This document shows positions 1 to 64,000 of a DNA stretch of 64,000 nt, one piece after another. Every line of letters starts with the position of its first letter. Position 1 is the first letter of the stretch. Origin of the DNA: Bacilli bacterium. GTDB taxonomy: Bacteria > Bacillota_I > Bacilli_A > RF39 > UBA660. The notes beneath the pieces were generated by a model that saw only the letters and a list, made by a program, of their open reading frames with translations, was not told the origin of the DNA and searched no databases. The stretch spans positions 13,462 to 77,461 of the forward strand of contig JAVBQF010000005.1 in NCBI GenBank assembly GCA_031549195.1. The letters run 5' to 3'. The position numbers and the translations under genes were made by a program.

Positions 1-151
1 CTTTATCTGTTCCATTTCTATAAGTTCCCTTTGAAGTACAAAACTTGCATTTGTTTTTACAATCAAAAGGGACATAAACGGTAACCATTCTATCTTTCTT
101 ACTAGATATATCATATTGAACTTCTGTGTCTGCTAAAATAAATTGATTCAT
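1..151 (-). CDS. Radical SAM enzyme, N-terminal fragment (gene continues beyond window start)
   Basis: Minus-strand translation from ATG at 149-151 gives MNQFILADTEVQYDISSKKDRMVTVYVPFDCKNKCKFCTS..., containing a CxxxCxxC radical-SAM cluster motif; RBS-like ggtgagg upstream. Truncated by window edge. Confidence 0.45.
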   Translation of the reverse strand, partial: MNQFILADTEVQYDISSKKDRMVTVYVPFDCKNKCKFCTSKGTYRNGTDK

Positions 152-340
152 TTCCCTCACCTCTAAAACTATTATATAGTGAAGTTAATTATAAATATAA
201 TACATATATGTCATATTTAATATAACCAACAGTTATGAATTCAAAGACTATATTAACAATTAATATTTCATAAGCAATTCAAAATAATCCCTATCATTTA
301 CTATATTGCAAATAAAATACTGTAAGTTGATAGATATGAT

Positions 341-907
341 TTAAATATGATATTGCTTTAGAGCCTGTAGTAACATTTTACATTCTAGTTGTCTTGGCGC
401 AAAAGATAAATTACTAGTTCCATTTTCAGTTTTTTCAAACTCTTGAAAATCTATAAACTTAAGTTCAGATATTTCTCTTGGGTTTATTCTCATTGAAGCT
501 ATTTCTAGATTTGTCTTATATAAAAAAGTATCAAAAAACATATTACTTGTTCCATATGTTTCGAAATCTCTTCTCAAGCAATATAAATATATTAACTCAT
601 TTTTTTCAGCTTCAATTCCAAGTTCTTCCTTTATTTCTCTTATTGCAGTATCAATAGGTAAATCACCAGAAGTTATATGTCCTGCTACAGATATATCCCA
701 TAAACCCGGGAAAATCTTTTTGCTTTCGTCTCTTTTTTGTATTAAGATTTGATTTTTATCATTTATTATCCAAATATGCACAGCTTTATGATACAAAAGT
801 CTCTCTTTAGCATCTACTTTAGTGGTAACTTCTCCTGTTAAAGCTCCGTTTGCATCATAAACATCTACAAGCTCATTTGGATTATATTTTAAAATACTAT
901 TACTCAT
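341..907 (-). CDS. NUDIX hydrolase
   Basis: Nudix box GHITSGDLPIDTAIREIKEELG (Gx5Ex7REUxEExGU) in 188-aa ORF. Confidence 0.8.
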   Translation of the reverse strand: MSNSILKYNPNELVDVYDANGALTGEVTTKVDAKERLLYHKAVHIWIINDKNQILIQKRDESKKIFPGLWDISVAGHITSGDLPIDTAIREIKEELGIEAEKNELIYLYCLRRDFETYGTSNMFFDTFLYKTNLEIASMRINPREISELKFIDFQEFEKTENGTSNLSFAPRQLECKMLLQALKQYHI

Positions 908-1056
908 TATTACTCCTTCTCATTAGTTCAATAATTCTATAATTAATTATATATAATAAACTAATCTTAAGCAATACCCATATATTATCATGCCCTATAT
1001 AACTTTAAGAACCTATTCACTTAATAAATAAATTGTTATAAAATCCTTTTGATAAT

Positions 1057-1902
1057 CTACAACTCTCCAATATTTTTTATTATAACATTGACTTTCTGGC
1101 TAATTAGTTTCTCTGATATTTTATTTAATTTTAATAATGATGTATCTAAATCACAATTCATGGTTATCAGTTTTTCATTTACAGATATTTTATTTAAATT
1201 ATTTACTATTAGCTTTACTAATTTAGTATTACCACTATTTCTAACAAAGTTATTTATATCTCCATATTTTAATATGTTAGCAGCTGTTACCTGGCCAATC
1301 CCTTTCACACCTTGTATATTATCACATACATCTCCAGTCAATGATTTGAAACTTATATACTGTTTAGGATGAATATTATACTTTTTCTTTATTATTTCCT
1401 CGTTGTATAAAATACTATGCTTACCTCTTGATACAAGCAGGAATACATGTTTATTGATTAATTGAATAAAATCTGAATCAGTAGAAGTAATTATAAACTC
1501 AAAGCAATTAAATTTCTCATTATTTATTATAGAAGCAATATAATCGTCAGCCTCATTATTTTCAACTTCTAGATGGCAAATATTTAAATACTCTAATGCT
1601 CTTTTTATCATAAACAATTGCGAAAACGGGTTATGATTTTCATTTATGTTAGAATAATCTTTCCGATTAGCTTTATATGTCTTATCAATTTTCTCGTTAT
1701 TATTTTTGCTTGTTTCACTATCAAAAATTACAGCGACGGAATATGGTTTAAACTCCGCAACAAGTTTTTTAATACTACCAATGAAACCTATTAGGCCTTT
1801 AATCTCTCTTCCCCTAGTATTTTTTATTGATGAGGGAATACCATAAAACATTCTAAACAATAAATTATGACCATCAATTAGTAGTACTATTTTTCTTTTC
1901 AT
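1057..1902 (-). CDS. 5'-3' exonuclease (FEN/Pol I N-terminal-like, ExoIX/YpcP type)
   Basis: LLIDGHNLLFRMFY N-terminal PIN-like motif and H3TH region GDVCDNIQGVKGIGQVTAANILKYG. Confidence 0.85.
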   Translation of the reverse strand: MKRKIVLLIDGHNLLFRMFYGIPSSIKNTRGREIKGLIGFIGSIKKLVAEFKPYSVAVIFDSETSKNNNEKIDKTYKANRKDYSNINENHNPFSQLFMIKRALEYLNICHLEVENNEADDYIASIINNEKFNCFEFIITSTDSDFIQLINKHVFLLVSRGKHSILYNEEIIKKKYNIHPKQYISFKSLTGDVCDNIQGVKGIGQVTAANILKYGDINNFVRNSGNTKLVKLIVNNLNKISVNEKLITMNCDLDTSLLKLNKISEKLISQKVNVIIKNIGEL

Positions 1903-2005
1903 ATAAATTATCTCCTTTTAAACAAAAAGATAGCTATGATTAGATCATACCTATCTCTAGGGCCCAGTCCAACTGACTGAAATAAACAAATTTTTTGCAT
2001 GCTAT

Positions 2006-3097
2006 TTATTGAAATTTTGTTATATCATCTATTCTACTAGCAAAATATGGCATGCTTTTTCCTTTTTCTCTTAAGAAAATAGCAAAGGTATCATCAATAT
2101 AGAAATTTCTTGATTGATTTGGTGCTGAAGATGTCGCCTTCATATCTATTCCAGCTTCACTCTTTACTTCGCCACCCTTTTCATCTAAATAAAATTGAAT
2201 AGTTTGAATGGCTTTAGCTATTTGTCCTTCTTCCCCTTTTGCAGTTAAAAATGGTTTGTTAGCTAATTCATCATATTCTTTCAACTCATTAAATTTAAGA
2301 TTAGGTGCTTTGAATTTATCAATTGCTACATTTTTTTTACTTTCTTTATATTTATTTACTTCTATATTCATATTATCATAAATTTCCTTAAATGTATTAC
2401 CATTTGGATTCTTATAGAATATTACTTCATCTTCTGTTTTCGTATTAATAAGAATTGCAAAGTCATCATCTGAATTATAATATAACACCTCAATTTGTTC
2501 TCTTTGCTCATTAGTAGAGCTATTATCAAGCCCAAAATATTCTATATCTTTATATTCACCAAAATCTGCTTTTTCTAGTTTATTAAATTCCTTTAAATAT
2601 TCAAACTTTCTATATAACATAACATAGAAAAAATACCTATTTACATTTGAATTATCAGGATTATCTAGAGCCTCTTCTGACCAATCAAAATCATCTAAAA
2701 TATCACTTTTTTGATTGAACTTTTCCTTAATAGCTTCTTCTATTTCTTTTTTCAATTCACGTGTTTTTAGACCATACTTTTTATAATAATAATCTTCAGT
2801 TATCATATCAGTAGTAAATTCTTGTTTGTTCAAATTAGCTACCATAATTTCTTGAGGATTAAAGACGACATCATTTTTTACTACTTCATTCACCAAATCG
2901 TTCCATACTAATTGAAAGGTTCCAGTCCAAGTACTATCAGCAGTTATTTCATCCTGCATAGTTGGAACGATAGTTAATCCCTCAGTTTTTCTTGGAGCAA
3001 TAAATTCTGAGCTCTTTATTTTATTCAATAAAAAGATTACCCCAACAACAAAAATTACTATTGCTATACTGATAAAAATTTTGATCTTTTTATTCAT
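2006..3097 (-). CDS. Membrane-anchored hypothetical protein; C-terminal 60 aa resemble serpin hinge/s1C region
   Basis: N-terminal TM helix (IFISIAIVIFVVGVIFLL); C-terminus DEKGGEVKSEAGIDMKATSSAP...FYIDDTFAIFLREKG...PYFASRI resembles serpin GTEAAA hinge and FxxDRPFLFxIRE...GRV motif, but body is about 65 aa too short for a canonical serpin. Confidence 0.5.
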   Translation of the reverse strand: MNKKIKIFISIAIVIFVVGVIFLLNKIKSSEFIAPRKTEGLTIVPTMQDEITADSTWTGTFQLVWNDLVNEVVKNDVVFNPQEIMVANLNKQEFTTDMITEDYYYKKYGLKTRELKKEIEEAIKEKFNQKSDILDDFDWSEEALDNPDNSNVNRYFFYVMLYRKFEYLKEFNKLEKADFGEYKDIEYFGLDNSSTNEQREQIEVLYYNSDDDFAILINTKTEDEVIFYKNPNGNTFKEIYDNMNIEVNKYKESKKNVAIDKFKAPNLKFNELKEYDELANKPFLTAKGEEGQIAKAIQTIQFYLDEKGGEVKSEAGIDMKATSSAPNQSRNFYIDDTFAIFLREKGKSMPYFASRIDDITKFQ

Positions 3098-3179
3098 TAT
3101 ATTTCCTCATTTCTATACCATGATAGTTTATCTTAAAGTATTTGATAGTTAAATTGTATCTTTTTTTACTGAACATTAA

Positions 3180-4007
3180 TTATATTTCATATAAAACAAC
3201 CGTCTTCTCTTTTCCGTATTTCTCATAATCAGTTTCTGCAACAGCTTCAACATAATCATCAAATGTGTTTGAATCAAAAGTTTTGATATTGCTAAAGAAG
3301 TCACCTCTATTAAAATAATTTATAAATCCATCAGAATATACAATTACATAGTCTCCCTTACTAATTTTTACAATTCCATTTCTTATATAATGCTCTGCTT
3401 CTTTCTCTCCAGTTATAGCACCATATGAATATTTATTTTCAGGTTTATTTCTATAATCTCGTCTTACAATTAAACGAGCATTAGGATTATGCCAAGGATA
3501 TCCTTTTGCATCAAAATACTTATCAACTCTACTCATATCATCATCTGTTTGAAACTTAATGTTACCATTTTTATCAAATACAATTATTCCGCAATCACAA
3601 ATATATGCATATTCTAGCAACTCATTTCTAATCCTTATTGCAGATGCAACTGCACCATAATAATCATTAACTAAATAATCAACTGTTTCAATATATATAT
3701 CATTGACATGTTTCACTTTTTCATTTGCACTAATAAGCATTGCTGTCAATGTTAACTTCTCACCAGACATTTTTTGAAATTGATTACAAATAGTCTTAGA
3801 AGCAATTTCTGCACCGCTTGGCCTTGGATATTGTTTTATCATCTCTTCAAAATTTAATATTGATAAATCTTCCACAGAATCTCTAGTTATTCCATCTGCA
3901 ACAACTGCCATACTATCTTCACTATAGTATGAATCTTCTATTGGAAAATTACTATTCTTTGTTTTTATATTTTCATAAGTTTTAGAATATAAAAGCATTT
4001 TACCCAC
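3180..4007 (-). CDS. PP2C-family (PPM/SpoIIE-like) serine/threonine phosphatase
   Basis: MAVVADGIT (metal-binding DG motif) and VIVYSDGFINYF C-terminal aspartate motif typical of PPM phosphatases. Confidence 0.6.
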   Translation of the reverse strand: MGKMLLYSKTYENIKTKNSNFPIEDSYYSEDSMAVVADGITRDSVEDLSILNFEEMIKQYPRPSGAEIASKTICNQFQKMSGEKLTLTAMLISANEKVKHVNDIYIETVDYLVNDYYGAVASAIRIRNELLEYAYICDCGIIVFDKNGNIKFQTDDDMSRVDKYFDAKGYPWHNPNARLIVRRDYRNKPENKYSYGAITGEKEAEHYIRNGIVKISKGDYVIVYSDGFINYFNRGDFFSNIKTFDSNTFDDYVEAVAETDYEKYGKEKTVVLYEI

Positions 4008-4122
4008 CTCACAATAAAATTATATTATATAATACTATTTATGTTAATAACTTTTTATAACTCAATTATATCATTTCCTAACAAAAAAACGAACTACTTT
4101 GACATAGTCCGTCATTTTTTAA

Positions 4123-4209
4123 TGGTGCCCGAGGTCGGACTTGAACCGACATGATATTGCTATCACTGGATTTTGAGTCCAGCGCGTCTACCGATTTCAC
4201 CACTCGGGC
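4123..4209 (-). tRNA. tRNA-Leu (anticodon CAA) with long variable arm and encoded CCA
   Basis: Reverse complement reads GCCCGAGTGGTGAAATCGGTAGACGCGCTGGACTCAAAATCCAG...GTCGGTTCAAGTCCGACCTCGGGCACCA: 7-bp acceptor stem, anticodon loop CTCAAAA, long variable arm, GTTCAAGTC T-loop. Confidence 0.85.
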
Positions 4210-4259
4210 ATAAACAAATTATAGCATATCAAATAAAATAAGAAAAGAATAAACTTTTC

Positions 4260-5963
4260 TTATTTACCAATGATATCTACATATTTTTCATTATTCTTCA
4301 TAAGTTCTTGATGTTTCCCTATTGCATCAATATGACCTTGCTCTAGTACAATAATCTTATTTGCCTTAGATAATATATTTTCTTCATTAGAAACAATTAT
4401 TATAGTGTGATCTTTTTTCATCTTTTCTAATATTTCCATTACATTTCCTTTTGTAGCATTATCCAAAGATCCAAAAGCATCGTCAAATAGCATGATTTTT
4501 GGTTCCTTTAATAGTACTCTTGCAATACTTAAAAGATTTGTGACTGTTGGATTTATATTATCACCTGTACTTGTAAGCATTGTATTATAGCCGCTTTTAA
4601 GCTTTGTAATATACTCATGAATACCTAATTCCTTACAAATATTAACAATTCTTCTAAAATCATTATTAATTACACTTAGGTTATCTTTAATACTTATATT
4701 AAAGAAAGTTGATTCTGTATTTACTGAGGATACTAAATTATAGTAATCATCTGTACTGTAACTATTTACATCAGCACCACCGATTAAAATATCCCCCTCA
4801 TGTTGCCTATTAAGCCTAAGAAGTAAATCTATAATGCCTGTTTTACCACTACCAGCTTTACCAGATATACAAGTAATCTCATTTTTATTAATATCAAAAC
4901 TTACTTTATCAAGAGTTGGATTATCCTTATAACCATACAAGACATTGCTAAATATTATTGAGCCATCAAATTCTTCAGTTGACTCTTCCTTTTTATCATC
5001 ATCTACTCTACTATATTCAATTATTTTATTGAATCTGTTTTCAGATACTTTTAAGTTTCTAAAATTGACATTAATAGTAGTAAACTCACTAAAGTTATCT
5101 ACTAACTGTCCATAATAATTATAAACAACAATTAATACTCCAAGTTCCATTTGTCCTTGAGATATTAAATATATTCCATAAATAAATAGTCCTAATTTAA
5201 ATAATTCTATTAAACCTAAAATTATATATTTAAAAGCATCTTCTGTTGTTCGTTGCTTTAATATTGCTTCTATATAATTATCTGTTGATGATTCACTTCT
5301 TTCCTTGATTGCTGGAAATATATTAAATGCCTTTATTTCTTTTATGCAAAGAAGCATTTCATGTAATACTCCACTTTTCTTATCAAGCTCTTGTGCCCTC
5401 ACAGAATTTACTTTTTCTATTTTCTTACTTGATATCATGATTATGAAAAGAGCGATTAGTGATACTCCAACACCTGCAAATCCAATAAAAATATTTATAG
5501 TAAAGAAATATACAAATATTATAAAGAACTCTGCTACCTTAATTAATCTTACAGGCAAATTACAATAAAAATCACACATTACACCAATATCATTATTCAT
5601 AATGTTCATATATTCACCAATGCTAATACGAGACAAGCTGAACAGCGAATTATTATATGTGCTTTTAAGTCCATATTCATTATATACTTTATACATTTTA
5701 TTATACAGTTTATGCCAATAATAAGTGCTTAACCAATCAACAAAACGATACACTATTATCACACCAATCATGATAAATAGCATTAAATAAGCGTTATCAT
5801 AATCACTTTTAGAGATACTATCAACAGCCATACCAAATAGCATAGGAATAATCATAACTGCTGCTCTTACTATAAAAGAAGTAATAAATTTAAACAGCAA
5901 TTCAACTTTAGACTTCTTAAGTGCTTCTTTAGTTATTCCTCTTGCATCTAACTTCTTATTCAT
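4260..5963 (-). CDS. ABC transporter, fused permease/ATP-binding protein (exporter type)
   Basis: Six N-terminal TM segments; Walker A SGKAGSGKTG, ABC signature region and Walker B MLFDDAF in the C-terminal half. Confidence 0.85.
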   Translation of the reverse strand: MNKKLDARGITKEALKKSKVELLFKFITSFIVRAAVMIIPMLFGMAVDSISKSDYDNAYLMLFIMIGVIIVYRFVDWLSTYYWHKLYNKMYKVYNEYGLKSTYNNSLFSLSRISIGEYMNIMNNDIGVMCDFYCNLPVRLIKVAEFFIIFVYFFTINIFIGFAGVGVSLIALFIIMISSKKIEKVNSVRAQELDKKSGVLHEMLLCIKEIKAFNIFPAIKERSESSTDNYIEAILKQRTTEDAFKYIILGLIELFKLGLFIYGIYLISQGQMELGVLIVVYNYYGQLVDNFSEFTTINVNFRNLKVSENRFNKIIEYSRVDDDKKEESTEEFDGSIIFSNVLYGYKDNPTLDKVSFDINKNEITCISGKAGSGKTGIIDLLLRLNRQHEGDILIGGADVNSYSTDDYYNLVSSVNTESTFFNISIKDNLSVINNDFRRIVNICKELGIHEYITKLKSGYNTMLTSTGDNINPTVTNLLSIARVLLKEPKIMLFDDAFGSLDNATKGNVMEILEKMKKDHTIIIVSNEENILSKANKIIVLEQGHIDAIGKHQELMKNNEKYVDIIGK

Positions 5964-5965
5964 AA

Positions 5966-6526
5966 TTACTCCTCTTTATATTTTGATTCATATAAATCTT
6001 TATCATCAGTCTCTTCATATACTATTTTATCAAACTTAGGTAATTCTTCTTTTGACGCTAAACCAAAGTAATCTAAGAATTCGCTTGTCGTTGCATACAA
6101 TGTTGGCCTACCTATACTATCGCTTTTACCGACTTCTTTTACAAAGCCTTTAGCGCATAATCTTCTTACCATATCACGACTCCCTACACCCCTTATTTCT
6201 TCAATCATACTTACAGTAAGTGGCTCGTTATAAGCGATTATTGCAAGCGTTTCAAGTGCAGCTTGTGTAAGCGCATTTGTCTCTGGATTCTCTATTAATT
6301 TTTGATAATAATCCCTATGTTCTTTTTTAGTTGTTAGTTTAAAGCTATTACCAAGGAAATTGATTCGAATTCCCCTATCTTCCTTTTCATATTGTTCTCT
6401 TAATTCCATTACTAATGCTTTTGCATCCTCTTCATTAAGTTCTAATATATCTTCTATTTGATTAAGAGTAAGACCTTCATCTCCAACAACAAATAATAGA
6501 CCTTCTAATACTGCTAATTTATTCAT
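5966..6526 (-). CDS. scpB: Segregation and condensation protein B
   Basis: LEGLLFVVGDEGLTL...LETLAIIAYNEPLT typical ScpB winged-helix tandem; located downstream of scpA. Confidence 0.9.
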   Translation of the reverse strand: MNKLAVLEGLLFVVGDEGLTLNQIEDILELNEEDAKALVMELREQYEKEDRGIRINFLGNSFKLTTKKEHRDYYQKLIENPETNALTQAALETLAIIAYNEPLTVSMIEEIRGVGSRDMVRRLCAKGFVKEVGKSDSIGRPTLYATTSEFLDYFGLASKEELPKFDKIVYEETDDKDLYESKYKEE

Positions 6527-7236
6527 TATGCCACCTCACAGATAATTTCTCCAAATTTATCTTCTTGAGTAATTTTCAACTCATTCTTTCTAGCCATTTC
6601 AAGTATTGCCAAAAATGTTACCACTACATATTCTTTGGTTAAAACATCAAACAATTCAAGAAAATTAACTCTCTTTTTGATATGTAAAATATTTCTTATG
6701 GAAATTCTTCTTTCTTCTACACTTATCTCTTTTTTTGTTACCTTAGTACTTATCGGTTGATTTTGTTTTTGTCTCTCCAAAAATTTACTAAAAGCATCTA
6801 ATAAATCATCCAGGGTAACATCACTATTTTTTATTACATTATCATCTACATATTCAGTATAACTTGTAGGTAGTTTTGTAAATATTGTTTTTCTTTCTTC
6901 TTCTAAGTTCTTAAAAGCTTGAGTTAAATCCTTATATCTTTGATATTCAATTAATTTTTTAACTAAAGTCTCCTTAGGATCATCCTCTTCCTCTACTTCC
7001 TCTTCTCTTCGTGGAAGTAGCATTCTTGATTTCATTTCAAGTAATTCACTAGCCATCACCAAATAACTGCTTGCAATATCCAAATTCAACTTTTCCATAG
7101 CTTTAATATAAGCCATATATTGATCTGTTATTTTCTCAATAGATAAATCCAATATATTCATCTTTGATTCTTTTATTAAGTGAAGTAAAAGATCTAATGG
7201 ACCTTCAAATTCATCTATCTTAAGCGTATATTCCAT
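6526..7236 (-). CDS. scpA: Segregation and condensation protein A (likely start at internal Met MEYTLK)
   Basis: MEYTLKIDEFEGPLDLLLHLIKESKMNILDLSIEKITDQY is the conserved ScpA N-terminus; ORF-track start at 7305 adds an implausible 23-aa hydrophobic extension. Confidence 0.85.
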   Translation of the reverse strand: MEYTLKIDEFEGPLDLLLHLIKESKMNILDLSIEKITDQYMAYIKAMEKLNLDIASSYLVMASELLEMKSRMLLPRREEEVEEEDDPKETLVKKLIEYQRYKDLTQAFKNLEEERKTIFTKLPTSYTEYVDDNVIKNSDVTLDDLLDAFSKFLERQKQNQPISTKVTKKEISVEERRISIRNILHIKKRVNFLELFDVLTKEYVVVTFLAILEMARKNELKITQEDKFGEIICEVA

Positions 7237-7311
7237 ATAATCACTACCTATCATCATAATAATGATATCATAATTTTCAATTATTAAAAAGAAAAAGAAC
7301 TCCAATAGTCC

Positions 7312-7731
7312 TTAATCTTCTATAAATAAAATATTGTTATTAAAATCTTCTTTTAATTCTCTATAACTATTCTCATCACCAATAAAAATTACTTCGTCGA
7401 ACTTATCAATATGAGATAAGTAATTATTATAATTATTAGAGATGTCTAAGATAATAGATATATTTGATTTTAAACTTTCAAAATTCTTTATTAAATAATG
7501 AGATATTCCTAAATAGTTATTATTTGTAAATACTATTACATTCTTTATGTTATATAGAATTGCACTAACGATAACCTTGTATGTAATATATGGATTACCT
7601 TCTGATAGAACTAGTATATTATTTAAACCATTTAATTCCTTAAGTACTTTTATATTATCTTTAATACTTAATAAAAACTCCTCAATATTAAATATATCCC
7701 CCATTACTTCTTTATCGACTTCATACATCTT
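7312..7731 (-). CDS. Hypothetical protein (start uncertain; 7839 in ORF track would overlap upstream gene)
   Basis: Open frame with coding-like composition; no recognisable motif. Internal Met MYEVDK avoids 95-nt overlap with 7745..9388. Confidence 0.35.
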   Translation of the reverse strand, partial: KMYEVDKEVMGDIFNIEEFLLSIKDNIKVLKELNGLNNILVLSEGNPYITYKVIVSAILYNIKNVIVFTNNNYLGISHYLIKNFESLKSNISIILDISNNYNNYLSHIDKFDEVIFIGDENSYRELKEDFNNNILFIED

Positions 7732-7744
7732 ATATAGTATTTCT

Positions 7745-9388
7745 CTATTTTCCAGCAGAAGTTGTTGGTACTGCTCCAAGAGCTCTACATTTTGCACTAC
7801 TATCACCATCCAATGATTTAACACTTCCGAGTTGTTCACCTAAAATTCTAAGAGTATCTAAATGATCTGTTGTATATCCTGTACTATTAATTTCTCTTTG
7901 AACACGATCCTGCCATGTAGGAACATTTAGTCTTTTTTTAGTATGATAAATTCTCTTAACATTTGAATTTTCTGTACTATTTATACGTTCTAATATTTCA
8001 GGTTTTGATAACTGTGACAACTCGATAAAATTGTTAACTGACATTACATAAATAGCCTGCCCAGTTGCTGGTATATTACGTCCTTCATCTAAGTAAAATC
8101 TTTCAAATATTACTTTACCATTAGGATAAACATACCCAACATACCCAGAAAATTTATCTTTTCCTCTTAGTTTAATATCATATCCTGTACTATCAAAGCA
8201 AGCCAATTTTTCTTCCAATAACGCATTGGCAGATTCTTGTTCTAGCCTAAGTTCTTCAGAGCTTTTCCTAGTTTTCATTCTTAGTGACTGTGTCCCATTT
8301 GTTATTGATTCTATTTTTTCTCCTTCTGGTATAACTTCCCAGTTAAGTGCAGTCTCAGCAATAAGTGCCTTTCGTCTTGCAATCTCTTCTTCTCTTGCAA
8401 TCTCAGCCAATCGTTGTTCATATGCCTGACCCATTGCATCTTTTGCTCCCTGATAACTTCCAGCATAATCTATTTTTCCATTAAGTGTTTTATCTGGTGG
8501 CAATGAGTTAATAAATTTTGTGTATATCTCATTAAGTAAACTTGCTGTTACAGTAGTATCAAGTCCAGAAATATTAATATATCTTATTCTGCAACTTTTA
8601 TCTTCTTGACCTCTTAAACTATTTATTGCTAACAAAGTACTATAACCATCGTTAAGTAAGTCCCCAACAGTTTCATCTTTTATATTTCCAGCTACAAAAC
8701 TTTCATAACAAATTAAAAGTGCTAACTTTTCTAAATTAATATCGTCCAATATTGAATAATCCAATTCTCTATCAAGCTTCTCTATGAAATTAGGTAAATA
8801 TCTAATTAATTTAATTATTCTATTTTTTCTATATTCATTAAAATCCATAATAGTAGCTGTTGGATGATTCTTTTTAAAACGTTTATATTTACCCTTGGTA
8901 ATTTCTGACTCATCTGGTAAAGTTCTTATATCAAAACTTGCAACTTCTTTCCTTTTTTCCCTTAGGGATTCAATTATACGATTTAACAATTCATCATTAG
9001 ATAACGATAATACCTCATCCCTATCTATATTTAATTCTTCATATGCAATTAGTTTCGTTAATAAAGCAACTCTACATCCTTTAAATATTCTACGAGTTAA
9101 TTTATTATAATCATCTTTACAGTTAGGAGCAAGCTCGATTATCCAAAACAAATCTTCTGGCTGACAGGCTATATCACTATCTGTAATAATATCACCAGAT
9201 CCAGATTTCCACCAATTCAGTAATTTATTTTTTAGGTTTTCTTTTGCTTTTTCATTATCACAACACGCCAATAAACTTTCTATTGTTATAGGAACAGAAG
9301 TAGGATGTGGATAACTTAAGTTAATCAATGCTTTAACATCATGATTTTCAAATATTTTTGTATAATCAGGTAATTCTGATGCTTCCAT
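7745..9388 (-). CDS. Large hypothetical protein (547 aa), coiled-coil centre, no recognisable catalytic motif
   Basis: Long uninterrupted ORF with good RBS context; central AEIAREEEIARRKALIAETALNWE coiled-coil-like stretch; Cys-poor, soluble. Function unknown. Confidence 0.6.
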   Translation of the reverse strand: MEASELPDYTKIFENHDVKALINLSYPHPTSVPITIESLLACCDNEKAKENLKNKLLNWWKSGSGDIITDSDIACQPEDLFWIIELAPNCKDDYNKLTRRIFKGCRVALLTKLIAYEELNIDRDEVLSLSNDELLNRIIESLREKRKEVASFDIRTLPDESEITKGKYKRFKKNHPTATIMDFNEYRKNRIIKLIRYLPNFIEKLDRELDYSILDDINLEKLALLICYESFVAGNIKDETVGDLLNDGYSTLLAINSLRGQEDKSCRIRYINISGLDTTVTASLLNEIYTKFINSLPPDKTLNGKIDYAGSYQGAKDAMGQAYEQRLAEIAREEEIARRKALIAETALNWEVIPEGEKIESITNGTQSLRMKTRKSSEELRLEQESANALLEEKLACFDSTGYDIKLRGKDKFSGYVGYVYPNGKVIFERFYLDEGRNIPATGQAIYVMSVNNFIELSQLSKPEILERINSTENSNVKRIYHTKKRLNVPTWQDRVQREINSTGYTTDHLDTLRILGEQLGSVKSLDGDSSAKCRALGAVPTTSAGK

Positions 9389-9523
9389 ATTATCTTCTCC
9401 TTTTTTACTTTAATTTATTAATAACACGAATTAATTGACTGTTATTTTATCACATTTTCTCTTATAAATCAAGAATTAATAAAAGCCATTCCTTTCAAAA
9501 TTAAATATTAATACACTTATAAT

Positions 9524-9551
9524 TACAAAATAGTACCGTTTATGGTACTAT
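9524..9551 (-). terminator. Rho-independent terminator downstream of gtrA-like gene
   Basis: Minus-strand RNA AUAGUACCAUAAACGGUACUAU hairpin followed by UUUUGUAAUU. Confidence 0.5.
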
Positions 9552-9578
9552 CTTATTTACTATTAATTAATATATCGT

Positions 9579-9998
9579 CTAATTATCTAATGATTTTCCA
9601 AAGGTGAATATCTTATTTAAAATAAATTGGGTAACAGCAACAAATACTATTGATAATAGCTTAACAATAGTCTCATCGAATCCCATCATTTTTACAAAAA
9701 CATGCATTATAACCATAGATAGTACTAGACCTATATATCCAACAAAATAAAATCTCGCGGCTCTTTTTACTACTTTATCTTTCTTTTTAAAATTGAAGTA
9801 AGTATTCAAGAAAAATGACAATGTTATCCCTAAATTTATACTTATAAAATTTGCCAAATAGAAATTTAAATTAACATTTCTTAATAAAGTAAAACTTATG
9901 GCATCTAATGCTGCGGATGTCGCGCCAATTATACCATATAATAATATTTCTTTAATAATTGGATATTTCTTTAATAATCCCATTAATTTTTTCTTCAT
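9579..9998 (-). CDS. GtrA-family membrane protein (polysaccharide/teichoic acid glycosylation flippase-like)
   Basis: 139 aa, four TM helices, GtrA signature layout (LYGIIGATSAALD...FVGYIGLV...FILNKIFTF). Confidence 0.8.
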   Translation of the reverse strand: MKKKLMGLLKKYPIIKEILLYGIIGATSAALDAISFTLLRNVNLNFYLANFISINLGITLSFFLNTYFNFKKKDKVVKRAARFYFVGYIGLVLSMVIMHVFVKMMGFDETIVKLLSIVFVAVTQFILNKIFTFGKSLDN

Positions 9999-10001
9999 AA
10001 T

Positions 10002-10952
10002 TTATTTTAATTCCTCTTCAACAATATATCGTGGTCTTTCTTTTGTTTCACTATATACTTTACCAACATACTCTCCAACAACACCAAGTGAAAGCATCTG
10101 AACACCCGCAATTAACCATATTGATGTAACAATAAATGTCCAACCACTAACATTATTTCCTAGAAAATACATAATTACTGAATAGCTTATCATAATTATA
10201 CTTATAAGAAACATTAACAATCCTATTGAAAATATTAGTCTTATTGGCTTTATACTGAAAGAAGTTATCCCATCAAAAGCAAACATTAGCATCTTCTTAA
10301 GTGGATATTTTGATTCACCAGCAAATCTTGCACTTCTTTCATATTCAACAATCGAAGATTTAAATCCAATTAAAGGAATTATACCTCTTAAAAACAAGTT
10401 GACTTCCTTATATGTCTCAAGATGGTCAAGTGTTCTTTTACTCATAAGTCTATAATCAGCATGATTATAAACAACCTCTACTCCCATCTTTTTCATAAAT
10501 TTATAAAATCCTTCAGCTGTAAATCGTTTAAAGAATGTATCTGTTTCTCTTTTGCTTCTAACACCATAAACTACATCAGATCCAGAATAGTACTCACTTA
10601 CAAACTTATCAACAACATCTATATCATCTTGCAGATCTGCATCCATACTAATTACCATATCTGCATATTTTTTAGCGGTCATAAGTCCTGCAAGTAAAGC
10701 ATTTTGATGGCCTCTATTTCTTGATAAATTAACACCACAAAAAAGTGAGTTTTCTTTATTCAATGCTTTTATCATATCCCAAGTCTTATCCTTACTTCCA
10801 TCATTTACAAGCATAACTTTACTTTTTTCAGAAATCACTTTCTTATCAATCAATGTCTTCATTTTAATATTTAATCGTTTTGATGTTTCCGGAAGAACTT
10901 CTTCCTCATTGTAACAAGGTATAACAATATATAATGTTTCTACTTTTTTCAT
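10002..10952 (-). CDS. Family 2 glycosyltransferase (GtrB/undecaprenyl-phosphate sugar synthase-like) with C-terminal TM helices
   Basis: LYIVIPCYNEE...LVNDGSKD...MDADLQDD DxD GT2 core; two C-terminal TM segments as in GtrB/CsbB. Confidence 0.85.
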   Translation of the reverse strand: MKKVETLYIVIPCYNEEEVLPETSKRLNIKMKTLIDKKVISEKSKVMLVNDGSKDKTWDMIKALNKENSLFCGVNLSRNRGHQNALLAGLMTAKKYADMVISMDADLQDDIDVVDKFVSEYYSGSDVVYGVRSKRETDTFFKRFTAEGFYKFMKKMGVEVVYNHADYRLMSKRTLDHLETYKEVNLFLRGIIPLIGFKSSIVEYERSARFAGESKYPLKKMLMFAFDGITSFSIKPIRLIFSIGLLMFLISIIMISYSVIMYFLGNNVSGWTFIVTSIWLIAGVQMLSLGVVGEYVGKVYSETKERPRYIVEEELK

Positions 10953-10958
10953 AAACTT

Positions 10959-12263
10959 CTACTCCTTATCAAATTTCTCTAATTCTTTTACCACTGTATA
11001 TCCAAGTTTAATAGCATAATTTAAACCTCTATCCTCAGGATATATTTGAGGCATAGATGCATTAAATATATTCTCTTTTTCTATTTTTAAACTTGGCAAT
11101 ATTTTAGAATAGTTTTTTGTTATTATAGGTTGTGCATAATTTTCTGTAAACAATTCTATTCTAATAACATCTTTTTCAGAAAATTCTTTATTTATTTTCT
11201 TTAACATAGGTAGGTAAATTTTAAATAATTCCTCTTTATTCTTTTTAAAAAGTGGATCGCCATGAAACATATAATTAGATATATATAAAATATTTTCATT
11301 ATTGTACTTACTTTTGTCAATAAAATTAGTGTGCTCAATTAACCCACCGAATGGTATTTTTTTATCCCCATTATTCAACCAGTAAAATGGCATAAAGCTC
11401 TTTTTCATAAAAAGAATCATAACTTTAGCACCAGTATATTTTATTAAGGATAGATTATGTTTTTCTTTTTTAGTTAAAAATGGATTAGCAAAATCTTGAA
11501 AGTATGGATAAGCCACTGTTGACACTACAAAATCAAAGTCTTTATACTTCTTTTTTGATGCTACTATCGTATATTTACCATCTTCTTTTTTAACTTTATC
11601 TACTTTATTACCACAATTGATTTTTACTTTTCTTTTTTTTAAGTCTTTTTCTAAATAATCAGTTAAAACTTGGTAGCTTCCATCAAGATACCCTAATGAT
11701 TCCCCGTCTTTTTCGTTTGAAGATCCTCTTAAAACAATCTTCCCCCACATCCAAGTCATAGAAACATCTTTATAAGAATTACCAAATTTTGAAATTAAAA
11801 GGGGCTCCCAAATCTTTTCATAAGCATTCTTCCCAGCTACTTTCATTAGCCATTCATGTGCTGATATATTCTCAAGTTTTCTATAGTCCTTTATTGTTTT
11901 AAGTCTAAGTATACTTAATCCAAATCTAAACTTATCAATCAGGTTAAGTGGTTTAAATTTTAAAAGTGATATCGGTGTACCAAATTCATAAATCTTACCA
12001 TCTGTAAAATAGCCCATTTTTGTTTTTGGCCATAGCATCTCCTTTTCAATACCAAACTCTTTCATTAAACCTAAAACATAACTATCACTTTTGAATATGT
12101 GTCTGTAATAGTTTTCTAACTTATCTCCATCGGTTTTAAAAGTAGCAGTCATTCCACCAATAGAATCCATACTTTCAAATACTGTTACATCATATTTTAA
12201 ACTCAATTCTCTTGCTGCAATTATTCCTGTATACCCTGATCCAATTATTGCTATTTTTTTCAT
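10959..12263 (-). CDS. FAD/NAD(P)-binding oxidoreductase (amine oxidase/phytoene desaturase-like fold)
   Basis: N-terminal Rossmann motif KIAIIGSGYTGIIAARELS...VTVFE...GGM. Confidence 0.7.
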   Translation of the reverse strand: MKKIAIIGSGYTGIIAARELSLKYDVTVFESMDSIGGMTATFKTDGDKLENYYRHIFKSDSYVLGLMKEFGIEKEMLWPKTKMGYFTDGKIYEFGTPISLLKFKPLNLIDKFRFGLSILRLKTIKDYRKLENISAHEWLMKVAGKNAYEKIWEPLLISKFGNSYKDVSMTWMWGKIVLRGSSNEKDGESLGYLDGSYQVLTDYLEKDLKKRKVKINCGNKVDKVKKEDGKYTIVASKKKYKDFDFVVSTVAYPYFQDFANPFLTKKEKHNLSLIKYTGAKVMILFMKKSFMPFYWLNNGDKKIPFGGLIEHTNFIDKSKYNNENILYISNYMFHGDPLFKKNKEELFKIYLPMLKKINKEFSEKDVIRIELFTENYAQPIITKNYSKILPSLKIEKENIFNASMPQIYPEDRGLNYAIKLGYTVVKELEKFDKE

Positions 12264-12290
12264 TTTATTACTCCTCTTTATACAATTGCC

Positions 12291-13799
12291 TTAAATTAAC
12301 TTATATAATAAAAATCCATCACTATCCATAATAAATTTATAATTATTTTCTAATATTTCCATCATTTTCCGTATAACATATCCTTCACTTTCAATTACTT
12401 CAATATTTAAAAATATATACTTTGGCTTTTCCCTATTTATATCTTCAATATATTCATGTGCTATTTTATTATCAACTTCACTAATAGGAAATTGATAAAA
12501 ATATTTCGATGCTGATAAAGAATTAGATACTAAGTATATCCTTGAAAAGTTACCAACAACTGTAATCTTATCAGTAATCAAAACTTCTTTTTCAATATAA
12601 TAAGAAATATCTTTTATAGTATTTTTACATTGAGTACTAAATATTTGTCTTTGGAGTATTTTATAAATTGCATTATAGTCACTCTTAAATGCATAAATAT
12701 AAAATGCCGACGAAATTATTAAAATAGAAGCAACAACTAATTTCCTGTTTTTAATAAACTTTTCTACTATACTTTCGAAAAAATCAAAAGACATACCTAC
12801 AAATATTGATAAAGGTGGAATAAGAACCAATGCATAATGCAGATAAATTCTTCCTGATAACGATAATAAGTAATATGATAAAAATAAATATAGAATACTT
12901 ATAATCAAAAACAAGCGATACTTCCTTTTGCTAGAAATAAATAAGATAGATAATGCAAAGATTGAAACTTTTAATAGATTATTTTTTATAAAAAATTGAA
13001 ATGCTGTTATTTTTTCTAAATAATTAACAGAAATATATGAAAAGTTAAAAACAAAATAACTGTCAAAAAATGGCTGTAATGTATTGGTAAGTAAAAAGAA
13101 AATTACAAATGGTAAAATCACACTAAAAAAGCCTATTCCCATTAAAACTAATGATTTAAATGATTCTTTGAAACCTTTTTCACAGAATATTTTTATGATC
13201 ACTGCAGGAACAAATACAATCCATAAAGCTATCATATTCTGCCTTAAGAAAAATACAGTTGCACAACAAATCCCTATTAATATATTACCAAAACCATTTA
13301 TTCTCTCATTTTTTATAAAATATTTTGTAAAAATATATAATGATATAAACATAAAAGGCAATGCATATTCTTCTACAAGATTTCCACCTTCTAATAATTT
13401 AATTATACTACTATAAGCTATAATTGAAGAAGCAATTGAGACTGTCTTACTAGCAAAAAGTCTTATCATTTTATAACAAAATATTATGCCAACCATAAAA
13501 AATACAGTTTCAATTATATATATTCCAAGTTCATTTGGAACAAAAGAACCAATATAATTTATAAGGTATATAATAGGTCCTTTATGATCAAATAAATCGC
13601 GATAAGGTAATAAACCATTACCCAGTTGTTTACCTATATACATGAAAACCGAACTATCTGTAAACATACATATAGGATTAAAAGGTGAAAAAGTACTGCT
13701 AATTAAAAGAATACCAGATACTATAAAAAAGATAATGTATTGAAAATAATTAATTATGGCTTTTTTCATATTATTTAAGGCATTCACTACTTCACTCAC
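12291..13799 (-). CDS. Polytopic membrane glycosyltransferase, GT-C fold (PMT/ArnT-like)
   Basis: About 12 TM helices; first extracytoplasmic loop carries DSSVFMYIGKQLGNGLLPYRDLFDHKGP motif typical of GT39/GT83-type lipid-linked sugar transferases. Completes GtrA/GtrB/GT-C trio. Confidence 0.6.
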   Translation of the reverse strand: MSEVVNALNNMKKAIINYFQYIIFFIVSGILLISSTFSPFNPICMFTDSSVFMYIGKQLGNGLLPYRDLFDHKGPIIYLINYIGSFVPNELGIYIIETVFFMVGIIFCYKMIRLFASKTVSIASSIIAYSSIIKLLEGGNLVEEYALPFMFISLYIFTKYFIKNERINGFGNILIGICCATVFFLRQNMIALWIVFVPAVIIKIFCEKGFKESFKSLVLMGIGFFSVILPFVIFFLLTNTLQPFFDSYFVFNFSYISVNYLEKITAFQFFIKNNLLKVSIFALSILFISSKRKYRLFLIISILYLFLSYYLLSLSGRIYLHYALVLIPPLSIFVGMSFDFFESIVEKFIKNRKLVVASILIISSAFYIYAFKSDYNAIYKILQRQIFSTQCKNTIKDISYYIEKEVLITDKITVVGNFSRIYLVSNSLSASKYFYQFPISEVDNKIAHEYIEDINREKPKYIFLNIEVIESEGYVIRKMMEILENNYKFIMDSDGFLLYKLI

Positions 13800-13888
13800 C
13801 TATCTATTTTATTAAGAATCAAAGTTTGTACATAAATAAATTATACATTAAAAAATATAATTAATCAAATAATTATATTCTTAGAATT

Positions 13889-13912
13889 ATCTATAAAAAA
13901 CACTATTGTGTT
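13889..13912 (-). terminator. Candidate terminator after spoVA genes
   Basis: Minus RNA AACACAAUAGUGUU hairpin followed by UUUUUAU. Confidence 0.4.
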
Positions 13913-13916
13913 CTTA

Positions 13917-14267
13917 TTAATTTTTTGCTTTAAACAATAAGCTGAGTATAAATGTAAATATGATTGCTGATGTTATTCCTGCTGCTGTTAAATCAAACAT
14001 GCCTGTGAATATTCCTATAAATCCTAAATCTGCAGCTTTTTCTAAAGCGCCATGTATTAGTGAATGTCCAAAACTTGTAATTGGTACTAAAGCACCGCCT
14101 CCGACATATTTGATTATTTCGTCATAAATACTAAAGGTATCTAGTGCTGCTCCAATAACTACAAATAAACTTGTAATATGCCCTGCTGTTAGTTTTGTAT
14201 TATCAAGTATTACTTGTCCGATTAAGCAAACCAATCCACAAAATAAGAACGAATATAAATACATCAT
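13917..14267 (-). CDS. spoVAEb: Stage V sporulation protein AEb
   Basis: 116-aa membrane protein; follows spoVAD with 4-nt overlap; GHITSLFVV...GGALVPITSFGHSL pattern shared with SpoVAC/AE family. Confidence 0.8.
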   Translation of the reverse strand: MMYLYSFLFCGLVCLIGQVILDNTKLTAGHITSLFVVIGAALDTFSIYDEIIKYVGGGALVPITSFGHSLIHGALEKAADLGFIGIFTGMFDLTAAGITSAIIFTFILSLLFKAKN

Positions 14268-15265
14268 TTTAACACCTCCAAGCTAACAGCATGAGCAATG
14301 GATAGAATGTTTTCTTTTTGAAATATAAATGTTGGTGAGAATAATGCTCCTGTTGCTACAACTAACACTTTGCTTAATTCTCCCTTTTCTAGCATCGGAA
14401 GTATTTTAGCATATGTCACTAATGAACAACAAGCTGGTCCAGAGCCTCCAGCCATGCATTCCTCTTGTTGATCAAGATCATATAGCAATGTTCCAGTATC
14501 ATTATAATTATTACTTATATCTATCCCATATTCACTATTCATATATTCAATTAATATCTCTTTCCCATATGTCCCAAGATCACCTGTCAATATCAAGTCA
14601 TAATAACCAGCTTCTCTTTTCATGTCTTCAAGATGTTTTTTTATTGTAGCACCTGCCGCTACTGCCATTGCCGCTCCCATATTAAGTGGATCATTTTGAG
14701 CCATATCACATATTTTACCAATTGTAGAAGACTCTACTTTTATTTTACCTTTATTTGACAAGAATAAGGATGCTCCTCCTGTTGCAGTGAATGTTGCTGT
14801 TTTAGGTTTAGGTGCTCCATATTCAGTAGGATTCCTAAACTGTTTTTCACTGGCCATATTATGTGAAGAAATAGCTGTAATACAATTTTTTATCTTCCCT
14901 GTATCTATTAGTGATCCACCTACTATAATTGCTTCCATACTAGAAGCACAAGCACTATATATGCCCAGATGTGCTATATTAAATTTTTTAGCAGCATAAG
15001 TAGAAGCGGTTGTTTGATTAAGTAAATCACCTGATATTAATAAATCAATATCTTTTTTATCTTTCTTAATCTTTTTTAAAAGAATATCTATACTTTCTTC
15101 TTGTAATTTGACTTCTGCCTTCTCCCAAGTATTTTCTCCATTATATAAATCATCGTATGACTTATCAAACTTTCCTTTTAATGGTCCATCGTTTTCATAA
15201 GGGCCGACTACTGTAGCATATCCATTTATAAAAACATTACTATATTTAAAAGTCATATTAAGCAC
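14264..15265 (-). CDS. spoVAD: Stage V sporulation protein AD (thiolase-like fold)
   Basis: 333 aa; KYSNVFINGYATVVGPYENDGPL N-terminus and thiolase-like Cys region; positioned between spoVAC and spoVAEb. Confidence 0.85.
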   Translation of the reverse strand: MLNMTFKYSNVFINGYATVVGPYENDGPLKGKFDKSYDDLYNGENTWEKAEVKLQEESIDILLKKIKKDKKDIDLLISGDLLNQTTASTYAAKKFNIAHLGIYSACASSMEAIIVGGSLIDTGKIKNCITAISSHNMASEKQFRNPTEYGAPKPKTATFTATGGASLFLSNKGKIKVESSTIGKICDMAQNDPLNMGAAMAVAAGATIKKHLEDMKREAGYYDLILTGDLGTYGKEILIEYMNSEYGIDISNNYNDTGTLLYDLDQQEECMAGGSGPACCSLVTYAKILPMLEKGELSKVLVVATGALFSPTFIFQKENILSIAHAVSLEVLK

Positions 15266-15701
15266 CTCCTAAAAATAAGTATCTTATCATTCCAAAGAAC
15301 CAAGCTGATACTATACCATATAAGATAACACTACCTGCAAGTTTGAAAATATTACTTCCAAGTCCATAGATTGGTCCTTCAGTTTTATATTCAATACCTG
15401 CACTTGTCATTGAATGTGCAAATCCTGTTATTGGAATGATTAAACCACACTTTGCAGCAGTTACCCATTTGTCAAAAAAACCTAGGGCAGTTAATACTGA
15501 TGCTACAAATACTAAGGTAACTATCATAAATACTGATGCATCTTTTGTAGGAATATCCAAATAATATGAATATACATCTATTAAAATTTGCCCTACTGCT
15601 CCAATCATTCCACCAATCATAAAAGAAATAAAAGCATTGTATGCTCTTTTCTCTGTTGGCTTATGTTTTTCTACTATTGTTTTATAATCCTTTTTTTCCA
15701 T
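15258..15701 (-). CDS. spoVAC: Stage V sporulation protein AC
   Basis: 147-aa 4-TM protein, paralogous to downstream SpoVAEb (GLIIPITGFAHSMTSAG), first gene of spoVAC-AD-AEb trio immediately downstream of sigF as in Bacillus. Confidence 0.8.
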   Translation of the reverse strand: MEKKDYKTIVEKHKPTEKRAYNAFISFMIGGMIGAVGQILIDVYSYYLDIPTKDASVFMIVTLVFVASVLTALGFFDKWVTAAKCGLIIPITGFAHSMTSAGIEYKTEGPIYGLGSNIFKLAGSVILYGIVSAWFFGMIRYLFLGGA

Positions 15702-15755
15702 AATATCACCATTACTAGTGTTAACAACTATTTTAACTTTTATACAAAAAAAGAA

Positions 15756-16427
15756 TTAGCACGCTATTTTACTATTTAGCGTAGCTAATACTTTTGTTTC
15801 TCTTCTTGATACTTGTACTTGCGTCATCTTAAGTACTTTTCCTGTTTCACTTTGTGACATATCATTATAGAACCTTGACGTTATTAATAACCTATCTTGC
15901 TCTGGCAATTCCCCTATAGCCATTCTGAGTGCTGCAATATCATCATTATACCCTGGCTCTATATATGGAATTTGATCATGTAAACTTATTTCTTTTTCAC
16001 CAGTACTATCAGCTTCTTGATCAAGACTCATAACAAAGTCAGTTGCTATTTTAGCATCAACTAGCCTTTCTTCTGGAACTTCTAAATAACAAGCAAGTTC
16101 AAATGTCGTTGGTGGTCTTTGTAACTTTTGCGTAATCATATCCGCAACCTGATCTGCTTTTCTATTTAATGTTATTAATTTTCTATCAATCTTTATTAGA
16201 TTATTATCTCTTAAATATTTAAAAATAGAACCCGTTATAAAAGTATCTGCATACGTTAAAAAGGTATTCCCTTGGTTCTGATCAAATCCTTTACAAGCAT
16301 TAACAAGCCCAAGCATTCCTTGTTGATATAAATCATCTACATCTGCTATACGTGCATATTTTTGTGCTTTACTATATACATATCTCCCATATTTTTCTAC
16401 TAATTCTTCTTTATTCAATGTTTCCAT
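15756..16427 (-). CDS. sigF: Sporulation sigma factor, SigF-like (group 3 sigma-70)
   Basis: Region 2 DDLYQQGMLGLVNACKGFDQNQGNTFLTYADTFITGSIFKYLRD, region 4 HTH SQSETGKVLKMTQVQVSRRE; directly downstream of spoIIAA-like gene and upstream of spoVA genes. Confidence 0.75.
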   Translation of the reverse strand: METLNKEELVEKYGRYVYSKAQKYARIADVDDLYQQGMLGLVNACKGFDQNQGNTFLTYADTFITGSIFKYLRDNNLIKIDRKLITLNRKADQVADMITQKLQRPPTTFELACYLEVPEERLVDAKIATDFVMSLDQEADSTGEKEISLHDQIPYIEPGYNDDIAALRMAIGELPEQDRLLITSRFYNDMSQSETGKVLKMTQVQVSRRETKVLATLNSKIAC

Positions 16428-16438
16428 ATTATGCTCCT

Positions 16439-16783
16439 TTAAATATTAACTATATTAAATACACTTATTTCATTATTTGTTTCATAAATATCAGTTGTTA
16501 AATTACTACTCTCTATTTTTAATCTGACAATTTCACTAAATCCACATATAAATACTTTTCCATCATTATCCATTAACTTTTTACACTTCTCATTAATAAC
16601 TTCTATTCCACTATTATCTATTGAATAAAGCTTTTCACAATTAATAAGCAAATACTTTATACCAGCTTTAGAAATAATCTTTTCTAAAGTAGCATTCAAC
16701 TCATTACTAGTTTTTTCATTTAATATTCCTTTTAATCTAACAAAAAGAATTCCTCTTTTATATTCAATATCTATATTTAACAC
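16439..16783 (-). CDS. spoIIAA: Anti-sigma-F factor antagonist SpoIIAA (STAS domain)
   Basis: 114-aa STAS protein with phosphorylatable-serine motif YSIDNSGIEVI (cf. DSSGLGVI of B. subtilis SpoIIAA). Confidence 0.75.
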   Translation of the reverse strand: MLNIDIEYKRGILFVRLKGILNEKTSNELNATLEKIISKAGIKYLLINCEKLYSIDNSGIEVINEKCKKLMDNDGKVFICGFSEIVRLKIESSNLTTDIYETNNEISVFNIVNI

Positions 16784-16941
16784 TTATAGATTCACCTCGC
16801 ATATTCAATATAGAGCATATTTTATACATTTTATACAGATTCGACAAAAGTAGATTTTTTTTTGATATTACATTATTCGACAAATATGTTCTCTTAATAT
16901 TATGATAGAACTTATTTTGTCAATTTCCTCAAACAAAAAGG

Positions 16942-17469
16942 CTAAATTACATCGCCTTTTAACAAGTCACCAAAAGTTTTAAAGAAATACGAAATAAATC
17001 CTTGCTTTTCTACATCAGTATCTACTATTAACTCTATTTCCTTTAATGTTTTGTCTTTATATTTTATGATTAATTTACCTACTGCATCACCTTTATTTAA
17101 AGGTAATTTAATATCTTTATCTAATGATACTTCTTTAGTATATTCTACACTTACTTCTGATTTCTTACTTATTATTGTTACATCTTCTTTAGGATAAACA
17201 TTTACTTTACTGACACTCGATTTATTTAATTCTATTGTATCTATTACATCTGTCTTTTTATGTATAAGGGTAGACTTATATAAATTAAATCCATAGTCTA
17301 AAAGTGCTGTTGTCTCTTCATTTCTCACCTTACTTACAGCTTCGCCTAATACGATTGCTACAAGCCTTAAGTTATCCCTTTTAGCAGTTACAGACATACA
17401 ATATTTAGCTGCATCTGTAAATCCAGTTTTAAGTCCATCAGCACCCTCATAAAAACGTACTAGTTTGAT
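16942..17469 (-). pseudogene. dacF: dacF-like D-alanyl-D-alanine carboxypeptidase, C-terminal fragment (KTG motif plus PBP5 C-terminal domain) separated from its 5' half by the inserted element
   Basis: In-frame translation upstream of ORF-track Met reads ...LVRFYEGADGLKTGFTDAAKYCMSVTAKRDNLRLVAIVLG (KTG box); no SxxK/SxN part and no start/signal peptide here; the matching N-terminal half lies at 28331..28978. Confidence 0.7.
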
Positions 17470-17546
17470 TGTATGTTAATATTGCAATAACGAAAAATAC
17501 AAGTATTTATAAGGGTATTATAGAGGAAACAGAGATAAAAATCAAA

Positions 17547-20096
17547 TCAATTTTTAACTTTATATTCAGTAGTGAAATTTGTAATTATCATATCTCCTTG
17601 TAATTTAAACTGATTTAATAGTCTGTCCATTTCTATAACTTGTTTATAAAAATTAGGATCTGCAACATTTTCAGCAAAGTTAGAGATTGCACCTCTAAGT
17701 TTTTCAAGTAAATCTGGAGTCATGATGCGTATTTTAGGATTTGGAGAACAAGCGTGTTCAAATATATGACTATTATGTATCATCACGGGATAATAAGTAA
17801 ATTCGTTGCCTTCATATTCATTTTCAAACCAAGTAGCTGAACCATTCAATTGATTACAATCATGTTTATTAATTGTGTCTGTAGTAGTACCATTCTTACA
17901 CTCAATGACAAAATAAATACCATTTCCAATAACCCAAAGATTATCGGGACCTTTTCCATTGTCTGCTTCCGGACGAGATGAAGTTATTCCTAACATATGC
18001 GAAATATCTTTCAAAGAACTTTCAAAAGTTTCTGCTGTATCCACTGAAAATTCCAATTTTTCCAATAAGGTATTGGCTTTCAAAATATAAGAATTGGAAT
18101 CTAAATTGTTATCATTAATATAGTCTATTATTTTCTGTGCTTGCGTACCAGCTTTTTCAATAAGACGCTGATGTCTAATACCATCTAGTGGGCGAATTAT
18201 ATTTCTATTATATTGCTGTGCTGATAAAAGAATTTGCTGTGCCTCACCTTGATTTGAAAAGTTTGTATACTCAGCCAAAACTTGCATCAAAAATCCTTTT
18301 GTACTTTCGTCAGAAATAGTGTTTTTTGCTTTTTCTATAATTTTTGCTGCCTGAGAATATTGAAAAACTTCTGCACTTTCAAATGCCTCTCGCAAAGCAA
18401 CTGAAATATCATCTATTTGAGGACTTCTTTCATATGATAAAGAAGATAATGCATCTCTACTTGCTTTTATCCAATCAACGTTTCTTGGTAAATTTAGTGA
18501 ATAATTTGTTAAAGAAAATATCTCATCTATGCTAGGGTTAGGATTTCCCATTCGTAATTGATCCCATAATTGCTGAGACAATTCAAATTGTGCAAGCGTT
18601 GCTTTACTAAAATATTCTTTTCCATCCCCACGTATAAGAATATCTTTTAATCCTTTCCCCATAAACACAGCGACACAGTAATCATTATTGGAGCGAACTC
18701 CTCGACCGATACCCTGTTCAATTTTTTGAATTTTATCACTCAACAATCTTTTGTTATTTGGATTGATACCCAGCATTATCGCATCATATTTATTGGCAGT
18801 ATTAGCTACACCATCAATTACAAGAATACGACATGCATCATCTGGCAAATCTATTCCATCATATTTGTTTATTAAAACTACTAATCCAACATGCTCATTT
18901 TTAAGTTGGCTAACACCATTATCTATATTCAAATAATCTAAAGTTAAATCTGAAACATCACTCCAAAAAGCAGCTCTATTTCTAGACGGAACGATAACAA
19001 CAACATTATGAAGTAATGAAAGACTTTTTAATTTTAATTTAATTTCCACATCATTGATTCTTTTATTTATTACTTGAGGGAAAATTAATAAGCGATCTCC
19101 AATATCATTTGCTTTTTCAGGTGTAATTATATTTGTTATTTCGCTCTGTCTTAATCCCATTGCCGTAACAAAAACACTATCATCAGCCAAAGTTGCACTC
19201 ATAAATATTCTACGTTGTGCCTGTTCAAAACTTTTAATTTTTGATATCGGTATGCAATTAGGAGTAATTTCTATGCAACGAGCAGAAACTACACAGTTAC
19301 ACAACGATAAACAATCTTTTATTAAGGGTAGTTTAAACTTGATAAAATCCTTATCACTGTGCTTGTGTAAAATATCTCCAACTTCAGATACTTTATTTTG
19401 CCATACATAAAAAGGAATAAGCATATTAGTGAACGGGTCATGTATCTCTGAAATTTCTTGATATTTTTGATTTGAATATGATTTTAATGCTGTTGAAAAA
19501 ATAGACATTATTGAAGAATATACTTCTTCATCCTCTATAGGAATAGTTATCGTAAACTGATCACCAATAGTTTCTAAACATGCATGAGCATCATCTATCA
19601 AAATGCTACCAATATTAATATTATTATTATCTGAGCGCATACCAAAGACACTCTTACCATTAACTAGTTTATGAATATTGATTACAAGAATAGCTTGTTT
19701 TCTCATAAAGGGATAGTCTTCTTCATCTTGAACTACTTTGATACCTAATTTCTCTGCTTCACTACATACTTGCTGTACAAGATAATTATCTGGGACAACA
19801 TAAACTGCTGGGCCTTTTCCCTCATCAATACAACTTTTTAATATAGTAAGTCCTACAACTGTTTTACCACTTCCAGTATTCATTTTAATAATCGTATTTT
19901 TCTGTTCTCTACTTTCAAACCAAAGTTTCCAAACTTCACTTTGCACATCTCGTGGATATTCATAACTTTTATTCTTCGTTGGCAGTGACATAAAAATATC
20001 ACGTGGTTCTATACTTGATGGTGTTTTTTCAACACCCAATTTGCTAAAATCAATCATCACTTGTTCCTCCATAATATTTAACAAAAAAGATATCAT
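17547..20096 (-). CDS. SF2 DEAH-box helicase with C-terminal VRR-NUC (PD-(D/E)xK) nuclease domain, phage-type
   Basis: Walker A MNTGSGKTVVG, motif II ILIDDAHA, motif VI QGIGRGVRS; C-terminal GKGPDNLWVIGNGIYFVIECKNGTTT matches VRR-NUC G-PD...ExK. Confidence 0.75.
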   Translation of the reverse strand: MISFLLNIMEEQVMIDFSKLGVEKTPSSIEPRDIFMSLPTKNKSYEYPRDVQSEVWKLWFESREQKNTIIKMNTGSGKTVVGLTILKSCIDEGKGPAVYVVPDNYLVQQVCSEAEKLGIKVVQDEEDYPFMRKQAILVINIHKLVNGKSVFGMRSDNNNINIGSILIDDAHACLETIGDQFTITIPIEDEEVYSSIMSIFSTALKSYSNQKYQEISEIHDPFTNMLIPFYVWQNKVSEVGDILHKHSDKDFIKFKLPLIKDCLSLCNCVVSARCIEITPNCIPISKIKSFEQAQRRIFMSATLADDSVFVTAMGLRQSEITNIITPEKANDIGDRLLIFPQVINKRINDVEIKLKLKSLSLLHNVVVIVPSRNRAAFWSDVSDLTLDYLNIDNGVSQLKNEHVGLVVLINKYDGIDLPDDACRILVIDGVANTANKYDAIMLGINPNNKRLLSDKIQKIEQGIGRGVRSNNDYCVAVFMGKGLKDILIRGDGKEYFSKATLAQFELSQQLWDQLRMGNPNPSIDEIFSLTNYSLNLPRNVDWIKASRDALSSLSYERSPQIDDISVALREAFESAEVFQYSQAAKIIEKAKNTISDESTKGFLMQVLAEYTNFSNQGEAQQILLSAQQYNRNIIRPLDGIRHQRLIEKAGTQAQKIIDYINDNNLDSNSYILKANTLLEKLEFSVDTAETFESSLKDISHMLGITSSRPEADNGKGPDNLWVIGNGIYFVIECKNGTTTDTINKHDCNQLNGSATWFENEYEGNEFTYYPVMIHNSHIFEHACSPNPKIRIMTPDLLEKLRGAISNFAENVADPNFYKQVIEMDRLLNQFKLQGDMIITNFTTEYKVKN

Positions 20097-20120
20097 AATT
20101 TTAATGATATCTGAACTAGT

Positions 20121-20648
20121 TTAATTATAGCACATTCTTAGCTTTTTCTCCAGCTTATTTTGACATTTTGATACATTTCCTTGCTTACATCCTAATTCCT
20201 CTGCAAGTACCACCTGAGTCTTCTTATTACACCCTATTCCATATAAGTTTTTAATTAGATAACCATCTTCTTTATTAAGTACATTATCTAATAAATATTT
20301 AAGATAATTTAATTGTTCATCTAATATTATTTTTTCTAATATATCAGGTTTATTACTTTCTATAATATCTTCGATAGTTATGCCTTCTCCTATTTCAGTA
20401 CTTAAAGAAATACATATTAGTTTTGATTTCTTTAAAGTATGTAGTATTTGATTTCTAATACAAGTATAAGCATATGTAGAAAAAGATACATTCTTATCTT
20501 CTTTGAATGTATCTACTGCATTAATTAATCCTATTACTCCTTCATTGGTTAAATCTTCATAATCATTAGAATTAATTTTTATATTTAATTTCTTTAATAC
20601 AAAATAAACTAGAGATAAGTTATTTAAAATAATTTCATCTCTAGTCAT
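20121..20648 (-). CDS. Sigma-70 family sigma factor (phage/element-encoded, 175 aa)
   Basis: Region 2 NEGVIGLINAVDTFKEDKNVSFSTYAYTCIRNQI; region 4 HTH KKTQVVLAEELGCKQGNVSKCQNKLEKKLR. Confidence 0.7.
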   Translation of the reverse strand: MTRDEIILNNLSLVYFVLKKLNIKINSNDYEDLTNEGVIGLINAVDTFKEDKNVSFSTYAYTCIRNQILHTLKKSKLICISLSTEIGEGITIEDIIESNKPDILEKIILDEQLNYLKYLLDNVLNKEDGYLIKNLYGIGCNKKTQVVLAEELGCKQGNVSKCQNKLEKKLRMCYN

Positions 20649-21141
20649 TAGATTCTCCTATACAGGAATGAATAAATTTCTTCATCTCTTCTTGTTCTTC
20701 TAAAGTAGCGTTTTTGCTTTCACACCTAACTCCATTCCAAAGCATTACTCCATCAGTATCATAATCGATTATTTTATTATTTATATTATTTTTATAGTTA
20801 TTATTATGTCTATCTCTTGGAATAACCTTTTTATTATCTCTAGGAATAATATTACTATATTCCTTTGACCATACATCATCATTTAAAAAGATATACCTTT
20901 TACTTCTATTAGGTATATCTTTCTCATATTTAACATTTATTAATTTTAAATCTTTTAACTTTTTAATTGCTACTGATATAGCATTATTTTTAACACCATA
21001 CATATTAGCAAAATAGCTGTTAGTAGCATAGCAACATTTATTTATGTGACATAAAGCTGTTATTCTTTCAAAGATTAATTTATCTAGGAAAGATAATTCT
21101 TTAGTCTTATATACTTTTTCATCTACAATAGTGTAAATCAT
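20641..21141 (-). CDS. Winged-helix/HTH protein, phage replisome-organizer (DnaD-like N-terminal) type
   Basis: LSFLDKLIFERITALCHINKCCYATNSYFANMYGVKNNAISVAIKKLKDLKLI resembles N-terminal HTH of phage replication organiser proteins; overlaps sigma-factor start by 8 nt (operon). Confidence 0.5.
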   Translation of the reverse strand: MIYTIVDEKVYKTKELSFLDKLIFERITALCHINKCCYATNSYFANMYGVKNNAISVAIKKLKDLKLINVKYEKDIPNRSKRYIFLNDDVWSKEYSNIIPRDNKKVIPRDRHNNNYKNNINNKIIDYDTDGVMLWNGVRCESKNATLEEQEEMKKFIHSCIGESND

Positions 21142-21173
21142 TATATATTTAGTAATAATAAACTCCTAGATAG

Positions 21174-21344
21174 TTATTCATTAGAAAAGTCCTTATCTTT
21201 ATAACTATCATATTTTAATTTAGTAATATAACCTATCTCTAATAATTCAATCATTATTTTAGATATTGGTTTATTGTAAAACTTAGCCATTAGTTTTATT
21301 CTTTCAAATAATTCTAATCTAAGCCAAAATTCAAATCTCTTCAT
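21174..21344 (-). CDS. Small (56 aa) putative ribbon-helix-helix/regulatory protein
   Basis: ATG preceded by AAGGAGGAG RBS; MKRFEFWLRLELFERIKLMAKFYNKPISKIMIELLEIGYI... ; not in ORF track (below length cutoff). First ORF after the long leader. Confidence 0.4.
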   Translation of the reverse strand: MKRFEFWLRLELFERIKLMAKFYNKPISKIMIELLEIGYITKLKYDSYKDKDFSNE

Positions 21345-21817
21345 TTAACTCCTCCTTCTATTATGGACAATTATTTACTTTATTTTAGCAATATTTATAA
21401 AAGCAGGATAAGATGATTACGTAACTCTACTGATTATTACCTTATTTCATGAGAAATCAGCTTACGTAATTTCTTATTTTGCACTTGCAAAATTGTCCAT
21501 ATTGTTTGTTTTTTTTATCCATGATTTGAAACATTCCCTTGATTTAAAAGGAAATATAAGCTTTATAATTATCCATTCTAATATCCATAAACATACTTAC
21601 AATTAAAAAAGTATGGATATTTTCATTCATAACGATCACCTCCTAAAATACAAAATAATTTCATGAAAAAAGTGACCACTTCATTTAGTAATCACTTCAA
21701 CTTATAACTATTTCTATTATATCAAGCATAGCACCCCGCAATAGTTCATGCAACGCCTATTGCACTACGAATGCACTACTAATATGTATCTATATAAGTA
21801 CTATTTCGTGTGATACT

Positions 21818-21846
21818 ATATTATACTTATCACCGGTTCTTTTCAA
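21818..21846 (-). promoter_or_regulatory. Sigma-A-type promoter (TTGAAA-17nt-TAATAT) reading leftward into a ~470-nt leader
   Basis: Minus strand reads TTGAAAagaaccggtgataagtaTAATAT with exact 17-nt spacer; followed by GC-rich hairpins, an 8-codon uORF with perfect RBS, and two TTACGTAA palindromes before the RHH-like gene. Confidence 0.5.
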
Positions 21847-21883
21847 GCGCATTTCGGTTTTATTTGGCATGAATTCGGTTTAT

Positions 21884-22687
21884 TTAATTATTATTTGTAT
21901 ATTTACTTAATATTATATCTTTTTCATTTTTCAAATTTTCTATTTCTGAGTTTCTAAATGCACTTAGCAATAGTACAAAAATAAGATCCATCATTTCTAA
22001 TCTATCCTTATCTTTTAGATTATTGTATCTTAAGTCAGTTCTTTTCTTCTCATTGTGTCGAAATAAATTGTTTGAGATTTCTCCAATCAAATTACTGAGA
22101 TCTTTAGATACATTCCCCCTAATACTTTCAAACTTTTTATATATTAAAAATAATATTTTTTCTTTTTCTACAATATTAGTGCTAATTTTAAAGTCACAGT
22201 ACTCGATTAATAATTTTCCTGTATTTTCTGGGACAGTTTTCAACGTTGCATCAAGGTCAGCATTTTTTCTAATAAACACATAACCATCTTGATCAGTATT
22301 TGCTTTTGTTTCATATCCCATTTTTGAAAGAATGAAATGTATGTTATCAATTATTAATGTTTCTACTTTTTTTAATTCAGTGCTTATAGGGTAAAGTTTG
22401 TTAAGTTTATTATGAAAAATTATTATATTGAAGAGAAATTCCATTGTAAGCAAAGCTCTGTTCTCATTAGTCTTACTATATTTTTCTATCTTATCTTGAA
22501 ATTCCTTGCAATTTATGCATCCACATCGGTATTGCCACGAGCTAAAGCAAGTATAATCAATTTGTTCTGATGGTGATCCATAAGCCTGAACTCCTGCTAC
22601 ACCATTTATATAGAAAATTTCGTATAATTTCATTATTTCTTCATCCAAGTCAATATCCTTTGTATATAATTCAAAAATATTTTTCAT
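21884..22687 (-). CDS. Hypothetical protein (267 aa), possibly Abi-like
   Basis: Clean ORF, Cys cluster FSSWQYRCGCINCKEF near N-terminus; no assignable family. Confidence 0.5.
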   Translation of the reverse strand: MKNIFELYTKDIDLDEEIMKLYEIFYINGVAGVQAYGSPSEQIDYTCFSSWQYRCGCINCKEFQDKIEKYSKTNENRALLTMEFLFNIIIFHNKLNKLYPISTELKKVETLIIDNIHFILSKMGYETKANTDQDGYVFIRKNADLDATLKTVPENTGKLLIEYCDFKISTNIVEKEKILFLIYKKFESIRGNVSKDLSNLIGEISNNLFRHNEKKRTDLRYNNLKDKDRLEMMDLIFVLLLSAFRNSEIENLKNEKDIILSKYTNNN

Positions 22688-22782
22688 TTTTCCATCACCG
22701 CTTCCTTTAATAATTAATTTATTTTACTTACAATAATTACATCAGATTTAATTTCCATTCTATTTCATATAATTACTATTTT

Positions 22783-24654
22783 TTATCTACTACATCTTGA
22801 TTTAAAATATTTTTGAAGGTTTTTATCTTCACACCAAATATAGCAACCCTTCATTCCTCTAGTCATCAAAGTACGATATGTGTTTTTAATTATTAAGTCA
22901 GCTTGTTTTTGAGCTTCTATAGGATTTTCAGCCATTAATTTATTAATCCCTTTTAATGATTGATCTGTTTTAGCTCTTTTTGTATAATCAGTTACAATTT
23001 GTCCATTTTCATATCTTATATCTTTTCCAATTATAACCCCAACATAATCAAATTCTAAACCTTGACAAGTATGTATGCAACCCGCTTCATTAACTGAATT
23101 AGCATCTATTGCCCATGTTTGAGAATTACCTAAATTCCAGCTCATATTAAAGTCATATTCAGGAATAGTAATATCGTAAATTTCAGATTTGTTTTTTCCT
23201 TCACTTATCCAGTTCCAGCAATAACCAGCAACAACCCTAGATTTATTATTTATTCTATTTTTTTCTACTATTTGGTTTCTCAGTTCACATGGACTATCAA
23301 TTACTTTAAAATCATAATCATAGTCCATATCATCGAAATTAGCAGTATTTCTAATATCAAGCATTTGATCTAACCATGCTAGATATCCATCTGATCCATT
23401 ACATCTAAATTGGCTCTCTAAATCTACTATTTTTATGCCTGCTCCTAATTCATTAGCATATTTTTTTATTAGATCTACTGTTCCGACATCTTTCAAGGTT
23501 ACTTTTTGATTCTCATCAATAAAGAAAACTGAAAAGTTAGAGGCTTTAATTATTTCCTTAACTTGATTCTCTCCTAAATTTGAAAACAGTCCAGATTTAG
23601 CATTTAATCTATGGGCTTCATCTACAATCAAACAATTAATTTCATTGTTATCAGATTCAGTAAATGACCCTGATCCTTGAAATAGATTATTTATATATGT
23701 CATTTTAAATGTTCCTTTTAGCTTGTCTCTAAATACTGCTCTTGGAGCGCTATTTTTTGTGACATAAAAACTTGTCATGTTTCTTTTAGTAAATTCTACT
23801 AACAAATTTATAGCTAAAACAGATTTCCCTGTTCCAGGACCACCTTGAACAATAAATACTGTTTTATCATCTGCTGCAATAGTATCTATTGCTAATCTAA
23901 TTGCATCTTCATAAATAACTTTTTGTTCATCAATCATATTAAACTCTTTGCTTCCTTTTAACATCATTGATAAAGAGTCTTGAAGTCTCTTAGATGGTCT
24001 TATTCTTCCATTTTCAATTTTATATAAAAGTTCTCTATCATCACCTTCGAAAATATATCTTTTAATAAAAATTCTTAATTTATCAAAATCATTAGTACCA
24101 AATAATGGTGCAGCATCTATATACTCTTTATACTGCTCACTATTTATTGGATCACTTTCTTGTAAGTCATAATTATGTAGAAATGCACATGGATATAAGC
24201 CTATTTCTTCTAGCTGTACAGTTTCATTAAAATCTCGTATTAAATTAGCATAGCTCATTGCTTGATATGAAGGATGTGCAACTTCTCTTATTCCGTGGCC
24301 TGTATAAGTTGATACAATTCCATCTTTACCATCTACCGCTGTACACGTTTCCCATTGTTTTAGTTCAACAATAATTACTGAATCTTTTTTATTTTTATCC
24401 TTACCAGATAATATAAAGTCTATTCTTTTTGATGTTGTAGGAATATTAAATTCTATTGCAACTCCACAATTACCAGGTATTTCTCCATCATCTAAGACAC
24501 CTCTCATATATTGCATAGAATTCTTCCACGAATTTAATTGAGATTCACTTGTTTTTCCAAAAAAATGTTTATATTTATCATAAATCTTGTTAACAATCAA
24601 ATTTAAATTTACATCATTAATAAACTCAGATTTAATTCCTTCATATACTAGCAT
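22783..24654 (-). CDS. DUF2075/Schlafen-like nuclease-ATPase: N-terminal PD-(D/E)xK (Mrr-cat-like) domain fused to SF1-like P-loop helicase core (Nhi-like architecture)
   Basis: N-terminal DSVIIVELKQWE (D...ExK); Walker A FIVQGGPGTGKSVLA; Walker B CLIVDEAHRL; C-terminal VVAGYCWNW region typical of DUF2075 proteins. Confidence 0.7.
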   Translation of the reverse strand: MLVYEGIKSEFINDVNLNLIVNKIYDKYKHFFGKTSESQLNSWKNSMQYMRGVLDDGEIPGNCGVAIEFNIPTTSKRIDFILSGKDKNKKDSVIIVELKQWETCTAVDGKDGIVSTYTGHGIREVAHPSYQAMSYANLIRDFNETVQLEEIGLYPCAFLHNYDLQESDPINSEQYKEYIDAAPLFGTNDFDKLRIFIKRYIFEGDDRELLYKIENGRIRPSKRLQDSLSMMLKGSKEFNMIDEQKVIYEDAIRLAIDTIAADDKTVFIVQGGPGTGKSVLAINLLVEFTKRNMTSFYVTKNSAPRAVFRDKLKGTFKMTYINNLFQGSGSFTESDNNEINCLIVDEAHRLNAKSGLFSNLGENQVKEIIKASNFSVFFIDENQKVTLKDVGTVDLIKKYANELGAGIKIVDLESQFRCNGSDGYLAWLDQMLDIRNTANFDDMDYDYDFKVIDSPCELRNQIVEKNRINNKSRVVAGYCWNWISEGKNKSEIYDITIPEYDFNMSWNLGNSQTWAIDANSVNEAGCIHTCQGLEFDYVGVIIGKDIRYENGQIVTDYTKRAKTDQSLKGINKLMAENPIEAQKQADLIIKNTYRTLMTRGMKGCYIWCEDKNLQKYFKSRCSR

Positions 24655-24658
24655 AAAT

Positions 24659-24982
24659 TTACTCCTCTTCTAGTTTATTGTATTTTGTACTTTTCCCTTT
24701 CGACTTGTCTATGGGGTATTTCAATCTAGTTTTTTCTAGTTTTTCTAAAACAATATCTTCTAAATTAACATTTAATTTATTTGCAAGCAATATACAATAA
24801 TTAAGAACATCAGCTAATTCTTCGCAAACTTCATTATGGTCAAATTCAGAATTCCACTGAAAGCACTCCAATAGTTCTCCAGCTTCGATTGAAATTGATT
24901 TAGCTAGATTCTCTGCACTATGAAATTGATCCCAATCACGTTCTTGATTAAATTTAATTATTTCTTCTTTAACCTTATCCAT
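24659..24982 (-). CDS. MazG-like nucleoside triphosphate pyrophosphohydrolase (small all-alpha NTP-PPase)
   Basis: FNQERDWDQFHSAENLAKSISIEAGELLECFQW with downstream EELADVLNYCILLAN match MazG/HisE-type EExxE...D motifs; likely start at MDKVKEE (24982). Confidence 0.7.
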   Translation of the reverse strand: MDKVKEEIIKFNQERDWDQFHSAENLAKSISIEAGELLECFQWNSEFDHNEVCEELADVLNYCILLANKLNVNLEDIVLEKLEKTRLKYPIDKSKGKSTKYNKLEEE

Positions 24983-25090
24983 ACTACAAACATCCTCCAA
25001 TAATACTTTAATTATATCACAAAACCAGTCATTATCTCGACAAATAACGACCAATATTTATTTTTAATATCAAAAAAATCACTATTTTTA

Positions 25091-25297
25091 TTAAACGGTG
25101 ATTTTGTTATTTTTTTCTTTAATGTATTTATTATTATAATTACTTTTATCTGCAAAATATTCACATTTATTTGTTTCATTATCATAATTAGTTTTCATAA
25201 AATAAGATTGTAATTTTGCTGATTTTGCAACGTATCTAATACAGTTCCTTTTTAAAGGGCACTCTTCTCCTAAGCACATTGTTATATCTAAATCCAT
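25091..25297 (-). CDS. Small Cys-rich (zinc-ribbon-like) protein, 68 aa
   Basis: MCLGEECPLKRNCIRY...NKCEYF four-Cys arrangement; tightly packed between fic and mazG-like genes. Confidence 0.4.
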   Translation of the reverse strand: MDLDITMCLGEECPLKRNCIRYVAKSAKLQSYFMKTNYDNETNKCEYFADKSNYNNKYIKEKNNKITV

Positions 25298-25313
25298 ACT
25301 ACTCCTCTTATTT

Positions 25314-26159
25314 TTAATCTATATTAGAATCTTCAATGACTAAATCATTATTACTCAATTTATTTATTCCATTATTAAGTAGGTTCTCAAAAAATTTTAT
25401 TAAATATTCGTTTGTTTGATATATATTTTTAGACCTATTAGAATAATTACTTCTAACTAAAGCATTTCTAAAATATAAGGAATGTTCTTTAAATAAATCA
25501 TTGTTAACATTATATCCAAGACTTCTTAAATATTTTTCTATCATAACTGCAACAGTTCTAGTATTCCCTTCTCCAAAAGGATGAACTTGCCAAATACTTG
25601 AAGTAAATATCGCAATATGTTCTATTTGTTCTTGTATAGTTAATTTAGAATAATCATATCCCATTTCTTGCTTAAAATCATATTCATAGGTTCTTTCAAT
25701 TTCATTATAATCCGCATAAACAACTGTATCATTTTGTAATATAGGTTCATCTTTTGTAATATTATAAGTTCTATACTTTCCTGCAAAATCATAAATACCT
25801 TTGAATAAGTATTCATGTATTGATTGCAATGTTATTGGCCTTAATGAAAAGCTATTATCATTTAATAATTCAACTATTCTAGTTGAAACTAAATCACATT
25901 CTTGTTCATTAGCTATTTTTATATCACTTAAGTCTTTAGTTTTATAATAACTATGAAGAGACTCCTCTACTTCATAGTTAGTTATTTCGCCCTCCACGTT
26001 TTTATTAACTAATTCTTTTAGATAATTAGAAGGAGTCAAACCATCGACTTGTTGTAATCCAATTGCCATATTCCAATATAATTGTTTCACATAGCTATCT
26101 TTTGTTTCATCAATCTTTTTATATTCAATCTCATCGTTCATCTTAATTACTCCTTTCAT
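25314..26159 (-). CDS. Fic/Doc family protein (AMPylation/adenylyltransferase fold)
   Basis: Canonical Fic motif HPFGEGNTRTVAV (HxFx(D/E)GNGRxxR). Confidence 0.8.
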   Translation of the reverse strand: MKGVIKMNDEIEYKKIDETKDSYVKQLYWNMAIGLQQVDGLTPSNYLKELVNKNVEGEITNYEVEESLHSYYKTKDLSDIKIANEQECDLVSTRIVELLNDNSFSLRPITLQSIHEYLFKGIYDFAGKYRTYNITKDEPILQNDTVVYADYNEIERTYEYDFKQEMGYDYSKLTIQEQIEHIAIFTSSIWQVHPFGEGNTRTVAVMIEKYLRSLGYNVNNDLFKEHSLYFRNALVRSNYSNRSKNIYQTNEYLIKFFENLLNNGINKLSNNDLVIEDSNID

Positions 26160-26273
26160 AAGTTATATATATTATATCATTTTTAAAGCAATAAATATAC
26201 TTTATACATCGAATTAAGTATCAAAAAAGTCACGACTTTCGTGACTTAAATTCGATTTATTAGATAAATACTT

Positions 26274-26591
26274 TTATATTATGATTGGTAATACGTTTAA
26301 TGCTGTCAATAGTAGCATTAGTAAATACATTACTCCTAGTGTTACCATATAAATAAAGAAATAAATTATAGAACCTAAAGTTGGATTGCTTCCTCTATCA
26401 TAAAACTTTCCAGTTATAAAATAACTAATAGCCCATAATATAGAATATAATGATACTACTTCCAAAAGAATATTATTATAAATTGGATTCTTTAATATCG
26501 GAATATTATCAATAGTGCAATAACACAAATAAGCTCTTATTAAAAAACTAATTCCGCTAACGATTGGATACATAATTACCAGACCTCCCAT
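26274..26591 (-). CDS. Small membrane protein (3 TM), hypothetical
   Basis: 105-aa hydrophobic ORF directly downstream of recombinase gene. Confidence 0.35.
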   Translation of the reverse strand: MGGLVIMYPIVSGISFLIRAYLCYCTIDNIPILKNPIYNNILLEVVSLYSILWAISYFITGKFYDRGSNPTLGSIIYFFIYMVTLGVMYLLMLLLTALNVLPIII

Positions 26592-26636
26592 TTAGTTAAT
26601 TATTATATCATAAAACTAAAGGAATCTAGCCGTTTT

Positions 26637-28079
26637 TTAAAATTCTAGCTTAGTAATTACTACTTCATTACCTTCTTTTTTTACGCTTATTACTTTAACA
26701 AATCTTTCTAAAAAGTTCTTCTTTTCTTTATTAGTTAAATATTGCCAATTAAGTTTAATACTATTAACTATACCTGATATATCTTCTAATTCTATTGATT
26801 CTTCAATAGGCTCTTCTATAGTATTTATTTCATTTAATATTTTTTCTTTTTTATCGTTAAGCTCTTTAAGTAATAATTGATATTCATCTACTGGTAATTG
26901 ATCACTCATAAATAGATTTCTAGTCTCATTCTTTTTATTTTCTATTCTATTTAATTCTCTATTTAATTTATCTTTTATTTGTTTAATGTCAATTACTTCT
27001 TTAGATTTTAGTTCTATATCTTTTAAATCTACTTTAAAGTTTTCTATATTATCTAGATATTTTAGAAATACTTCTTCTAATTTATTGTGTGAAAATCCAG
27101 GTGCTTTGCATGTACCATTATAATGGCCATTACAAGCGTATGTGATGTACTTCTTGCCCTTTTGTATTTGCTGTCTCGCATGATACTTAGAACCACATAT
27201 ATCACACCTTAGACTATGAAAGAAGTATGTATCATCGCTAGAATATTTTTTAGTATGAAATTGTTTTCTTTTCTTTAACATATCCTGGGCATTATTCCAT
27301 AAATCAAGTTCTAATATTGATTCTATGTTTTTACCAACAGTCTCAAATTTTTTTAATTTATTATTACTATTTACTGCATATCTAACATTACCAATATAAA
27401 GAGGATTAGTTAAAATACTTCTAATAGTAGATTGACTCCATTTCCCACCTCTTTTAGTTGGTGTTTTATTTTTGTTTAATTCCTTACAAATAGATAGCAT
27501 AGAATCTCCATTTAAATAAGATTCATAAATATCTTTTACAATTATCTTTTCTTCTTCATTAACTTCTAACCCTTGTCCTATTATGTAGTTATATCCATAC
27601 ACTCCATTGGTATTTGTATAATTACCTTCTCTTGTTTTTTGTTCATAGCCAAATGCTACTCTTTCTGCTAAATTCTCTCTTTCAAATTCTGCGAATATTC
27701 CTAGCATTTTTACAAACATTCTTCCTACTGCATTCGTAGTATCAATTTTCTCTGTTTGTGAGTTAAATGAGCAATTATGACTTTCAAATAGATTAATTAA
27801 ATTAATTAAGTCTGCAACACTTCTTGTTAGTCTATCTAGTTTATAAACTAATATATTTCTAATCTTACCAGCTTTAACATCATTAATTAATCTATTCACT
27901 TCTGGCCTATCTTTAGTATTCTTTCCACTTATACCATCATCAATATAATAATCATGTATATCCCAGTCATTTAATTCAGCATATTTAGTTAGTTTTTCTT
28001 TTTGAGCATTAATAGAAAATCCTTCTTTAGCTTGATCTTCAGTTGATACTCTCATGTATATCGCGGTAGCTGTATTCAT
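26637..28079 (-). CDS. Large serine recombinase (resolvase/invertase catalytic domain plus recombinase and zinc-ribbon domains; SpoIVCA/CisA/phage-integrase type)
   Basis: N-terminal AIYMRVSTEDQAKEGFSINAQ (catalytic Ser), DRLTRS motif, central recombinase domain, Cys-rich zinc ribbon CDICGSKYH...CNGHYNGTC, C-terminal coiled coil. Confidence 0.9.
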   Translation of the reverse strand: MNTATAIYMRVSTEDQAKEGFSINAQKEKLTKYAELNDWDIHDYYIDDGISGKNTKDRPEVNRLINDVKAGKIRNILVYKLDRLTRSVADLINLINLFESHNCSFNSQTEKIDTTNAVGRMFVKMLGIFAEFERENLAERVAFGYEQKTREGNYTNTNGVYGYNYIIGQGLEVNEEEKIIVKDIYESYLNGDSMLSICKELNKNKTPTKRGGKWSQSTIRSILTNPLYIGNVRYAVNSNNKLKKFETVGKNIESILELDLWNNAQDMLKKRKQFHTKKYSSDDTYFFHSLRCDICGSKYHARQQIQKGKKYITYACNGHYNGTCKAPGFSHNKLEEVFLKYLDNIENFKVDLKDIELKSKEVIDIKQIKDKLNRELNRIENKKNETRNLFMSDQLPVDEYQLLLKELNDKKEKILNEINTIEEPIEESIELEDISGIVNSIKLNWQYLTNKEKKNFLERFVKVISVKKEGNEVVITKLEF

Positions 28080-28330
28080 AGTAAGTCCTCCTATTTATCT
28101 ATTAAATAGTTGTACTTCTTTCTTTTAATATTCTTGGAACACTGGTATTCATAAAAAATTTCATAATTTCTATTTGTAGTTCTTTTGGTAGTTTAATCTT
28201 CATAAACATTCCTCCATTCACTACATTATAGAAGTTTTAAAATTAAATATTCCTCCTTTTTCTTTGTTCCAAAAATACAACACCCGTTTATAACCTTATT
28301 TTATAATGGTTTACAGGCGTTATTGTAATA

Positions 28331-28978
28331 TTAATATACGACTTTATTGGTATTAACAAGCCAAAACTTATTTGGAGTATCTGTTCTTAAATAGTCTTCA
28401 TAGACAGATGAGAACTTTAATATATCTTCATGCTTTAATAATTCTTTTGCAATCATTGCTACATCGTATGCAGTTGAATAATGACTATCTTCATCTAAAC
28501 CGGTACTATTTTTAAACACGGTGTTTTTTAAACCCAATTCTTTTACTTTATCGTTCATTAACTTAACAAAGTTATCTTCACTACCTCCAATACGTTCTGC
28601 TAAAGCAACAGCTGCATCATTAGCACTGGCCATAGAAAGCCCCTTAAACAGATCTCTTACTGTCATAACTTCACCTGGCTGTAACCATATTTGGGTCCCA
28701 CCCATGTCAGCAGCCTTCTTACTTGCAGTTACCTTTTCTTCCCACGACAATGTACCATCTTCTATATGCTCTAAAATTATTATTTGCCCCATCATTTTAG
28801 TTAGTGACGCTATTGCAACTTTTTCATGTATATTTTTCTCATATAAAATATCTCCAGTCGATGCCTCAATTAGTATTCCACTTTTAGCATTCTTAATTAC
28901 ATCTTCTTCAGCATAAACATTAGGAATGATAAGAACAAACAACAGAAATGCTAACAATAACTTTTTCATAAAATTCAC
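28331..28978 (-). pseudogene. dacF: dacF-like D-alanyl-D-alanine carboxypeptidase, N-terminal fragment (signal peptide, SxxK, SxN) ending at element junction
   Basis: Signal peptide MNFMKKLLLAFLLFVLIIPNVYA, active-site ASLTKMM (SxxK) and SANDAA (SxN); frame terminates at ...FWLVNTNKVVY* with no KTG box; remainder found at 16942..17469. Confidence 0.7.
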
Positions 28979-29032
28979 CTCACTAATAAATATGACAATT
29001 TTTGCATATATATTATTAAATTAGGTGATCAT

Positions 29033-29875
29033 ATGAAAAAAATAATAATATTTTCCTTTATTTTACTGTTTATATGTACTGGATGTACTTCAAAGATGCA
29101 TAAAGTTAATACTGATAATAAAAAGAAGACATTAAAAGATAAATTATCTGAACTTGATAATATTAATGAACAACTAGATTTCTTTAAATCAGATTATATT
29201 GATAGATATATAAAATATAAAAATAGTAATTCATCATTATCATTAGAAGAAGTAATAGTACATGTCAACATTGGTCTTGATAATGATTTCTATACCAATT
29301 TAAAAAGTAGCACTAATTTAAATACTGCTTATATGATTGTAAACAAATATAATAATTTAGACAAAGACTATATTCCTATAGATTTAGAGTCAATTAACAG
29401 TAATTATTCTATTGGTGATAAAAAATTAATACATATTGCAAAAGTTGCTTTTGAAGAATTAGCAAGTTCTGCCAAAATGGAAGGCTTTATCATTAAAGCA
29501 ATGTCTACCTATAGAAGTTATTATACCCAAAATTACCTATATAGCAATTATGTAAACACAGACGGCAAAAAAATAGCTGATAAATACTCTGCAAGACCAG
29601 GATTCTCAGAACATCAAACAGGACTCGCAGTTGATGTACAAAACAACACAACAACTTATACTAATTTTGGGAGTACTAAAGAATTTACTTGGATGAAAGA
29701 AAATGCGTATAAATATGGATTTATTATGCGATATACTGAGGAATATCAATCTATTACAGGATACATGAATGAGCCATGGCATTATCGTTATGTTGGAGTC
29801 AATATAGCAACATACATTTATAATAATCCAATGACATATGAAGAATATTATGTTAGATTTATTGAAAAAAAATAG
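29033..29875 (+). CDS. VanY-like D-Ala-D-Ala carboxypeptidase (peptidase M15B) lipoprotein
   Basis: Lipobox LLFICTGC; M15 zinc motifs SEHQTGLAVD and NEPWHYRYVG. Confidence 0.75.
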   Translation: MKKIIIFSFILLFICTGCTSKMHKVNTDNKKKTLKDKLSELDNINEQLDFFKSDYIDRYIKYKNSNSSLSLEEVIVHVNIGLDNDFYTNLKSSTNLNTAYMIVNKYNNLDKDYIPIDLESINSNYSIGDKKLIHIAKVAFEELASSAKMEGFIIKAMSTYRSYYTQNYLYSNYVNTDGKKIADKYSARPGFSEHQTGLAVDVQNNTTTYTNFGSTKEFTWMKENAYKYGFIMRYTEEYQSITGYMNEPWHYRYVGVNIATYIYNNPMTYEEYYVRFIEKK

Positions 29876-29898
29876 AATAGTTCAACCATTCTACTTTT

Positions 29899-31128
29899 TT
29901 ATTCTACAGTAAATAATTCGTTAAAATCAACTTCGCTATCAAAGTCCTCTTTTACATAAAGCCTCGCAATAACCTCATCTTGTTCTATCATATCACCAAT
30001 GCCTTTGCTAAAAATTACTCCAACGCCATAATCAATGTTATCTTCCTTATTTATTCTTCCAGCACCTAGTCTACAAGATAATTCGCCAATGCCAAGTGCA
30101 TCAATACTTTTTATAATTCCACTTTTTTGTGACCTTACTTCAACTGAATGAGTACTTAATTTAACACCCTTGATATCACCATTTTGATATTTAACAAATT
30201 CTAAAAATTTATCATATGCCTTACCTGATGCAAGTAGTTCTTTAGCTAAAGTCTCTGCTTCTAAATAGCTAATATTTCTTCCCATGCTTATCATATTAGC
30301 AGCAATATCTATAGAAACATCCAATAAACTGTTTTTTATTTTTCCTCTTAAAACCTGCATTGCTTCAATTACTTCTAAAGCATTACCAATACAAAATCCT
30401 AACGGATTATCCATATCATTTATAAGACATCTTACTTCTCTACCATATTTATTGCCAATTCTAATCATCAAATCCTTTAATTCTTCTGCTTCCTCATAAG
30501 ATTTTAATAATGCACCGTTTCCTACTTTAATATCAATTAATATTTTATCAGCACCACTTGCTATTTTCTTACTCATTACGCTTACTGCAATTAGATGAAG
30601 CGACGATACTGTTCCGGTTGTATCACGAAGAGCGTATATGACTTTGTCCAAAGGAGTTAAGTCTTCTGTTTGACTAGTTATTGCCATTCCTACTTCTTGT
30701 AGTTCTGTAATAAACTCCTCCTTAGTTAAATTAACATTAAATCCTGGAATGCTTTCCAACTTATCAATAGTACCACCAGTATGCCCTAATCCTCTACCAC
30801 TCATCTTAGGAACAACTACTCCTGATGCTGCAACGATAGGCGCAACTATCAATGTGGTCTTATCACCAACTCCGCCAGTTGAATGTTTATCAACCTTAAT
30901 GCCATTAATATCGCTTAAATCTAATATTTCACCACTGCTTATAAATATATCAACTAAATCAAACACTTCGTCATCAGTCATACCATTAATACATATCGCC
31001 ATAAGAAGTGCTGACATCTGATAGTCTTTTATTTTCCCATCTAAATATCCACCAAATGAGTAACTAAGTTCATCCCTTGTTAATTCTTCACCAAATCTTT
31101 TTTTATTTAGTATTTCTAGAATATTCAT
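29899..31128 (-). CDS. pdp: Pyrimidine-nucleoside (thymidine) phosphorylase
   Basis: KHSTGGVGDKTTLIVAPIVAA...GRGLGHTGGTIDKLESIPGF glycosyltransferase family 3 motifs. Confidence 0.9.
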   Translation of the reverse strand: MNILEILNKKRFGEELTRDELSYSFGGYLDGKIKDYQMSALLMAICINGMTDDEVFDLVDIFISSGEILDLSDINGIKVDKHSTGGVGDKTTLIVAPIVAASGVVVPKMSGRGLGHTGGTIDKLESIPGFNVNLTKEEFITELQEVGMAITSQTEDLTPLDKVIYALRDTTGTVSSLHLIAVSVMSKKIASGADKILIDIKVGNGALLKSYEEAEELKDLMIRIGNKYGREVRCLINDMDNPLGFCIGNALEVIEAMQVLRGKIKNSLLDVSIDIAANMISMGRNISYLEAETLAKELLASGKAYDKFLEFVKYQNGDIKGVKLSTHSVEVRSQKSGIIKSIDALGIGELSCRLGAGRINKEDNIDYGVGVIFSKGIGDMIEQDEVIARLYVKEDFDSEVDFNELFTVE

Positions 31129-31306
31129 AAAATCACCTACTATATATTTAGTATAACAAATATAATAAAAATTTGTAGAAAATTTATATAAATAATGTAA
31201 AGTAAGACAAAAAGAGAGATCCCTTTAATACTAAAAAATAGCATGAAAGCACAATGTAAAATAAAAAATGCAGAAAAATTCTACATTTATTTTATAACAA
31301 ATACTT

Positions 31307-32422
31307 TTAGGCTGCTTTTACTAGTCCTTTTCCCTTATTAGGAACGAAATCTGTAAAAGTTATTTCTGGATGATTTGGAAGACCAAACAATCTATTTACT
31401 CCCCTTGAAATAATTAGTGGAGAACCACCATGATTTTGTGGATTATAATGTATTTTCAAGCTATGATTTTGGTTTCCAAAGTTCTCTTCGTTAAAATCAC
31501 TACTTTTTATTGGATCAGCATACTCAGCAGATGTTCTACCTTCTTCTCCAATCATATGCATACCACGACAAAGATCAATTCTCTCATATCCTGGTAATTT
31601 TATCCTTACTTTCCCTTTTTCATCACTTATAACCGGAGAATAATTTTTAATCTTTGAAAACATTTCCCAATATCCAAAATCTTCTTCTCTTAGTTTATGC
31701 TTTGCCTCTTTCTTTAATGAATAATATCCATTATGCAAATGTCCTGCATAGCTACAATCAAACTCGCGAATTCCTGTAGCATAACGCCCAACGTATGGGT
31801 TAGCAACTGGATGTGGTGGATGAACCGCTAATAACTCTAATGATTTTGAATCAGTAGAAACTCTTAAGTTTGCTTTCTTCCAATCTATTACAAAATTTTC
31901 AGCACCTTTTCCACTTTCGTGATTACCTGGTTTATATGCAGCTCTTTCTGGAGAAAACCCTGTTATACGCACACCGTCAAACTCCATACTTTTATTATCA
32001 AGTGCGTAAACGTTCTTAATATTACTAAGTTTTCTAAAATTTTCTCTGCCGTATTCACTCATTCCAACTAAATCATGGTTACCAAGTGTAATTACGACTG
32101 GAGCAACTGTACCCAACTTGTCTAGAAAAGAACTTAGCTTTTCATATGAAGTTTCTACCTTTTTTCCAGTAAAAAAACTCTTAACTCTTGAAACAATCGA
32201 TGGTTTATTGTCATACTTTGCTCCTTGCATAGTATCACCAACAATTAAAATATAATCTGGATTAAGTTTTTTAACTGAATCTATTATATCTTGCGCATTT
32301 TCATCATTTGAAAATATATCGTGAAAATCTGTTAAAGATGCAACTCTTACTTTCTTTTCAATTTTATCACTTGGTATAGTATAGCCTGTGATAACTGGCT
32401 CTAATTGTTTCATAATATTCAC
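31307..32422 (-). CDS. Calcineurin-like metallophosphoesterase
   Basis: ILIVGDTMQG and ITLGNHD metal-binding motifs. Confidence 0.7.
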   Translation of the reverse strand: MNIMKQLEPVITGYTIPSDKIEKKVRVASLTDFHDIFSNDENAQDIIDSVKKLNPDYILIVGDTMQGAKYDNKPSIVSRVKSFFTGKKVETSYEKLSSFLDKLGTVAPVVITLGNHDLVGMSEYGRENFRKLSNIKNVYALDNKSMEFDGVRITGFSPERAAYKPGNHESGKGAENFVIDWKKANLRVSTDSKSLELLAVHPPHPVANPYVGRYATGIREFDCSYAGHLHNGYYSLKKEAKHKLREEDFGYWEMFSKIKNYSPVISDEKGKVRIKLPGYERIDLCRGMHMIGEEGRTSAEYADPIKSSDFNEENFGNQNHSLKIHYNPQNHGGSPLIISRGVNRLFGLPNHPEITFTDFVPNKGKGLVKAA

Positions 32423-32520
32423 CCCTTAATTCTTACAAAACATTATATAAATTTATGTGTGAATTATATCACAATTTGTCGCTTTCGTCAACTTTTTAAA
32501 ATAAAAAAGGACCATAGTCC

Positions 32521-32877
32521 CTATCTTAGCTTTTTTTCGATTAATTCAATTGCTCGCTTTGGATCATCAATTATTTTTTCATATAGTTCTATATGCTTTC
32601 TTAATTCTTTTATTAATTCTATTTCATTATTAGCCATTTTAATTACATAAGCTACATCAGAATCAGATACAACATAAGAATCATTGCCAATTAAATAATC
32701 TAGTTGGACATTAAATAAGTTTGCAATATCTAGAAGTGTTTCAAGAGATGGAGTTCTTGTTCCATTTTCATAACAACAAACGCTAACTTTAGTAACATTT
32801 ATTTTGTTTCCTAATTCTTGCTGAGTTAATCCTAGTTTTTTTCTTAACTCTTTAAGCCTTTTTCCAAACAATATCAT
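32521..32877 (-). CDS. XRE-family HTH transcriptional regulator
   Basis: LRKKLGLTQQELGNKINVTKVSVCCYENGTRTPSLETLLDIANLF HTH_3 pattern. Confidence 0.75.
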   Translation of the reverse strand: MILFGKRLKELRKKLGLTQQELGNKINVTKVSVCCYENGTRTPSLETLLDIANLFNVQLDYLIGNDSYVVSDSDVAYVIKMANNEIELIKELRKHIELYEKIIDDPKRAIELIEKKLR

Positions 32878-32952
32878 TTTAACCTCCTAAAACACTTCCA
32901 TTATAATTAAATAGCTCAATTAAATGTTTAAAGTTAACTAAAAAGAAACCTA

Positions 32953-33283
32953 TTATTCTTCTTTATTTGATGATAGGAAAGTTACTTTCTCTGCTACTAC
33001 ATCTGTATAATACTTTTTAGTGCCATCACTTTGTTCAACAGTCCTACTTTGTATTCTACCCTTAACCCCTAAAATATTACCAATTTTACAATATTCAGCA
33101 GTATTTTTTGCAACAGCATCCCATAAGATACAATTAATAAAGTCTGTCTCATACTCTCCATTAGAATTTTTAAAACTTCTAGGAACAGCAAGTGTAATAT
33201 TTGATATTTGTTTACCATTATCAAGCTTGTTTAATTCTGGATCTCTAACTAGTCTTCCTACTAGTACTATTTGGTTTAAAATA
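32953..33283 (-). CDS. ssb: Single-stranded DNA-binding protein, short SsbB-like form lacking acidic C-terminal tail; non-ATG (ATT?) start
   Basis: Minus-strand translation (I)LNQIVLVGRLVRDPELNKLDNGKQISNITLAVPRSFKNSNGEYETDFINCILWDAVAKNTAEYCKIGNILGVKGRIQSRTVEQSDGTKKYYTDVVAEKVTFL matches the SSB OB-fold nearly position by position (cf. MLNRVVLVGRL...ADFINCVTW...GVDGRLQTR); RBS AAAGGAGG present but no ATG/GTG/TTG in frame. Absent from ORF track. Confidence 0.55.
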
Positions 33284-33446
33284 ATAATTCCTCCTTTCTT
33301 GAAAAGTACTTTAACACTATAAAAATACTAATGCAAAAGGCTAAATAACAATTTGTTTTAAAGGCAAAAAAAGAAAACTTATTTTTCTTATAATGAATTT
33401 AAGTTTTCTTTAAATTTATCTAATTAATTATCAAAAAGTATACTTT

Positions 33447-34754
33447 TTACAAATTTTTTTTAAGCAATTGATTAAGTTCTACTGCATATTCCATAGGTAA
33501 CTCTTCTCTGAATTTTTCAATGAAGCCTAAAACTATTAACTCTGTAGCTTTCTCTTCTGTTAATCCTCTTGACATCATATAGAATAAATTCTCATCGCTT
33601 ACTCTAGATACAGTGGCTTCGTGTTCAATATTGCTTGATTTATTTCTACATACATTAGTTGGAATAGCATCACTCTTTGAGTTCTTATCAAGTAGCAAAG
33701 TATCACATTTAATAATTGCCTTACTATTAGTAGCATTTTCCTTTATATCAACTTTACCTCTATATGTAGCATTACCACCTGATCTCGCAATACTTTTTGA
33801 TATTATATTGCTCTTTGTATTTTTACCTAAATGAATCATTCTAGCACCACTATCCTGTTGCTGATTAGTTGACGCAACACTGATAGTAACACAAGTACCT
33901 GACGAATTATCGCCTTTTAATACACAACAAGGATACTTCATTGTAACTCTACTTCCTATGTTACCATCAATCCATTCCATGGTACCATCTTCCTCAACTA
34001 ATGCTCTCTTCGTAACCAAATTAAGTACATTATGTGCCCAATTTTGAATAGTCGTGTACCTACACTTACTTCTTTTCCCTACATATATTTCAACAACAGC
34101 TGCATGTAGTGAGGAATCCGTATATGTTGGTGCTGTACACCCTTCGACATAATGAAGTTCACTATCATCATCAACAATAATTAGAGTTCTTTCAAATTGA
34201 CCCATACTTTTACTATTAATTCTAAAATAACTCTGAAGTGGTCTATCCAACTTTGTATGAGGGGGAATATAAATAAAACTCCCCCCTGAGAACACACTAC
34301 TGTTAAGTGCAGCAAATTTATTTTCACCATTCTTAACAATTGTTCCAAAATACTTTTTCACTATTTCTGGATGCCTTTTCATGGCTTCTTCAATTGATGT
34401 AAATATAACATTCTTAGATTCTAATTCTTCAATCATATTATGGTATATTACTTCACTTTCATACTGTACTCCTATACCATCTAGATGTTGTTCACTTTCA
34501 ATTACACCAAGTGAACCTAATTCTGTAGCAATTGCACAGTCAACTTTTTTCCAATCTTTTTTTATACCATTATCATTACTTTTATAATAAATTATCTTAT
34601 TAAAATCAAGCTCGTAAGTAGGACCAAAATTAGGAAATGATAGCTTATTAAATAATTCAAAACTACTTAAACGATAATTAAGTATCCAGTCTTCTTCATT
34701 TTTTATGGAAGAGATGTTTCTAATGCCCTCTTCTGTTAATCCTGTTATCTCCAT
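33447..34754 (-). CDS. sufB: Fe-S cluster assembly protein SufB
   Basis: 435 aa SufB/SufD beta-helix family, last gene of suf operon. Confidence 0.85.
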   Translation of the reverse strand: MEITGLTEEGIRNISSIKNEEDWILNYRLSSFELFNKLSFPNFGPTYELDFNKIIYYKSNDNGIKKDWKKVDCAIATELGSLGVIESEQHLDGIGVQYESEVIYHNMIEELESKNVIFTSIEEAMKRHPEIVKKYFGTIVKNGENKFAALNSSVFSGGSFIYIPPHTKLDRPLQSYFRINSKSMGQFERTLIIVDDDSELHYVEGCTAPTYTDSSLHAAVVEIYVGKRSKCRYTTIQNWAHNVLNLVTKRALVEEDGTMEWIDGNIGSRVTMKYPCCVLKGDNSSGTCVTISVASTNQQQDSGARMIHLGKNTKSNIISKSIARSGGNATYRGKVDIKENATNSKAIIKCDTLLLDKNSKSDAIPTNVCRNKSSNIEHEATVSRVSDENLFYMMSRGLTEEKATELIVLGFIEKFREELPMEYAVELNQLLKKNL

Positions 34755-34774
34755 AATTCCTCCTACTTATACTC

Positions 34775-35197
34775 TTATTTTGTATTATCCATTATCTTCT
34801 TCATTGACTCAAACGGAAGTAATGCACACCTTTTTCTACTTGGTTGCTTATAAACTTCATCGTAAATATTTAATTCTGCTAACATATCACCATCATATGG
34901 TAATTCGTTGATCATTCTCTCATAATTATCAATTACAACTTTAGCTTCTTCTAGAGTTTTTCCAACTAATGTCTTAATCATTACCGATGTTGCTGAGGTA
35001 CATATTGCACAAGCCTCTCCATCAAATCTTAAATCAACTATTTTACTATCTACCACTTTAGCCATAACATCAATATTATCAACACAAGAAGAATTCCTTG
35101 TATTAATTTTTATATAACTAGCATCTTCTATCAAACCTCTATTTTGAGGATTTTGATAATTGTCAAGTATGATATCTCTTTTTAATTTACTATCCAT
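34775..35197 (-). CDS. sufU: Fe-S cluster scaffold SufU (IscU/NifU-like); start at internal Met MDSK
   Basis: Three conserved Cys (CVDNI...DGEACAICTS...CALLP). Confidence 0.85.
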   Translation of the reverse strand: MDSKLKRDIILDNYQNPQNRGLIEDASYIKINTRNSSCVDNIDVMAKVVDSKIVDLRFDGEACAICTSATSVMIKTLVGKTLEEAKVVIDNYERMINELPYDGDMLAELNIYDEVYKQPSRKRCALLPFESMKKIMDNTK

Positions 35198-35219
35198 AGC
35201 GCACCTTTTCTCCTTCTTT

Positions 35220-36416
35220 TTATACAACAGTATCAAGTATTTTATCTTGATCCTTTAATACTTCTATTAATTTATCTATTTCTTCTCTTGTATTATATAA
35301 ATAGAAACTTATTCTACAAGTATTTGTAGACTTAATAACATCTTTCAATATTTTTGCACAATGATTACCTGCCCTTACACATATTTTAAAACAATTCAAA
35401 TATATTGCGACATCTTGACTAAAATATTCACCTACATTAAATATTAAAGACCCCGATTCCAAATTGTTATTATAGATTCTTATATTTGGCACTTCTTTCA
35501 ATCTGTCTAATAAATATTTTTTCAGTTCTAATTCATGCTTATGTATTTGATCTAGTCCAACGCTAGTTAAATAATCTATTGCTGCACCCATTCCAATGAC
35601 TCCAGCAATATTGCTCGTACCTGCCTCTAATCTCTCAGGTAATGGTTTAAGTTCAATTTCCCCATCACTTTCAAAGAAAGCATTCATTCCACCACCATAT
35701 TCAGTAGGAATTAAATTATGTAAATACTTATATTTCCCATATAGCACACCTACACCAGTTGGGCCTAACATCTTATGAGCCGAAAAGCCAAGAAAATCTA
35801 TATTGCTTGTTTCAACATCAATCTTCATATGACCAATGCTCTGTGTTGCATCAACAACAAATATAATACCTCTTTCCTTACATAGTCTACCAATAGCATC
35901 TACTGGCCTTACATCACCTATTGCATTTGTTATGTGTGCAATCGATATAACTTTTGTATTATTCGTTATTACTTTCATTAAGTTATCCATTGTAACTTCA
36001 TGATGTTCATCCAACTCAACATATTTAATAGTAAAGCCAATTTTTTTTGAGAGCATCATCCAAGGTAGTATATTAGAGGCATGTTCTGCTTTAGTTAAAA
36101 TTACCTCATCACTATCTTGTAGATAGATAGACATAAAGCCAAATACTATCATATTAAATGCCTCAGTTGATCCCTTAGTAAATATAATTTCTTCTACCAC
36201 TTTAGCATTTATTAAATCTTTAACTTTCTCTCTTACACCCTCATATCTTTTATCTACTTCTAAACTATTATCATAATCCCCTCTATGAGCATTTGCTGTA
36301 TATTTAGTATAATATTCTACAGTAGCATCAACAACGCTTTTGGGTTTCATCGTAGTTGCTGCATTATCAAAATAAATTAAGCCATCTTCAAAAATTGGAA
36401 AATCCTCACGATTCAT
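35220..36416 (-). CDS. sufS: Cysteine desulfurase SufS (class V aminotransferase)
   Basis: PLP-lysine region FLGFSAHKMLGPTGVGVLYG; catalytic-Cys loop RAGNHCA. Confidence 0.9.
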   Translation of the reverse strand: MNREDFPIFEDGLIYFDNAATTMKPKSVVDATVEYYTKYTANAHRGDYDNSLEVDKRYEGVREKVKDLINAKVVEEIIFTKGSTEAFNMIVFGFMSIYLQDSDEVILTKAEHASNILPWMMLSKKIGFTIKYVELDEHHEVTMDNLMKVITNNTKVISIAHITNAIGDVRPVDAIGRLCKERGIIFVVDATQSIGHMKIDVETSNIDFLGFSAHKMLGPTGVGVLYGKYKYLHNLIPTEYGGGMNAFFESDGEIELKPLPERLEAGTSNIAGVIGMGAAIDYLTSVGLDQIHKHELELKKYLLDRLKEVPNIRIYNNNLESGSLIFNVGEYFSQDVAIYLNCFKICVRAGNHCAKILKDVIKSTNTCRISFYLYNTREEIDKLIEVLKDQDKILDTVV

Positions 36417-36429
36417 AGTTCACCTCCAA

Positions 36430-37152
36430 TCAAATATTATCTATAATTTTTAAAGCTTCTTCCAACTCTTCTTCATTAAGAGCCATATTAGATAACATAA
36501 ATCCTTTTATTAACAAATAATTACAATCTTTGTCACTTAACCCTCTTGTTTTTAAATAAAATAGTAATTCGTCATTAAAACTTCCTCTATATGCCCCATG
36601 ATTTGCTACAACATCATTATTATCCACAATTAAATTAGGATGAATGAAGCTTTCACCATTATCTAAATTAATTATTTTGTTATCTTGTTTTAAATTACTT
36701 CCAATGCTATCTTTATCAATATTACCATTAATTACAAAACTCAATTTCTTGTCATTTGCATTTATTCCATGATTAATTACTGTACTTGTACTACCACTCC
36801 CATAATGATAAATATTTTGAACATATTCATTATCCTTATAACTAACTAAACTAGTAATATAAGTAATAGAAGCATTATTACCACTTATCTTAATATTAGT
36901 TACATCATTACAATCTACACATATTTTATTAACTATTACATTAGCACCATCTCTTAAATTATAAGTAATATTATTAGTAGTATTGTTATTTATTTCAAAT
37001 ACCATTAGATTTTGATTTTCCATAACATCTATATTGATAATAGAACCTATATCATTAAGATTTATTTTTATATACATATCTTCTGTTACAATGATATCAC
37101 TAATGTCATCTTTGTTATCTACTATTAATGTATTCATAAAATTAATTCTCAC
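36430..37152 (-). CDS. sufD: Fe-S cluster assembly protein SufD (short form)
   Basis: 240-aa Asn/Ile-rich beta-helix repeat protein between sufC and sufS. Confidence 0.65.
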   Translation of the reverse strand: MRINFMNTLIVDNKDDISDIIVTEDMYIKINLNDIGSIINIDVMENQNLMVFEINNNTTNNITYNLRDGANVIVNKICVDCNDVTNIKISGNNASITYITSLVSYKDNEYVQNIYHYGSGSTSTVINHGINANDKKLSFVINGNIDKDSIGSNLKQDNKIINLDNGESFIHPNLIVDNNDVVANHGAYRGSFNDELLFYLKTRGLSDKDCNYLLIKGFMLSNMALNEEELEEALKIIDNI

Positions 37153-37897
37153 TTATACCATTTAACTCAGCATAACCATTTTTTTCTATCTCAAAGGCAA
37201 AATTTTTGTCTCCAGTTTTAACTATTCTGCCTCCAACCATCATGTGTACATAGTCTGGTGTAATATATTCAAAAATTCTAGTGTAGTGTGTAATCATCAG
37301 TATAGAGGTATCTTTATGAGTCTCCAAGTATTTGTTTATATTAGTGCAAACTATTCTAAGGCTGTCCACATCAAGACCAGAATCTATTTCATCTAATATA
37401 ATTAGTTTTGGTTCAAGTAGTTTAGCTTGAAGAATTTCATTTTTCTTTCTTTCTCCACCTGAAGCCCCTTCATTTATAGATCTATGAATCATATCTTTTG
37501 ACATAGAAAGCTCTGAAGCAGAAGTTTCTACTTTTTTTATAAATTCATATAATCCAATTGGAGTTTCTCTATTCGCATTAACCGCCGTTTTTAAAAACTC
37601 ACTATTACTAACACCTTCAATACTAACAGGACTCTGCATTGACAAGAATATTCCAAGTCTTGCTCTTTCATCAGTTGTCATATCATTCATTATTACACCA
37701 TTAAAAATAATATCTCCTGATACTATTTCATAGTCTTTGCTTCCTAAGATTACTTTTGAAAGAGTACTCTTACCAGTTCCATTAGGACCCATAATTCCAT
37801 GTATTTCACCGGGCTTAATATCTATATCAAAATCTTTAAGTATTTCTTTATCTTTTACTTTGACATTTAGTTTCTTTATTTCTAACATTGTTTTCAC
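37142..37897 (-). CDS. sufC: Fe-S cluster assembly ATPase SufC
   Basis: Walker A GPNGTGKST, signature EGASGGERKK, Walker B LIILDEIDSGLD. Confidence 0.9.
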   Translation of the reverse strand: MKTMLEIKKLNVKVKDKEILKDFDIDIKPGEIHGIMGPNGTGKSTLSKVILGSKDYEIVSGDIIFNGVIMNDMTTDERARLGIFLSMQSPVSIEGVSNSEFLKTAVNANRETPIGLYEFIKKVETSASELSMSKDMIHRSINEGASGGERKKNEILQAKLLEPKLIILDEIDSGLDVDSLRIVCTNINKYLETHKDTSILMITHYTRIFEYITPDYVHMMVGGRIVKTGDKNFAFEIEKNGYAELNGISEN

Positions 37898-38039
37898 CTC
37901 AATATATATAAAATATTATATCATAGTCTTTTTATATTTAGTCGAAAAAATAATTTGTTTTGTGAATAAAAAAAAGTGAATGGTAACAATATAATAGTGA
38001 TATTGCTGAATTCACCCAAGGAAATGCCAAAAGGCATTT

Positions 38040-38531
38040 TTATTTTGTAGTATTATTGCTTTGAATCTTTTGTAGTTGCGTATGATAATTATCTGTTAAT
38101 TTTTGATATCTATCTTCCATATACGATTTTGGAATACCAAATCCAACGGATTCTATTCTTTCTTTTGTTTCGCTAGACAAAGGGTTCTGATCTATATCAC
38201 ACTTATTTTCTCCGAAGCGCTGTGTTAATACCTCCTGTACAAGTTCAGGAGACATAATTGTATAGAAGTCTTGTAAAATAGAATTTGGATCTTGCTCTTG
38301 CAATCTAATAAATGCATTTGAAAGTGTGGTTTCTTTAGCTGCACTTTTGCAATAATCAAAAACTTCATAAGATGAAATAATAATTCTACTTAATATATAT
38401 TCCATTATTAGATTTTCCTCATTACCATTATAGACTTCATACATGGCAGTCCCTAAAGCTTGAAAGGACTCAGGTGCGATTCCCTGCCTTAACGTATCTC
38501 TTACATACTCTTTGAAAGTTACTTCTCTCAT
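38040..38531 (-). CDS. Hypothetical protein (163 aa)
   Basis: Clean ORF followed by hairpin terminator (AAAUGCCUUUUGGCAUUU); no motif recognised. Confidence 0.45.
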   Translation of the reverse strand: MREVTFKEYVRDTLRQGIAPESFQALGTAMYEVYNGNEENLIMEYILSRIIISSYEVFDYCKSAAKETTLSNAFIRLQEQDPNSILQDFYTIMSPELVQEVLTQRFGENKCDIDQNPLSSETKERIESVGFGIPKSYMEDRYQKLTDNYHTQLQKIQSNNTTK

Positions 38532-38550
38532 ATTTCACCTCTTACTCTGA

Positions 38551-39516
38551 TTACTCAATCATTGTATTTTTATCTTTTTCTCTTGCCTTTTTATAAATAA
38601 AGCTTCCTACAATTGCATCTTGAAACCCTAACCCAACTAAATCTGCAAGTGTAATATCTGTATCTTTTCTATTAAAATTATCTATTACTTGGCCAAGTTC
38701 AACCACTTGACTAATATCTATCAATCCTTTTTTCAATGCATGTGCTAACTCTCCATTAACACTACACATTTCCTTTGAATCAGTAACTACTATTGCGTTA
38801 CTTAATATATTCTCATCTAACTCTTGCATGTTTGGTCCACATGCACCAACTGCAGTAATATGCATCCCTTCTTTAATCCACTCACTCTTAATAATAGGGG
38901 TATCACTATACGTTGTTGTAATAATAATATCCGTATCTTTTAAAGAGTCTTCTATTGAATCATAACATTGAACTAAAAGATTTGGAAATTTTTCTCTCAT
39001 TTCACTGACATACAACAAAACATTATTTTTATTTCTTCCCCATACCTTTAACACATCAATATTCATTACTTGCATTAAGGAAGTAATTTGCATTCTTGCT
39101 TGTAATCCACTACCAATAACTGTAACTACCTTACTATTATTTCTCGCTAGTTCTTTAGTCGCAATTGCACCAGCAATACCAGTTCGATATGCAGTTAAAA
39201 ATCCTACATCATCAATAATACAAAGTGGTACCCCTGTTTGAGCACTAAATACAATAAAAAGTCCATTATCAACAGGTATATTAAGCTTCTCATTTTCCCA
39301 AAAGCCACCTGAATATTTCAAAGTAAAATAGTCATCACCAAGTATATGTCCAGCCTTAAAGTGAACATGACCTTTTGCTTTTTCAATTTGAAAATTAATA
39401 TATGGAGGAGTCAAGGTCAAATAATTAGAATACTTTTTAAAACCATCTTTTGTTAATTCTACTATTTTATGAAAATCTAATAATTTGCTTATTTCACTTT
39501 CCTTAATATAAATCAT
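38551..39516 (-). CDS. Ornithine cyclodeaminase/mu-crystallin family protein
   Basis: Rossmann VVTVIGSGLQARMQI and overall OCD-like layout. Confidence 0.7.
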   Translation of the reverse strand: MIYIKESEISKLLDFHKIVELTKDGFKKYSNYLTLTPPYINFQIEKAKGHVHFKAGHILGDDYFTLKYSGGFWENEKLNIPVDNGLFIVFSAQTGVPLCIIDDVGFLTAYRTGIAGAIATKELARNNSKVVTVIGSGLQARMQITSLMQVMNIDVLKVWGRNKNNVLLYVSEMREKFPNLLVQCYDSIEDSLKDTDIIITTTYSDTPIIKSEWIKEGMHITAVGACGPNMQELDENILSNAIVVTDSKEMCSVNGELAHALKKGLIDISQVVELGQVIDNFNRKDTDITLADLVGLGFQDAIVGSFIYKKAREKDKNTMIE

Positions 39517-39659
39517 TATATCACCATCTTAATTATACAACAAATTTATTAAAATTAATATGGTATAAAAGTGCAGTATAATATAGTAATTAAATTATTA
39601 TTATCTTGACATAGAACGATTATTGTATTAGTATAAAAAGCAATTTTTAGGAGAAGATT

Positions 39660-40394
39660 ATGGCATACTCAAAAGAAGATTTATTTGATCTACAAAAAGA
39701 CAAATTAGACAGAATACTTACAATACCAAATTTAATATGTGTAGCGAGAATTCTATGGTCAATAGAATTTGCTAATAGAACATCAGCAAATGGAGTTATT
39801 CCAATACTTAGTGCGGAAGAAGCAGGACTAATTGGTCTATCTGATGCAGCCGATGGATATATAGCAAGAAACTATGATCAAAAAAGCAATCTTGGAAAAC
39901 TACTAGATCCTCTTTCCGATAGATGCTATGCTATTTCAATGATATATACTTTACTAAAAACCGGACAAATACCACTTGAATGGCAATCAGTTGGTCCTTT
40001 AAGTGCAATTGCTGCTAGAGATATATTATTAAATATTGCAGGCTTAGTATATATAAGTAAAAACAATGTATCAATGGCAAAAGAATCTAACGTATTTGGC
40101 AAAGTTAAAACCGGGTTATTAACAGCATCTATTTTATCTGCATTTCAATTTGGTTTTGGAAATGAAGGGGCTGAATTAATTGCACCAGTTTCATTAGGTT
40201 TAGCCGCAGCAACAATTCCGCCAGAAATAGCTTATATTTTAAAAAATCTAAGAAAAGAGAGTAAAAATGGAGAGAATTCTGAAATAGATTCGTGTAGTAT
40301 TGATGCCTTTGAAGAAAAGTGGGCGCAAGAAGATAAATCAAAACAAGAACAAGGAAATAATAAAGTATTAGCAAAGCAATCCATTATGGTATAA
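39660..40394 (+). CDS. CDP-alcohol phosphatidyltransferase family membrane protein
   Basis: Motif DAADGYIARNYDQKSNLGKLLDPLSD (D-G-x2-A-R-x8-G-x3-D-x3-D). Confidence 0.7.
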   Translation: MAYSKEDLFDLQKDKLDRILTIPNLICVARILWSIEFANRTSANGVIPILSAEEAGLIGLSDAADGYIARNYDQKSNLGKLLDPLSDRCYAISMIYTLLKTGQIPLEWQSVGPLSAIAARDILLNIAGLVYISKNNVSMAKESNVFGKVKTGLLTASILSAFQFGFGNEGAELIAPVSLGLAAATIPPEIAYILKNLRKESKNGENSEIDSCSIDAFEEKWAQEDKSKQEQGNNKVLAKQSIMV

Positions 40395-40541
40395 TAAATG
40401 TAAATAAAATTGAGTTTGCTATAAGAATAAGATTTATAGCTCTACAATTTTGCCATTAATTCAAAAATGGTACAATAGTAACAGAAACATGTAAGATAGT
40501 AAAAGTAAGTGAGGCACATAATAAGAAGGGATAAAAGAAAT

Positions 40542-40943
40542 ATGGATTGTATTTTTTGTAACATTATTAAAGGTACTATACCAAGTTATACAGTATATGA
40601 AGATGAATTAGTAAAAGTGTTTTTAGATATTAACCCATCTACAAAGGGAGATATGTTGATTGTACCTAAAAAACATCTAGTAGACATTAGTGAGTTAGAT
40701 AATGACTTAATATTACACATCCACAAAATTGCTAATAAATTATATTTAGAACTAAAAGATAAGCTTAATATGGAAGGATTGACACTTGCTGTTAATTCTG
40801 GCTGCGCACAAGAAGTGAAACATTACCATTTGCATTTCACTCCTAGATATGCAGCTGATCATTTAATGCACACATTTGATAAAACTTTATTAGTGGATTT
40901 AAGTGAACTAATGGAAATCATTAGAAAGAGGAATAAGGTGTAG
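40542..40943 (+). CDS. HIT-family (histidine triad) nucleotide hydrolase
   Basis: Zinc-finger-like CIFCNII at N-terminus and HYHLHFTP histidine triad; start at ATG 40542 with AGAAGGG RBS. Confidence 0.8.
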   Translation: MDCIFCNIIKGTIPSYTVYEDELVKVFLDINPSTKGDMLIVPKKHLVDISELDNDLILHIHKIANKLYLELKDKLNMEGLTLAVNSGCAQEVKHYHLHFTPRYAADHLMHTFDKTLLVDLSELMEIIRKRNKV

Positions 40944-40944
40944 T

Positions 40945-41805
40945 ATGGATAGAAGCGGATTTTTTGAAGACTATTTAGAAATACTTCATTTAGACCCGAA
41001 TTTTACCAAAGAAGAATTACAAGCTGCAATGGTAATAGCAACCAAGAATGCTTCATCCAAAGACATAGATAGATATTTAGACATGTATTTGAAATTAACT
41101 GGCACTAAGAAGGATGAATATATTAAGGATTGTTTAGCTTTTAGAGAAACAGCAAGATTATTTGATAAAAAAGTAGATACACCTAATGGTCAAGCCCCTA
41201 AATTACCATATGGTATTGAAATACCAAAAATCATTGACGAGCGTCCCTGTGAATTATTTCCATACGCAACCAGTATGGGATTTATTGTTGGTTTTAGTTC
41301 TATAACAGTTGATGATAACTTAGAAGTGATTTTGTATCACCCAGGAACAAGAGCAATGATTTATCTAGAGGTAGAAGAAAATGGTACAATATCAAGTAGA
41401 TATAATGGAACTCCTATTGTTCATTTCCCAATAAAAAAAGAACTTAGTAGCGGATCAACAGTTTTAGATACAATTGAAATAAGACATTTACCACTTACAG
41501 ATGATACTATGAATATTATTAAAGGACATCGCTTAGCTGAATGGCCACCACTAGAAAATGATACTTTAAGCTTTATAAACTCTATTAGTGATGAAAAAAC
41601 AACCGAACAGATTTCTCAAGAAAACGGAGAAGATGCTGCAAAAAAATTTGCATACATAAGAACTTCACAAAAGATATTCTCTTCAGATAATAAAATGAAG
41701 GATATGCTTGGATATTATAATGTACAATTAGTTAGTGATACAGTCCAAGAATATGGAAAAGGTGTAAAAGAAGCTATAGATGGTGCGACTGGCAAGAAGA
41801 GATAA
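40945..41805 (+). CDS. Hypothetical protein (286 aa)
   Basis: ORF translationally coupled to hit gene; no motif recognised. Confidence 0.45.
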   Translation: MDRSGFFEDYLEILHLDPNFTKEELQAAMVIATKNASSKDIDRYLDMYLKLTGTKKDEYIKDCLAFRETARLFDKKVDTPNGQAPKLPYGIEIPKIIDERPCELFPYATSMGFIVGFSSITVDDNLEVILYHPGTRAMIYLEVEENGTISSRYNGTPIVHFPIKKELSSGSTVLDTIEIRHLPLTDDTMNIIKGHRLAEWPPLENDTLSFINSISDEKTTEQISQENGEDAAKKFAYIRTSQKIFSSDNKMKDMLGYYNVQLVSDTVQEYGKGVKEAIDGATGKKR

Positions 41806-41835
41806 AAAAAAGAAGACTAATCTTCTTTTTTATTA

Positions 41836-41940
41836 TTAACAGAACCAGCTTCCTAATAGGATTGCTAATAAAATGTATAAAACTATTATTATTAGTGCCC
41901 CATTATTTCTGCAAACAGGTTCTACTGGTTGACAAGACAT
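41836..41940 (-). CDS. YjcZ-family small sporulation membrane peptide (34 aa)
   Basis: MSCQPVEPVCRNNGALIIIVLYILLAILLGSWFC; GGAGGTG RBS 8 nt upstream; matches YjcZ pattern (Gly-rich head + ALIVVLFILLIIVG tail). Too short for ORF track. Confidence 0.55.
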   Translation of the reverse strand: MSCQPVEPVCRNNGALIIIVLYILLAILLGSWFC

Positions 41941-41958
41941 TAATTACACCTCCTTAAA

Positions 41959-42039
41959 CTAGATCCAAGCACCTAATATGATCACTAGTAAAATGAATAA
42001 AACTAAAACGATAGCTGCTGATGATCCACAATTATTCAT
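41959..42039 (-). CDS. YjcZ-family small sporulation membrane peptide (26 aa), tandem paralogue
   Basis: MNNCGSSAAIVLVLFILLVIILGAWI; AAGGAGG RBS upstream. Confidence 0.55.
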   Translation of the reverse strand: MNNCGSSAAIVLVLFILLVIILGAWI

Positions 42040-42188
42040 AATTCGATCCTCCTTTTTTCATTACTCACATTATTTTATGGGATTTTTCAAAAAGTGTTCG
42101 GACTTATATGAAAATTTATCTAAAATAATTGTAATTCACACCTATATTTGTTATGATTATAATGTACATTTGAAGGGAGAGTTAACAA

Positions 42189-43163
42189 ATGAAGAAAATA
42201 TTAGCAAGTACACTTATAATGTTATTATTTGTAACAAGCTGTGGAAAGATACCTACATTAAGCAATGGAGAGGAAGCTGTCGTTACACTTGATGATGGTG
42301 GAATATCAGTGAATGAATTATACGAGGAAATGAAAAATACATATGCACTTAGTACCTTACTTGATTTAATTGATAATAAGATATTAAGTGAAAAATATCC
42401 AAGTGGAGAAGATGAAGAAAGTTACATTAAAGGACAACTTGATAGTATGCAATTATATTATGATTACTATTATAAAGAAAGTTATCCATCATTTGAAGCA
42501 TTCGTTTATTCACAATACAATGTATCAAGCATTGATGCCGTTAAAAAGATATTAGGACTTGAGTACAAAAGAAATCAAGTTGTACTTGAATATGCTAAAG
42601 GATTAGTAACCGATAAGGAAATTCAAAACTATTATGATGATGATGTAATTGCAGAAATTAGAGCAAGTCATATATTAATAACTACGGATTATGCAGATGG
42701 TGCAACAGATGAACAGAAAGCAGAGATTGATAAAACTGCATTAGAGCAAGCAAAAAGTATTATTACAAAATTGAACAATGGTGAAAAATTTGAAGATTTA
42801 GCAAAAGAATATTCCAAAGATAATAGCGCTTCTAATGGTGGAGATGTCAATTGGTTTGGTCATGGTGAAATGGTTGAAGAATTTGAAAATGCTGCTATTA
42901 AACTTAAAAAAGGTGAGTATACAAAAGAGCCTGTTAAAACGAAATATGGTTATCATATCATATTAAAGACTGATGAAAGAGAAAAAGCTAAATTAGAAGA
43001 TATTAAAGAAGAAGTAATCGAATCAGTCGCTGAAGATAAAGTTGAAAATACTAAAAATATTAAAATTTTAGCACTTATTGATTTTAGGAAAGACAATGGA
43101 ATAAAAATAGAAGATCCTGAACTTGCAAAACAATATAAAACATATATAGAAAATTATAAGTAA
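42189..43163 (+). CDS. prsA: Foldase PrsA (parvulin-type peptidyl-prolyl isomerase lipoprotein)
   Basis: Lipobox LLFVTSCG; parvulin core ASHILI...GGDVNWFGHGEMVEEFENAA...KYGYHIILKTD. Confidence 0.85.
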   Translation: MKKILASTLIMLLFVTSCGKIPTLSNGEEAVVTLDDGGISVNELYEEMKNTYALSTLLDLIDNKILSEKYPSGEDEESYIKGQLDSMQLYYDYYYKESYPSFEAFVYSQYNVSSIDAVKKILGLEYKRNQVVLEYAKGLVTDKEIQNYYDDDVIAEIRASHILITTDYADGATDEQKAEIDKTALEQAKSIITKLNNGEKFEDLAKEYSKDNSASNGGDVNWFGHGEMVEEFENAAIKLKKGEYTKEPVKTKYGYHIILKTDEREKAKLEDIKEEVIESVAEDKVENTKNIKILALIDFRKDNGIKIEDPELAKQYKTYIENYK

Positions 43164-43194
43164 AAGAGAGAAATCTCTTTTTTTAGGAGAAAAT

Positions 43195-43761
43195 ATGATG
43201 ATAATTATAGAATATATTAGAAGGTTACTCCCCTATATGTTAATAGCTCTACCATTCTACATTGCTATTAGATATATTATAGTAAAATTAAAAAGAGACT
43301 TTAAATTTAATCTCTTTCATGAACTTGGTTTGCTGATCTTTATAATCTTTATATTTTGGTTTTTATCATTAACTATAAGAGCTAAACTTCCTTATACATT
43401 TTCTTTTAAAGGAAGTATTAATCTTATTCCATTCAAAACTATTTTAAAGCAAATAAAAGGATTATTTGAGTATAATCAACAAAATAACTTTTTGATAAAT
43501 ATATTAGGAAATGTTGCAATGTTTATACCAATTGGTTTCTTTCCAGCATTGCTATATGAAAAAGCAAATATAAAAGTCTCACTTTTATCAGGTTTTTTAT
43601 TGTCATTATTTATTGAATGTTTGCAACTAATACTACCAAGAACAACTGATATTGATGATATAATATTAAATACAATAGGTGCACTGCTTGGATATTTAAT
43701 ATACAAATTAATTGCAAAGTCCAAATTTATTAGAAAGTTTAAATATCACTATTATAATTAG
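43195..43761 (+). CDS. VanZ-family membrane protein
   Basis: NILGNVAMFIPIGFF...IECLQLILPRTTDIDDIILNTIGALLGY matches VanZ-like conserved core. Confidence 0.65.
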   Translation: MMIIIEYIRRLLPYMLIALPFYIAIRYIIVKLKRDFKFNLFHELGLLIFIIFIFWFLSLTIRAKLPYTFSFKGSINLIPFKTILKQIKGLFEYNQQNNFLINILGNVAMFIPIGFFPALLYEKANIKVSLLSGFLLSLFIECLQLILPRTTDIDDIILNTIGALLGYLIYKLIAKSKFIRKFKYHYYN

Positions 43762-44503
43762 AGAAGCCTTGTCTATACATCTTCTCTTTTATTTTGTATT
43801 CAAGTTCATTGCCTTGATATTTCCTCGATAACTTCTTATAAAGTTTATCATACTCTTTTTTTGCTATATCTATATCACTAATTATCTTTTCCTTCTCAAC
43901 TAAGGATACAATCAAACACTTTTCATATCCTAAGTTAGATAAGTAGTTTATTATTTTATTTTTCAACATTATTGAGCTTTTATTTCTATTAGTAGACTTA
44001 AGTTTATTAATAATTTTATTAATTTTTTCTATTTGAAGTGATTCATTAAATAAGATTAAATTATCTTGAATAATTGATTCATCTACTCCCTTTTTTTCAA
44101 GTTCTCTAGCTATTTTATAAGGACCATCACTACTTAAATGTATCCTATCATTAATTAAAGACTTGGCATAACTATTATCATTCAAATATCCTCTTTCAAC
44201 CAATATTCTTATAGTATTATTTATTATATCTTTATGGACTTCATATTTTAAAAGATATTCTGATACTTCTTTTATGCTTCGCATCTTAGTAGAAATATAC
44301 TTTATAGCTTGATCATAAGCAATAAAAGTAATATTTTCTTCTAATAACTTTTCCATCTTTTTATCATCTATTTTTTTATTAATAAGTAAATCATATTTAA
44401 GTATTAAATCTTCATGTACTATAATTGACTCTTCATTATCAAGTTCTATTTTATACTGTCCATTCTTTTGTTTTGTAAACTTATTTATAAGCATTTTTAT
44501 CAC
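43739..44503 (-). CDS. recX: Regulatory protein RecX
   Basis: Three-repeat helical RecX architecture (YAKSLINDRIHLSSDGPYKIARELEKKGVDESII). Confidence 0.75.
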   Translation of the reverse strand: MIKMLINKFTKQKNGQYKIELDNEESIIVHEDLILKYDLLINKKIDDKKMEKLLEENITFIAYDQAIKYISTKMRSIKEVSEYLLKYEVHKDIINNTIRILVERGYLNDNSYAKSLINDRIHLSSDGPYKIARELEKKGVDESIIQDNLILFNESLQIEKINKIINKLKSTNRNKSSIMLKNKIINYLSNLGYEKCLIVSLVEKEKIISDIDIAKKEYDKLYKKLSRKYQGNELEYKIKEKMYRQGFSNYNSDI

Positions 44504-44593
44504 CTAAGCACATTATATATCAAACAAACATTTGTGTAAATAATTAAAATAAAAATTATTTATAAAATTACTATATACATTTAAAATGAAGAC

Positions 44594-44810
44594 TTATTCA
44601 GTCTCCATCTTTACTGTTATTAAATTTTCAGCAATCTCTTCTAATGCTCTTCCAATATTTTTCTTTGATACATATTTGTTGCTTTTCATTTGATAATGAT
44701 CAGTAGCAGTCATCTCTTTACTACGTCTTGCTGAAATATGAACAAGTTGATATTTAGAATCAACTACATTTAATAGTTTATCGATTGATGGATATATCAC
44801 AAAAATCACC
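44594..44810 (-). CDS. rpoZ: DNA-directed RNA polymerase subunit omega (GTG start likely)
   Basis: (V)IYPSIDKLLNVVDSKYQLVHISARRSKEM...KYVSKKNIGRALEEIAENLITV aligns with B. subtilis RpoZ [30 protein letters not shown]; ORF-track N-terminal extension implausible. Confidence 0.7.
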
Positions 44811-44919
44811 TTCCCTAGTATAAGAATACATTTATTTACATTTGATTTCAATAGTTTTTGTAAAACTTGACAATCATTTACAAATATATACATTTTGTGC
44901 TAGGTTTCGACATTGTAAA

Positions 44920-45858
44920 CTATAAATCTTCTTCTGTTTCACCAATTATATATACTGGCCTATTTTTTGTTTCAAGATAAGTTTTCGCAAGATATTGACC
45001 TAGTATTCCTGTACAGAATAATTGAATTCCTGAAACAAAGAATATAATACATACAAGTGACGGCCATCCGCTTGTTGGATCACCCATTGCAAGTGTTCTA
45101 ACAATAATAACCACTATCATAATCATAGATATTAAGAAAAATAATATTCCCATTATACTTGATATTATTAATGGTACTGTAGAAAATCCAATTATACCTT
45201 CAAGTGCATAACCAAATAATTTCCAAAATGACCACTTAGTAACACCAGCAACTCTGTCTTGGTTTTCAAATGCTATCCACTTTGTTTTAAAGCCAACAAA
45301 ACTAAATATCCCTTTAGAATAACGATTGTATTCTTTCATTGAAAGAACTGCATCTACCATTTTCCTTTTCATCAATCTAAAGTCTCTAGCACCATCAACC
45401 ATTTCAGTCTTACTCATTGCATTAATTATTTTATAAAACCATTTTGTACAAATTTTTCTAATAAATGAATAACCCTTTCTTGAAACACTTCTAGTAGCAA
45501 TACAGTCATAATCTTCTTCCTCAAGTGTTTTTAATAATTCTGGTAATAAACTTGGTGGATCTTGTAAATCTGCATCCATTACACAAACATAATCACCACT
45601 TGCCAAGCTTAATCCTGCATACATAGCTCCTTCTTTACCAAAGTTTCTTGATAATGAAGCATACCTTACTCTCTTATCACTTCTTGCCAATTCTCTCATG
45701 ATTAATAATGTGTTATCACGCGATCCATCATTTACAAAAATAAATTCGAAATTCACTTCTTTCATCTTATTTGCAATTTTACTTGCTTCATCATAAAATA
45801 ATGGTAATGACTCTTGTTCGTTATAACAAGGTACAACAACTGATATTTTCTTTTTCAT
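44920..45858 (-). CDS. Family 2 glycosyltransferase (GtrB-like, second copy)
   Basis: ISVVVPCYNEQ...VNDGSRD...MDADLQDP with C-terminal TM helices; paralogue of 10002..10952. Confidence 0.85.
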   Translation of the reverse strand: MKKKISVVVPCYNEQESLPLFYDEASKIANKMKEVNFEFIFVNDGSRDNTLLIMRELARSDKRVRYASLSRNFGKEGAMYAGLSLASGDYVCVMDADLQDPPSLLPELLKTLEEEDYDCIATRSVSRKGYSFIRKICTKWFYKIINAMSKTEMVDGARDFRLMKRKMVDAVLSMKEYNRYSKGIFSFVGFKTKWIAFENQDRVAGVTKWSFWKLFGYALEGIIGFSTVPLIISSIMGILFFLISMIMIVVIIVRTLAMGDPTSGWPSLVCIIFFVSGIQLFCTGILGQYLAKTYLETKNRPVYIIGETEEDL

Positions 45859-45868
45859 AACTATCTCC

Positions 45869-47365
45869 TTACTTCTTTACACCTTTTTCAATTGCTTCAA
45901 ATATTCCAAAATATTTGACATCTATTTTTTTATTACTTGGTATATTGTAATACTTTTTAAATATTTCTTCTTCCCTATTAGTTGTAGGATTATAATCAAA
46001 TACCAAGTGTAAAGGGTTTGCTTTTACTTCAATAACTTCATTATCTGTAACAATCTGCTCTTTAATATATTCTTGTTTGGTATAATCAATATATCTAATT
46101 ATTCCTAAACTTATTATATAATATATTGCTACAACTACAAGCAAAACCTTTAAAATATGAAAATTTAGATTCAAATTTAAATCTTTAATAGCAACGACTG
46201 AAGAAAAAATAAATACTAAAATAAATATTATAGAATATCTGTCATACCATATTGGTATAAATAGCATAACTACTGATATAGAAACAGCCATAAATAATAA
46301 AAGTAATATTAAATTTCTGACTTTTTTATCATTAATTATTATGAATATACTATAAATAAATAGTCCTAAAAATAATAACCAATAAAAGATAAAATATGAA
46401 TTATATGTATTGAATATGCCATGATAACTACTTATTACTAAGTTTAAATTAAACGGTATCAACAATGAAAAGTTACATATAATTGTAAATATTGGAATTA
46501 TATTAAACAATACTATAACTAATCTATTATATGGTTTAGATTTAAATACATCAATTACCACATAATTAATTGGTATCAACATGAGAAGCATTGTAAAAGT
46601 ATTTCTTGTAAATAGATATTTAATAAAGTTAGGTATATTTTCTATCTTTTTGTCCCATAAATTTAAACTTGAAAAGAACTCATTAGCACTAAAAATGCCT
46701 GTATTTTTAAGCATTAATATCAATGAAATGGAAGATACTATAGTTAAAATAAGATTAAAATATTTAATCTTTTTTGATTTTAAACTCATATATATAAGAT
46801 ATACAATATTTGTTAATAAAAAACCAATACCTATAACTTCATTAAGAAGAGGAATTGAAATTCCTAATAACAAAAGAACAATATTTTTCTTACTTTTTTT
46901 TATTTCCAATTTATTCATATAATAAAAATAATAAATTGATAATATACTTGGAAAAGTATTGAAAACACTGCCTTCAATCCAAGTATAATTTTGTGAAAAA
47001 GTTAGAGTATTTACAAGTAGTATTCCAAGAAATGGTAACAGATAGTAATATTTATTTTTAACAATTCCAAGCATCTCTGATACCATATATACAAAATTAC
47101 TCATAAGAAGGGCAAAAAGAACATCAAATATCATTTTATTACTGCATAAAACATTTATTAAAAAACGACCTAAAATTCTTCCTTCCCCATTTTTATATAG
47201 TTCTATAGCATTTGCAATAGAATCATTTATTCCGCCATTACCAATCAAAAAACTACCGTAATCCGCACCAGTTAAAGGTGCTAAAAAACTAAGAATGAAA
47301 AAAAAGAAAAATGTTCCAATTACTACTCTATATTTAAAATCTATTACTTCTAATCTTTCTTTCAT
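45869..47365 (-). CDS. Polytopic membrane protein, probable GT-C-type glycosyltransferase partner of GT2
   Basis: 498 aa, more than 10 TM helices, sits immediately downstream of GT2 as in the 10-13.8 kb module. Confidence 0.55.
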   Translation of the reverse strand: MKERLEVIDFKYRVVIGTFFFFFILSFLAPLTGADYGSFLIGNGGINDSIANAIELYKNGEGRILGRFLINVLCSNKMIFDVLFALLMSNFVYMVSEMLGIVKNKYYYLLPFLGILLVNTLTFSQNYTWIEGSVFNTFPSILSIYYFYYMNKLEIKKSKKNIVLLLLGISIPLLNEVIGIGFLLTNIVYLIYMSLKSKKIKYFNLILTIVSSISLILMLKNTGIFSANEFFSSLNLWDKKIENIPNFIKYLFTRNTFTMLLMLIPINYVVIDVFKSKPYNRLVIVLFNIIPIFTIICNFSLLIPFNLNLVISSYHGIFNTYNSYFIFYWLLFLGLFIYSIFIIINDKKVRNLILLLLFMAVSISVVMLFIPIWYDRYSIIFILVFIFSSVVAIKDLNLNLNFHILKVLLVVVAIYYIISLGIIRYIDYTKQEYIKEQIVTDNEVIEVKANPLHLVFDYNPTTNREEEIFKKYYNIPSNKKIDVKYFGIFEAIEKGVKK

Positions 47366-47374
47366 AAATCACCT

Positions 47375-47866
47375 TTAAATACTATCAATATAATTTGATA
47401 TTAAATTAATCATATTTTCTGTATTACTTTTATATTTTTTAGGTTTAAATGTTTTCACACGTTCTAATATGTTACCAAACTTTGTAAAATCCTTTAATTC
47501 CAATATATGACCATCATGAGCTAATTTACTTACTATTTGTATTTGATGATCATTGACATGTTCTTTATATTTTTCTAGTCTTGCTGCTGCTATAACAATC
47601 TTGTTGTGATTAAGACCAGATAGTATTGATCCAACTCCACCATGTGTAATTAATAAACTGCATCTTTCAATTATTTTTTCAAATTCATCGCTTTCAATGT
47701 AATCAAATGTCTTTATATTTTTTGATTCATACTTTGTACAGCCAACTTGAGCGATTACTTCTTCCTTAATACTACCCTTTTCTATTTCTTCATCTACTGC
47801 TTTTAATAATCTTTCAAAGCTTTTATCTTGAGTACCTAATGTTACAAATATCATTAATAAATCCAA
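47375..47866 (-). CDS. Glycosyltransferase family 28 C-terminal domain protein (Alg13/Cps14G/EpsF-like)
   Basis: IFVTLGTQDKSFERLLKAVD...SLLITHGGVGSILSG matches Alg13-like UDP-sugar-binding half-transferase. Confidence 0.7.
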   Translation of the reverse strand: MDLLMIFVTLGTQDKSFERLLKAVDEEIEKGSIKEEVIAQVGCTKYESKNIKTFDYIESDEFEKIIERCSLLITHGGVGSILSGLNHNKIVIAAARLEKYKEHVNDHQIQIVSKLAHDGHILELKDFTKFGNILERVKTFKPKKYKSNTENMINLISNYIDSI

Positions 47867-48327
47867 CCTCCATAAGTAGCTTTTGGATAAATTTTAAGCA
47901 TGCTTTCCCATTGTACAATAAACAGGTCAGCAAAATAATAAATTAATCTTCCAGTTACTGTTTTAGTATTCATATTAGCAAGTGTCTCAATATAAATAAT
48001 TTTACTTCCAAATATTTTTCCTATGCAGCACATTGGTCCTGCTGTATGAGCACCTGTAGTAATTATGAATTTAGGCCTTATTTTAAAATATAAGTATAAA
48101 CTTTTAACGCTGTTATAAAGTAATTTAAAAGGATATATTATAAAGTTAAGCTTGGTTCCATATACCAAAAAAGAAACTCTATTGGGATACTTATTTATTA
48201 AGTTCATATTAGATTTAGTCTTTTCAGTTATTATATGATAGTCATATTTATTAAACAAATCTTTTAACTGCATCATTTCAGACAAATGACCACCAGTTGA
48301 TGATATAAACAATATTTTTTTCTTCAT
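47854..48327 (-). CDS. Alg14/Cps14F-like membrane-associated half-glycosyltransferase
   Basis: KILFISSTGGHLSEMMQL...IITTGAHTAGPMCCIGKIFGSKIIYIE typical Alg14-like partner; 13-nt overlap with Alg13-like gene. Confidence 0.7.
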   Translation of the reverse strand: MKKKILFISSTGGHLSEMMQLKDLFNKYDYHIITEKTKSNMNLINKYPNRVSFLVYGTKLNFIIYPFKLLYNSVKSLYLYFKIRPKFIITTGAHTAGPMCCIGKIFGSKIIYIETLANMNTKTVTGRLIYYFADLFIVQWESMLKIYPKATYGGWIY

Positions 48328-48843
48328 AATTCCTCTTTATTTTGAAACTCAATTTACAATTATATTTTAACATATATATATAATGTTTTCAATTAAGAGA
48401 ATTAAAAGATGGTGGCATATAATAAAAATAATTCAATTTCTTGAATTATTTTCTAATATCTTTTTATATCATTTATAAGCATTTAACTTTTACTAATCAC
48501 AATTAAATGCAACAAAAATGGTTCCATCAAAATATGAAGTAACGCTTTGATCCAAGCAAGATTGAGATGGTTCACCACCAGCACCACATAGTTCAATTAA
48601 ATATACATCAATACCAGTGAAATAAAAGAATTGACACCATCACTATATTCATAATCATATGCTGTTACATATGTATTATTTGTTTTGTGGTGCAATGTAA
48701 AAAAATTGTTTCTATTAAATGTAAATCATATAAAATATGTAAAATATTGTCTAAACATATATAAACACAACTCATAAAATGGTAATACAATTACTTTTTT
48801 GTTATAATAATAATGAAAAAAACAATGGAAAAGGAGGCTTTTA

Positions 48844-50850
48844 ATGAATAAGTATTTAAAAAGATTTTTAGTACTATGTTTTGTTGCTTCCTATTTTCTA
48901 AATATGGCTATGGTTTTTGCTGTTTCCACCACAACAGGAAAAGTAAGTGCTACTGGCAATGGAGTATTGGTAAGAGCAAATGCTGGAAGTAGTTATTCTA
49001 ACTTTGGATATGTTGGATACGGACAAAGTGTTAATATTAATCTAGATAATTCAAAACAAACACTTGATAATACAACTGGTTGTCCATCTGGATATTGGTA
49101 CTATATAACATCGCCAAAGACTGGATATGTATGTACATCTTATGTTTACATCGATAAACCAGATTCAATAATTACAGGTGTTGATATGTCCTTATTAGAT
49201 GATGATGCCTTTGATGAGTATTTAAAAAAGGAAGGGTTTCCAGTTAGTTATTACGCTAAACTTAAAGAGCTACATACTAAACATCCAAACTGGATATTTA
49301 AAGGAGTAAATACTTATAGGAACTGGACACATATTTTAAATGATGAAAGTGTCCTTGGTATGAGTTTATATCAGCTTTCATCAAGCAGAAAATCAGCAGG
49401 CTATGAAGCATACTTATCAACTGCAAGTGGAGCATATAATTGGGCAACTGATAAATTTAGCCCATATGATGGGTCGACATGGATGAATGCAAATAGAGAG
49501 ACTATTGCATATCACATTGATCCAAGAAATTTCTTAACAGAAAGCTATATCTTCATGTTTGAAGATTTAGGGTATAATTCTTCTTATACAAAAGATGATG
49601 TAGAAAAAATTATAAAGTCAGATTATACAAATTATATATTAGAAGCATCTAAAGCTTCTAATATATCAGCGATGTTCTTAGCATCGAGAATTAAACAAGA
49701 AGGGGTTTTAATAACAAAAGCAACAACTGGAGAAAATTTTGTCTGTGATGGTAAAACTTATAGCGGATATTATAATTTTTATAATATTGGAGCAACCAGT
49801 GGGGCTGATCCTGTAACTAATGGTTTATGCTATGCAATGGCAAAGGGATGGAATACGCCTGAAAAAGCTATTAAAGGTGGAGCCCAATTTCTATCTGGAA
49901 GTTATATTAATCAAGGACAATATACAAACTACTTTCAAAAATGGAATGTTTCATCTAGTACTCAAAGTAATATAACTCACCAGTATATGACAAACATAGA
50001 AGCACCAAGAAGCGAATCTTCAATTATATATTCTTCATATAAAAACATTAATATATTAGATAGTTCTTTTGTATTTTATATTCCATATTTTAATAATATG
50101 CCTGATACAACTACACTTCCAACACTGGGAAATCCAAATAACTGGTTAAAAAACCTACAAGTTGATTCTATTTCAGTAAATAATTTTAAAGGAGAAACTA
50201 CCAGTTATATTGTTACAGTTCCTTACAATACTACATCAGTAAATGTTACTGCTAGTGCTGTTAATTCTAGTTCTGCAATAGAAGGTATTGGAACAGTAAA
50301 GTTAGAAAGTGAAGAAACTACAGCAACAATTAAGGTAACGGCTGGTAATAAAACTACTAAGTCTTATACAATAAAGATTAAAAAAGATGCAGTACCTATT
50401 GATGTTGTATTTCCAGCAATTAGTGAAATAATAAATAAAACAAATGTAAAAACTAAAGATTCTAATATGAGCGGTATACTAATAGGTACAACTGCTACAA
50501 AATTAATTGATAGCATAAAAGCAGCTAGTGAGTCTGCAAATGTGACTATAATGGACAAACAAAACAAGATTAAAACTGGATCAATGCTTGCAACTAGTGA
50601 TAAAGTTACAATAGTAAGTGGAACAGAAACACTTACTTATACAGTTATAATTTATGGTGATACTAATGGTGATGGTAATATAAGTGCCATTGACTTATTG
50701 CAAATACAAAAAGATATACTAGGATACACAAAACTTAGTGGTATATATAAAGATGCAGCTGATACAAACAAAGATGGGAAAATATCGGCAGTTGATTTAT
50801 TACAAGTACAAAAGAGTATCTTAGGATATGGAACCATTCCACAATCATAG
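48844..50850 (+). CDS. Secreted multi-domain cell-wall hydrolase: SH3b-like, GH73-like glucosaminidase, cadherin-like beta-sandwich, C-terminal type I dockerin
   Basis: Signal peptide; glucosaminidase-like region SAMFLASRIKQEGV...YYNFYNIGA; C-terminal dockerin duplicated Ca-binding repeats GDTNGDGNISAIDLLQIQKDILGY / DTNKDGKISAVDLLQVQKSILGY. Confidence 0.7.
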   Translation: MNKYLKRFLVLCFVASYFLNMAMVFAVSTTTGKVSATGNGVLVRANAGSSYSNFGYVGYGQSVNINLDNSKQTLDNTTGCPSGYWYYITSPKTGYVCTSYVYIDKPDSIITGVDMSLLDDDAFDEYLKKEGFPVSYYAKLKELHTKHPNWIFKGVNTYRNWTHILNDESVLGMSLYQLSSSRKSAGYEAYLSTASGAYNWATDKFSPYDGSTWMNANRETIAYHIDPRNFLTESYIFMFEDLGYNSSYTKDDVEKIIKSDYTNYILEASKASNISAMFLASRIKQEGVLITKATTGENFVCDGKTYSGYYNFYNIGATSGADPVTNGLCYAMAKGWNTPEKAIKGGAQFLSGSYINQGQYTNYFQKWNVSSSTQSNITHQYMTNIEAPRSESSIIYSSYKNINILDSSFVFYIPYFNNMPDTTTLPTLGNPNNWLKNLQVDSISVNNFKGETTSYIVTVPYNTTSVNVTASAVNSSSAIEGIGTVKLESEETTATIKVTAGNKTTKSYTIKIKKDAVPIDVVFPAISEIINKTNVKTKDSNMSGILIGTTATKLIDSIKAASESANVTIMDKQNKIKTGSMLATSDKVTIVSGTETLTYTVIIYGDTNGDGNISAIDLLQIQKDILGYTKLSGIYKDAADTNKDGKISAVDLLQVQKSILGYGTIPQS

Positions 50851-50858
50851 GAGGTAAA

Positions 50859-52313
50859 ATGAAATATATTAAATATTTATCCATAGCGTTACTAATAAAT
50901 CTTATCGGTATTTTAAATGTATCTGCAGCAACTGCTAATGTTTCAGTTTATTCAAACTTAGCTACAGTAGTTGTAGGTAACCAAGTAAATATAACATTTC
51001 AATTATCATCAACATCAGCACTTGGTTCGTGGGCATATCAAATAAGTTATGATTCATCAAAATTCAACTTTAAAAGTTGTAGCAACGGGCAGTCATTAAC
51101 TCAAGTTGGATATGTATCAAATGGAAATACTAAAACAACATCCGTGACCTGCTATTTTAATGCTAAAGCAAGTGGAACTGGTACATTTACACTTAGGAAT
51201 GCCGATATAGTTGCGTGGGATGAAAGTAAAATGGGAGTAAGTAATTCTTCAAAATCAGTAAAGGTAATTACACAAGCTGAACTAGAAGCATCTTACAGTA
51301 AAAACAACAACTTAAGTTCCCTATCAATTACTGGTAATAATATAACTCCATCATTTAATAAAGATACACTCGAATATAATTTAGAAGTTGAAAACGATAT
51401 TAGAAAAATAACTATAAACGCTACAAAAGAAGACAATAAATCCTCTATAACAGGGACTGGTGAAAAAGACCTCACAGAAGGACTGAACAAGTTTGCAATT
51501 GTAGTAACTGCGCAAAACGGTAGTAAAAAAACTTATACAGTTAATATAACCGTAAAAGAATTAACACCAATAATTGTAAAAATTGATAGCAAAGACTACA
51601 CTGTAGTTAGAAAAAAGGACTTATTAAAATCTCCAAATGCTTATTATCAAGACACAACAATTAAAATAGAAGACTTTGATATTCCAGCATTCATTAACGA
51701 GACAATTGGTTATACTCTAGTTGGACTAAAAGATAGTGATAATAATATTAATTTATTTGTCTATAATAAAGATAATAATACATATAGAGAATACAAAGAA
51801 ACGACATTTAATCAGCTTATACTTGAAATGGTAAATAATGATGAGAAAATGCCAGGCAATTATAAAAGAGTTACCATTACTATGAATGATGAAGAGATAG
51901 AAGGATATAAACTAGACATCAAGTCTAAATACTCATTAATATATGCAAGAAACATAGAAACTGGAGAATACAACATTTATATGTATGATAGTATTGAAAA
52001 TACTATCCAACGCTATAACACTGAAGAAGTTAATAAACTAAACGAAGAGCTAAATGAAACTAAAACTTTATATGAATACATCATAATGGGAATTGGTGGT
52101 TTCTTAATACTTACTTACTTGGTATTCTTAATATCACTTATATCTAAAGAGAAAAAAAGAAAAAAGAGTATACAAGAAAATAATAGACCAAGTATCGTTG
52201 AAGAAGAAAAAAAGGATAAAGTTGATATTAAAGAAGAAAATACTATTGATGATGCTTCAGAAATTTTAGAAGATGATAAGAAAAGCAACAAAAGAAAAAG
52301 TAGGAAGAAGTAA
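50859..52313 (+). CDS. Membrane-anchored surface protein with N-terminal cohesin-like domain, cadherin-like beta-sandwich domain, C-terminal TM and Lys-rich tail
   Basis: Signal peptide; ANVSVYSNLATVVVGNQVNITFQLSS...YQISYDSSKFNF...GTGTFTL fits cohesin beta-sandwich pattern; C-terminal TM IMGIGGFLILTYLVFLISLI then KEKKRKK. Confidence 0.6.
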   Translation: MKYIKYLSIALLINLIGILNVSAATANVSVYSNLATVVVGNQVNITFQLSSTSALGSWAYQISYDSSKFNFKSCSNGQSLTQVGYVSNGNTKTTSVTCYFNAKASGTGTFTLRNADIVAWDESKMGVSNSSKSVKVITQAELEASYSKNNNLSSLSITGNNITPSFNKDTLEYNLEVENDIRKITINATKEDNKSSITGTGEKDLTEGLNKFAIVVTAQNGSKKTYTVNITVKELTPIIVKIDSKDYTVVRKKDLLKSPNAYYQDTTIKIEDFDIPAFINETIGYTLVGLKDSDNNINLFVYNKDNNTYREYKETTFNQLILEMVNNDEKMPGNYKRVTITMNDEEIEGYKLDIKSKYSLIYARNIETGEYNIYMYDSIENTIQRYNTEEVNKLNEELNETKTLYEYIIMGIGGFLILTYLVFLISLISKEKKRKKSIQENNRPSIVEEEKKDKVDIKEENTIDDASEILEDDKKSNKRKSRKK

Positions 52314-52345
52314 ATCTTCTTTTTATTTCCAATATTGGAGGAATT

Positions 52346-54439
52346 ATGAAAAAGAAAACAAAAATCAAATTTAATAAGTTATTTATACTAATATGTTTAA
52401 TAGCTAGTTTATATTTTATAAGGTCTCTTCTTTTACTTGGACCAATAGAGAGGTTATTAATGTATCTTATAATTGGGATTGTATTAGTAATAGACTCTTT
52501 CTTTATATTAAAGTTATTCAAAGGTAAAAAGAAAAGCTTTATTACCTTTATTACAATATTTTTAACAATTATATATATAGTAATAGGAGCCAATGTAAGT
52601 AAAATATATTCTATTATTTCTGATATTAATAAAGAGTATATTACCTACTCTACTAGTCTTGTAACATTAAAACAAAACAGTTCCAATATAAAAGATATTA
52701 AAGATAAAACTATTGGTATTTTAAATGATACAAATTCAATCGAGGGTTATACTCTTGCACATAGTATAATAAAAGACAACAAGCTATTAGATAATAATAA
52801 TAAATTGATTGAGTATGATAGCTTCAACAGTATGATTGCAGCACTTTTAAACAAAAAAGTAGATTACGCTTTTTTACCCGCTAGCTATGTTGATATCTTT
52901 GGCTCAACTGAAGAATTTGAGTCATTAAGTAATGATACTAAGGTATTAACAACTGAAACAAAGAACGAAAAAAAAGACATTTCCAAACTAGAAGGAAGCT
53001 CCAAGGATATTACCAAACCATTTACTATGTTAATATTAGGAATAGATTCTACTACTAACGGATTAACAAATGCTGACTCTTTTAACGGAGATTCAATCAT
53101 GGTTGTTACATTCAATCCCAAAAATTTAACTGCAACTATGTTAAGCATTCCACGAGATACATATGTACCAATTGCATGCTTTCCTGGAAAATATGAAAAT
53201 AAAATTACACATGCCGCTAGTAAAGGTACACAGTGTATGATTGATACAATAGAAGACTTTATAGGAATTAAAATTGATTATTATATGAAAATTAACTTTA
53301 CTGGAGTTGTTGACTTAGTAAATTCACTTGAAGGTGTTGAAGTTCAGGTGCCCTATAGTTTCTGTGAACAAAACAGCAAAAGACAATTTGGTAATAAAAT
53401 GATTTATGTCAAAGAAGGAAGACAAACATTAAACGGAGAACAAGCTTTAGCGCTATCTCGTAATAGAAAGTCAAATTCAGAATTTTGTAGTAGTGAATGG
53501 ACGAAAGGAACAAGAAATGATTTTGTAAGAGGCGCTAATCAACAACTTGTAATACAAGGGATTATAAACAAAGCCAAGACTATTACAAATATCAATAAAA
53601 TTTATGATATCCTAGAGGTAATATCAAAAAATATGGATACGAATATGTCTACTTCTACAATGCTTTCTTTTTATAACATTGCAAAAGATATTCTAATAAG
53701 AAGTAAAAACTCTTCTGAGTTAGTTGCAATTGAAAAGTTATACGTTGCAGGATATGGGCAAACAATATATGATGAAAGAACGGGATTACAACTTTGGAAT
53801 TATGTACCAAATAAAAGAAGCGTTACTGATTTTGTAAAAGCAATGAAAGAAAATTTAGAATTGGTTGATCATACATTAATAAAAGAGTTTAGCTATACGC
53901 CTTCTGAGGAATATGTAACACCAGTAACCGGGAAAGGTCCATATCAAGTGTATACTACTTATGACTTATTACCAGATTTTACTAAAATGACAAAGGTGCA
54001 AGCTACTTCTTGGGCAAATAAATATAGTATAACTTTAAATTTTAAAGAAGTTAACAATTCAAGCTACTCCACAGGAAGCATTATAAGTCAGAATTATCCA
54101 GTTAACAAAAGATGTGACAAAATAGATAATAAAACTGTTACACTGACAATTGTTAATAATACTTCTGAAGTAACACCACCTGTTAAAACAAAGATTGATT
54201 GCACTGATCCGAATAATATTACAAACACAGCTTGTATTCTACCAGACTTTACTGGTAAAACTAAAAGTTACGTAAATACTTGGGCAGCAAAATTCTCAAA
54301 TGTTATTATTATTAACTATAAAGAAGAAGAAAATACACTAGAATCTAATACGATTACTAATCAATCGATAACTAAAGGAACAACAATAAGTGATATGGTT
54401 AGTGGCAGTATGATATTAACTTTAACAATTGCAAAGTAG
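52346..54439 (+). CDS. LytR-CpsA-Psr (LCP) family cell-wall polymer transferase with C-terminal PASTA-like repeats
   Basis: N-terminal TM; LCP core LGIDSTTNG...DSIMVVTFNP...SIPRDTYVPIA; two C-terminal repeats LLPDFTKMTKVQATSWANKYSITLNFKEV / ILPDFTGKTKSYVNTWAAKFSNVIIINYKEE. Confidence 0.85.
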   Translation: MKKKTKIKFNKLFILICLIASLYFIRSLLLLGPIERLLMYLIIGIVLVIDSFFILKLFKGKKKSFITFITIFLTIIYIVIGANVSKIYSIISDINKEYITYSTSLVTLKQNSSNIKDIKDKTIGILNDTNSIEGYTLAHSIIKDNKLLDNNNKLIEYDSFNSMIAALLNKKVDYAFLPASYVDIFGSTEEFESLSNDTKVLTTETKNEKKDISKLEGSSKDITKPFTMLILGIDSTTNGLTNADSFNGDSIMVVTFNPKNLTATMLSIPRDTYVPIACFPGKYENKITHAASKGTQCMIDTIEDFIGIKIDYYMKINFTGVVDLVNSLEGVEVQVPYSFCEQNSKRQFGNKMIYVKEGRQTLNGEQALALSRNRKSNSEFCSSEWTKGTRNDFVRGANQQLVIQGIINKAKTITNINKIYDILEVISKNMDTNMSTSTMLSFYNIAKDILIRSKNSSELVAIEKLYVAGYGQTIYDERTGLQLWNYVPNKRSVTDFVKAMKENLELVDHTLIKEFSYTPSEEYVTPVTGKGPYQVYTTYDLLPDFTKMTKVQATSWANKYSITLNFKEVNNSSYSTGSIISQNYPVNKRCDKIDNKTVTLTIVNNTSEVTPPVKTKIDCTDPNNITNTACILPDFTGKTKSYVNTWAAKFSNVIIINYKEEENTLESNTITNQSITKGTTISDMVSGSMILTLTIAK

Positions 54440-54579
54440 AAATAGCTTAATTGCTATTTTTATTATATAAAATATTTATGTATAGGCATTATTTGACACA
54501 TATTCACTAGACAAAAAAAAGCTTTCATAGTATAATTTCATAGTTAGTTCTTTTAATACTATATAAGAAAGGAGATTTT

Positions 54580-56280
54580 ATGAACGAAACAAAATCCGAA
54601 ACCAAAGTTATTGTTTTAGGTGGTTTAGGAGAAGTAGGAAAAAACATGTATTGTTTAATGCATGAAGATGAAATTATTATTATCGATGCAGGGATTAGTA
54701 TTCCAGATGGCGGTCTTCTTGGAATTGACTATATTTTACCAGATTATACATTCTTAAAACAAAATCAAGAAAAAGTAAAAGCTTTAATTATTACTCATGG
54801 ACACGAAGATCATATTGGAGCAATTCCTTTTTTAATACAAAACGTAGATGTACCAGCAATTTATGCTCCTAATCAAGCAAAGGAGTTAATTGCATTAAAA
54901 CTTGAGGATAGAAATGTCAGATATGACAATCTATCTGCATATAATGATGAAACAATATTAAAGTTTAAGCATTTTCAAGTTGAGTTTTTTAGAACAACTC
55001 ACTCTATTCCAGATTCACATGGAATATTAATTAAAACACCTAATGGTAATGTTGTCACAACAGGAGACTTTAAGTTTGACTTTACACCTATTGGTCCAAT
55101 GGCGGACCTGCATAAAATGGCAGAAATTGGGAAAAATGGGGTTGATCTTCTTATAAGTGATTCAACAAATGCATTAAATGAAGGAATAAGTGATAGCGAG
55201 ACTAAGGTTGACAGTGTACTAAACGAAATATTTGATGAATACACAACTAGTCGCATTATCATAGCAACATTTGCTTCAAACATATATAGATTAAAACATA
55301 TTGTAGAAACTTGCTATAATCATGGAAGAAAAATATGTGTATTTGGTAGAAGTATGGATAACAATATTCAAATTTCTATGAAAGGTGGATATATTGACCA
55401 TAAAGATATCTTAGTTACTCCAGAAGAAGCTAATTCTATGAAGCCAGGAGAAATTGCTATTCTTTGTACAGGAAGCCAAGGTGAACCACTTGCAGCACTA
55501 TCACGTATTGCAAATGGTAGTCATAAGCAAATTAAACTTATGCCTCATGACATAGTAGTATTCTCATCTTCTCCAATACCAGGTAATGCAGTTTCTATTG
55601 GAAATACAATAAACAAATTATATCTACAAGGAGTAAAAGTATTTACTAATACTTCAATGGATGGTATTCATACATCAGGACATGCCAATATGGAAGAATT
55701 AAAGCTTATGATAAGACTTATTATGCCTAAGTATTTAATGCCTTTCCATGGCGATTACAGAATGCTTAAAAGCCATGCAAATTTAGGTATTGAATGTGGT
55801 ATTCCAAAAGAAAATACATTTGTACTTCAAAACGGTAATACCCTATCTATAAAAAATCATGGTATTACACAAAGTGATTCAGTAATATCAAGTGATGTGT
55901 ATGTAGATGGTAATAGGCTCGGAGAAATAAATGGCGCAGTACTTCGTGATCGTAAGATAATGGCTAGCGATGGTATATTAGTAGTAATTGCAAATATTGA
56001 TATGAAAAATAAACAATTGTTAATTAAACCTAATATAACAACGAGAGGATTCATACTAATAAATGAAAATGAAGCTTTAATTAAAAAAATTGAACATATT
56101 GCCGAAAGTGTCATACAAAATAAATTAAAAGAACCTAACACCACTTTCAACGATATAAAAAGTCAAATAACTGCTGAACTATTTCCATTTATATATGAAC
56201 TTACTGGAAGAAAGCCAATTATATTACCCGTTATATTAGACATAAAAAAAGAAAATAAAACACAACAAAACCAAGAATAA
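54580..56280 (+). CDS. rnj: Ribonuclease J (metallo-beta-lactamase/beta-CASP)
   Basis: IITHGHEDHIGAIPFL motif; 566 aa RNase J architecture. Confidence 0.9.
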   Translation: MNETKSETKVIVLGGLGEVGKNMYCLMHEDEIIIIDAGISIPDGGLLGIDYILPDYTFLKQNQEKVKALIITHGHEDHIGAIPFLIQNVDVPAIYAPNQAKELIALKLEDRNVRYDNLSAYNDETILKFKHFQVEFFRTTHSIPDSHGILIKTPNGNVVTTGDFKFDFTPIGPMADLHKMAEIGKNGVDLLISDSTNALNEGISDSETKVDSVLNEIFDEYTTSRIIIATFASNIYRLKHIVETCYNHGRKICVFGRSMDNNIQISMKGGYIDHKDILVTPEEANSMKPGEIAILCTGSQGEPLAALSRIANGSHKQIKLMPHDIVVFSSSPIPGNAVSIGNTINKLYLQGVKVFTNTSMDGIHTSGHANMEELKLMIRLIMPKYLMPFHGDYRMLKSHANLGIECGIPKENTFVLQNGNTLSIKNHGITQSDSVISSDVYVDGNRLGEINGAVLRDRKIMASDGILVVIANIDMKNKQLLIKPNITTRGFILINENEALIKKIEHIAESVIQNKLKEPNTTFNDIKSQITAELFPFIYELTGRKPIILPVILDIKKENKTQQNQE

Positions 56281-56313
56281 ATCTTGGTTTCTTTTTTTAT
56301 AAAAAAGAAGCAA

Positions 56314-57864
56314 CTATTTTGCTTCTTCTTGTGCCCTTGTTTCTCTTATTACTGTTACCTTTATTGTACCAGGGTATTGCATTGTAGATTCAATTTTTTC
56401 TTTTACATCTCTAGCTATCTTATATGCACCTAAATCATCAATTTCTTCAGGTTTAACGATAACTCTTATCTCACGACCAGCTTGAACTGCAAATGTCTTA
56501 TCAACACCTTTTATTTGATTACCAATTCCCTCTAGTTGTTCAAGACGTTTTAGATAGTTCTCTAAGGAATCATTCCTTGCTCCTGGACGTGAAGCTGATA
56601 GAGCATCTGCAATAGCTACTATAACTGATATTACTGTATTTGCTTCATTATCACCATGATGTGATGCAATAGAATTAATAACAGTACTTGACTCATTATA
56701 TTTCTTAGCTATATCCATACCAATCTCAACATGGCTTCCTTCAATTTCATGATCAATTGCTTTACCAATGTCATGTAGTAATCCAGCACGTTTAGCTAAC
56801 ATTACGCTTTCCCCTAGCTCACTTGCAAGAAGACCGGATAGGTGTGCAACTTCCATTGAATGCTCTAAAGCATTTTGTCCATAACTTGTTCTAAAGTGAA
56901 GTTTACCAAGTATTTCTATTAACTCAGGATCAAACTTAGTTAGCCCAAGTTCAAACAATGAATTATTTCCATATTCTATAATCTTACTCTTCATATCTTT
57001 TGTAACTTTATCATATAACTCTTCAATTCTAGTTGGATGTATTCTTCCATCTTTAATCAAAGTCTCAAGTGTTACTCTTGCTATTTCTCTTCTAAGCGGA
57101 TCAAAGCTAGAAAGTACCACAGCTTCTGGAGTATCATCAATAATTAAATCAACACCAGTAATAGCTTCAATAGTTCTTATATTTCTTCCTTCTCTACCAA
57201 TTATTCTACCCTTCATCTCATCGTTAGGTAGTGCAACCGTTGTAACAGTTTGTTCACTTGATAAATCAGCAGCATATCTTTGCATTGAAGATACTATTAA
57301 TTCTTTAGCTTTCTTATCAGCCTCTAATTTAGCTTCATTTTCTCTTTCTTTAATAAACCCAGCTATTTCCTTTGATAAGTTCTCTTCCACTTGTTTCATA
57401 ACTAGTTCTTTTGCTTGGTCTTTGTTTAATTCAGATATCTTTAGTAGTTTCTCAAGTTGTTCTTGTTTTAGTTCTTCCACTTTTGCTTGTTCATCTTGGA
57501 TTTCTTTTTGAAAATCTAATATTTTTTTTTCTTTTTCATCAATTACTAATTCTCTTTTTTGGAAAAGTTCATCACGTTTATCCATGTTACTTTCCCTTTG
57601 CATAAGTCTTTCTTCAGATAATTTTAATTCTTCTTTTCTCTCTTTAACTTCTTTTTCATTTTCTAATTTCAACTTATGTATTTCTTCTTTTGCCTCAAAT
57701 AGCGAATCTCTCTTCGCTTTCTCAGCTTCTCTTCTCGCCTTTTCAATAAGTTCTTCAGATCTCTTAGCAACATTGTTTTCTTTTCTATTAGTAATAATAG
57801 AATTTACTAAAAAACCTCCTGATATTCCAACAATAACTAGCAAAACGGAGATTAATATGTCCAT
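56314..57864 (-). CDS. rny: Ribonuclease Y
   Basis: N-terminal TM, long coiled coil, KH domain ([12 protein letters not shown]), HD domain ([17 protein letters not shown]...HDIGK). Confidence 0.9.
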
Positions 57865-58090
57865 AATATTCCTCCATTCTATATATGTTAAATTTTTTAC
57901 AAATTTATAACATCTATTTCTATTGTAGAGTCTTTTATTTGGGTTGTCAACAATTATTAAACTTCACAAAGTTATCTATTTGATAATTATAATTACTACT
58001 TGTTAACATAATAAGCATCCCTACATTTTTGCATCTCAAATAGCACCTCTATTATACAATAATCAATAAATTTTCTTTGCTTTATTCACA

Positions 58091-58113
58091 ATAAAAAGCT
58101 CACATTACTGTGA
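58091..58113 (-). terminator. Candidate Rho-independent terminator after recA
   Basis: Minus RNA UCACAGUAAUGUGA hairpin followed by GCUUUUUAUU. Confidence 0.4.
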
Positions 58114-58122
58114 ACTATTATA

Positions 58123-59142
58123 TTATTGCTCTTCTTTTTTAACAGACTTAGCAATACCATAGAATTCTCTTGTTTTTGTCTCTATTTCATCACGTAATCC
58201 AGTATTTTCTTTAAGAAGTAATTTTACATTTTCTTTTCCTTGACCTAATTTTTCTCCCTTGTATGCAAACCACGCTCCACTCTTCTCAATAATATTAGCA
58301 TTGCTTGCAAGATCAATTAGTTCTCCTTCTCTACTTACACCTTCACCATACATAATATCAACTACTGCTGCTTTAAATGGTGGTGCTACTTTATTCTTAA
58401 CAACCTTGACAGTTGTTTTAGCACCAATTGCTGCATCCCCTAGTTTTAGTTGTTCCGTTCTTCTTACATCAAGTCTAATTGTTGAATAAAACTTTAATGC
58501 ACGTCCTCCTGGAGTTGTTTCAGGGTTTCCAAACATAACTCCAACTTTTTCTCTTAACTGGTTAATAAATATTGTAATTGTCTTTGTCTTATTAATAGTA
58601 CCAGATAGTTTACGTAGAGCTTGCGACATAAGTCTTGCTTGTAATCCTACGTGTGAATCTCCCATTTCTCCATCGATTTCCGCTTGTGGTACTAAAGCTG
58701 CTACTGAGTCTATTACTATAATACTAATAGCTTCACTTCTAACTAAAGCTTCACAAATTTCTAATGCCTGTTCTCCTGTATCAGGTTGTGATAATAAAAG
58801 CTCATTTACGTTAACACCTAAATTCTTTGCATAATTAGGATCTAGTGCATGTTCTGCATCTATAAATGCTGCTCTTCCACCAGCTTTTTGTACTTCTGCA
58901 ATTGCGTGTAATGCAAAAGTAGTTTTACCACTTGATTCAGGTCCATAAATTTCTACTATTCTTCCCTTTGGATATCCTCCAACACCTAATGCTATATCTA
59001 AAGATATTGACCCAGAAGAGCAAACATCTACTTCCATATGTTTACTTTCTCCTAATTTCATTATTGATCCTTTACCAAATTGTTTTTCAATATCACTTAA
59101 TACTTGTTCTAATGTTTTATCTCCATTTGCTAGTTTGCTCAT
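58123..59142 (-). CDS. recA: Recombinase RecA
   Basis: Canonical RecA: Walker [11 protein letters not shown]1/L2 loops, 339 aa. Confidence 0.95.
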
Positions 59143-59214
59143 AAATTACCTCCACATATTTACTTACAAATCAATCATACAACATAAAATTGTAAATTGC
59201 AAGATGTTTTTTCA

Positions 59215-59226
59215 AACAATTGTTTG
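59215..59226. promoter_or_regulatory. Candidate LexA/Cheo-like SOS operator upstream of recA (perfect 12-bp palindrome AAACAATTGTTT)
   Basis: Palindrome about 75 nt upstream of recA start resembles Firmicutes Cheo box GAAC-N4-GTTC with G->A in outer position. Confidence 0.3.
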
Positions 59227-59291
59227 TTTATTTTGTAATCCTTTATTTTCAAAGAAAAAAAGAATTCTATAATAGAATTCTTTATTTTTAA

Positions 59292-59888
59292 TTAGCTATT
59301 TTGATCAATTATTAATTTCTTATTAATACTATAATACTCAATCATCGAAACAATTGACATTATAGTGGCAAAATATAGTAAGAAATCTGCCACATTCAAA
59401 TTCCATAGTTCAAATGGCAAGTTATAAAAGAATGCTAATGAAGTTCCTACCATTAATGCTGCTGTCTTCAATTTTCCACTATTGATAGCTGCTACTACTT
59501 TACCTTTAGCAGCTGCCTCCATCTTAATAGCATTAACAACTATATCTCTTAATACTACAACAACTGGTATAACCGCATTTATATGACCTGTTGAAGCTAA
59601 AATAATTAAAACTGAATTTACTAATATCTTATCTGCTATAGCATCAAGCATCTTACCAGTATTTGTAACAAGTCCTCTTTTTCTTGCAAGATAGCCATCT
59701 AAAAAATCTGTAAAGCTAGCAACAATGAATAATATTCCTGATATTATATACTTTGACTCAACCCATATTTTTACAATATGCCATTTTGGGAATTCTATAT
59801 TAATCATATAAAATGGAAATAACATTATAAATACAATAACAATAGATAAAACTATTCTAGTTACTGTCAATTTAGTAGGTAAATTCAT
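59292..59888 (-). CDS. pgsA: CDP-diacylglycerol--glycerol-3-phosphate 3-phosphatidyltransferase
   Basis: DFLDGYLARKRGLVTNTGKMLDAIADKIL CDP-alcohol phosphatidyltransferase motif; position upstream of recA as in Bacillus. Confidence 0.9.
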   Translation of the reverse strand: MNLPTKLTVTRIVLSIVIVFIMLFPFYMINIEFPKWHIVKIWVESKYIISGILFIVASFTDFLDGYLARKRGLVTNTGKMLDAIADKILVNSVLIILASTGHINAVIPVVVVLRDIVVNAIKMEAAAKGKVVAAINSGKLKTAALMVGTSLAFFYNLPFELWNLNVADFLLYFATIMSIVSMIEYYSINKKLIIDQNS

Positions 59889-60375
59889 TTACATCACCTC
59901 TTATTACCTCATTTAACAATTCTGCATTTATTATTTCTTTTTTAGGCCTTCTCATTTCATTTATAGCAGTCAATATTAATATAGTAAAAAGTATAATCAA
60001 AACAATATTGACTATCATCTTCTTATTAATCTTTCTTTTCTTTATCTTGGTATAAGGAGAATGAACCTTTTTTTCTTTTTCTTCTTTATCTTTTTCCTTA
60101 GCAGCTTCCATTATATCTTCTAAAGATATTTTTGATGTGTGCTCAAATAAAAAATCATTGAATTCATCTATTACTTTTTCTGGATCAAGACCTAAGTATT
60201 TAGCATATTCTTTTACTATTTCCTTCATACTTAAGACATCTCTAAAAGCTCTTACATTTCCTTCTTCAATGTTTTCAAGTTCAAATTTCTCTATCTCTAG
60301 GTCATCTGCTGCTTCTTCTAGTTCTACACCATTAAGTTCTCGTGTCTCTTTTAAATACTCTCCTAGTTCTTTCAT
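59872..60375 (-). CDS. RodZ/YmfM-like HTH membrane protein (start likely at internal Met MKELGEYLK)
   Basis: N-terminal HTH-like ELGEYLKETRELNGVELEEAADDL, single TM IVNIVLIILFTILILTAI; conserved rodZ-pgsA-recA order. ORF-track start at 60414 would run into rnpB. Confidence 0.55.
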   Translation of the reverse strand: MKELGEYLKETRELNGVELEEAADDLEIEKFELENIEEGNVRAFRDVLSMKEIVKEYAKYLGLDPEKVIDEFNDFLFEHTSKISLEDIMEAAKEKDKEEKEKKVHSPYTKIKKRKINKKMIVNIVLIILFTILILTAINEMRRPKKEIINAELLNEVIRGDVNEFTY

Positions 60376-60394
60376 AACACCTCTATTAAACATA

Positions 60395-60746
60395 AATAAT
60401 ACTTTATAAGCCATTTTCTGTACCTATTACTAGGTGACAAACATCTATCTACCATTACTGGTCCCTACATCAGTTATGATTCCTTAGTAGGACTCCTCTA
60501 CCAAATTTGAGTTTCTCGCTCGTGGGGTTTATCGCGTTCCATTTCCACTGTTTCCAGTATCTTCGTCACTATGACACTTTTACAGTTACTCTAATCATAG
60601 CCAAAGCCTTAGATCATTTCACAGCCGTTAGATTAACTACCTAGAGTTATTTTTTTCTCTAGCACGATCACTAAAGACATTCCAGTCTTTGCGAGTATGG
60701 ACTTTCCTCTACATTATAAAAATGCAGCGTTTGTCAAAGTACTATT
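60395..60746 (-). ncRNA. rnpB: RNase P RNA, bacterial type B (rnpB)
   Basis: Minus strand contains universally conserved GAGGAAAGUCCAUACUCG (P4 5' strand), GGAACGCGAUAAACCCCACGAGCGAGAAACUCAAAUUUGGUAGAGG, GUAGAUAGAUGUUUGUCACC and ACAGAAAAUGGCUUAUAAAG (P4 3' strand), collinear with B. subtilis rnpB; GC-rich island in AT-rich genome; immediately downstream of gpsB as in Bacillus. Confidence 0.85.
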
Positions 60747-61074
60747 CATCTTTACCATAAACAATTTTTTCTAGTTGAGAAAGTCTTTTAATTACATCTA
60801 TATTTGTAACTTCTTTAGACTCACCATCACTACTTCTGGCAATTTCAATACTCATCTTCAAATTACGTATTTCTTGTTTTAAAGCCATTATTTCTTCAAG
60901 CAATTCTTCTTTTTCTTTTTCAGACTCTTTCATAAGTTTAAAAAATTGTTCATAATCGCTAATAATAGCATCTAAAAATTGATCTACCTCTTTTAAACGG
61001 TACCCTCTAGTATCAATTTTAAACTCTCTTTCCAAAATATCTTGTGGTGTTAAATTAAGCTTATTTTGATACAT
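60742..61074 (-). CDS. gpsB: Cell-cycle protein GpsB (DivIVA-domain)
   Basis: LTPQDILEREFKIDTRGYRLKEVDQFLDAIISDYE DivIVA/GpsB N-terminal domain; about 110 aa from internal Met MYQNKLNL. Confidence 0.8.
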   Translation of the reverse strand: MYQNKLNLTPQDILEREFKIDTRGYRLKEVDQFLDAIISDYEQFFKLMKESEKEKEELLEEIMALKQEIRNLKMSIEIARSSDGESKEVTNIDVIKRLSQLEKIVYGKDE

Positions 61075-61692
61075 ATTCATCACCAATCCTTTGTATATTA
61101 TCATTATCACAAAAATAGACTATTTTGTCAATGATATACTCTTATCCGCAATTATTTTAGAATTAATTAAAAAGCTTGCCTTCCTAGCATTATACATCAT
61201 AGAGTTTATAACTTCAATAACAAACGTGTCTTTCATTTTATCACCAATATGATTATATAGTAATATATTCTCATTAGCATTAACTTCGACAAAACTAGAT
61301 TAAAATTGACTTTTCAACATTATCAAGTAGGGGGAAAACAATTTCTACTCACATTAGCTGAAGATGAGGAATGGAAAAGATTAACAATTACTTTAGTCAA
61401 TTCAATGGTCGTAGTGTTGACAGATTACCAATATGGAAAGATACCTGCACTATAAAGGAAAATATACTTGGAAAAGAGGAAACCAGTTTTACACTTTCGC
61501 CACTTTCTCTTCTTGGAAAGAAACAAACTGGTATTGATATATTTAGTTCGAAAAAAGCAAAAATCCTAACTCCTCCATCTATAATGGTTGGATTTAAAAG
61601 TTTAAATATAGGCAGATAGCCTTTTTTATTTTTCACAAATCATTAGTAGATATTTATTCACTTTTATAGTATAATTTAACATAGGTGGTTTT

Positions 61693-62277
61693 ATGTTGTA
61701 TCCAAAGGGCATCAAAGTAGCAAATCAAACAAATAAAGACAATATAAAGTATGATAATAGAGGTATGGGTTTAGAGAATGATATCAATATTACAAATGAG
61801 CATTATGCTCATTGTGGCACTGGATTCATCTATAAAAAACCAACCCCTATTCAAATAACAAAAGTTGACTACACTAATAGAAGTGCAGTAATAAAAGAGG
61901 CTTTCTTTAAAGAACCATCTACAACTGATTATAACGGATTATATAAAGGTAAATATATAGACTTTGAGGCTAAAGAAACAAACAGTGTAACTTCATTTCC
62001 ACTTAGCAATATTCATAAACATCAAATTAATCATATTAAGAATATAATTAATAATGATGGCATTGCATTTATTATAGTAAGATTTACCAGACTATTGGAA
62101 ACATATTTATTACTTGGAAATGATTTCATTAATTTCATTGAAAATAATGATAGAAAATCAATACCTGTAAGTTATTTTAAAGAGTTAGGTTACCTAATAA
62201 AAGATAAGTATAGTCCTAGATGTGATTATTTGAGTATTATAGATAATATTTATGGAGGTATAAATAGTGAAAAATAA
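61693..62277 (+). CDS. recU: Holliday-junction resolvase RecU
   Basis: NRGMGLENDIN...GLYKGKYIDFEAKET...AFIIVRF matches RecU conserved blocks; followed by ponA as in Bacillus. Confidence 0.85.
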   Translation: MLYPKGIKVANQTNKDNIKYDNRGMGLENDINITNEHYAHCGTGFIYKKPTPIQITKVDYTNRSAVIKEAFFKEPSTTDYNGLYKGKYIDFEAKETNSVTSFPLSNIHKHQINHIKNIINNDGIAFIIVRFTRLLETYLLLGNDFINFIENNDRKSIPVSYFKELGYLIKDKYSPRCDYLSIIDNIYGGINSEK

Positions 62278-64000
62278 AAATAGTAAAGAAAAGAAAAGTA
62301 CAGATAAAAAAGTAAGTTCATATACGAAAAAAGAATTAAAAGAGAATTATATAGTTATTGGAATATTTTTGTTAATATCATTTATACTTGGATTAATCTT
62401 TATGGATTTTATGTTCGCAGGTATATTGGTTGGTGGATTAATATTAATTATGTTGTTATCCATGCTCGTTAGTAAGTTAAGAAGAAAAAGATGGCTTAGA
62501 ATTACTATTAATATCTTAACAATATTCTTCTTAATCGCGTGCATTGCTGCAATGGGCGGAGTTGGATGGTTCTTAAATTATGTTGTATCCAATGCCCCTG
62601 ATTTTGATCCTAATCAATTAGTTATGACTCAAACTTCCATCATCTATGATAATAAAGAAAATAGTGTTATAGAACTTGGAACAGAGAAACGTGAAATAAT
62701 CTCTTATGAAGAGATGAGTCAATCATTAATAGATGCTTTAATTGCGACTGAAGATGCCAGATTTTTTCAACATAATGGATTTGATGCTGCAAGGTTTACT
62801 TTAGCATCATTAAAACAAGCAACTGGTGATACTGATGCTGGTGGAGCTTCTACTATTACTATGCAGGTTGCAAAGAATGCCTACACTTCAAGAACAGATA
62901 AAGGATTTGAAGGTATAGTTCGTAAATTTACAGATATATATTTATCAGTATTTAGAATAGAAAAACAATACTCAAAGCAAGAGATCATAGAGTTTTATGT
63001 TAACAACCATTTCCTTGGTGTAGCATATGGTGTTGAACAAGCAAGTAGAGAATACTTTGGTAAAAATGCAGCGGATCTTACTTTATCAGAAGCAGCCCTT
63101 TTAATAGGTCTATTTAAATCACCAGCTTATTACAATCCTTTTAAGAACCCTGATGCTGCAACATCAAGAAGATTAACTGTATTAAACTTAATGCTACATC
63201 ACGGTTATATAACTGAAGAAGAAAGAGATTTAGCAGCAGCTATACCGGTTGAAAGCTTATTAAAGCAATCAAGTACTGCTGCACAACCTTATCTTTCATA
63301 TATTAACGAAGTAATTGAAGAGGCAATTAAAGTATATGGTATTAACCCAAGTACTACATCTGTATTAGTATATACTAACTTAGATACATCAAAGCAACAA
63401 GTTGTAGATGACATCATGAATGGTAAAACTTATACATGGCTTAATCCAGAAGTTCAAGCAGGTGTGGCTGTCGTGGATGTATGGAGTGGAAAATTACTTG
63501 CTGTTGGTGCTGGTAGAAATATAGACTCGCTAAGACAGATGAGCTATGCGTCGATGACAAATCGTCAAATAGGATCAGTAGCTAAACCTTTATTTGATTA
63601 TGGGCCAGGTATTGAATATAATAACTGGTCAACATATAAATTATTTGATGATAAACAATACTACTATAGTAGTGGTCAAGAAATACGAAATTCTGATAGA
63701 ACTTATAGAGGAATTATGACACTACGTTGGGCTCTTGCTGACTCTAGAAATATACCAGCATTACAAGCATTCCAACAAGTAGATAATAAAAAAATATTAC
63801 AATTTGTTAAAAGTCTTGGAATAAAACCTGAAGAATCTAATGGATATCTACATGAAGCTCATTCGATTGGAGCATTTAATGGATCTAATCCTTTGGAAAT
63901 GGCAGCAGCTTATGCAGCATTTGCAAATGGTGGTACTTATTATGAGCCATATGCAATTACAAAAATTATTTTAAGAGATACTGGAGAAGTTTATACACAC
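62267..64000 (+). CDS. ponA: Class A penicillin-binding protein (PBP1A), N-terminal part; GTG start, continues beyond window
   Basis: GTG at 62267 with GGAGG RBS; TM anchor then GT51 transglycosylase motifs EDARFFQHNGFD and GGASTITMQVAKN; start of transpeptidase domain by 63.5 kb. Not in ORF track (no stop in window). Confidence 0.85.
   Translation, partial: MKNKNSKEKKSTDKKVSSYTKKELKENYIVIGIFLLISFILGLIFMDFMFAGILVGGLILIMLLSMLVSKLRRKRWLRITINILTIFFLIACIAAMGGVGWFLNYVVSNAPDFDPNQLVMTQTSIIYDNKENSVIELGTEKREIISYEEMSQSLIDALIATEDARFFQHNGFDAARFTLASLKQATGDTDAGGASTITMQVAKNAYTSRTDKGFEGIVRKFTDIYLSVFRIEKQYSKQEIIEFYVNNHFLGVAYGVEQASREYFGKNAADLTLSEAALLIGLFKSPAYYNPFKNPDAATSRRLTVLNLMLHHGYITEEERDLAAAIPVESLLKQSSTAAQPYLSYINEVIEEAIKVYGINPSTTSVLVYTNLDTSKQQVVDDIMNGKTYTWLNPEVQAGVAVVDVWSGKLLAVGAGRNIDSLRQMSYASMTNRQIGSVAKPLFDYGPGIEYNNWSTYKLFDDKQYYYSSGQEIRNSDRTYRGIMTLRWALADSRNIPALQAFQQVDNKKILQFVKSLGIKPEESNGYLHEAHSIGAFNGSNPLEMAAAYAAFANGGTYYEPYAITKIILRDTGEVYTH

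Follow-up and report, generated by a model that had tools for sequence, protein, structure and literature searches.

The gene at positions 7745-9388 of the window, the 64,000-nucleotide stretch of DNA analysed here, encodes a 547-aa protein that belongs to a large protein family (FAM), with homology spanning the full length of the protein as established by sequence comparison. We tentatively favour the reading that FAM is a resident factor of gut Bacilli with a ligand-binding C-terminal domain, coupled in the subfamily of the window to a small partner, c1. In this proposal, FAM would be a cytoplasmic protein of a large family in uncultured gut Bacilli including the RF39 lineage, and in the window's subfamily would form a two-gene operon with c1, the two genes being translationally coupled. 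A cluster of nearly invariant polar and aromatic residues in the C-terminal domain, comprising His482, Asp/Glu429, Lys/Arg430, Lys/Arg462, Arg479, Asn423, Ser458, Tyr416/421/447 and Trp350/492, would constitute the functional site, which may bind a ligand and perhaps act chemically on it. The most plausible ligand would be a nucleic acid or some other molecule that carries phosphate. The helical N-terminal part and c1 might provide lineage-specific contacts with partners or targets, and the protein would act as a resident cellular factor rather than as a mobile defence gene.

The open reading frame is real. It starts with ATG and is preceded by a strong ribosome-binding site and its own promoter-like site (Table 1). 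A frame of 1.6 kb in a genome of 27% GC, with homologues and with dN/dS values among them of 0.07-0.30, is far above chance expectation, and the identical gene call was found on an independent Logan contig. The neighbours are those first annotated, with GtrA upstream at 9579-9998 (PF04138, E 9e-21) and ScpA (PF02616) and ScpB (PF04079) downstream. The hairpin between gtrA and FAM is followed on the minus strand by TTTTGTAATT and is thus a possible terminator of the gtrA transcript. FAM occurs only once in the window. At 90% identity clustering, FAM, c1, ScpB and GtrA are each singletons (4/4 proteins looked up), and among the species-representative genomes, which do not include that of the window, the best match of FAM reaches 53%.

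Table 1. Features of the FAM-c1 locus in window coordinates.
Feature	Position	Strand	Remarks
FAM, CDS of 547-aa protein	7745..9388	minus	ATG start, stop codon included (ORF list)
Shine-Dalgarno (SD) sequence GGAGAAG of FAM	9394..9400	minus	5 nt 5' of ATG; GGAG core 8 nt away
Sigma-70-type promoter-like site TTGATT-17-TAAAAT with upstream TG	9444..9472	minus	Consensus scan, pattern match only
9-bp hairpin between gtrA and FAM	9530..9551	minus	Scan gave plus strand; minus-strand reading from sequence
FAM N-terminal and middle region, aa 1-340	8369..9388	minus	Mostly helical and acidic, with two small beta elements; weak conservation
Ala/Glu/Arg-rich long helix, aa 311-349	8342..8458	minus	Joins the two parts of FAM; AlphaFold model
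FAM C-terminal alpha+beta domain, aa 344-520	7829..8359	minus	Conserved; alpha+beta sandwich of ~170 aa
His482 codon CAT	7943..7945	minus	Sole residue invariant in 123/123 aligned FAM members
Unconserved FAM tail, aa 528-547	7748..7807	minus	Conserved N-terminus of c1 encoded here in alternative frame
c1 partner gene	7312..7809	minus	165 aa from ATG 7809, stop included; alternative GTG 7797; automatic call ATG 7728 gives 138 aa
SD-like GGATGGTGAT inside FAM coding region	7802..7811	minus	4 nt 5' of c1 GTG 7797

The protein had been described as an orphan, a description that no longer holds. At E<=1e-3, an exhaustive phmmer search recovered 379 representative clusters, mostly 500-540 aa in length and with the same architecture as the window protein; 244 remain at E<=1e-10. 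The leave-one-out family HMM (alignment A1) covers residues 10-516 of the window protein with an E-value of 1.9e-93, and residues 1-340 by themselves give E 2e-23. The family was missed by a word-index homologue search, as the full protein, the C-terminal domain and a 123-sequence profile returned only the query and P0002, or nothing. The 53 genomic loci recovered all lie in metagenome-assembled genomes of uncultured gut Bacilli (49 assemblies), which carry, with few exceptions, the labels uncultured Bacilli, Tenericutes, Mollicutes, Ca. Coprovivens or 'Mycoplasma sp. CAG:956'. Ca. Coprovivens is placed in the GTDB order RF39, family CAG-1000 (PMC8035907). The taxonomic restriction seen here is based on one peptide pattern and one genome collection scanned. 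Four assemblies carry two loci, and locus L009 contains a tandem duplicate. Several large neighbour genes (c14, c21, c46, c116, c18, c13 and others) were considered as divergent FAM paralogues and rejected, with hhalign probabilities of 3% or less.

The protein could not be placed in a curated family, as the initial annotation had found by eye. Searches of Pfam, NCBIfam, PADLOC, PHROGs and PDB sequences gave no match, and no well-known housekeeping family emerged from the profile and structure searches. The Pfam scan covered 11 members of FAM, the window protein included, and 21 of c1; for NCBIfam these numbers were eight and four. A weak match to DUF6842 was dismissed, its 16.7 bits falling short of the cutoff of 27. 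PDB sequence-profile searches with the alignments A1, A4 and A5 returned designed helical bundles or noise only. The AlphaFold model and fold search suggested initially were carried out; the full protein was modelled with a pLDDT of 82.3 and the domain with one of 86.4, and the fold search yielded weak matches only.

In the model, FAM consists of a helical N-terminal and middle region and a C-terminal alpha+beta domain, joined by a long helix. Column conservation is 0.10-0.35 in the N-terminal part, compared to 0.47-0.57 in the C-terminal part. The C-terminal motifs quoted in the initial annotation are present and make up the best-conserved part of the family. The core of the C-terminal domain is mildly basic (median pI 8.8) and the remainder of the protein is acidic. 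With regard to nucleic-acid binding, the mean net charge of this core is modest, only about +2. The protein is soluble as expected, its Kyte-Doolittle hydropathy over 19 residues peaking at 0.90, and no signal peptide, transmembrane segment or secretion-related Pfam domain was found. The central Ala/Glu/Arg-rich coiled coil described at first is borne out in composition, as residues 318-357 are 52% Ala, Glu and Arg, but not in structure: AlphaFold predicts a single helix at residues 311-349 with poor heptads. Judged by the hydrophobicity of the heptad positions, the best register over residues 306-352 has hydrophobic residues at 4 of 14 a/d positions. Thus, the segment is modelled as a long helix, and a coiled coil is undemonstrated. 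The GC content shows a bump of 0.358 over the same segment. The C-terminal tail has pLDDT values below 50 at residues 533-547 and column conservation of 0.04-0.13; homologues terminate at this point, in a stop/start overlap of the ATGA type.

The tail of FAM overlaps the downstream gene c1. The overlap of about 95 nt noted at first is what the ORF list gives against an ORF at 7312-7839, but GTG 7839 is simply the start of the longest ORF. Alignment of 21 homologues (A5) places the start of c1 at ATG 7809 or GTG 7797, resulting in a true overlap of 53-65 nt. In line with one of the two explanations offered initially, translational coupling, the overlap reflects genuine coupling with a conserved partner. 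The automatic call at ATG 7728 removes the overlap, but at the cost of the conserved N-terminal helix (A5). We take GGATGGTGAT, which lies upstream of GTG 7797, to be SD-like on the basis of the Bacillota anti-SD consensus. Across the recovered loci, c1 lies directly downstream of FAM in 20 loci and in the window, and directly upstream once; the order of the two is inverted in L014, and a further gene separates them in L015. The usual overlap is 4 nt (ATGA), with FAM ending at 7390 and c1 starting at 7387 in L010, L016, L019, L024 and L040. The c1 protein is typically about 150 aa long. The window ORF at 7312-7809 matches the c1 HMM with E 1.6e-36, a score that is partly circular because A5 includes the window sequence, and it aligns over its full length with 20 other c1 sequences. 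For c1, no match was found in Pfam, NCBIfam, PHROG, PADLOC or PDB. The possibility that c1 is a remnant of gamma-glutamyl phosphate reductase (ProA) or an ALDH-like protein was rejected, as hhalign of A5 against E. coli ProA gave a probability of 0.3% and no PDB or Pfam match to ALDH or ProA was found.

In a neighbour-joining tree, the c1-linked FAM proteins form one major clade with the window protein inside, and the other major clade, half of the family, has no adjacent c1. Therefore, c1 is not essential to the core activity. What had been regarded as a single-gene unit is, in the window's subfamily, a two-gene FAM-c1 module. From the gene order and the coupling we infer that the two proteins may interact.

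The conserved residues of the C-terminal domain are concentrated in the motifs WExIPxG, GYxGYxYxNGxVxFE[KR]FY and AxYVM, followed by F454, S458, K462, R479-x-Y-H482 and W492. The signature is complete in the window protein (W350, G415-Y416, Y421-x-N-G424, E429-[KR]430, A445-x-Y447-x-M449, F454, K462, R479, H482 and W492), where six additional residues lie between H482 and W492. Mean column identity is 15%, yet the residue at position 429 is acidic and that at position 462 basic in every sequence, and 93% retain Arg479. One alternative reading makes the C-terminal domain a novel kind of enzyme, for instance a nuclease, a phosphodiesterase or a transferase, with His482, Asp/Glu429, Lys/Arg462 and Arg479 in the active site and with the N-terminal helices setting the substrate specificity. 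This reading overlaps with the ligand-binding one but commits to catalysis. The invariant His, the acidic and basic positions, the conserved Arg, Asn, Ser and three Tyr residues, and the location of R-x-Y-H at the end of a beta strand with a helix after it in the model speak in its favour. Nevertheless, we consider it possible but unlikely, since no enzyme family, including the Pfam nuclease families, was matched by sequence or profile, and the best fold neighbours of the domain are non-catalytic and weakly matched. Known catalytic motifs, compared by eye, do not fit either. The GYxGYxYxNG segment is a single hairpin without the YIG strand of GIY-YIG; E429 and K430 are adjacent, in contrast to the (D/E)xK of PD-(D/E)xK, and K484 is variable; R479 and H482 are separated by two residues, compared to Rx4-6H in HEPN; and neither HKD (HxKx4D) nor DRGH is matched. 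In addition, no conserved metal-binding residue was seen in helix 492-500.

FAM is under purifying selection, with omega (dN/dS) of 0.07-0.30 in both halves. In the rplM-rpsI syntenic clade, identities are 46% for FAM and 38% for c1, compared to 89% for L13 and S9 and 85% for the adjacent methyltransferase. The dS of FAM-c1 is about 1.0, against 0.7-1.0 in the non-ribosomal neighbours, and dN is 5-10 times higher. As the dS equals that of the neighbours, the FAM-c1 pair is vertically inherited; on the same ground, we rejected allelic replacement or horizontal transfer as the reason why close species show low identity in FAM. Synteny is stable over nine species. In other clades, the recurrent neighbours of FAM are rplM, rpsI, trpS, rRNA-modification genes, RNase III, EngB and TypA-like genes. 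The comparison of a resident with an accessory gene drew on loci selected for carrying FAM. The linkage to scpAB is found in the window only, and the neighbours differ between clades. In the nearest relatives found (ScpA 57-61% identical), the gap between spoVA and scpAB is occupied instead by genes for a clostripain-like peptidase and for RNHCP.

The initial annotation had pointed to this interval as a place where accessory or defence genes sit. The interval is indeed variable, but a defence role is unsupported. If FAM, with or without c1, were an undescribed anti-phage or abortive-infection system, its variable N-terminus would serve as the sensor and its conserved C-terminal domain as the effector, in line with the fast evolution, the paralogues, the differing content of the slot in the nearest relatives and the variable genes that adjoin FAM at some loci. 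We judge this very unlikely. PADLOC-DB 2.0 contains no family matching FAM or c1 at E<=1, and no copies were found in phage, plasmid and IMG/VR collections. The recurrent neighbours are housekeeping genes and never defence, integrase or transposase genes, and the stable synteny, the dS shared with the neighbours and the purifying selection acting gene-wide, similarly in both halves, argue against it as well. Typical defence genes move horizontally, unlike FAM, whose taxonomic range appears narrow.

Similar to toxin-antitoxin, toxin-immunity and two-gene defence modules, FAM-c1 encodes a large protein and, directly behind it in a stop/start overlap, a small partner, and differs from them in having no PADLOC match, in its vertical syntenic descent among housekeeping genes and in the absence of the partner from half of the family. 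That FAM-c1 is itself a toxin-immunity or toxin-antitoxin pair, in which a C-terminal toxin is neutralised by the downstream small protein, is highly improbable. The conservation is the reverse of that in polymorphic toxins, FAM being conserved at the C-terminus and variable at the N-terminus, and FAM lacks domains for secretion or trafficking as well as a signal peptide and transmembrane segments. Moreover, the adjacent c1 is dispensed with in half of the family, and the gene order is inverted in L014 and interrupted in L015.

Proteins that combine a helical scaffold with a globular domain are often fast-evolving, and FAM shares both this architecture and the fast evolution. FAM might act as a scaffold or structural component in the cell cycle, in chromosome organisation or in sporulation. 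ScpA/ScpB and the SpoVA genes are its neighbours in the window, CotJ-like genes lie near some members of the family, and sporulation has been predicted for RF39 (PMC10868615), all of which agree with this reading. However, we hold it to be improbable, as the scpAB linkage is confined to the window and neighbours vary by clade, and the strictly conserved polar residues resemble a ligand site more closely than a surface with a structural role alone.

In the guts of humans and animals, RF39-type Bacilli are widespread; they are uncultured and have small genomes of which much is unannotated. The ligand-binding reading that we prefer has a bolder extension, in which FAM and c1 would constitute an undescribed two-protein machine, a core, order-wide invention of RF39-type reduced-genome gut Bacilli, with the C-terminal sandwich as a new nucleic-acid-binding or catalytic domain, distantly similar to the TnsE C-terminal domain. 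It would perform or replace a basic chromosome- or RNA-associated step that is done differently in model Bacillota. We consider this extension rather unlikely. If FAM-c1 turned out to be a core factor specific to the lineage, this would help to explain how reduced genomes manage without some standard components, and a new enzyme or nucleic-acid-binding fold would be of general value. At present, FAM is one uncharacterised family among many, 'new' in the sense of undescribed, and no new principle is shown. It is nevertheless a family of several hundred clusters with a constant architecture, a confident predicted structure, an invariant histidine and a coupled partner, missing from curated databases. 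FAM-c1 offers a concrete, testable target, with two HMMs and two structure models available and a small set of residues suited to mutation.

Among known systems, the Pfam lineage-restricted DUF families are similar to FAM in being conserved, confined to a lineage and without an assigned function, but FAM and c1 are covered by no Pfam or NCBIfam model in the copies searched. The C-terminal domain of TnsE from Tn7 (PDB 5d16) is among the closest known systems to the C-terminal domain of FAM. No tnsABCD or transposase-like neighbours of FAM were seen among the recurrent and selected neighbours, which were annotated by Pfam or by sequence. The domain was also compared with small alpha+beta sandwich proteins, namely Tll0839 (2plg), the integron cassette protein VCH_CASS14 (3imo), frataxin/CyaY, YjbR (2fki) and the type III secretion chaperone AvrPphF ORF1 (1s28), which show 4-14% sequence identity to it and no common motifs. 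The FAM domain exceeds these proteins in size, shares its polypeptide with a helical region of 340 aa and has a conserved set of His, Arg, Lys and Tyr residues of its own.

The initial annotation had called the 547-aa protein (FAM, a name also used here for its unnamed family) an orphan, which did not hold. Exhaustive HMMER search against 1.84 billion representatives retrieved 379 proteins at E<=1e-3 and 244 at E<=1e-10, mostly of 480-540 aa and matched at their C-terminus, with many alignments beginning at query residue 110-190. A word-index search returned only FAM itself and one 450-aa relative (33% identity across the C-terminal 157 residues). For fast-evolving families, the orphan call by indexed search is unreliable. 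A 123-sequence profile did not improve the word-index search (the query and one relative, versus the 379 found exhaustively).

An HMM of the family from which the window protein had been omitted aligns to residues 10-516 of that protein (E 1.9e-93); residues 1-340 by themselves score E 2e-23 against this model, and the homology therefore spans the full length of FAM. The gene is real and conserved, a member of a large uncurated family. Its ORF, neighbours and C-terminal motifs, as first annotated, were all confirmed by the ORF list, Pfam matches and family alignment. The sequence GGAGAAG ends 5 nt from the ATG. The upstream gene is GtrA-like (PF04138, E 9e-21); downstream, a small ORF is followed by ScpA and ScpB (PF02616, PF04079; independent Logan contig, identical gene).

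Features of the window, of other FAM loci and of the FAM structure model
Feature	Location	Position	Strand	Remark
FAM ORF	window	7745-9388	minus	ATG start, 547 codons (ORF list)
Sigma-70-like site TTGATT-17-TAAAAT, upstream TG	window	9472-9444	minus	consensus pattern match
9-bp hairpin	window	9530-9551		after gene upstream of FAM
PP2C/SpoIIE-like phosphatase matches	window	3180-4007	minus	275 aa; E 5e-4 and 6e-3, both below Pfam cut-offs
Single tRNA	window	4126-4209	minus	
Multi-pass membrane protein	window	12291-13799	minus	502 aa; heads amine-oxidase-like, GT2, GtrA block
SpoVA-like ORFs	window	13917-15701	minus	116, 333, 147 aa
Class B RNase P RNA	window	60402-60742	minus	267 bits
Tandem FAM pair	L009	4457-7969		104-aa gene (cluster c41) between, single c1 after
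DUF4026/DUF2314 gene	L015	2801-4069		between FAM and c1; 4-nt overlap with c1 start
Variable rpsI-FAM gene	L010	3898-5727		
Variable rpsI-FAM gene	L019	4087-5679		
Variable rpsI-FAM gene	L022	3684-4982		
Variable rpsI-FAM gene	L040	1955-5682		
Small alpha/beta N-terminal element, then helical bundles	FAM model	to about residue 300		
Linker	FAM model	before 311		low confidence
Helix	FAM model	311-349		
Strand	FAM model	350-353		WEVI
Basic loop	FAM model	354-376		variable
Sandwich	FAM model	377-399, then 451-457, 462-470, 492-500, 507-519		helix, five strands, four helices

Clustering of every ORF in the recovered loci revealed only one neighbour recurring across clades, the small gene c1 (143-156 aa), immediately downstream of FAM in 20 loci and the window, and upstream once. 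The usual junction in homologues is a 4-nt overlap of FAM stop and c1 start (c1 starts at 7387 and FAM ends at 7390 in L010, L016, L019, L024 and L040). An alignment of 21 c1 proteins contains a conserved N-terminal helix, L..E..IVEELL.IDN, whose codons in the window lie ahead of the automatically called start, ATG 7728; therefore the true start is ATG 7809 or GTG 7797, the second of these 4 nt past the SD-like GGATGGTGAT. The overlap noted initially is genuine, with an actual length of 53-65 nt; the former value of 95 nt came from the longest-ORF GTG at 7839. The final 20 residues of the window FAM, unconserved and with pLDDT below 50, look like a read-through extension over the ancestral stop/start junction. 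By neighbour joining (NJ), a c1-linked clade of the family separates from a c1-less one, and the window FAM falls in the former on a long basal branch. FAM is coupled to its partner gene within this subfamily. The coupling might be read as that of a toxin and its immunity protein, which we consider very improbable. Neither c1 nor FAM has a match in Pfam, NCBIfam, PHROG, PADLOC or PDB sequences. The idea of c1 as a ProA/ALDH remnant was rejected by hhalign.

Four assemblies (Mycoplasma sp. CAG:956, CAKOSN, CAKOSD and CAKOZD) carry two FAM loci each, both copies in the c1-less clade, and in three of them each copy has its own synteny, kept across species. Upstream of a short, 440-aa subfamily (L036 and L052-L055, including the search relative P0002) lie genes for two large helical proteins, c21 (~630 aa) and c14 (~610 aa), and for a 95-aa protein, c19; c21 and c14 are weakly related (hhalign probability 74%), and a Pfam scan gave no match for c14.

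FAM has evolved fast, by vertical descent and under purifying selection. Pairwise dN/dS is 0.07-0.30 (12 pairs), alike in the N-terminal 63% and C-terminal 37%. Over nine species with the rplM-rpsI-FAM-c1 arrangement, FAM averages 46% identity and c1 38%, where L13+S9 reach 89% and the methyltransferase 85%; FAM distances track ribosomal-protein distances (Spearman 0.75). Between L019 and L040, FAM and c1 show a dS of 1.0-1.1 with a dN of 0.28; the non-ribosomal neighbours show 0.7-1.0 and 0.01-0.08. Horizontal replacement as the source of the low identity is ruled out by a dS near that of the neighbours, and this dS with the raised dN indicates relaxed constraint in vertical descent.

When a single genome of each GTDB species was scanned for the motif GY[VI]GY[IVM]YxNG, 53 FAM loci emerged from 49 assemblies; almost all of these are MAGs that bear the label uncultured Bacilli, Tenericutes, Mollicutes, Erysipelotrichaceae, Candidatus Coprovivens or 'Mycoplasma sp. 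CAG:956'. GTDB places Candidatus Coprovivens, as genus UBA11963, in order RF39, family CAG-1000 (PMC8035907). Three of the bins with FAM are labelled Muribaculaceae or Roseburia; as the Roseburia-labelled L022 has the rplM-rpsI synteny of Bacilli MAGs and L017 has neighbours common to Ca. Coprovivens loci, these labels are probably wrong. Within this survey, the family was confined to MAGs of uncultured gut Bacilli, RF39 included. The closest match to the window FAM among species representatives reaches 53%, in the C-domain, so the window genome is absent from them; FAM, c1, ScpB and GtrA of the window are all four singletons at 90% identity.

Beyond c1, neighbours vary from clade to clade: rplM-rpsI and trpS upstream with SDR, rRNA methyltransferase-like and RluA-like genes downstream; RNase III and ZnuA; EngB and Ffh; TypA; pseudopilin-like genes; or CotJ-like genes. 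FAM was not found on mobile elements among the collections searched, with no relatives in IMG/VR, PLSDB plasmids or GenBank phages, and its loci have no recurrent integrase, transposase or recognised defence gene around them. The setting had first suggested a single-gene defence or accessory function; a new defence system appears highly improbable. No large neighbour gene is a hidden FAM paralogue (hhalign probability <=3%). In the rplM-rpsI clade, the variable genes between rpsI and FAM encode mutually unrelated 430-610-aa proteins, one inositol-monophosphatase-like and one an Rce1-like CAAX protease with a Zn ribbon; the other two have no Pfam match.

The nearest relatives of the window found are metagenome contigs with ScpA 57-61% identical. 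Their SpoVA-like genes (L057, L059, L060) are syntenic with those of the window at 53-72% identity. Between spoVAE and scpA the relatives carry a gene for a Zn-ribbon clostripain-like (C11) peptidase (736-888 aa) together with an RNHCP gene; the window has six other genes there, a four-gene glycosylation-like block and FAM-c1. At this evolutionary distance, the content of the slot varies from lineage to lineage. A scaffold role in the cell cycle or sporulation would suit the scpAB and SpoVA-like genes nearby; set against the changing neighbours of other clades, it seems improbable. The 502-aa membrane protein, which has no Pfam match at E<=0.001, could serve the glycosylation module as a glycosyltransferase or polymerase not yet described. 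The class B RNase P RNA and the tRNA both fit a Bacillota genome of low GC.

The AlphaFold2 model of FAM, built from the 123-member alignment, has a pLDDT of 82.3 and a pTM of 0.64. FAM is without a hydrophobic segment (19-residue hydropathy peaks at 0.90). Ala, Glu and Arg make up 52% of residues 318-357, where a coiled coil had been proposed; the model has a single helix with poorly hydrophobic heptad positions, so this label is not established. Despite a family mean column identity of 15%, the C-domain has, in the 123-member alignment, the consensus WExIPxG ... GxNxFxGYxGYIYxNGxVxFEKFY ... PAxxxATYVMxIxNFxELSKLSKxEII ... VxRxYHxxxW. His482 is invariant (100%), position 429 is acidic and position 462 basic in 100%, Arg479 is Arg/Lys in 93%, Lys/Arg430 and Asn423 are kept in 89%, Ser458 in 87%, and Tyr416, Tyr421, Tyr447, Trp350 and Trp492 in 90-99%. 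The C-core has a median pI of 8.8, and the remainder of FAM is acidic. This pattern of conservation and charge points to a putative specific ligand site and is also compatible with catalysis. By eye, the C-domain fits none of the GIY-YIG, PD-(D/E)xK, HKD, HEPN and DRGH nuclease motifs; a commitment to an enzymatic role, which the invariant histidine might invite, we consider somewhat unlikely.

We lean, at a little under even chances, to a model in which the C-terminal sandwich would be the working part, binding a ligand, possibly nucleic acid or some other phosphate-bearing molecule, and perhaps acting on it, while the variable helical region and c1 would supply lineage-specific contacts. It is unlikely that FAM and c1 together form a two-protein machine that is core across the order and whose nucleic-acid-binding or catalytic domain is new. 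Lineage-specific uncharacterised families are common among uncultured bacteria, and the evidence on FAM so far gives no pointer to a new biological principle. Since it shows the defining feature of no known family, FAM is placed under none; it is far from any described family, and new in the sense of undescribed.

Follow-up and report, generated by a model that had tools for sequence, protein, structure and literature searches.

A spoIIA-type locus without spoIIAB, and with a replaced SpoIIAA phospho-site, in uncultured gut Bacilli

Results and Discussion

Gene organization of the locus

The DNA analyzed here is a single 64-kb stretch of a Bacilli genome (the window). On its minus strand are encoded, in order, dacF (split), a STAS-domain protein, a sigma factor, spoVAC, spoVAD, spoVAE and, further downstream, scpAB. 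The STAS gene (16439–16783, minus strand; 114 aa, SpoIIAA-derived) has a GTG start codon and a GAGGTGA ribosome-binding site, and its product matches the Pfam STAS domain with E = 2e-14. Directly downstream is the gene for a divergent, fast-evolving sporulation sigma factor of the SigF type (15756–16427, minus strand; 223 aa), in which Sigma70 regions r2, r3 and r4 were recognized. Between the STAS stop codon, TAA, and the sigma ATG are the 11 nt AGGAGCATAAT (16428–16438, minus strand; read directly from the sequence), the distance given in the first-pass annotation. This spacer is itself the ribosome-binding site of the sigma gene and is too small for a gene. The spacing is about -4 to +14 nt in about 28 of the related loci without spoIIAB (among the loci listed), and we conclude that the STAS and sigma genes are translationally coupled.

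The downstream neighbors spoVAC (15258–15701), spoVAD (14264–15265) and spoVAE (13917–14267), all on the minus strand, have both Pfam and NCBIfam matches and serve as orthology anchors. SpoVAD has dN/dS values of 0.12–0.18. The spoVAC/AD/AE order follows the sigma gene in 39 of the 46 listed loci that lack spoIIAB. Genes for scpB and scpA (5966–7305, minus strand; Pfam SMC_ScpB and SMC_ScpA) form a second downstream synteny anchor common to relatives, with scpA-scpB located 3' of spoVA in L087, L088, L090, L091 and many other loci without spoIIAB.

Upstream of the STAS gene is the 3' segment of dacF (16942–17463, with the ORF extending to 17469, minus strand; 174 codons), which encodes the KTG motif and a PBP5_C domain. 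Its translation opens in-frame at ..KLVRFYEGADGLKTG, with no upstream ORF. The 5' segment, which encodes the signal peptide and the SxxK and SxN motifs (Peptidase_S11, E = 5e-62), is located at 28343–28969. Thus, the string initially read as dacF-spoIIAA-sigF does not begin with a complete gene.

The same gene order was recovered in an independent Logan assembly of run SRR23967709. This contig, along with occurrence of the same junction in six related species, rules out an assembly artefact as the cause of the missing spoIIAB.

Absence of spoIIAB from the window and from related loci

The STAS gene is encoded first, upstream of sigF, as expected for spoIIAA, and it is the middle gene of the spoIIAA-spoIIAB-sigF arrangement that is absent. 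A SpoIIAB HMM built from proteins of related loci found no match among the window ORFs. Proteins of 350–650 aa from L026, L027, L030, L034 and L035 that had been drawn in as SpoIIAB by an iterated HMM are membrane histidine kinases, toward which that HMM had drifted; the model was accordingly rebuilt from true SpoIIAB sequences only. Missed-frame and pseudogene copies were also sought throughout the 64-kb window and were not found: tblastn with 38 SpoIIAB sequences returned only scattered noise (best E = 0.28), and hmmsearch --max against all six-frame fragments gave a best E of 8.8, with no remnant of SpoIIAB or another GHKL protein. The earlier observation that spoIIAB is missing from the operon is therefore upheld, as no coding remnant is present in any frame of the window.

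No SpoIIAB match was detected in L087, L088, L089, L090 and L091 (85.6 kb together), nor in locus-flanking sequence of the clade totaling about 600 kb. A GHKL kinase encoded with the STAS and sigma genes was found neither in the window nor in the 42 + 6 related loci listed. Neighborhood clustering of 46 loci revealed no new conserved small gene that could encode a stand-in anti-sigma factor. The only recurrent neighbors in these loci are spoVA, scpAB and exported proteins of 364–461 aa, the latter without a Pfam assignment in the precomputed context available for two loci. Also present in the window is a 275-aa PP2C-like protein (3180–4007), but the match is weak (E = 5e-4 for Pfam and 2.4e-4 for NCBIfam; window only) and the protein is unlike SpoIIE in size. 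We consider it probable that spoIIAB is absent from the rest of the genome as well.

The STAS-sigma junction without spoIIAB is shared by all six close relatives (L002, L087, L088, L089, L090 and L091). Among the loci listed, spoIIAB is present in none of 42 species representatives of Bacilli-, Mollicutes- or Tenericutes-type metagenome-assembled genomes (MAGs), 28 of which have STAS-sigma and 14 of which have sigma alone; in contrast, STAS-spoIIAB-sigF occurs in 39 of 39 comparators (38 Clostridia loci and L006). The comparison of related spoIIA operons thus gives the same result in close relatives and across the MAG species. This set consists of species representatives, with the window's own genome outside the loci listed, and provides 5–20 kb of sequence per relative. 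Loss of the STAS gene in 14 of 42 species indicates that it is dispensable in some lineages.

Loci without spoIIAB have a median GC content of 26.5%, compared with 48% for loci with spoIIAB. They derive from a deep, AT-rich clade of uncultured gut Bacilli with small genomes, MAGs of which are labeled Bacilli, Mollicutes or Tenericutes by NCBI. Based on gene content and the NCBI labels, this clade is most likely the GTDB order RF39. In a neighbor-joining tree, the sigma factors encoded without spoIIAB group together as a single cluster. The tree is unbootstrapped and unstably rooted, so a single ancestral loss of spoIIAB is suggested only tentatively. All comparators with spoIIAB belong to the Clostridia, and the point at which the gene was lost in the Bacilli is therefore bracketed by literature only, in which Turicibacter has spoIIAB. 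A survey of the RF39, RFN20 and ML615J-28 orders described stepwise loss of sporulation genes, with spoIIAB and spoIIE reduced or absent in RF39 (Field, Bowerman & Hugenholtz, 2024; PMC10868615).

The STAS protein and the phospho-site

The identity of the 114-aa protein was evaluated using family models, structure prediction and alignment. It passes the superfamily model TIGR00377 (56.1 vs. a cut-off of 53.45) but falls below the cut-off of the SpoIIAA equivalog TIGR02886 (56.5 vs. 114.75 bits). An AlphaFold2 model (pLDDT 88.6) has SpoIIAA chain 1THN_B as its best PDB fold match (TM 0.92, rmsd 1.5 Å), and the SpoIIAA chains of 1THN, 1TID and 1TH8 are the top PDB folds (TM 0.90–0.92, rmsd 1.4–1.6 Å). 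The protein is thus predicted to have the SpoIIAA fold. Its previous designation as a SpoIIAA homologue stands with respect to STAS domain and fold, but not with respect to the equivalog score or to S58, the phospho-acceptor serine.

The alignment to SpoIIAA of 1TH8 and 1TID is gap-free and places the Asn of the DNSG motif at the S58 position. The canonical site of this protein, as read from the alignment, could not be phosphorylated. The first-pass annotation had described DNSGIEV as a phosphorylatable SpoIIAA motif. This reading fails, as Asn occupies the S58 position and the neighboring Ser is unconserved even in the closest relatives, which have DHNG, DNDG, DDEG and DEIG. Among the loci listed, the S58 equivalent is Ser in 39 of 39 operons with spoIIAB, and a residue other than Ser in 31 of 32 STAS proteins encoded without it; the replacements in relatives are K, E, I, T, D, Q, V or H. 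No conserved Ser or Thr occurs in the S58 region among 36 STAS relatives. Twelve residues are invariant across the same 36 proteins, whereas the phospho-site position varies.

Values of dN/dS for the window STAS gene relative to its relatives are 0.16–0.21, within an overall range of 0.07–0.5 for STAS genes, and the sigma genes fall in the same range. By this measure, the STAS protein is under purifying selection. In combination with the predicted SpoIIAA fold, this suggests a role that is independent of phosphorylation.

The sigma factor

The best NCBIfam equivalog of the sigma factor is spore_sigF (TIGR02885), although the score is well below the cut-off (139.7 vs. 321.45 bits). SigG models score 114–119 bits and SigB 100 bits, and the SigB/F/G subfamily model gives 166.3 vs. 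a cut-off of 234.35. The best PDB sequence match is the SigF chain C of 1L0O (E = 2.7e-30). As in canonical loci, the gene is located 3' of dacF and the STAS gene and 5' of spoVA, consistent with positional orthology with SigF. The family scores, the 1L0O_C match and synteny bear out the description of the protein as SigF-like. Identity as SigG or SigB is ruled out by synteny and the best-family scores. The length of 223 aa, formerly considered short for SigF, is unexceptional: sigma factors of 203–248 aa occur both with and without spoIIAB, including in the canonical Clostridia SigF loci (among the loci listed).

The window sigma factor is 40–43% identical to those of L087 and L088, with dN/dS of 0.51–0.56. 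Identities within the sub-lineage are 40% for sigma, 62% for STAS and 72% for SpoVAD. An otherwise invariant Glu of region 2.4 is lost in the window protein, which also departs from canonical SigF at more than 20 positions that are otherwise invariant. Fast evolution and loss of the region 2.4 Glu could mean relaxed function. In a per-column comparison with sigma factors from loci with spoIIAB, the extra divergence of those from loci without it is centered in regions 2.1–3.0. Of 46 sigma columns that are conserved where the STAS gene is kept, only 1 is relaxed in the four lineages that lack this gene. Thus, no sigma surface relaxes without STAS, and there is no support from this comparison for direct STAS-sigma contact.

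Predicted promoter

Two Spo0A-box-like sites, both TTGTCGAA, were identified on the minus strand upstream of the STAS start codon, a proximal site 57 nt upstream (16840–16847) and a distal site 93 nt upstream (16876–16883). The boxes, here and below, are defined as consensus matches only. Three matches occur in the 64-kb window, compared with 0.79 expected, and two of the three are this pair, 36 nt apart on the coding strand. Of 34 listed loci that lack spoIIAB, 28 have paired TGTCGAA boxes upstream of the STAS gene; the background frequency is 0.03 per 250 nt. The proximal box is at about -59 in most relatives. The distance from it to the second, more upstream box is 26 nt in 11 loci and 36 nt in 6 loci, values that differ by one helical turn. 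These patterns suggest that the predicted promoter is Spo0A dependent. Sequences upstream of dacF and spoVAC were also read by eye for sigma-F/sigma-G-type promoters, and nothing convincing was seen.

Comparison with known systems

Orthology with spoIIA is indicated by the order dacF-STAS-sigma-spoVAC/AD/AE-...-scpAB, and by SigF being both the best NCBIfam equivalog and the best PDB match of the sigma factor. Most probably, then, the locus corresponds by position to the spoIIA operon and represents an ancient, kinase-free variant of the module. It resembles the SpoIIAA-SpoIIAB-sigma-F module of Bacillus, Geobacillus and Clostridia (1L0O, 1TH8, 1THN, 1TID) in having dacF upstream and spoVA downstream, a predicted SpoIIAA fold, a sigma factor closest to SigF and Spo0A-type boxes upstream. 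It differs in that spoIIAB is absent from the locus, S58 is replaced and both proteins score far below the equivalog cut-offs. The RsbV-RsbW-sigma-B system and other STAS/GHKL/PP2C switches likewise have a STAS gene directly upstream of a group-3 sigma factor gene, and the STAS model matches the folds of RsbV and RsbS (TM 0.68–0.84). However, those systems always include an RsbW-type kinase/anti-sigma factor and a phosphorylatable Ser or Thr, both of which are missing here, and synteny places the locus with spoIIA and not with sigB.

STAS antagonist activity that is independent of serine phosphorylation, as proposed here, has a parallel in Mycobacterium tuberculosis, where RsfA acts on UsfX without phosphorylation control. 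The UsfX-RsfB complex (8IH8) is among the fold matches of our STAS model. Nevertheless, RsfA still acts on the SpoIIAB-like UsfX, whereas no such partner was found at or near this locus.

Possible modes of sigma-F regulation

In the textbook account, sigma-F is silenced by the kinase/anti-sigma factor SpoIIAB until septum formation. With spoIIAB lost from the operon and the SpoIIAA-type partner apparently unphosphorylatable, this switch would have to work differently in the clade. In our preferred reconstruction, spoIIAB would have been deleted from between spoIIAA and sigF in the clade ancestor. The phosphorylation half of the partner switch would then have been lost, and the phospho-acceptor serine would have drifted to almost any residue. 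Production of sigma-F would now rely on a promoter carrying the two conserved Spo0A consensus boxes, and Spo0A-driven transcription may be the main setter of sigma-F output. The STAS protein may modulate sigma-F through a stoichiometric interaction that does not require phosphorylation, with sigma-F/RNA polymerase or else an unlinked protein as the partner. We infer both that such a partner exists and that bacteria of this clade sporulate. A modified partner switch that has lost the kinase had been raised in the first-pass annotation, and it fits both the clade-wide absence of the gene from this position and the replacement of the phospho-acceptor serine. In a more specific and rather unlikely form of the proposal, STAS was repurposed to regulate sigma-F or RNA polymerase directly and without a kinase; this two-protein module, with Spo0A-driven transcription, would initiate gene expression in the forespore without SpoIIAB, SpoIIE or phosphorylation.

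It is very improbable that spoIIAB simply moved and that canonical SpoIIAB and SpoIIE, encoded elsewhere in the genome, operate a normal partner switch. Gene relocation is common in reduced genomes, the sequence covered is 64 kb of the source genome and 5–20 kb per relative, and the 275-aa protein at 3180–4007 does have its weak PP2C match. However, a working kinase would hold the phospho-acceptor serine in place, and S58 is lost in 31 of 32 clade STAS proteins, although kept in 39 of 39 encoded with spoIIAB (among the loci listed). Relocation is also at odds with the lack of a match in about 600 kb of clade sequence, and with the genome-wide reduction or absence of spoIIAB and spoIIE reported for RF39 (Field, Bowerman & Hugenholtz, 2024; PMC10868615). 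Similarly, we think it quite unlikely that the lineage is losing sporulation and that the STAS and sigma genes are remnants undergoing pseudogenization, outside any regulated sigma-F pathway. The rapid divergence of sigma in the window's sub-lineage (dN/dS 0.51–0.56; 40% identity, compared with 62% for STAS and 72% for SpoVAD), prior loss of STAS in 14 of 42 listed species, the interrupted dacF and the stepwise reduction of sporulation gene sets described for these orders (Field, Bowerman & Hugenholtz, 2024; PMC10868615) would all be expected of a decaying relic. Yet no ORF is broken in any of the species examined, and the dN/dS values of STAS, sigma, SpoVAD and the two dacF segments all remain well below 1, at synonymous divergence of 0.6–2.4. 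Further, phased Spo0A-type boxes and tight translational coupling are kept across the clade, and spoVAC/AD/AE are still next door.

It is also possible, but unlikely, that the STAS protein is itself the sigma-F regulator, binding directly as an anti-sigma factor or chaperone in a two-protein system that replaces SpoIIAB. Features that would suit such a role are translational coupling at 1:1, with spacers between -4 and +14 nt in about 28 listed loci, the stronger conservation of STAS than of sigma in the window's sub-lineage, and retention of 12 invariant residues over 36 STAS relatives despite a freely varying phospho-site. On the other hand, canonical SpoIIAA is not known to bind sigma-F in the B. 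subtilis system, and relaxation of 1 of 46 sigma columns upon STAS loss does not reveal a contact surface.

The probable kinase-free spoIIA variant bears on what is considered essential to sporulation, as SpoIIAA, SpoIIAB and SpoIIE are counted among the core proteins universal to endospore formers (Galperin et al., 2022). A large and old clade keeps sigF, spoIIAA, spoVA and Spo0A-type boxes under selection while having dropped the kinase at the locus and the phospho-site. Cell-specific activation of sigma-F may thus be achievable in another way, or may be unneeded in a simplified sporulation program. This raises the question of what a STAS antagonist does once the anti-sigma factor is gone. 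If the STAS protein does act directly on sigma-F/RNA polymerase, the locus would provide a whole order with a minimal, naturally evolved substitute for the textbook partner switch. There is also a consequence for annotation: predictors that require spoIIAB, or equivalog-level matches to SigF or SpoIIAA, will misjudge these abundant gut lineages. The earlier survey of RF39, RFN20 and ML615J-28 makes a presence/absence statement only (Field, Bowerman & Hugenholtz, 2024; PMC10868615), to which the present analysis adds that the STAS-sigF operon is retained, that the phospho-serine is lost, that the STAS protein is under selection and that the Spo0A boxes are conserved.

The element interrupting dacF

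The two segments of dacF are separated by a 10,879-bp island (17464–28342, ±3 nt owing to a shared AAA core, minus strand), the junction of which was mapped by comparison with intact homologues. At the dacF-5' end of the island is a gene for a large serine recombinase (26637–28079), CcrB/XisF-like and with Resolvase, Recombinase and Zn_ribbon domains. The island is bounded by an imperfect 17-bp terminal inverted repeat, TTAATATT(A/G)CAATAACG. In-silico excision of 17464–28342 yields an uninterrupted 385-aa DacF with SxxK, SxN and KTG motifs, in which the codon at the joint matches that of intact homologues in position; the predicted attB after excision is ..AATACCAATAAACTAGTACG... Relative to relatives, dN/dS is 0.03–0.10 for the 5' segment of dacF and 0.20–0.33 for the 3' segment.

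Elements that interrupt sporulation genes include skin in sigK, SP-beta in spsM, gin in gerE and yin in yabG (PMC5595907, PMC4191935, PMC10747680). As in skin- and SP-beta-type elements, a large serine recombinase gene is present at one end, a sporulation gene is split and precise excision would restore the reading frame. Unlike known gene-intervening elements, which have mother-cell targets, the target here is dacF, and the cargo consists of candidate defense genes (PDC-S28 helicase, E = 6.6e-298; PDC-S72 Fic, E = 2.5e-91). In B. subtilis, dacF is a forespore gene, which by analogy would argue against the classical mother-cell excision scheme in this case. Occupancy of the island differs among relatives, and the recombinase tree departs from the host tree.

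Organization of the spoIIA locus

Every gene of the spoIIA locus discussed here lies on the minus strand of the window. The first-pass annotation described a dacF-spoIIAA-sigF arrangement lacking spoIIAB, and the layout is correct. In upstream-to-downstream order, a dacF-like 3′ fragment (16942-17463) is followed, after a 158-nt intergenic region, by a gene for a 114-aa STAS protein homologous to SpoIIAA (16439-16783; GTG start preceded by GAGGTGA), a gene for a SigF-like sigma factor of 223 aa with regions 2, 3 and 4 (15756-16427), and spoVAC, spoVAD and spoVAE (13917-15701). The STAS stop codon TAA and the sigma ATG are separated only by the 11-nt spacer AGGAGCATAAT, which leaves no room for the usual middle gene, spoIIAB, encoding the anti-sigma kinase. 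A profile built from SpoIIAB of related loci found no SpoIIAB among the window ORFs. Nor is spoIIAB hidden in a missed frame of the window: an unfiltered HMM search of all stop-to-stop fragments in six frames gave a best E of 8.8, and tblastn with 38 SpoIIAB sequences a best E of 0.28. The Logan assembly of run SRR23967709, made independently, has the identical gene order; thus, the junction in the window is not a mis-join.

Absence of spoIIAB from the locus in related genomes

Searches with the sigma factor recovered one relative at 55% identity, with all remaining matches at or below 40%; searches with the STAS protein recovered closer relatives, on long contigs. The STAS gene likewise abuts the sigma gene at the loci of six close relatives (L002 and L087-L091), and SpoIIAB had no match in 85.6 kb of L087-L091. 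A species scan, using one genome each, yielded at least 80 loci, which were sorted by script. Among the matches listed, 42 loci are from AT-rich MAGs (median GC 26.5%) labelled Bacilli, Mollicutes, Tenericutes, Mycoplasma or Erysipelotrichaceae, and spoIIAB is never present (28 are STAS-sigma and 14 sigma alone); the order STAS-spoIIAB-sigma occurs in all 38 Clostridia loci and in L006. Sigma factors of loci without spoIIAB form one cluster in a neighbor-joining tree that is crude, unbootstrapped and unstable in its rooting. The comparison of related genomes confirms that spoIIAB absence from this operon is a character of the clade, extending beyond the window. Published work is in partial agreement. 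Galperin et al. (2022) count SpoIIAA, SpoIIAB and SpoIIE among the core proteins universal to endospore formers, and both spoIIAA and spoIIAB are present in Turicibacter (Erysipelotrichales). The bare absence of spoIIAB from RF39 was noted previously (Field et al., 2024; PMC10868615), and the presence of spoVAD together with the absence of spoIIAB would fit RF39 better than RFN20 or ML615J-28, as these are described there.

Some relatives differ further at this locus. In a "Tenericutes" sub-clade (L026-L034 and L042), the STAS gene and spoIIAB are both gone (e.g., L032 4836-5930), and the remaining genes stand in a rearranged order: spoVAC-AD-AE, a gene for a 364-aa exported Lys/Tyr-rich protein, then sigma. 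At five other loci (L003, L008, L015, L019 and L045), the dacF position upstream of the STAS gene is taken by a gene for an exported protein of ~460-490 aa, without a Pfam match and possibly related to the 364-aa protein.

Identity of the sigma factor and the STAS protein

The order dacF-STAS-sigma-spoVAC/AD/AE, with scpA-scpB slightly further away, is common to the window and its relatives, which settles the orthology of the locus. The spoIIA-spoVA neighborhood of Bacillus has the same gene order, as does that of Clostridia. Among curated models, SigF scores best for the sigma factor (139.7 bits, far under the cut-off of 321), followed by SigG (114-119) and SigB (100), and, of the solved structures, SigF in complex with SpoIIAB (1L0O) is closest to it in sequence (E = 2.7e-30). 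Sigma ORFs are 203-248 aa at loci both with and without spoIIAB among the matches listed; thus, the length of 223 aa, previously considered short, is unremarkable.

Profile searches uphold the STAS protein as an antagonist homologue: it exceeds the cut-off of the anti-sigma-antagonist superfamily model and falls below that of the SpoIIAA equivalog (56.5 vs 114.75). Its alignment with Geobacillus SpoIIAA (1TH8, 1TID) is free of gaps. For an AlphaFold model based on an alignment of 36 relatives (pLDDT 88.6), the nearest PDB fold is SpoIIAA from SpoIIAB complexes (TM 0.92, rmsd 1.5 Å).

The first-pass annotation took the DNSGIEV motif of this protein to be phosphorylatable. This does not hold, as Asn occupies the Ser58 position in the window's D-N-S-G (register confirmed by the S58A mutant chain of 1TID) and the Ser that follows is not conserved in the nearest relatives (DHNG, DNDG, DDEG, DEIG). 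In a STAS-profile alignment of the matches listed, the Ser58 equivalent is Ser in 39/39 operons with spoIIAB (motif FMDSSGIG) and another residue (K, E, I, T, D, N, Q, V, H, Y, G or L) in 31 of the 32 without. The operon thus lacks the kinase gene, and its SpoIIAA descendant lacks the canonical phospho-acceptor serine. The correlated losses are indirect evidence that a SpoIIAB-type kinase probably acts on the STAS proteins of this clade nowhere in the genome.

Selection and promoter conservation

The genes are under selective constraint, and Spo0A-type boxes are conserved. Pairwise dN/dS of the STAS gene is 0.07-0.5 within the clade, with the same range for sigma; synonymous divergence is 0.6-2 and partly saturated, so these ratios are approximate. 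Twelve STAS residues are invariant across 36 relatives, and the protein is, to judge from these patterns, maintained despite the loss of its phospho-site. The distance from STAS stop to sigma start is -4 to +14 nt in nearly all 28 loci among the matches listed, implying that the two genes would be translationally coupled. Identity in the window's sub-lineage is 56-68% for STAS and 40-43% for sigma, and sigma dN/dS is 0.51-0.56 on this branch. The window sigma factor has lost a region 2.4 Glu that is invariant at loci with spoIIAB and 93% conserved at those without. Relative to its counterparts in L087 (10361-11026) and L088 (10416-11081), the sigma factor has diverged unusually fast; in the same comparison, the STAS protein is 56-62% and SpoVAD 72-75% identical.

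Upstream of the STAS start, TTGTCGAA occurs twice, at 57 and 93 nt, and contains TGTCGAA, the Spo0A-box core of the B. subtilis consensus. The window contains three copies of TTGTCGAA, versus 0.79 expected. Among the matches listed, 28 of 34 loci without spoIIAB have at least one TGTCGAA within 250 nt upstream of STAS (background rate 0.03 per 250 nt). Usually two boxes are present, both on the coding strand; the proximal one is near -59, and the pair is spaced by 26 nt in at least 11 loci and by 36 nt in at least six, two spacings that differ by one helical turn. Such conserved pairs argue that the operon probably remains under the control of the master sporulation regulator and is no relic. 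The third TTGTCGAA (61285-61292, minus strand) precedes a DivIVA-domain gene (60742-61110, minus) by ~175 nt; the 3′ end of this gene abuts a class B RNase P RNA gene (60402-60742, minus; 267 bits).

Proposed regulation without the kinase

The best-supported reading, already raised in the first-pass annotation, is a partner switch modified by loss of its kinase, given that spoIIAB is absent from the operon clade-wide and Ser58 is gone too. Sigma-F output would then be set mainly by Spo0A-dependent transcription, and the STAS protein may bind some partner stoichiometrically. That spoIIAB has simply relocated is very improbable given the loss of the Ser58 equivalent and the reduction or absence of spoIIAB and spoIIE across RF39 (PMC10868615). 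Decay of the pathway is opposed by selection on the genes, intact ORFs and promoter conservation, and we consider it improbable. Direct regulation of sigma-F by the STAS protein is a little more plausible but still unlikely: of 46 sigma columns conserved where STAS is kept, only 1 relaxes in the four lineages without it, which is weak counter-evidence to direct contact. Clustering of 46 loci revealed no new conserved neighbor able to serve as an anti-sigma factor.

In the literature searched, we did not find a retained, selected, non-phosphorylatable SpoIIAA coupled to sigF behind Spo0A boxes. A 275-aa protein elsewhere in the window (3180-4007, minus) has weak PP2C matches (Pfam PP2C_2, E = 5e-4; NCBIfam Stp1, E = 2.4e-4); its size is far below that of SpoIIE, and its one point of relevance is that it may be a residual phosphatase.

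A probable mobile element in dacF

The gene previously annotated as dacF does carry dacF sequence but is only half a gene. Its 5′ part (28343-28969, minus; Peptidase_S11) lies 10.9 kb away, across a 10,879-bp island (17464-28342, minus) that starts with a CcrB/XisF-like large serine recombinase of 480 aa (26637-28079, minus) and is bounded at its two ends by an imperfect inverted repeat of 17 bp. When the island is excised in silico at a shared AAA, the result is an unbroken 385-aa DacF that has the SxxK, SxN and KTG motifs. Purifying selection acts on each of the two dacF segments (dN/dS 0.03-0.33). The window, L087 (5792-9840) and L088 (2194-9894) all have dacF interrupted at one codon (..WLVNTNK|LVRFY..); the gene is intact, representing the empty site, in L090 (8268-9437) and L091 (5138-6238). 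The L087 and L088 elements have recombinases 75-76% identical to that of the window but differ in size and cargo. Between L087 and L088, the recombinases (75% identical) are more divergent than the hosts (86-92%), which points to probable turnover of a mobile family at one target site rather than a single inherited element. No paper in the literature searched describes gene-intervening elements that target dacF.

The island cargo (17547-26159) resembles a defense island. It encodes a Fic protein (PADLOC PDC-S72, E = 2.5e-91), an 849-aa DEAD/ResIII helicase (PADLOC candidate PDC-S28, E = 6.6e-298) and, adjoining a MazG-like protein, a 623-aa Schlafen-group-3-type helicase with weak AbiO/Nhi/PDC-S41 matches. 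Also present (20121-21141) are a 175-aa sigma-like protein and an adjoining small HTH protein. The former matches Pfam region 2 only, with SigK-like NCBIfam matches over most of its length and a weak MzaA match; a homologue (55% identical) in the L088 element (7585-8431) suggests that these two genes form a module conserved in the element family.

Outside the island (48844-52313, plus strand), two adjacent genes encode large secreted proteins with cadherin-like beta-sandwich domains. A type I dockerin domain terminates one of the two, which is unexpected for a small-genome Bacilli-type organism.

Follow-up and report, generated by a model that had tools for sequence, protein, structure and literature searches.

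A dacF-like carboxypeptidase gene split by a large serine recombinase element in uncultured gut Bacilli: a possible skin-like intervening element

In a 64,000-nucleotide stretch of Bacilli DNA (the window), a gene for a PBP5-type D,D-carboxypeptidase lies on the minus strand in two parts, which raises the question whether the gene has been disrupted by an insertion or is interrupted by an element that can leave it again. An earlier note had proposed that an integrated element, some 10.9 kb long, splits dacF here, and that a large serine recombinase (LSR) lies at its edge against the 5' half in the layout of skin; our analysis bears this out. The minus-strand ORF 28978..28331 encodes a signal peptide, SLTK (SxxK) and SAN (SxN); its likely start is the ATG at 28969, preceded by GAGGTG. 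The host sequence stops at ...FWLVNTNK with base 28343 as its last, and the ORF continues as VVY* into foreign DNA; position 28331, previously taken as the break, is the end of this read-through stop codon. The frame picks up at 17463 (CTA GTA CGT = LVR FYEGADGLKTG...), which makes exact the earlier estimate of about 17469, and runs to a stop at 16942. Every credible ORF between the halves is on the minus strand, as had been stated.

Fusion of both halves in silico gave a single collinear protein of 382-385 aa with an uninterrupted Peptidase_S11 match over the joint (residues 30-253, E 9e-76), plus a PBP5_C match. The fused protein matches intact 383-aa homologues with 99% coverage and 66% identity, and aligns as one stretch (28-365) with solved D,D-carboxypeptidases. 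Intact relatives read ...PNKFWLVNTNKLVRFYEGADGLKTGFT at this place, the same amino acids as the rebuilt joint. Chance is excluded as the source of the collinear joint, and the halves belong to one DacF-like protein rather than to two paralogues, as the note had supposed. The rebuilt product carries SxxK, SxN and KTG together with the PBP5 C-terminal domain, as in DacF. Its best solved structure is 4k91 (187 bits), with B. subtilis DacB (3mfd) fourth (164 bits); NCBIfam contains no DacF-specific model, and the assignment to DacF rather than DacA or DacB is putative. The split lies upstream of the KTG box, and no active enzyme can be made while the element is in place.

Table 1. Features of the split dacF-like gene, the integrated element and the adjoining host genes (window coordinates).
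Feature	Position	Strand	Remarks
SigF-like sigma gene	15756..16427	-	next after STAS gene; spoVAC/AD/AE beyond
STAS/SpoIIAA-like gene	16439..16783	-	directly downstream of dacF-like gene; two TGTCGAA Spo0A boxes upstream
3' part of dacF-like gene	16942..17463	-	LVRFYEGADGLKTG... to stop; KTG box and PBP5_C domain
attR	17445..17492	-	element arm CGTTATTGCAATATTAACATACAATCAAA + host arm CTAGTACGTTTTTATGAGGG; junction 17464/17463
Integrated element	17464..28342	-	10,879 bp; all genes co-oriented with dacF
ResIII/DEAD helicase-like protein, 849 aa	17547..20096	-	full-length PADLOC candidate defence PDC-S28, E 7e-298
Sigma-70-family factor, 175 aa	20121..20648	-	conserved backbone gene; copies in L102 (54% identity) and L103 (37%)
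HTH_36/DnaD-like replication-initiator-like protein, 166 aa	20641..21141	-	backbone gene; L103 copy 48% identical
56-aa ORF	21174..21344	-	no family match
Non-coding gap, iteron-like repeats	21345..21883	.	AACCGA/G x3, GTAGTGCA x2
267-aa protein	21884..22687	-	no family match
Schlafen-group-3/DUF2075-type helicase, 623 aa	22783..24654	-	weak matches to defence models PDC-S41, AbiO, Nhi
MazG-like nucleotide pyrophosphohydrolase	24659..25054	-	family match
Cys-rich protein, 68 aa	25091..25297	-	ORF call; no assigned function
Fic-domain protein, 281 aa	25314..26159	-	PADLOC candidate PDC-S72, E 2.5e-91
Intrinsic-terminator-like hairpin	26227..26247	-	ends micro-ORF/LSR/membrane-protein unit
Small membrane protein, 105 aa	26274..26591	-	no family match
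Large serine recombinase (LSR), 480 aa	26637..28079	-	Resolvase + Recombinase + Zn_ribbon_recom
Micro-ORF, 33 aa	28102..28203	-	MKIKLPKELQIEIMKFFMNTSVPRILKERSTTI; directly upstream of LSR
Promoter-like motif GGAATA-N17-TATAAT	28225..28253	-	upstream of micro-ORF and LSR
attL	28318..28360	-	host arm ...CTTGTTAATACCAATAAA + element arm GTCGTATATTAATATTACAATAACG; junction 28343/28342; AA(A) common with attR
5' part of dacF-like S11 D,D-carboxypeptidase gene	28343..28969	-	MKKLLL...FWLVNTNK, 209 codons; SxxK and SxN
Putative host-gene promoter motif	28986..29015	-	TAATA-N16-CATATTTAT, about 10 nt upstream of RBS

The element (GC 27.3%; flanks 27.9-29.8%) ends in 22-nt terminal inverted repeats, and an AA(A) crossover is common to both junctions. 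The rebuilt attP is an imperfect palindrome of about 50 bp, ...TTGCAATATTAACATACAATCAAA/GTCGTATATTAATATTACAA..., whose arms are 91% complementary over 22 nt, and the rebuilt attB inside the dacF-like gene reads ...GTTAATACCAATAAA/CTAGTACGTTTT..., with the crossover AA between the NTNK and LVRFY codons. Short sites, an imperfectly palindromic attP and a shared 2-bp crossover fit a large serine recombinase. The LSR itself has the catalytic domain PF00239 (residues 6-153, E 5.5e-43; Ser12 within YMRVSTEDQ, in the R-x-S-T/S-x-x-Q context), PF07508 (E 1.3e-21), PF13408 (E 2.9e-8) and, judging from its heptad-rich residues 345-430, a probably coiled-coil-rich C-terminus; among solved proteins it matches best the catalytic domain of TP901-1 integrase and SprA (about 50 bits).

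The micro-ORF (33-35 aa) is kept upstream of the LSR in all sub-families checked, at 24 loci (22 by regular-expression search, L116/L117 by called gene and translation), and none was found outside the LSR clade among the loci covered by that search. Between the window and L101 its codon differences are mostly synonymous by hand count, and its product is a candidate recombination directionality factor. The promoter-like motif before it is likewise kept in sister elements (TGGAATA...TATAAT; TGCATA-N18-TATACT); its TATAAT is sigmaA-like, with no clean match to any sporulation sigma consensus.

The insertion is no single oddity: its LSR comes from a very large clade, counting more than 120 sequence clusters, which is horizontally mobile and specialised on this site. 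Wherever the host context of an LSR of at least 56% identity could be read (14 distinct contexts: window, L006-L012, L101, L102, L103, L114, L116, L121), the LSR lies just after a DacF N-half ending in NTNK, behind the micro-ORF, and in many uncultured gut Bacilli such elements interrupt a dacF-like gene at this one codon; LSRs of 46% identity or less were found at the NTNK site in 0 of 87 loci (L014-L100). Judged by the RGI criterion (PMC7192596), these 14 contexts represent repeated, independent integration by one integrase clade at one position. A recombinase is present at every related split locus; splits lacking one had been named beforehand as contrary evidence. Among the 120 protein clusters nearest one N-half query, at least 74 terminate directly behind NTNK, against just 13 that continue past it. 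One well-sampled species, on more than 300 contigs, carries three different LSR elements at three sites (SxxK, SxN, NTNK), and an uninterrupted allele is absent from its record. Across the data, two LSR lineages use three sites of the one gene, uninterrupted alleles being the minority. Every gene piece is still an open frame and keeps its catalytic motif; L102, where there are three pieces, shows this as do the window, L101 and L118.

The family spans dozens of species; its elements have one LSR each and sizes from 2.9 to more than 11 kb, and a mini-element of 2,889 bp retains only the micro-ORF, the LSR and the Fic gene. One element occurs in seven hosts with DNA 95-100% identical across a shared 2.2-2.5 kb, whereas the DacF N-halves of those hosts are only 44-74% identical to that of the window; so near-identical an element in such divergent hosts implies that the family moves horizontally, and LSR divergence does not track host divergence. 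In IMG/VR and INPHARED no member of the LSR clade turned up above 46% identity.

The window element has 12 ORFs. Cargo varies in the family, with candidate defence genes in the window and resistance-like genes in other elements (ABC-F, GNAT, APH, two-component/ABC modules). PHROGs searches of the window element and the first 10 kb of sister elements found no capsid, tail, terminase or lysis genes, and the families matched were only integrase, replication-initiator-like, sigma, helicase and families without assigned function. A prophage is rejected by the lack of phage structural and lysis genes; an integrative conjugative element is rejected too, no relaxase, coupling protein or type IV secretion genes being present among the 12 ORFs. 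The top NCBIfam matches of the element's sigma factor are SigK/SigE models, far under cut-off. No Rfam family matched the iteron-like gap, which is possibly an origin of replication.

In the window, L101 and L102 the dacF-like gene stands directly upstream of a spoIIA-type operon, in which the window has no spoIIAB between the STAS and SigF-like genes; in the more distant hosts L002, L103 and L118 it does not. A CATA-type (sporulation sigma) -10 was seen at the host-gene position in all ten hosts where it could be placed, of 11 examined. This promoter and the spoIIA-type/spoVA synteny suggest a link of the gene to sporulation. The TAATA-N16-CATA motif is unlike the spoVAC promoter (GTATA-N18) in these genomes, which is of sigmaG type; sigmaE promoters have ATA at -35 (PMC3789822), and the host-gene promoter, as far as short AT-rich motifs tell, looks more like a mother-cell sigmaE type. 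In C. difficile and B. subtilis dacF is sigmaF/sigmaG-dependent (PMC3738446; PMC3789822), so the forespore expression assumed earlier is true of the model species but is not secure here, given a promoter unlike that of spoVAC. The adjacent VanY-like gene, suggested earlier as possibly compensating for the loss of dacF, was not acquired for that role: it is a conserved divergent neighbour also in relatives with an intact dacF (L002-L005), and it scores best as an LdcB-type L,D-carboxypeptidase.

We propose that the LSR joined an attP of about 50 bp to attB in the dacF-like gene, giving rise to the integrated element; that part alone we regard as practically certain. During sporulation the LSR would excise the element in a terminal cell, probably helped by the 33-aa micro-ORF product as directionality factor. 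As exchange by serine recombinases is conservative, excision would restore the reading frame exactly and with it the carboxypeptidase gene, while the spore genome would retain the element. The elements are also horizontally mobile, with variable cargo that in the window consists of candidate anti-phage genes. The skin-like scheme as a whole, with its sporulation-linked excision, we put forward tentatively, at a little short of an even chance.

The exact collinear rebuild and the att architecture speak for a skin-like element, as do the specificity of the LSR clade for NTNK, the prevalence of split alleles with no uninterrupted allele recorded in the well-sampled species, and gene pieces that are all open in a host gene beside spoIIA-type and spoVA operons, with a CATA-type promoter that fits sigmaE. 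The order 5' gene half, small ORF, co-oriented LSR is that of the attL-rdf-int unit of skin, yin and SPbeta (PMC6957869; PMC10747680), and the degraded yet recombinase-keeping state that the mini-element shows is typical of domesticated intervening elements (PMC7192596). Against a skin-like element count the sigmaA-like TATAAT before the micro-ORF and LSR and the lack of any excision product, neither an attB allele of the window's species in a 5.8-billion-protein set nor an attP junction or circular form in IMG/VR having been found. In addition, since the elements are mobile and their LSRs diverge independently of the hosts, the intact halves could simply reflect recent insertion, and if dacF is forespore-expressed here as in model species, excision in the mother cell would not help.

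The closest competitor is a landing site in a conserved stretch of a dispensable gene: dacF would be inactivated, being either not needed or covered by another carboxypeptidase, and excision would serve transfer only. Loss of dacF alone is almost without effect in B. subtilis and gives no strong phenotype, so cells may tolerate a plain knock-out. Such a knock-out agrees with the recent horizontal passage of one element into seven divergent hosts, with LSR divergence that is independent of host divergence, with the accessory cargo and with the sigmaA-like promoter, and the meeting of diverse LSRs at one conserved gene site is a general LSR habit (PMC10083194). However, a gene dead in most lineages, and in every sampled genome of one species, should commonly decay, whereas all pieces read open with SxxK, SxN and KTG; the DacF pieces of L101 and L102, both split, are as similar (80-90% identity) as the SpoVA and SigF-like proteins of the two; and the mini-element, stripped down to its recombination unit and Fic, points to selection for excision and not for mobility. 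We consider a mere knock-out a real possibility, although we lean against it.

A reversible switch, in which the element would be excised in forespore or vegetative cells, persist as a replicating circle by means of its initiator-like gene and iteron-like region and later re-integrate, turning dacF on and off as in the active lysogeny of Listeria phi10403S at comK, we think unlikely. The initiator-like and sigma genes are indeed family backbone genes with the iteron-like region upstream of both, and LSR integration requires no accessory factor. That dacF is a forespore gene in model species also suits a switch (PMC3738446; PMC3789822). Yet neither circle nor attP junction was found in IMG/VR, the HTH_36 match of the initiator is weak (Pfam E 8.5e-4; PHROG replication-initiator E 1e-10 at best), the mini-element keeps the same arrangement without this gene, and the host-gene promoter is unlike the neighbouring sigmaG-type one. 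An assembly or binning artefact, or a decayed pair of paralogues, suggested by the metagenome-derived source and the many sister contigs that break within the element, is refuted almost beyond doubt by collinearity of the halves with single intact homologues, a junction that agrees to the base between assemblies made independently in different studies and for different hosts, and complete elements with both gene halves inside single contigs (window, L101, L102, L118).

The splitting of one codon in many Bacilli makes the dacF-like gene a likely addition to the genes that are restored through excision of DNA. It is improbable that throughout a clade of uncultured gut Bacilli this gene is normally present as fragments, which programmed LSR excision joins when the cells sporulate. 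With forespore expression, as in B. subtilis and C. difficile, excision would be needed in the germ-line cell, with the element surviving as a replicating circle by means of its initiator-like gene and re-integrating at germination. Such a germ-line rearrangement would be reversible, in contrast to every known case, these being confined to the mother cell.

Among known systems, skin in sigK (B. subtilis SpoIVCA/Skr; C. difficile CD1231/CD1234) is likewise an LSR element within a sporulation-linked coding sequence. There, too, the recombinase borders on the 5' half of the gene and a small ORF immediately precedes it (skr, ahead of spoIVCA), removal rebuilds the frame precisely, degraded small versions exist, and different elements occupy different sites of one gene in different hosts (PMC6957869; PMC5025042). 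The dacF element differs in its target, a D,D-carboxypeptidase gene rather than a sigma factor gene, in an only distantly related LSR, in having no phage genes and in its hosts, uncultured gut Bacilli; its excision in sporulation is a proposal. Gin in gerE (B. cereus ATCC 10987; GirC/GirX) is also a non-prophage element that combines an LSR with a small accessory factor (here a candidate) and defence-type cargo, in its case a restriction-modification system (PMC5595907); unlike the dacF family with one LSR, it measures 28.6 kb, has three recombinases and is known from a few Bacillus strains. SPbeta in spsM, phi3T in kamA and yin in yabG have the attL-rdf-int...attR unit within a sporulation gene, with the micro-ORF as the candidate rdf in the dacF elements, and combine horizontal mobility with developmental excision (PMC4191935; PMC6957869; PMC10747680), but they are prophages or prophage-like, whereas no capsid, tail or lysis genes were seen in the window element or the first 10 kb of its sisters. 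Listeria phi10403S/A118 at comK similarly splits a gene that excision can restore without loss of the element; it is a full prophage triggered in the phagosome, while reversible excision of the dacF element is only hypothetical. We found no published description of dacF as an LSR target, in agreement with the earlier note, and the main text of Durrant et al. 2022 does not name an S11 carboxypeptidase gene as one (PMC10083194). The LSR clades described there (comM/Mg-chelatase and prolyl isomerase targets) resemble ours in that many diverged LSRs use one attB, within a conserved coding sequence, in different species (PMC10083194); unlike those clades, as that text presents them, the dacF-like gene is used by two LSR lineages at three sites and is uninterrupted in only a minority of its alleles.

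Joined in silico, the two parts of the dacF-like gene that flank the integrated element (17464..28342) give a protein of 382-385 aa, the length being set by the choice of start codon. In this fused protein the Peptidase_S11 match runs unbroken over the joint (E 9e-76) and is accompanied by PBP5_C; it aligns with solved D,D-carboxypeptidases as a single stretch and with 383-aa homologues at 99% coverage and at best 66% identity, and the rebuilt joint is exactly the PNKFWLVNTNKLVRFYEGADGLKTGFT of intact relatives. The earlier note had taken the two fragments for halves of one DacF, and comparison with intact DacF bears this out, since they form one collinear protein; its coordinates were correct to within a few bases, 28343 and 17463 being the exact ends. 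The host gene is an S11/PBP5-type enzyme. It is called dacF for its position upstream of a spoIIA-type operon, as the models and structures tried do not separate DacF from DacA or DacB; this operon lies downstream in the window and in two related metagenome loci (L101 and L102), but not in more distant hosts. No uninterrupted allele of the window species was found in a set of 5.8 billion proteins, in which the closest intact homologue was 66% identical. The suggestion that the adjacent VanY-like gene compensates for the split had to be abandoned, because intact dacF genes, too, have this gene as a conserved, divergent neighbour.

Past NTNK, the window frame enters VVY and stops at 28331 (minus strand). 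Read on the minus strand, with a stroke at the boundary, attL is ...GTTAATACCAATAAA/GTCGTATATTAATATTACAATAACG and attR is CGTTATTGCAATATTAACATACAATCAAA/CTAGTACGTTTT.... The element arms are inverted repeats of 22 nt (91% complementary), and AA(A) is shared by both junctions. A serine-integrase attP, an imperfect palindrome of about 50 bp with a central dinucleotide, would be expected to leave just such ends after recombination with an attB. Every element gene points the same way as dacF, and the GC content of the element (27.3%) does not contrast with that of its flanks.

Features of the split dacF-like gene and of the element within it, in order from the 5' part of the gene
Feature	Coordinates	Strand	Remarks
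dacF-like gene, 5' part	28969..28343	minus	ATG at 28969 behind GAGGTG; 28343 last host base; signal peptide, SLTK (SxxK), SAN (SxN), ...FWLVNTNK
Micro-ORF	28102..28203	minus	33 aa; first from attL side
Large serine recombinase (LSR)	26637..28079	minus	480 aa; second from attL side; Resolvase, Recombinase and zinc ribbon domains
Small membrane protein		minus	after LSR; followed by terminator-like hairpin
Fic protein	25314..26159	minus	full-length match to PADLOC candidate defence protein PDC-S72 (E 2.5e-91; mechanism undescribed)
Cys-rich ORF		minus	68 aa; after Fic gene
MazG-like pyrophosphohydrolase		minus	after Cys-rich ORF
Schlafen/DUF2075-type helicase		minus	after MazG-like gene
267-aa ORF and 56-aa ORF		minus	after Schlafen/DUF2075-type helicase; no family match
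HTH_36/DnaD-like replication-initiator-like protein		minus	after 56-aa ORF
Small sigma factor	20121..20648	minus	next to initiator-like gene
Helicase-like protein	17547..20096	minus	849 aa; end-to-end match to PADLOC candidate PDC-S28 (E 7e-298; mechanism undescribed)
dacF-like gene, 3' part	17463..16942	minus	D,D-carboxypeptidase frame picks up at LVRFYEGADGLKTGFT...; stop at 16942

In public metagenomes, more than 120 clusters (formed at 90%) are related to the window LSR at 54-79% identity; with E <= 1e-60 as the limit there are 569. Gene contexts were read for LSRs 56, 61, 75 and 76% identical to that of the window, for a cluster representative (P0163, about 60%) and for LSRs to which two split N-half clusters led. 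The same order was found in 14 different host backgrounds: a DacF N-half ending in NTNK, a spacer of about 150-300 bp with the micro-ORF, and the LSR. In these, host and element meet at one and the same nucleotide position (AAYAAA/GTCGT...; in L101 AATAA/GATTGT). Beside LSRs that are at most 46% identical to the window's, an S11 gene was seen in none of 87 fetched loci (L014-L100). That the LSR integrated the element at an AA crossover in the dacF-like gene is all but shown by this anatomy and the clade-wide site specificity.

Both gene halves lie within one contig at three loci, where the inserts measure 10,879 bp (window), 6,963 bp (L102) and 2,889 bp (L101). The L101 mini-element (9744..12632), which lies between intact dacF halves, has just the micro-ORF, a Fic gene and an LSR that shares 76% identity with that of the window. 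The right ends of the elements in L006, L011 and L103 were not found within 10 kb of the LSR.

In its gene content the window element resembles a small integrative island that carries candidate defence genes. Capsid, tail, lysis, relaxase and secretion genes were not found in it and, to judge from its sequence, it is not conjugative. The window LSR clade is missing above 46% identity from IMG/VR and above 36% from both INPHARED and PLSDB. A prophage was rejected on the absence of structural genes and these low LSR identities to the two phage sets, and a plasmid origin is unsupported, given the PLSDB value. Upstream of the initiator-like gene, a 540-bp non-coding gap (21345..21883) contains iteron-like repeats (AACCGA/G three times, GTAGTGCA twice) and has locally raised GC; an Rfam search of the element, including this gap, gave no match.

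Among family members the cargo is wholly different, the micro-ORF and LSR are constant, and an HTH_36 protein and a sigma factor recur. The predicted cargo of sister elements is of resistance or stress type: a GNAT acetyltransferase with an ABC-F-like double-ABC protein (L120, 3857..6038), a two-component system with an ABC transporter (L011, 13812..18406), a RelA/SpoT-like protein (L103, 13371..14816) and an APH-type kinase (L118, 5035..6087). The sigma factor is also present in L102 (15287..15805), L103 (12525..13055) and L120 (3007..3537); in NCBIfam it scores best against the sporulation SigK/SigE models, yet far under cut-off, so that the likeness is no more than generic.

One element type (L006-L010, L012) has DNA 95-100% identical over the 2.2-2.5 kb common to all pairs, identity falling to 78% in longer pairwise comparisons. 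Since the DacF N-halves of its seven hosts share only 44-74% identity with that of the window and differ widely among themselves, this element type has spread horizontally, and recently. Moreover, the L101 and L102 hosts have proteins 78-90% identical (SpoVAD 86%, SigF-like 90%), whereas identity between their LSRs is 74% and does not exceed that of either to the window LSR, which argues that elements are exchanged and not strictly co-inherited. Strict co-divergence of element and host was therefore rejected.

The prevalence of the split allele was assessed with one N-half (that of the L103 host) as query, the 120 nearest clusters being listed; split and intact alleles were counted as 90% protein clusters, not genomes. 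At least 74 of these 120 end within a few codons past NTNK, with tails (e.g. VVY...) that are the translated element arm GTCGTATAT, and only 13 read through into LV(K/R)FY. In the L103 host species the split N-half occurs on more than 200 contigs, and no uninterrupted allele was found in the 5.8-billion-protein set. The sole proteins of this species that cross the NTNK joint, of 321 and 274 aa, are both N-terminally truncated: the former is preceded by a 563-aa LSR inserted directly after SMTK(IM) (L111-L113), the latter by one of 557 aa that sits behind SAND(A) (L118/L119, 66..10056). All three allele types are thus present in one species. The SxN site is also taken in L102 (1096..9499) and L008 (7744..9429), where dacF is split twice. 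Between themselves, the LSRs of the second and third sites (544-563 aa) share 42-51% identity, against about 26% with the window clade. As read from the sequences, two LSR lineages use three sites, each in a stretch of one gene that codes for a catalytic motif.

In every sub-family the micro-ORF (33-35 aa) immediately precedes the LSR and carries the motif (I/L)(Q/E)(I/L/M)E(I/M)MKFFxxTS(V/I)PRI(L/I). A regular-expression search placed it in 22 loci, all of the window clade, and in no locus outside it; L116 and L117 also have it. Counted by hand, the codon differences between the window and L101 copies are synonymous in 8 cases and non-synonymous in 6, which gives the micro-ORF the look of a constrained coding gene; among PHROGs, it matches a family without known function. 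In SPbeta, sprB occupies the rdf place of the unit attL-rdf-int, and in skin, skr overlaps spoIVCA (PMC6957869). Because its position is like that of both, the micro-ORF is a candidate recombination directionality factor. A promoter-like motif is kept in front of it, (T)GGAATA-N17-TATAAT, or TGCATA-N18-TATACT in two sub-families; it gave no clean match to a sporulation sigma consensus. Between the dacF promoter and the LSR the terminator scanner called no terminator; the attL element arm (28262..28330, minus) is able to form a long hairpin with UAUUUUU behind it (z-score only -1.8), and this might curb transcription that runs on from the dacF promoter into the LSR unit.

A CATA-type -10 stands about 10 nt upstream of the dacF RBS in all ten hosts with a placeable promoter-proximal CATA (it could not be placed in an eleventh, L012), and in nine of the ten an xAATA/xCATA motif, absent in L103, follows 15-16 nt further upstream. 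The spoVAC promoter in the same genomes reads GTATA-N18-(A)ACA(A/C)TA, and in model species the spoVA genes depend on sigmaG. Mother-cell sigma factors have a CATA -10 in common, and sigmaE takes an ATA -35 (PMC3789822). From this likeness of short, AT-rich motifs the dacF-like gene may be mother-cell expressed, as is B. subtilis dacB (PMC517825), which we offer as a lead only. Downstream of the split gene, the window, L101 and L102 share a STAS gene, a SigF-like sigma gene and spoVAC/AD/AE. The STAS gene is preceded by two perfect TGTCGAA Spo0A boxes (about 16845..16880, minus), conserved in L101 and L102, and these, with the presence of spoVAC/AD/AE, make a sporulation programme likely in the window organism. 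In the three genomes the STAS (SpoIIAA-like) gene is directly followed by the SigF-like gene, with no spoIIAB (anti-sigma kinase) between them (window 15756..16783, L101 13315..14340, L102 17375..18455); the sigma factor scores well under the SigF and SigG equivalog cut-offs.

We tentatively favour sporulation-linked excision that would restore the dacF-like gene, a reading to which we give nearly an even chance and for which we infer the timing and purpose of excision. It is favoured by the minority standing of uninterrupted alleles, unseen in one well-sampled species, by the fact that each gene piece read is still open and retains its motif, and by the 2.9-kb remnant, which holds on to exactly the recombination unit. 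Moreover, the skin-type layout pointed out in the earlier note, with the recombinase at the edge beside the 5' half, is that of proven intervening elements. No excision product was seen, and an attP pattern search of IMG/VR for the excised circle gave nothing. A tolerated knock-out, with the dacF-like gene serving as a safe harbour, is the main rival and quite conceivable, if somewhat doubtful: the elements have evidently been mobile in recent time, the LSR promoter is sigmaA-like, and B. subtilis dacF mutants have a weak phenotype. A reversible switch with an episomal phase, to which the initiator-like genes of the element backbone would point, is improbable.

Split dacF-like alleles are commoner than intact ones in these uncultured Bacilli, which are abundant in human and animal guts. 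If excision is developmental, no other case of regulated gene integrity among spore formers would be as widespread, and carrying defence and resistance cargo would be linked to spore formation and gut transmission; if the gene is only knocked out, a conserved sporulation gene would be dispensable enough to be a clade-wide landing pad. Either way, the family offers many natural LSR/attB/attP sets and a possible 33-aa directionality factor as potential tools.

Published intervening elements of sporulation genes were found in sigK, spsM, spoVFB, spoVR, gerE, kamA and yabG, almost all from cultured Bacillus or Clostridium (PMC6957869, PMC10747680). Among targets, neither dacF nor an S11 peptidase nor PBP5 is mentioned in any paper found or in any supplement of the regulated-gene-integrity survey, and our literature search thus agrees with the earlier note that dacF is an undescribed host. 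Nearly all known cases split mother-cell genes (PMC6957869). The nearest known systems are skin/sigK, gin/gerE, SPbeta/spsM, phi3T/kamA and yin/yabG; unlike these, the element described here targets a cell-wall (cortex-type) carboxypeptidase gene, and among intervening elements it is unusual for being so prevalent, for having three alternative sites and for the hosts in which it occurs.
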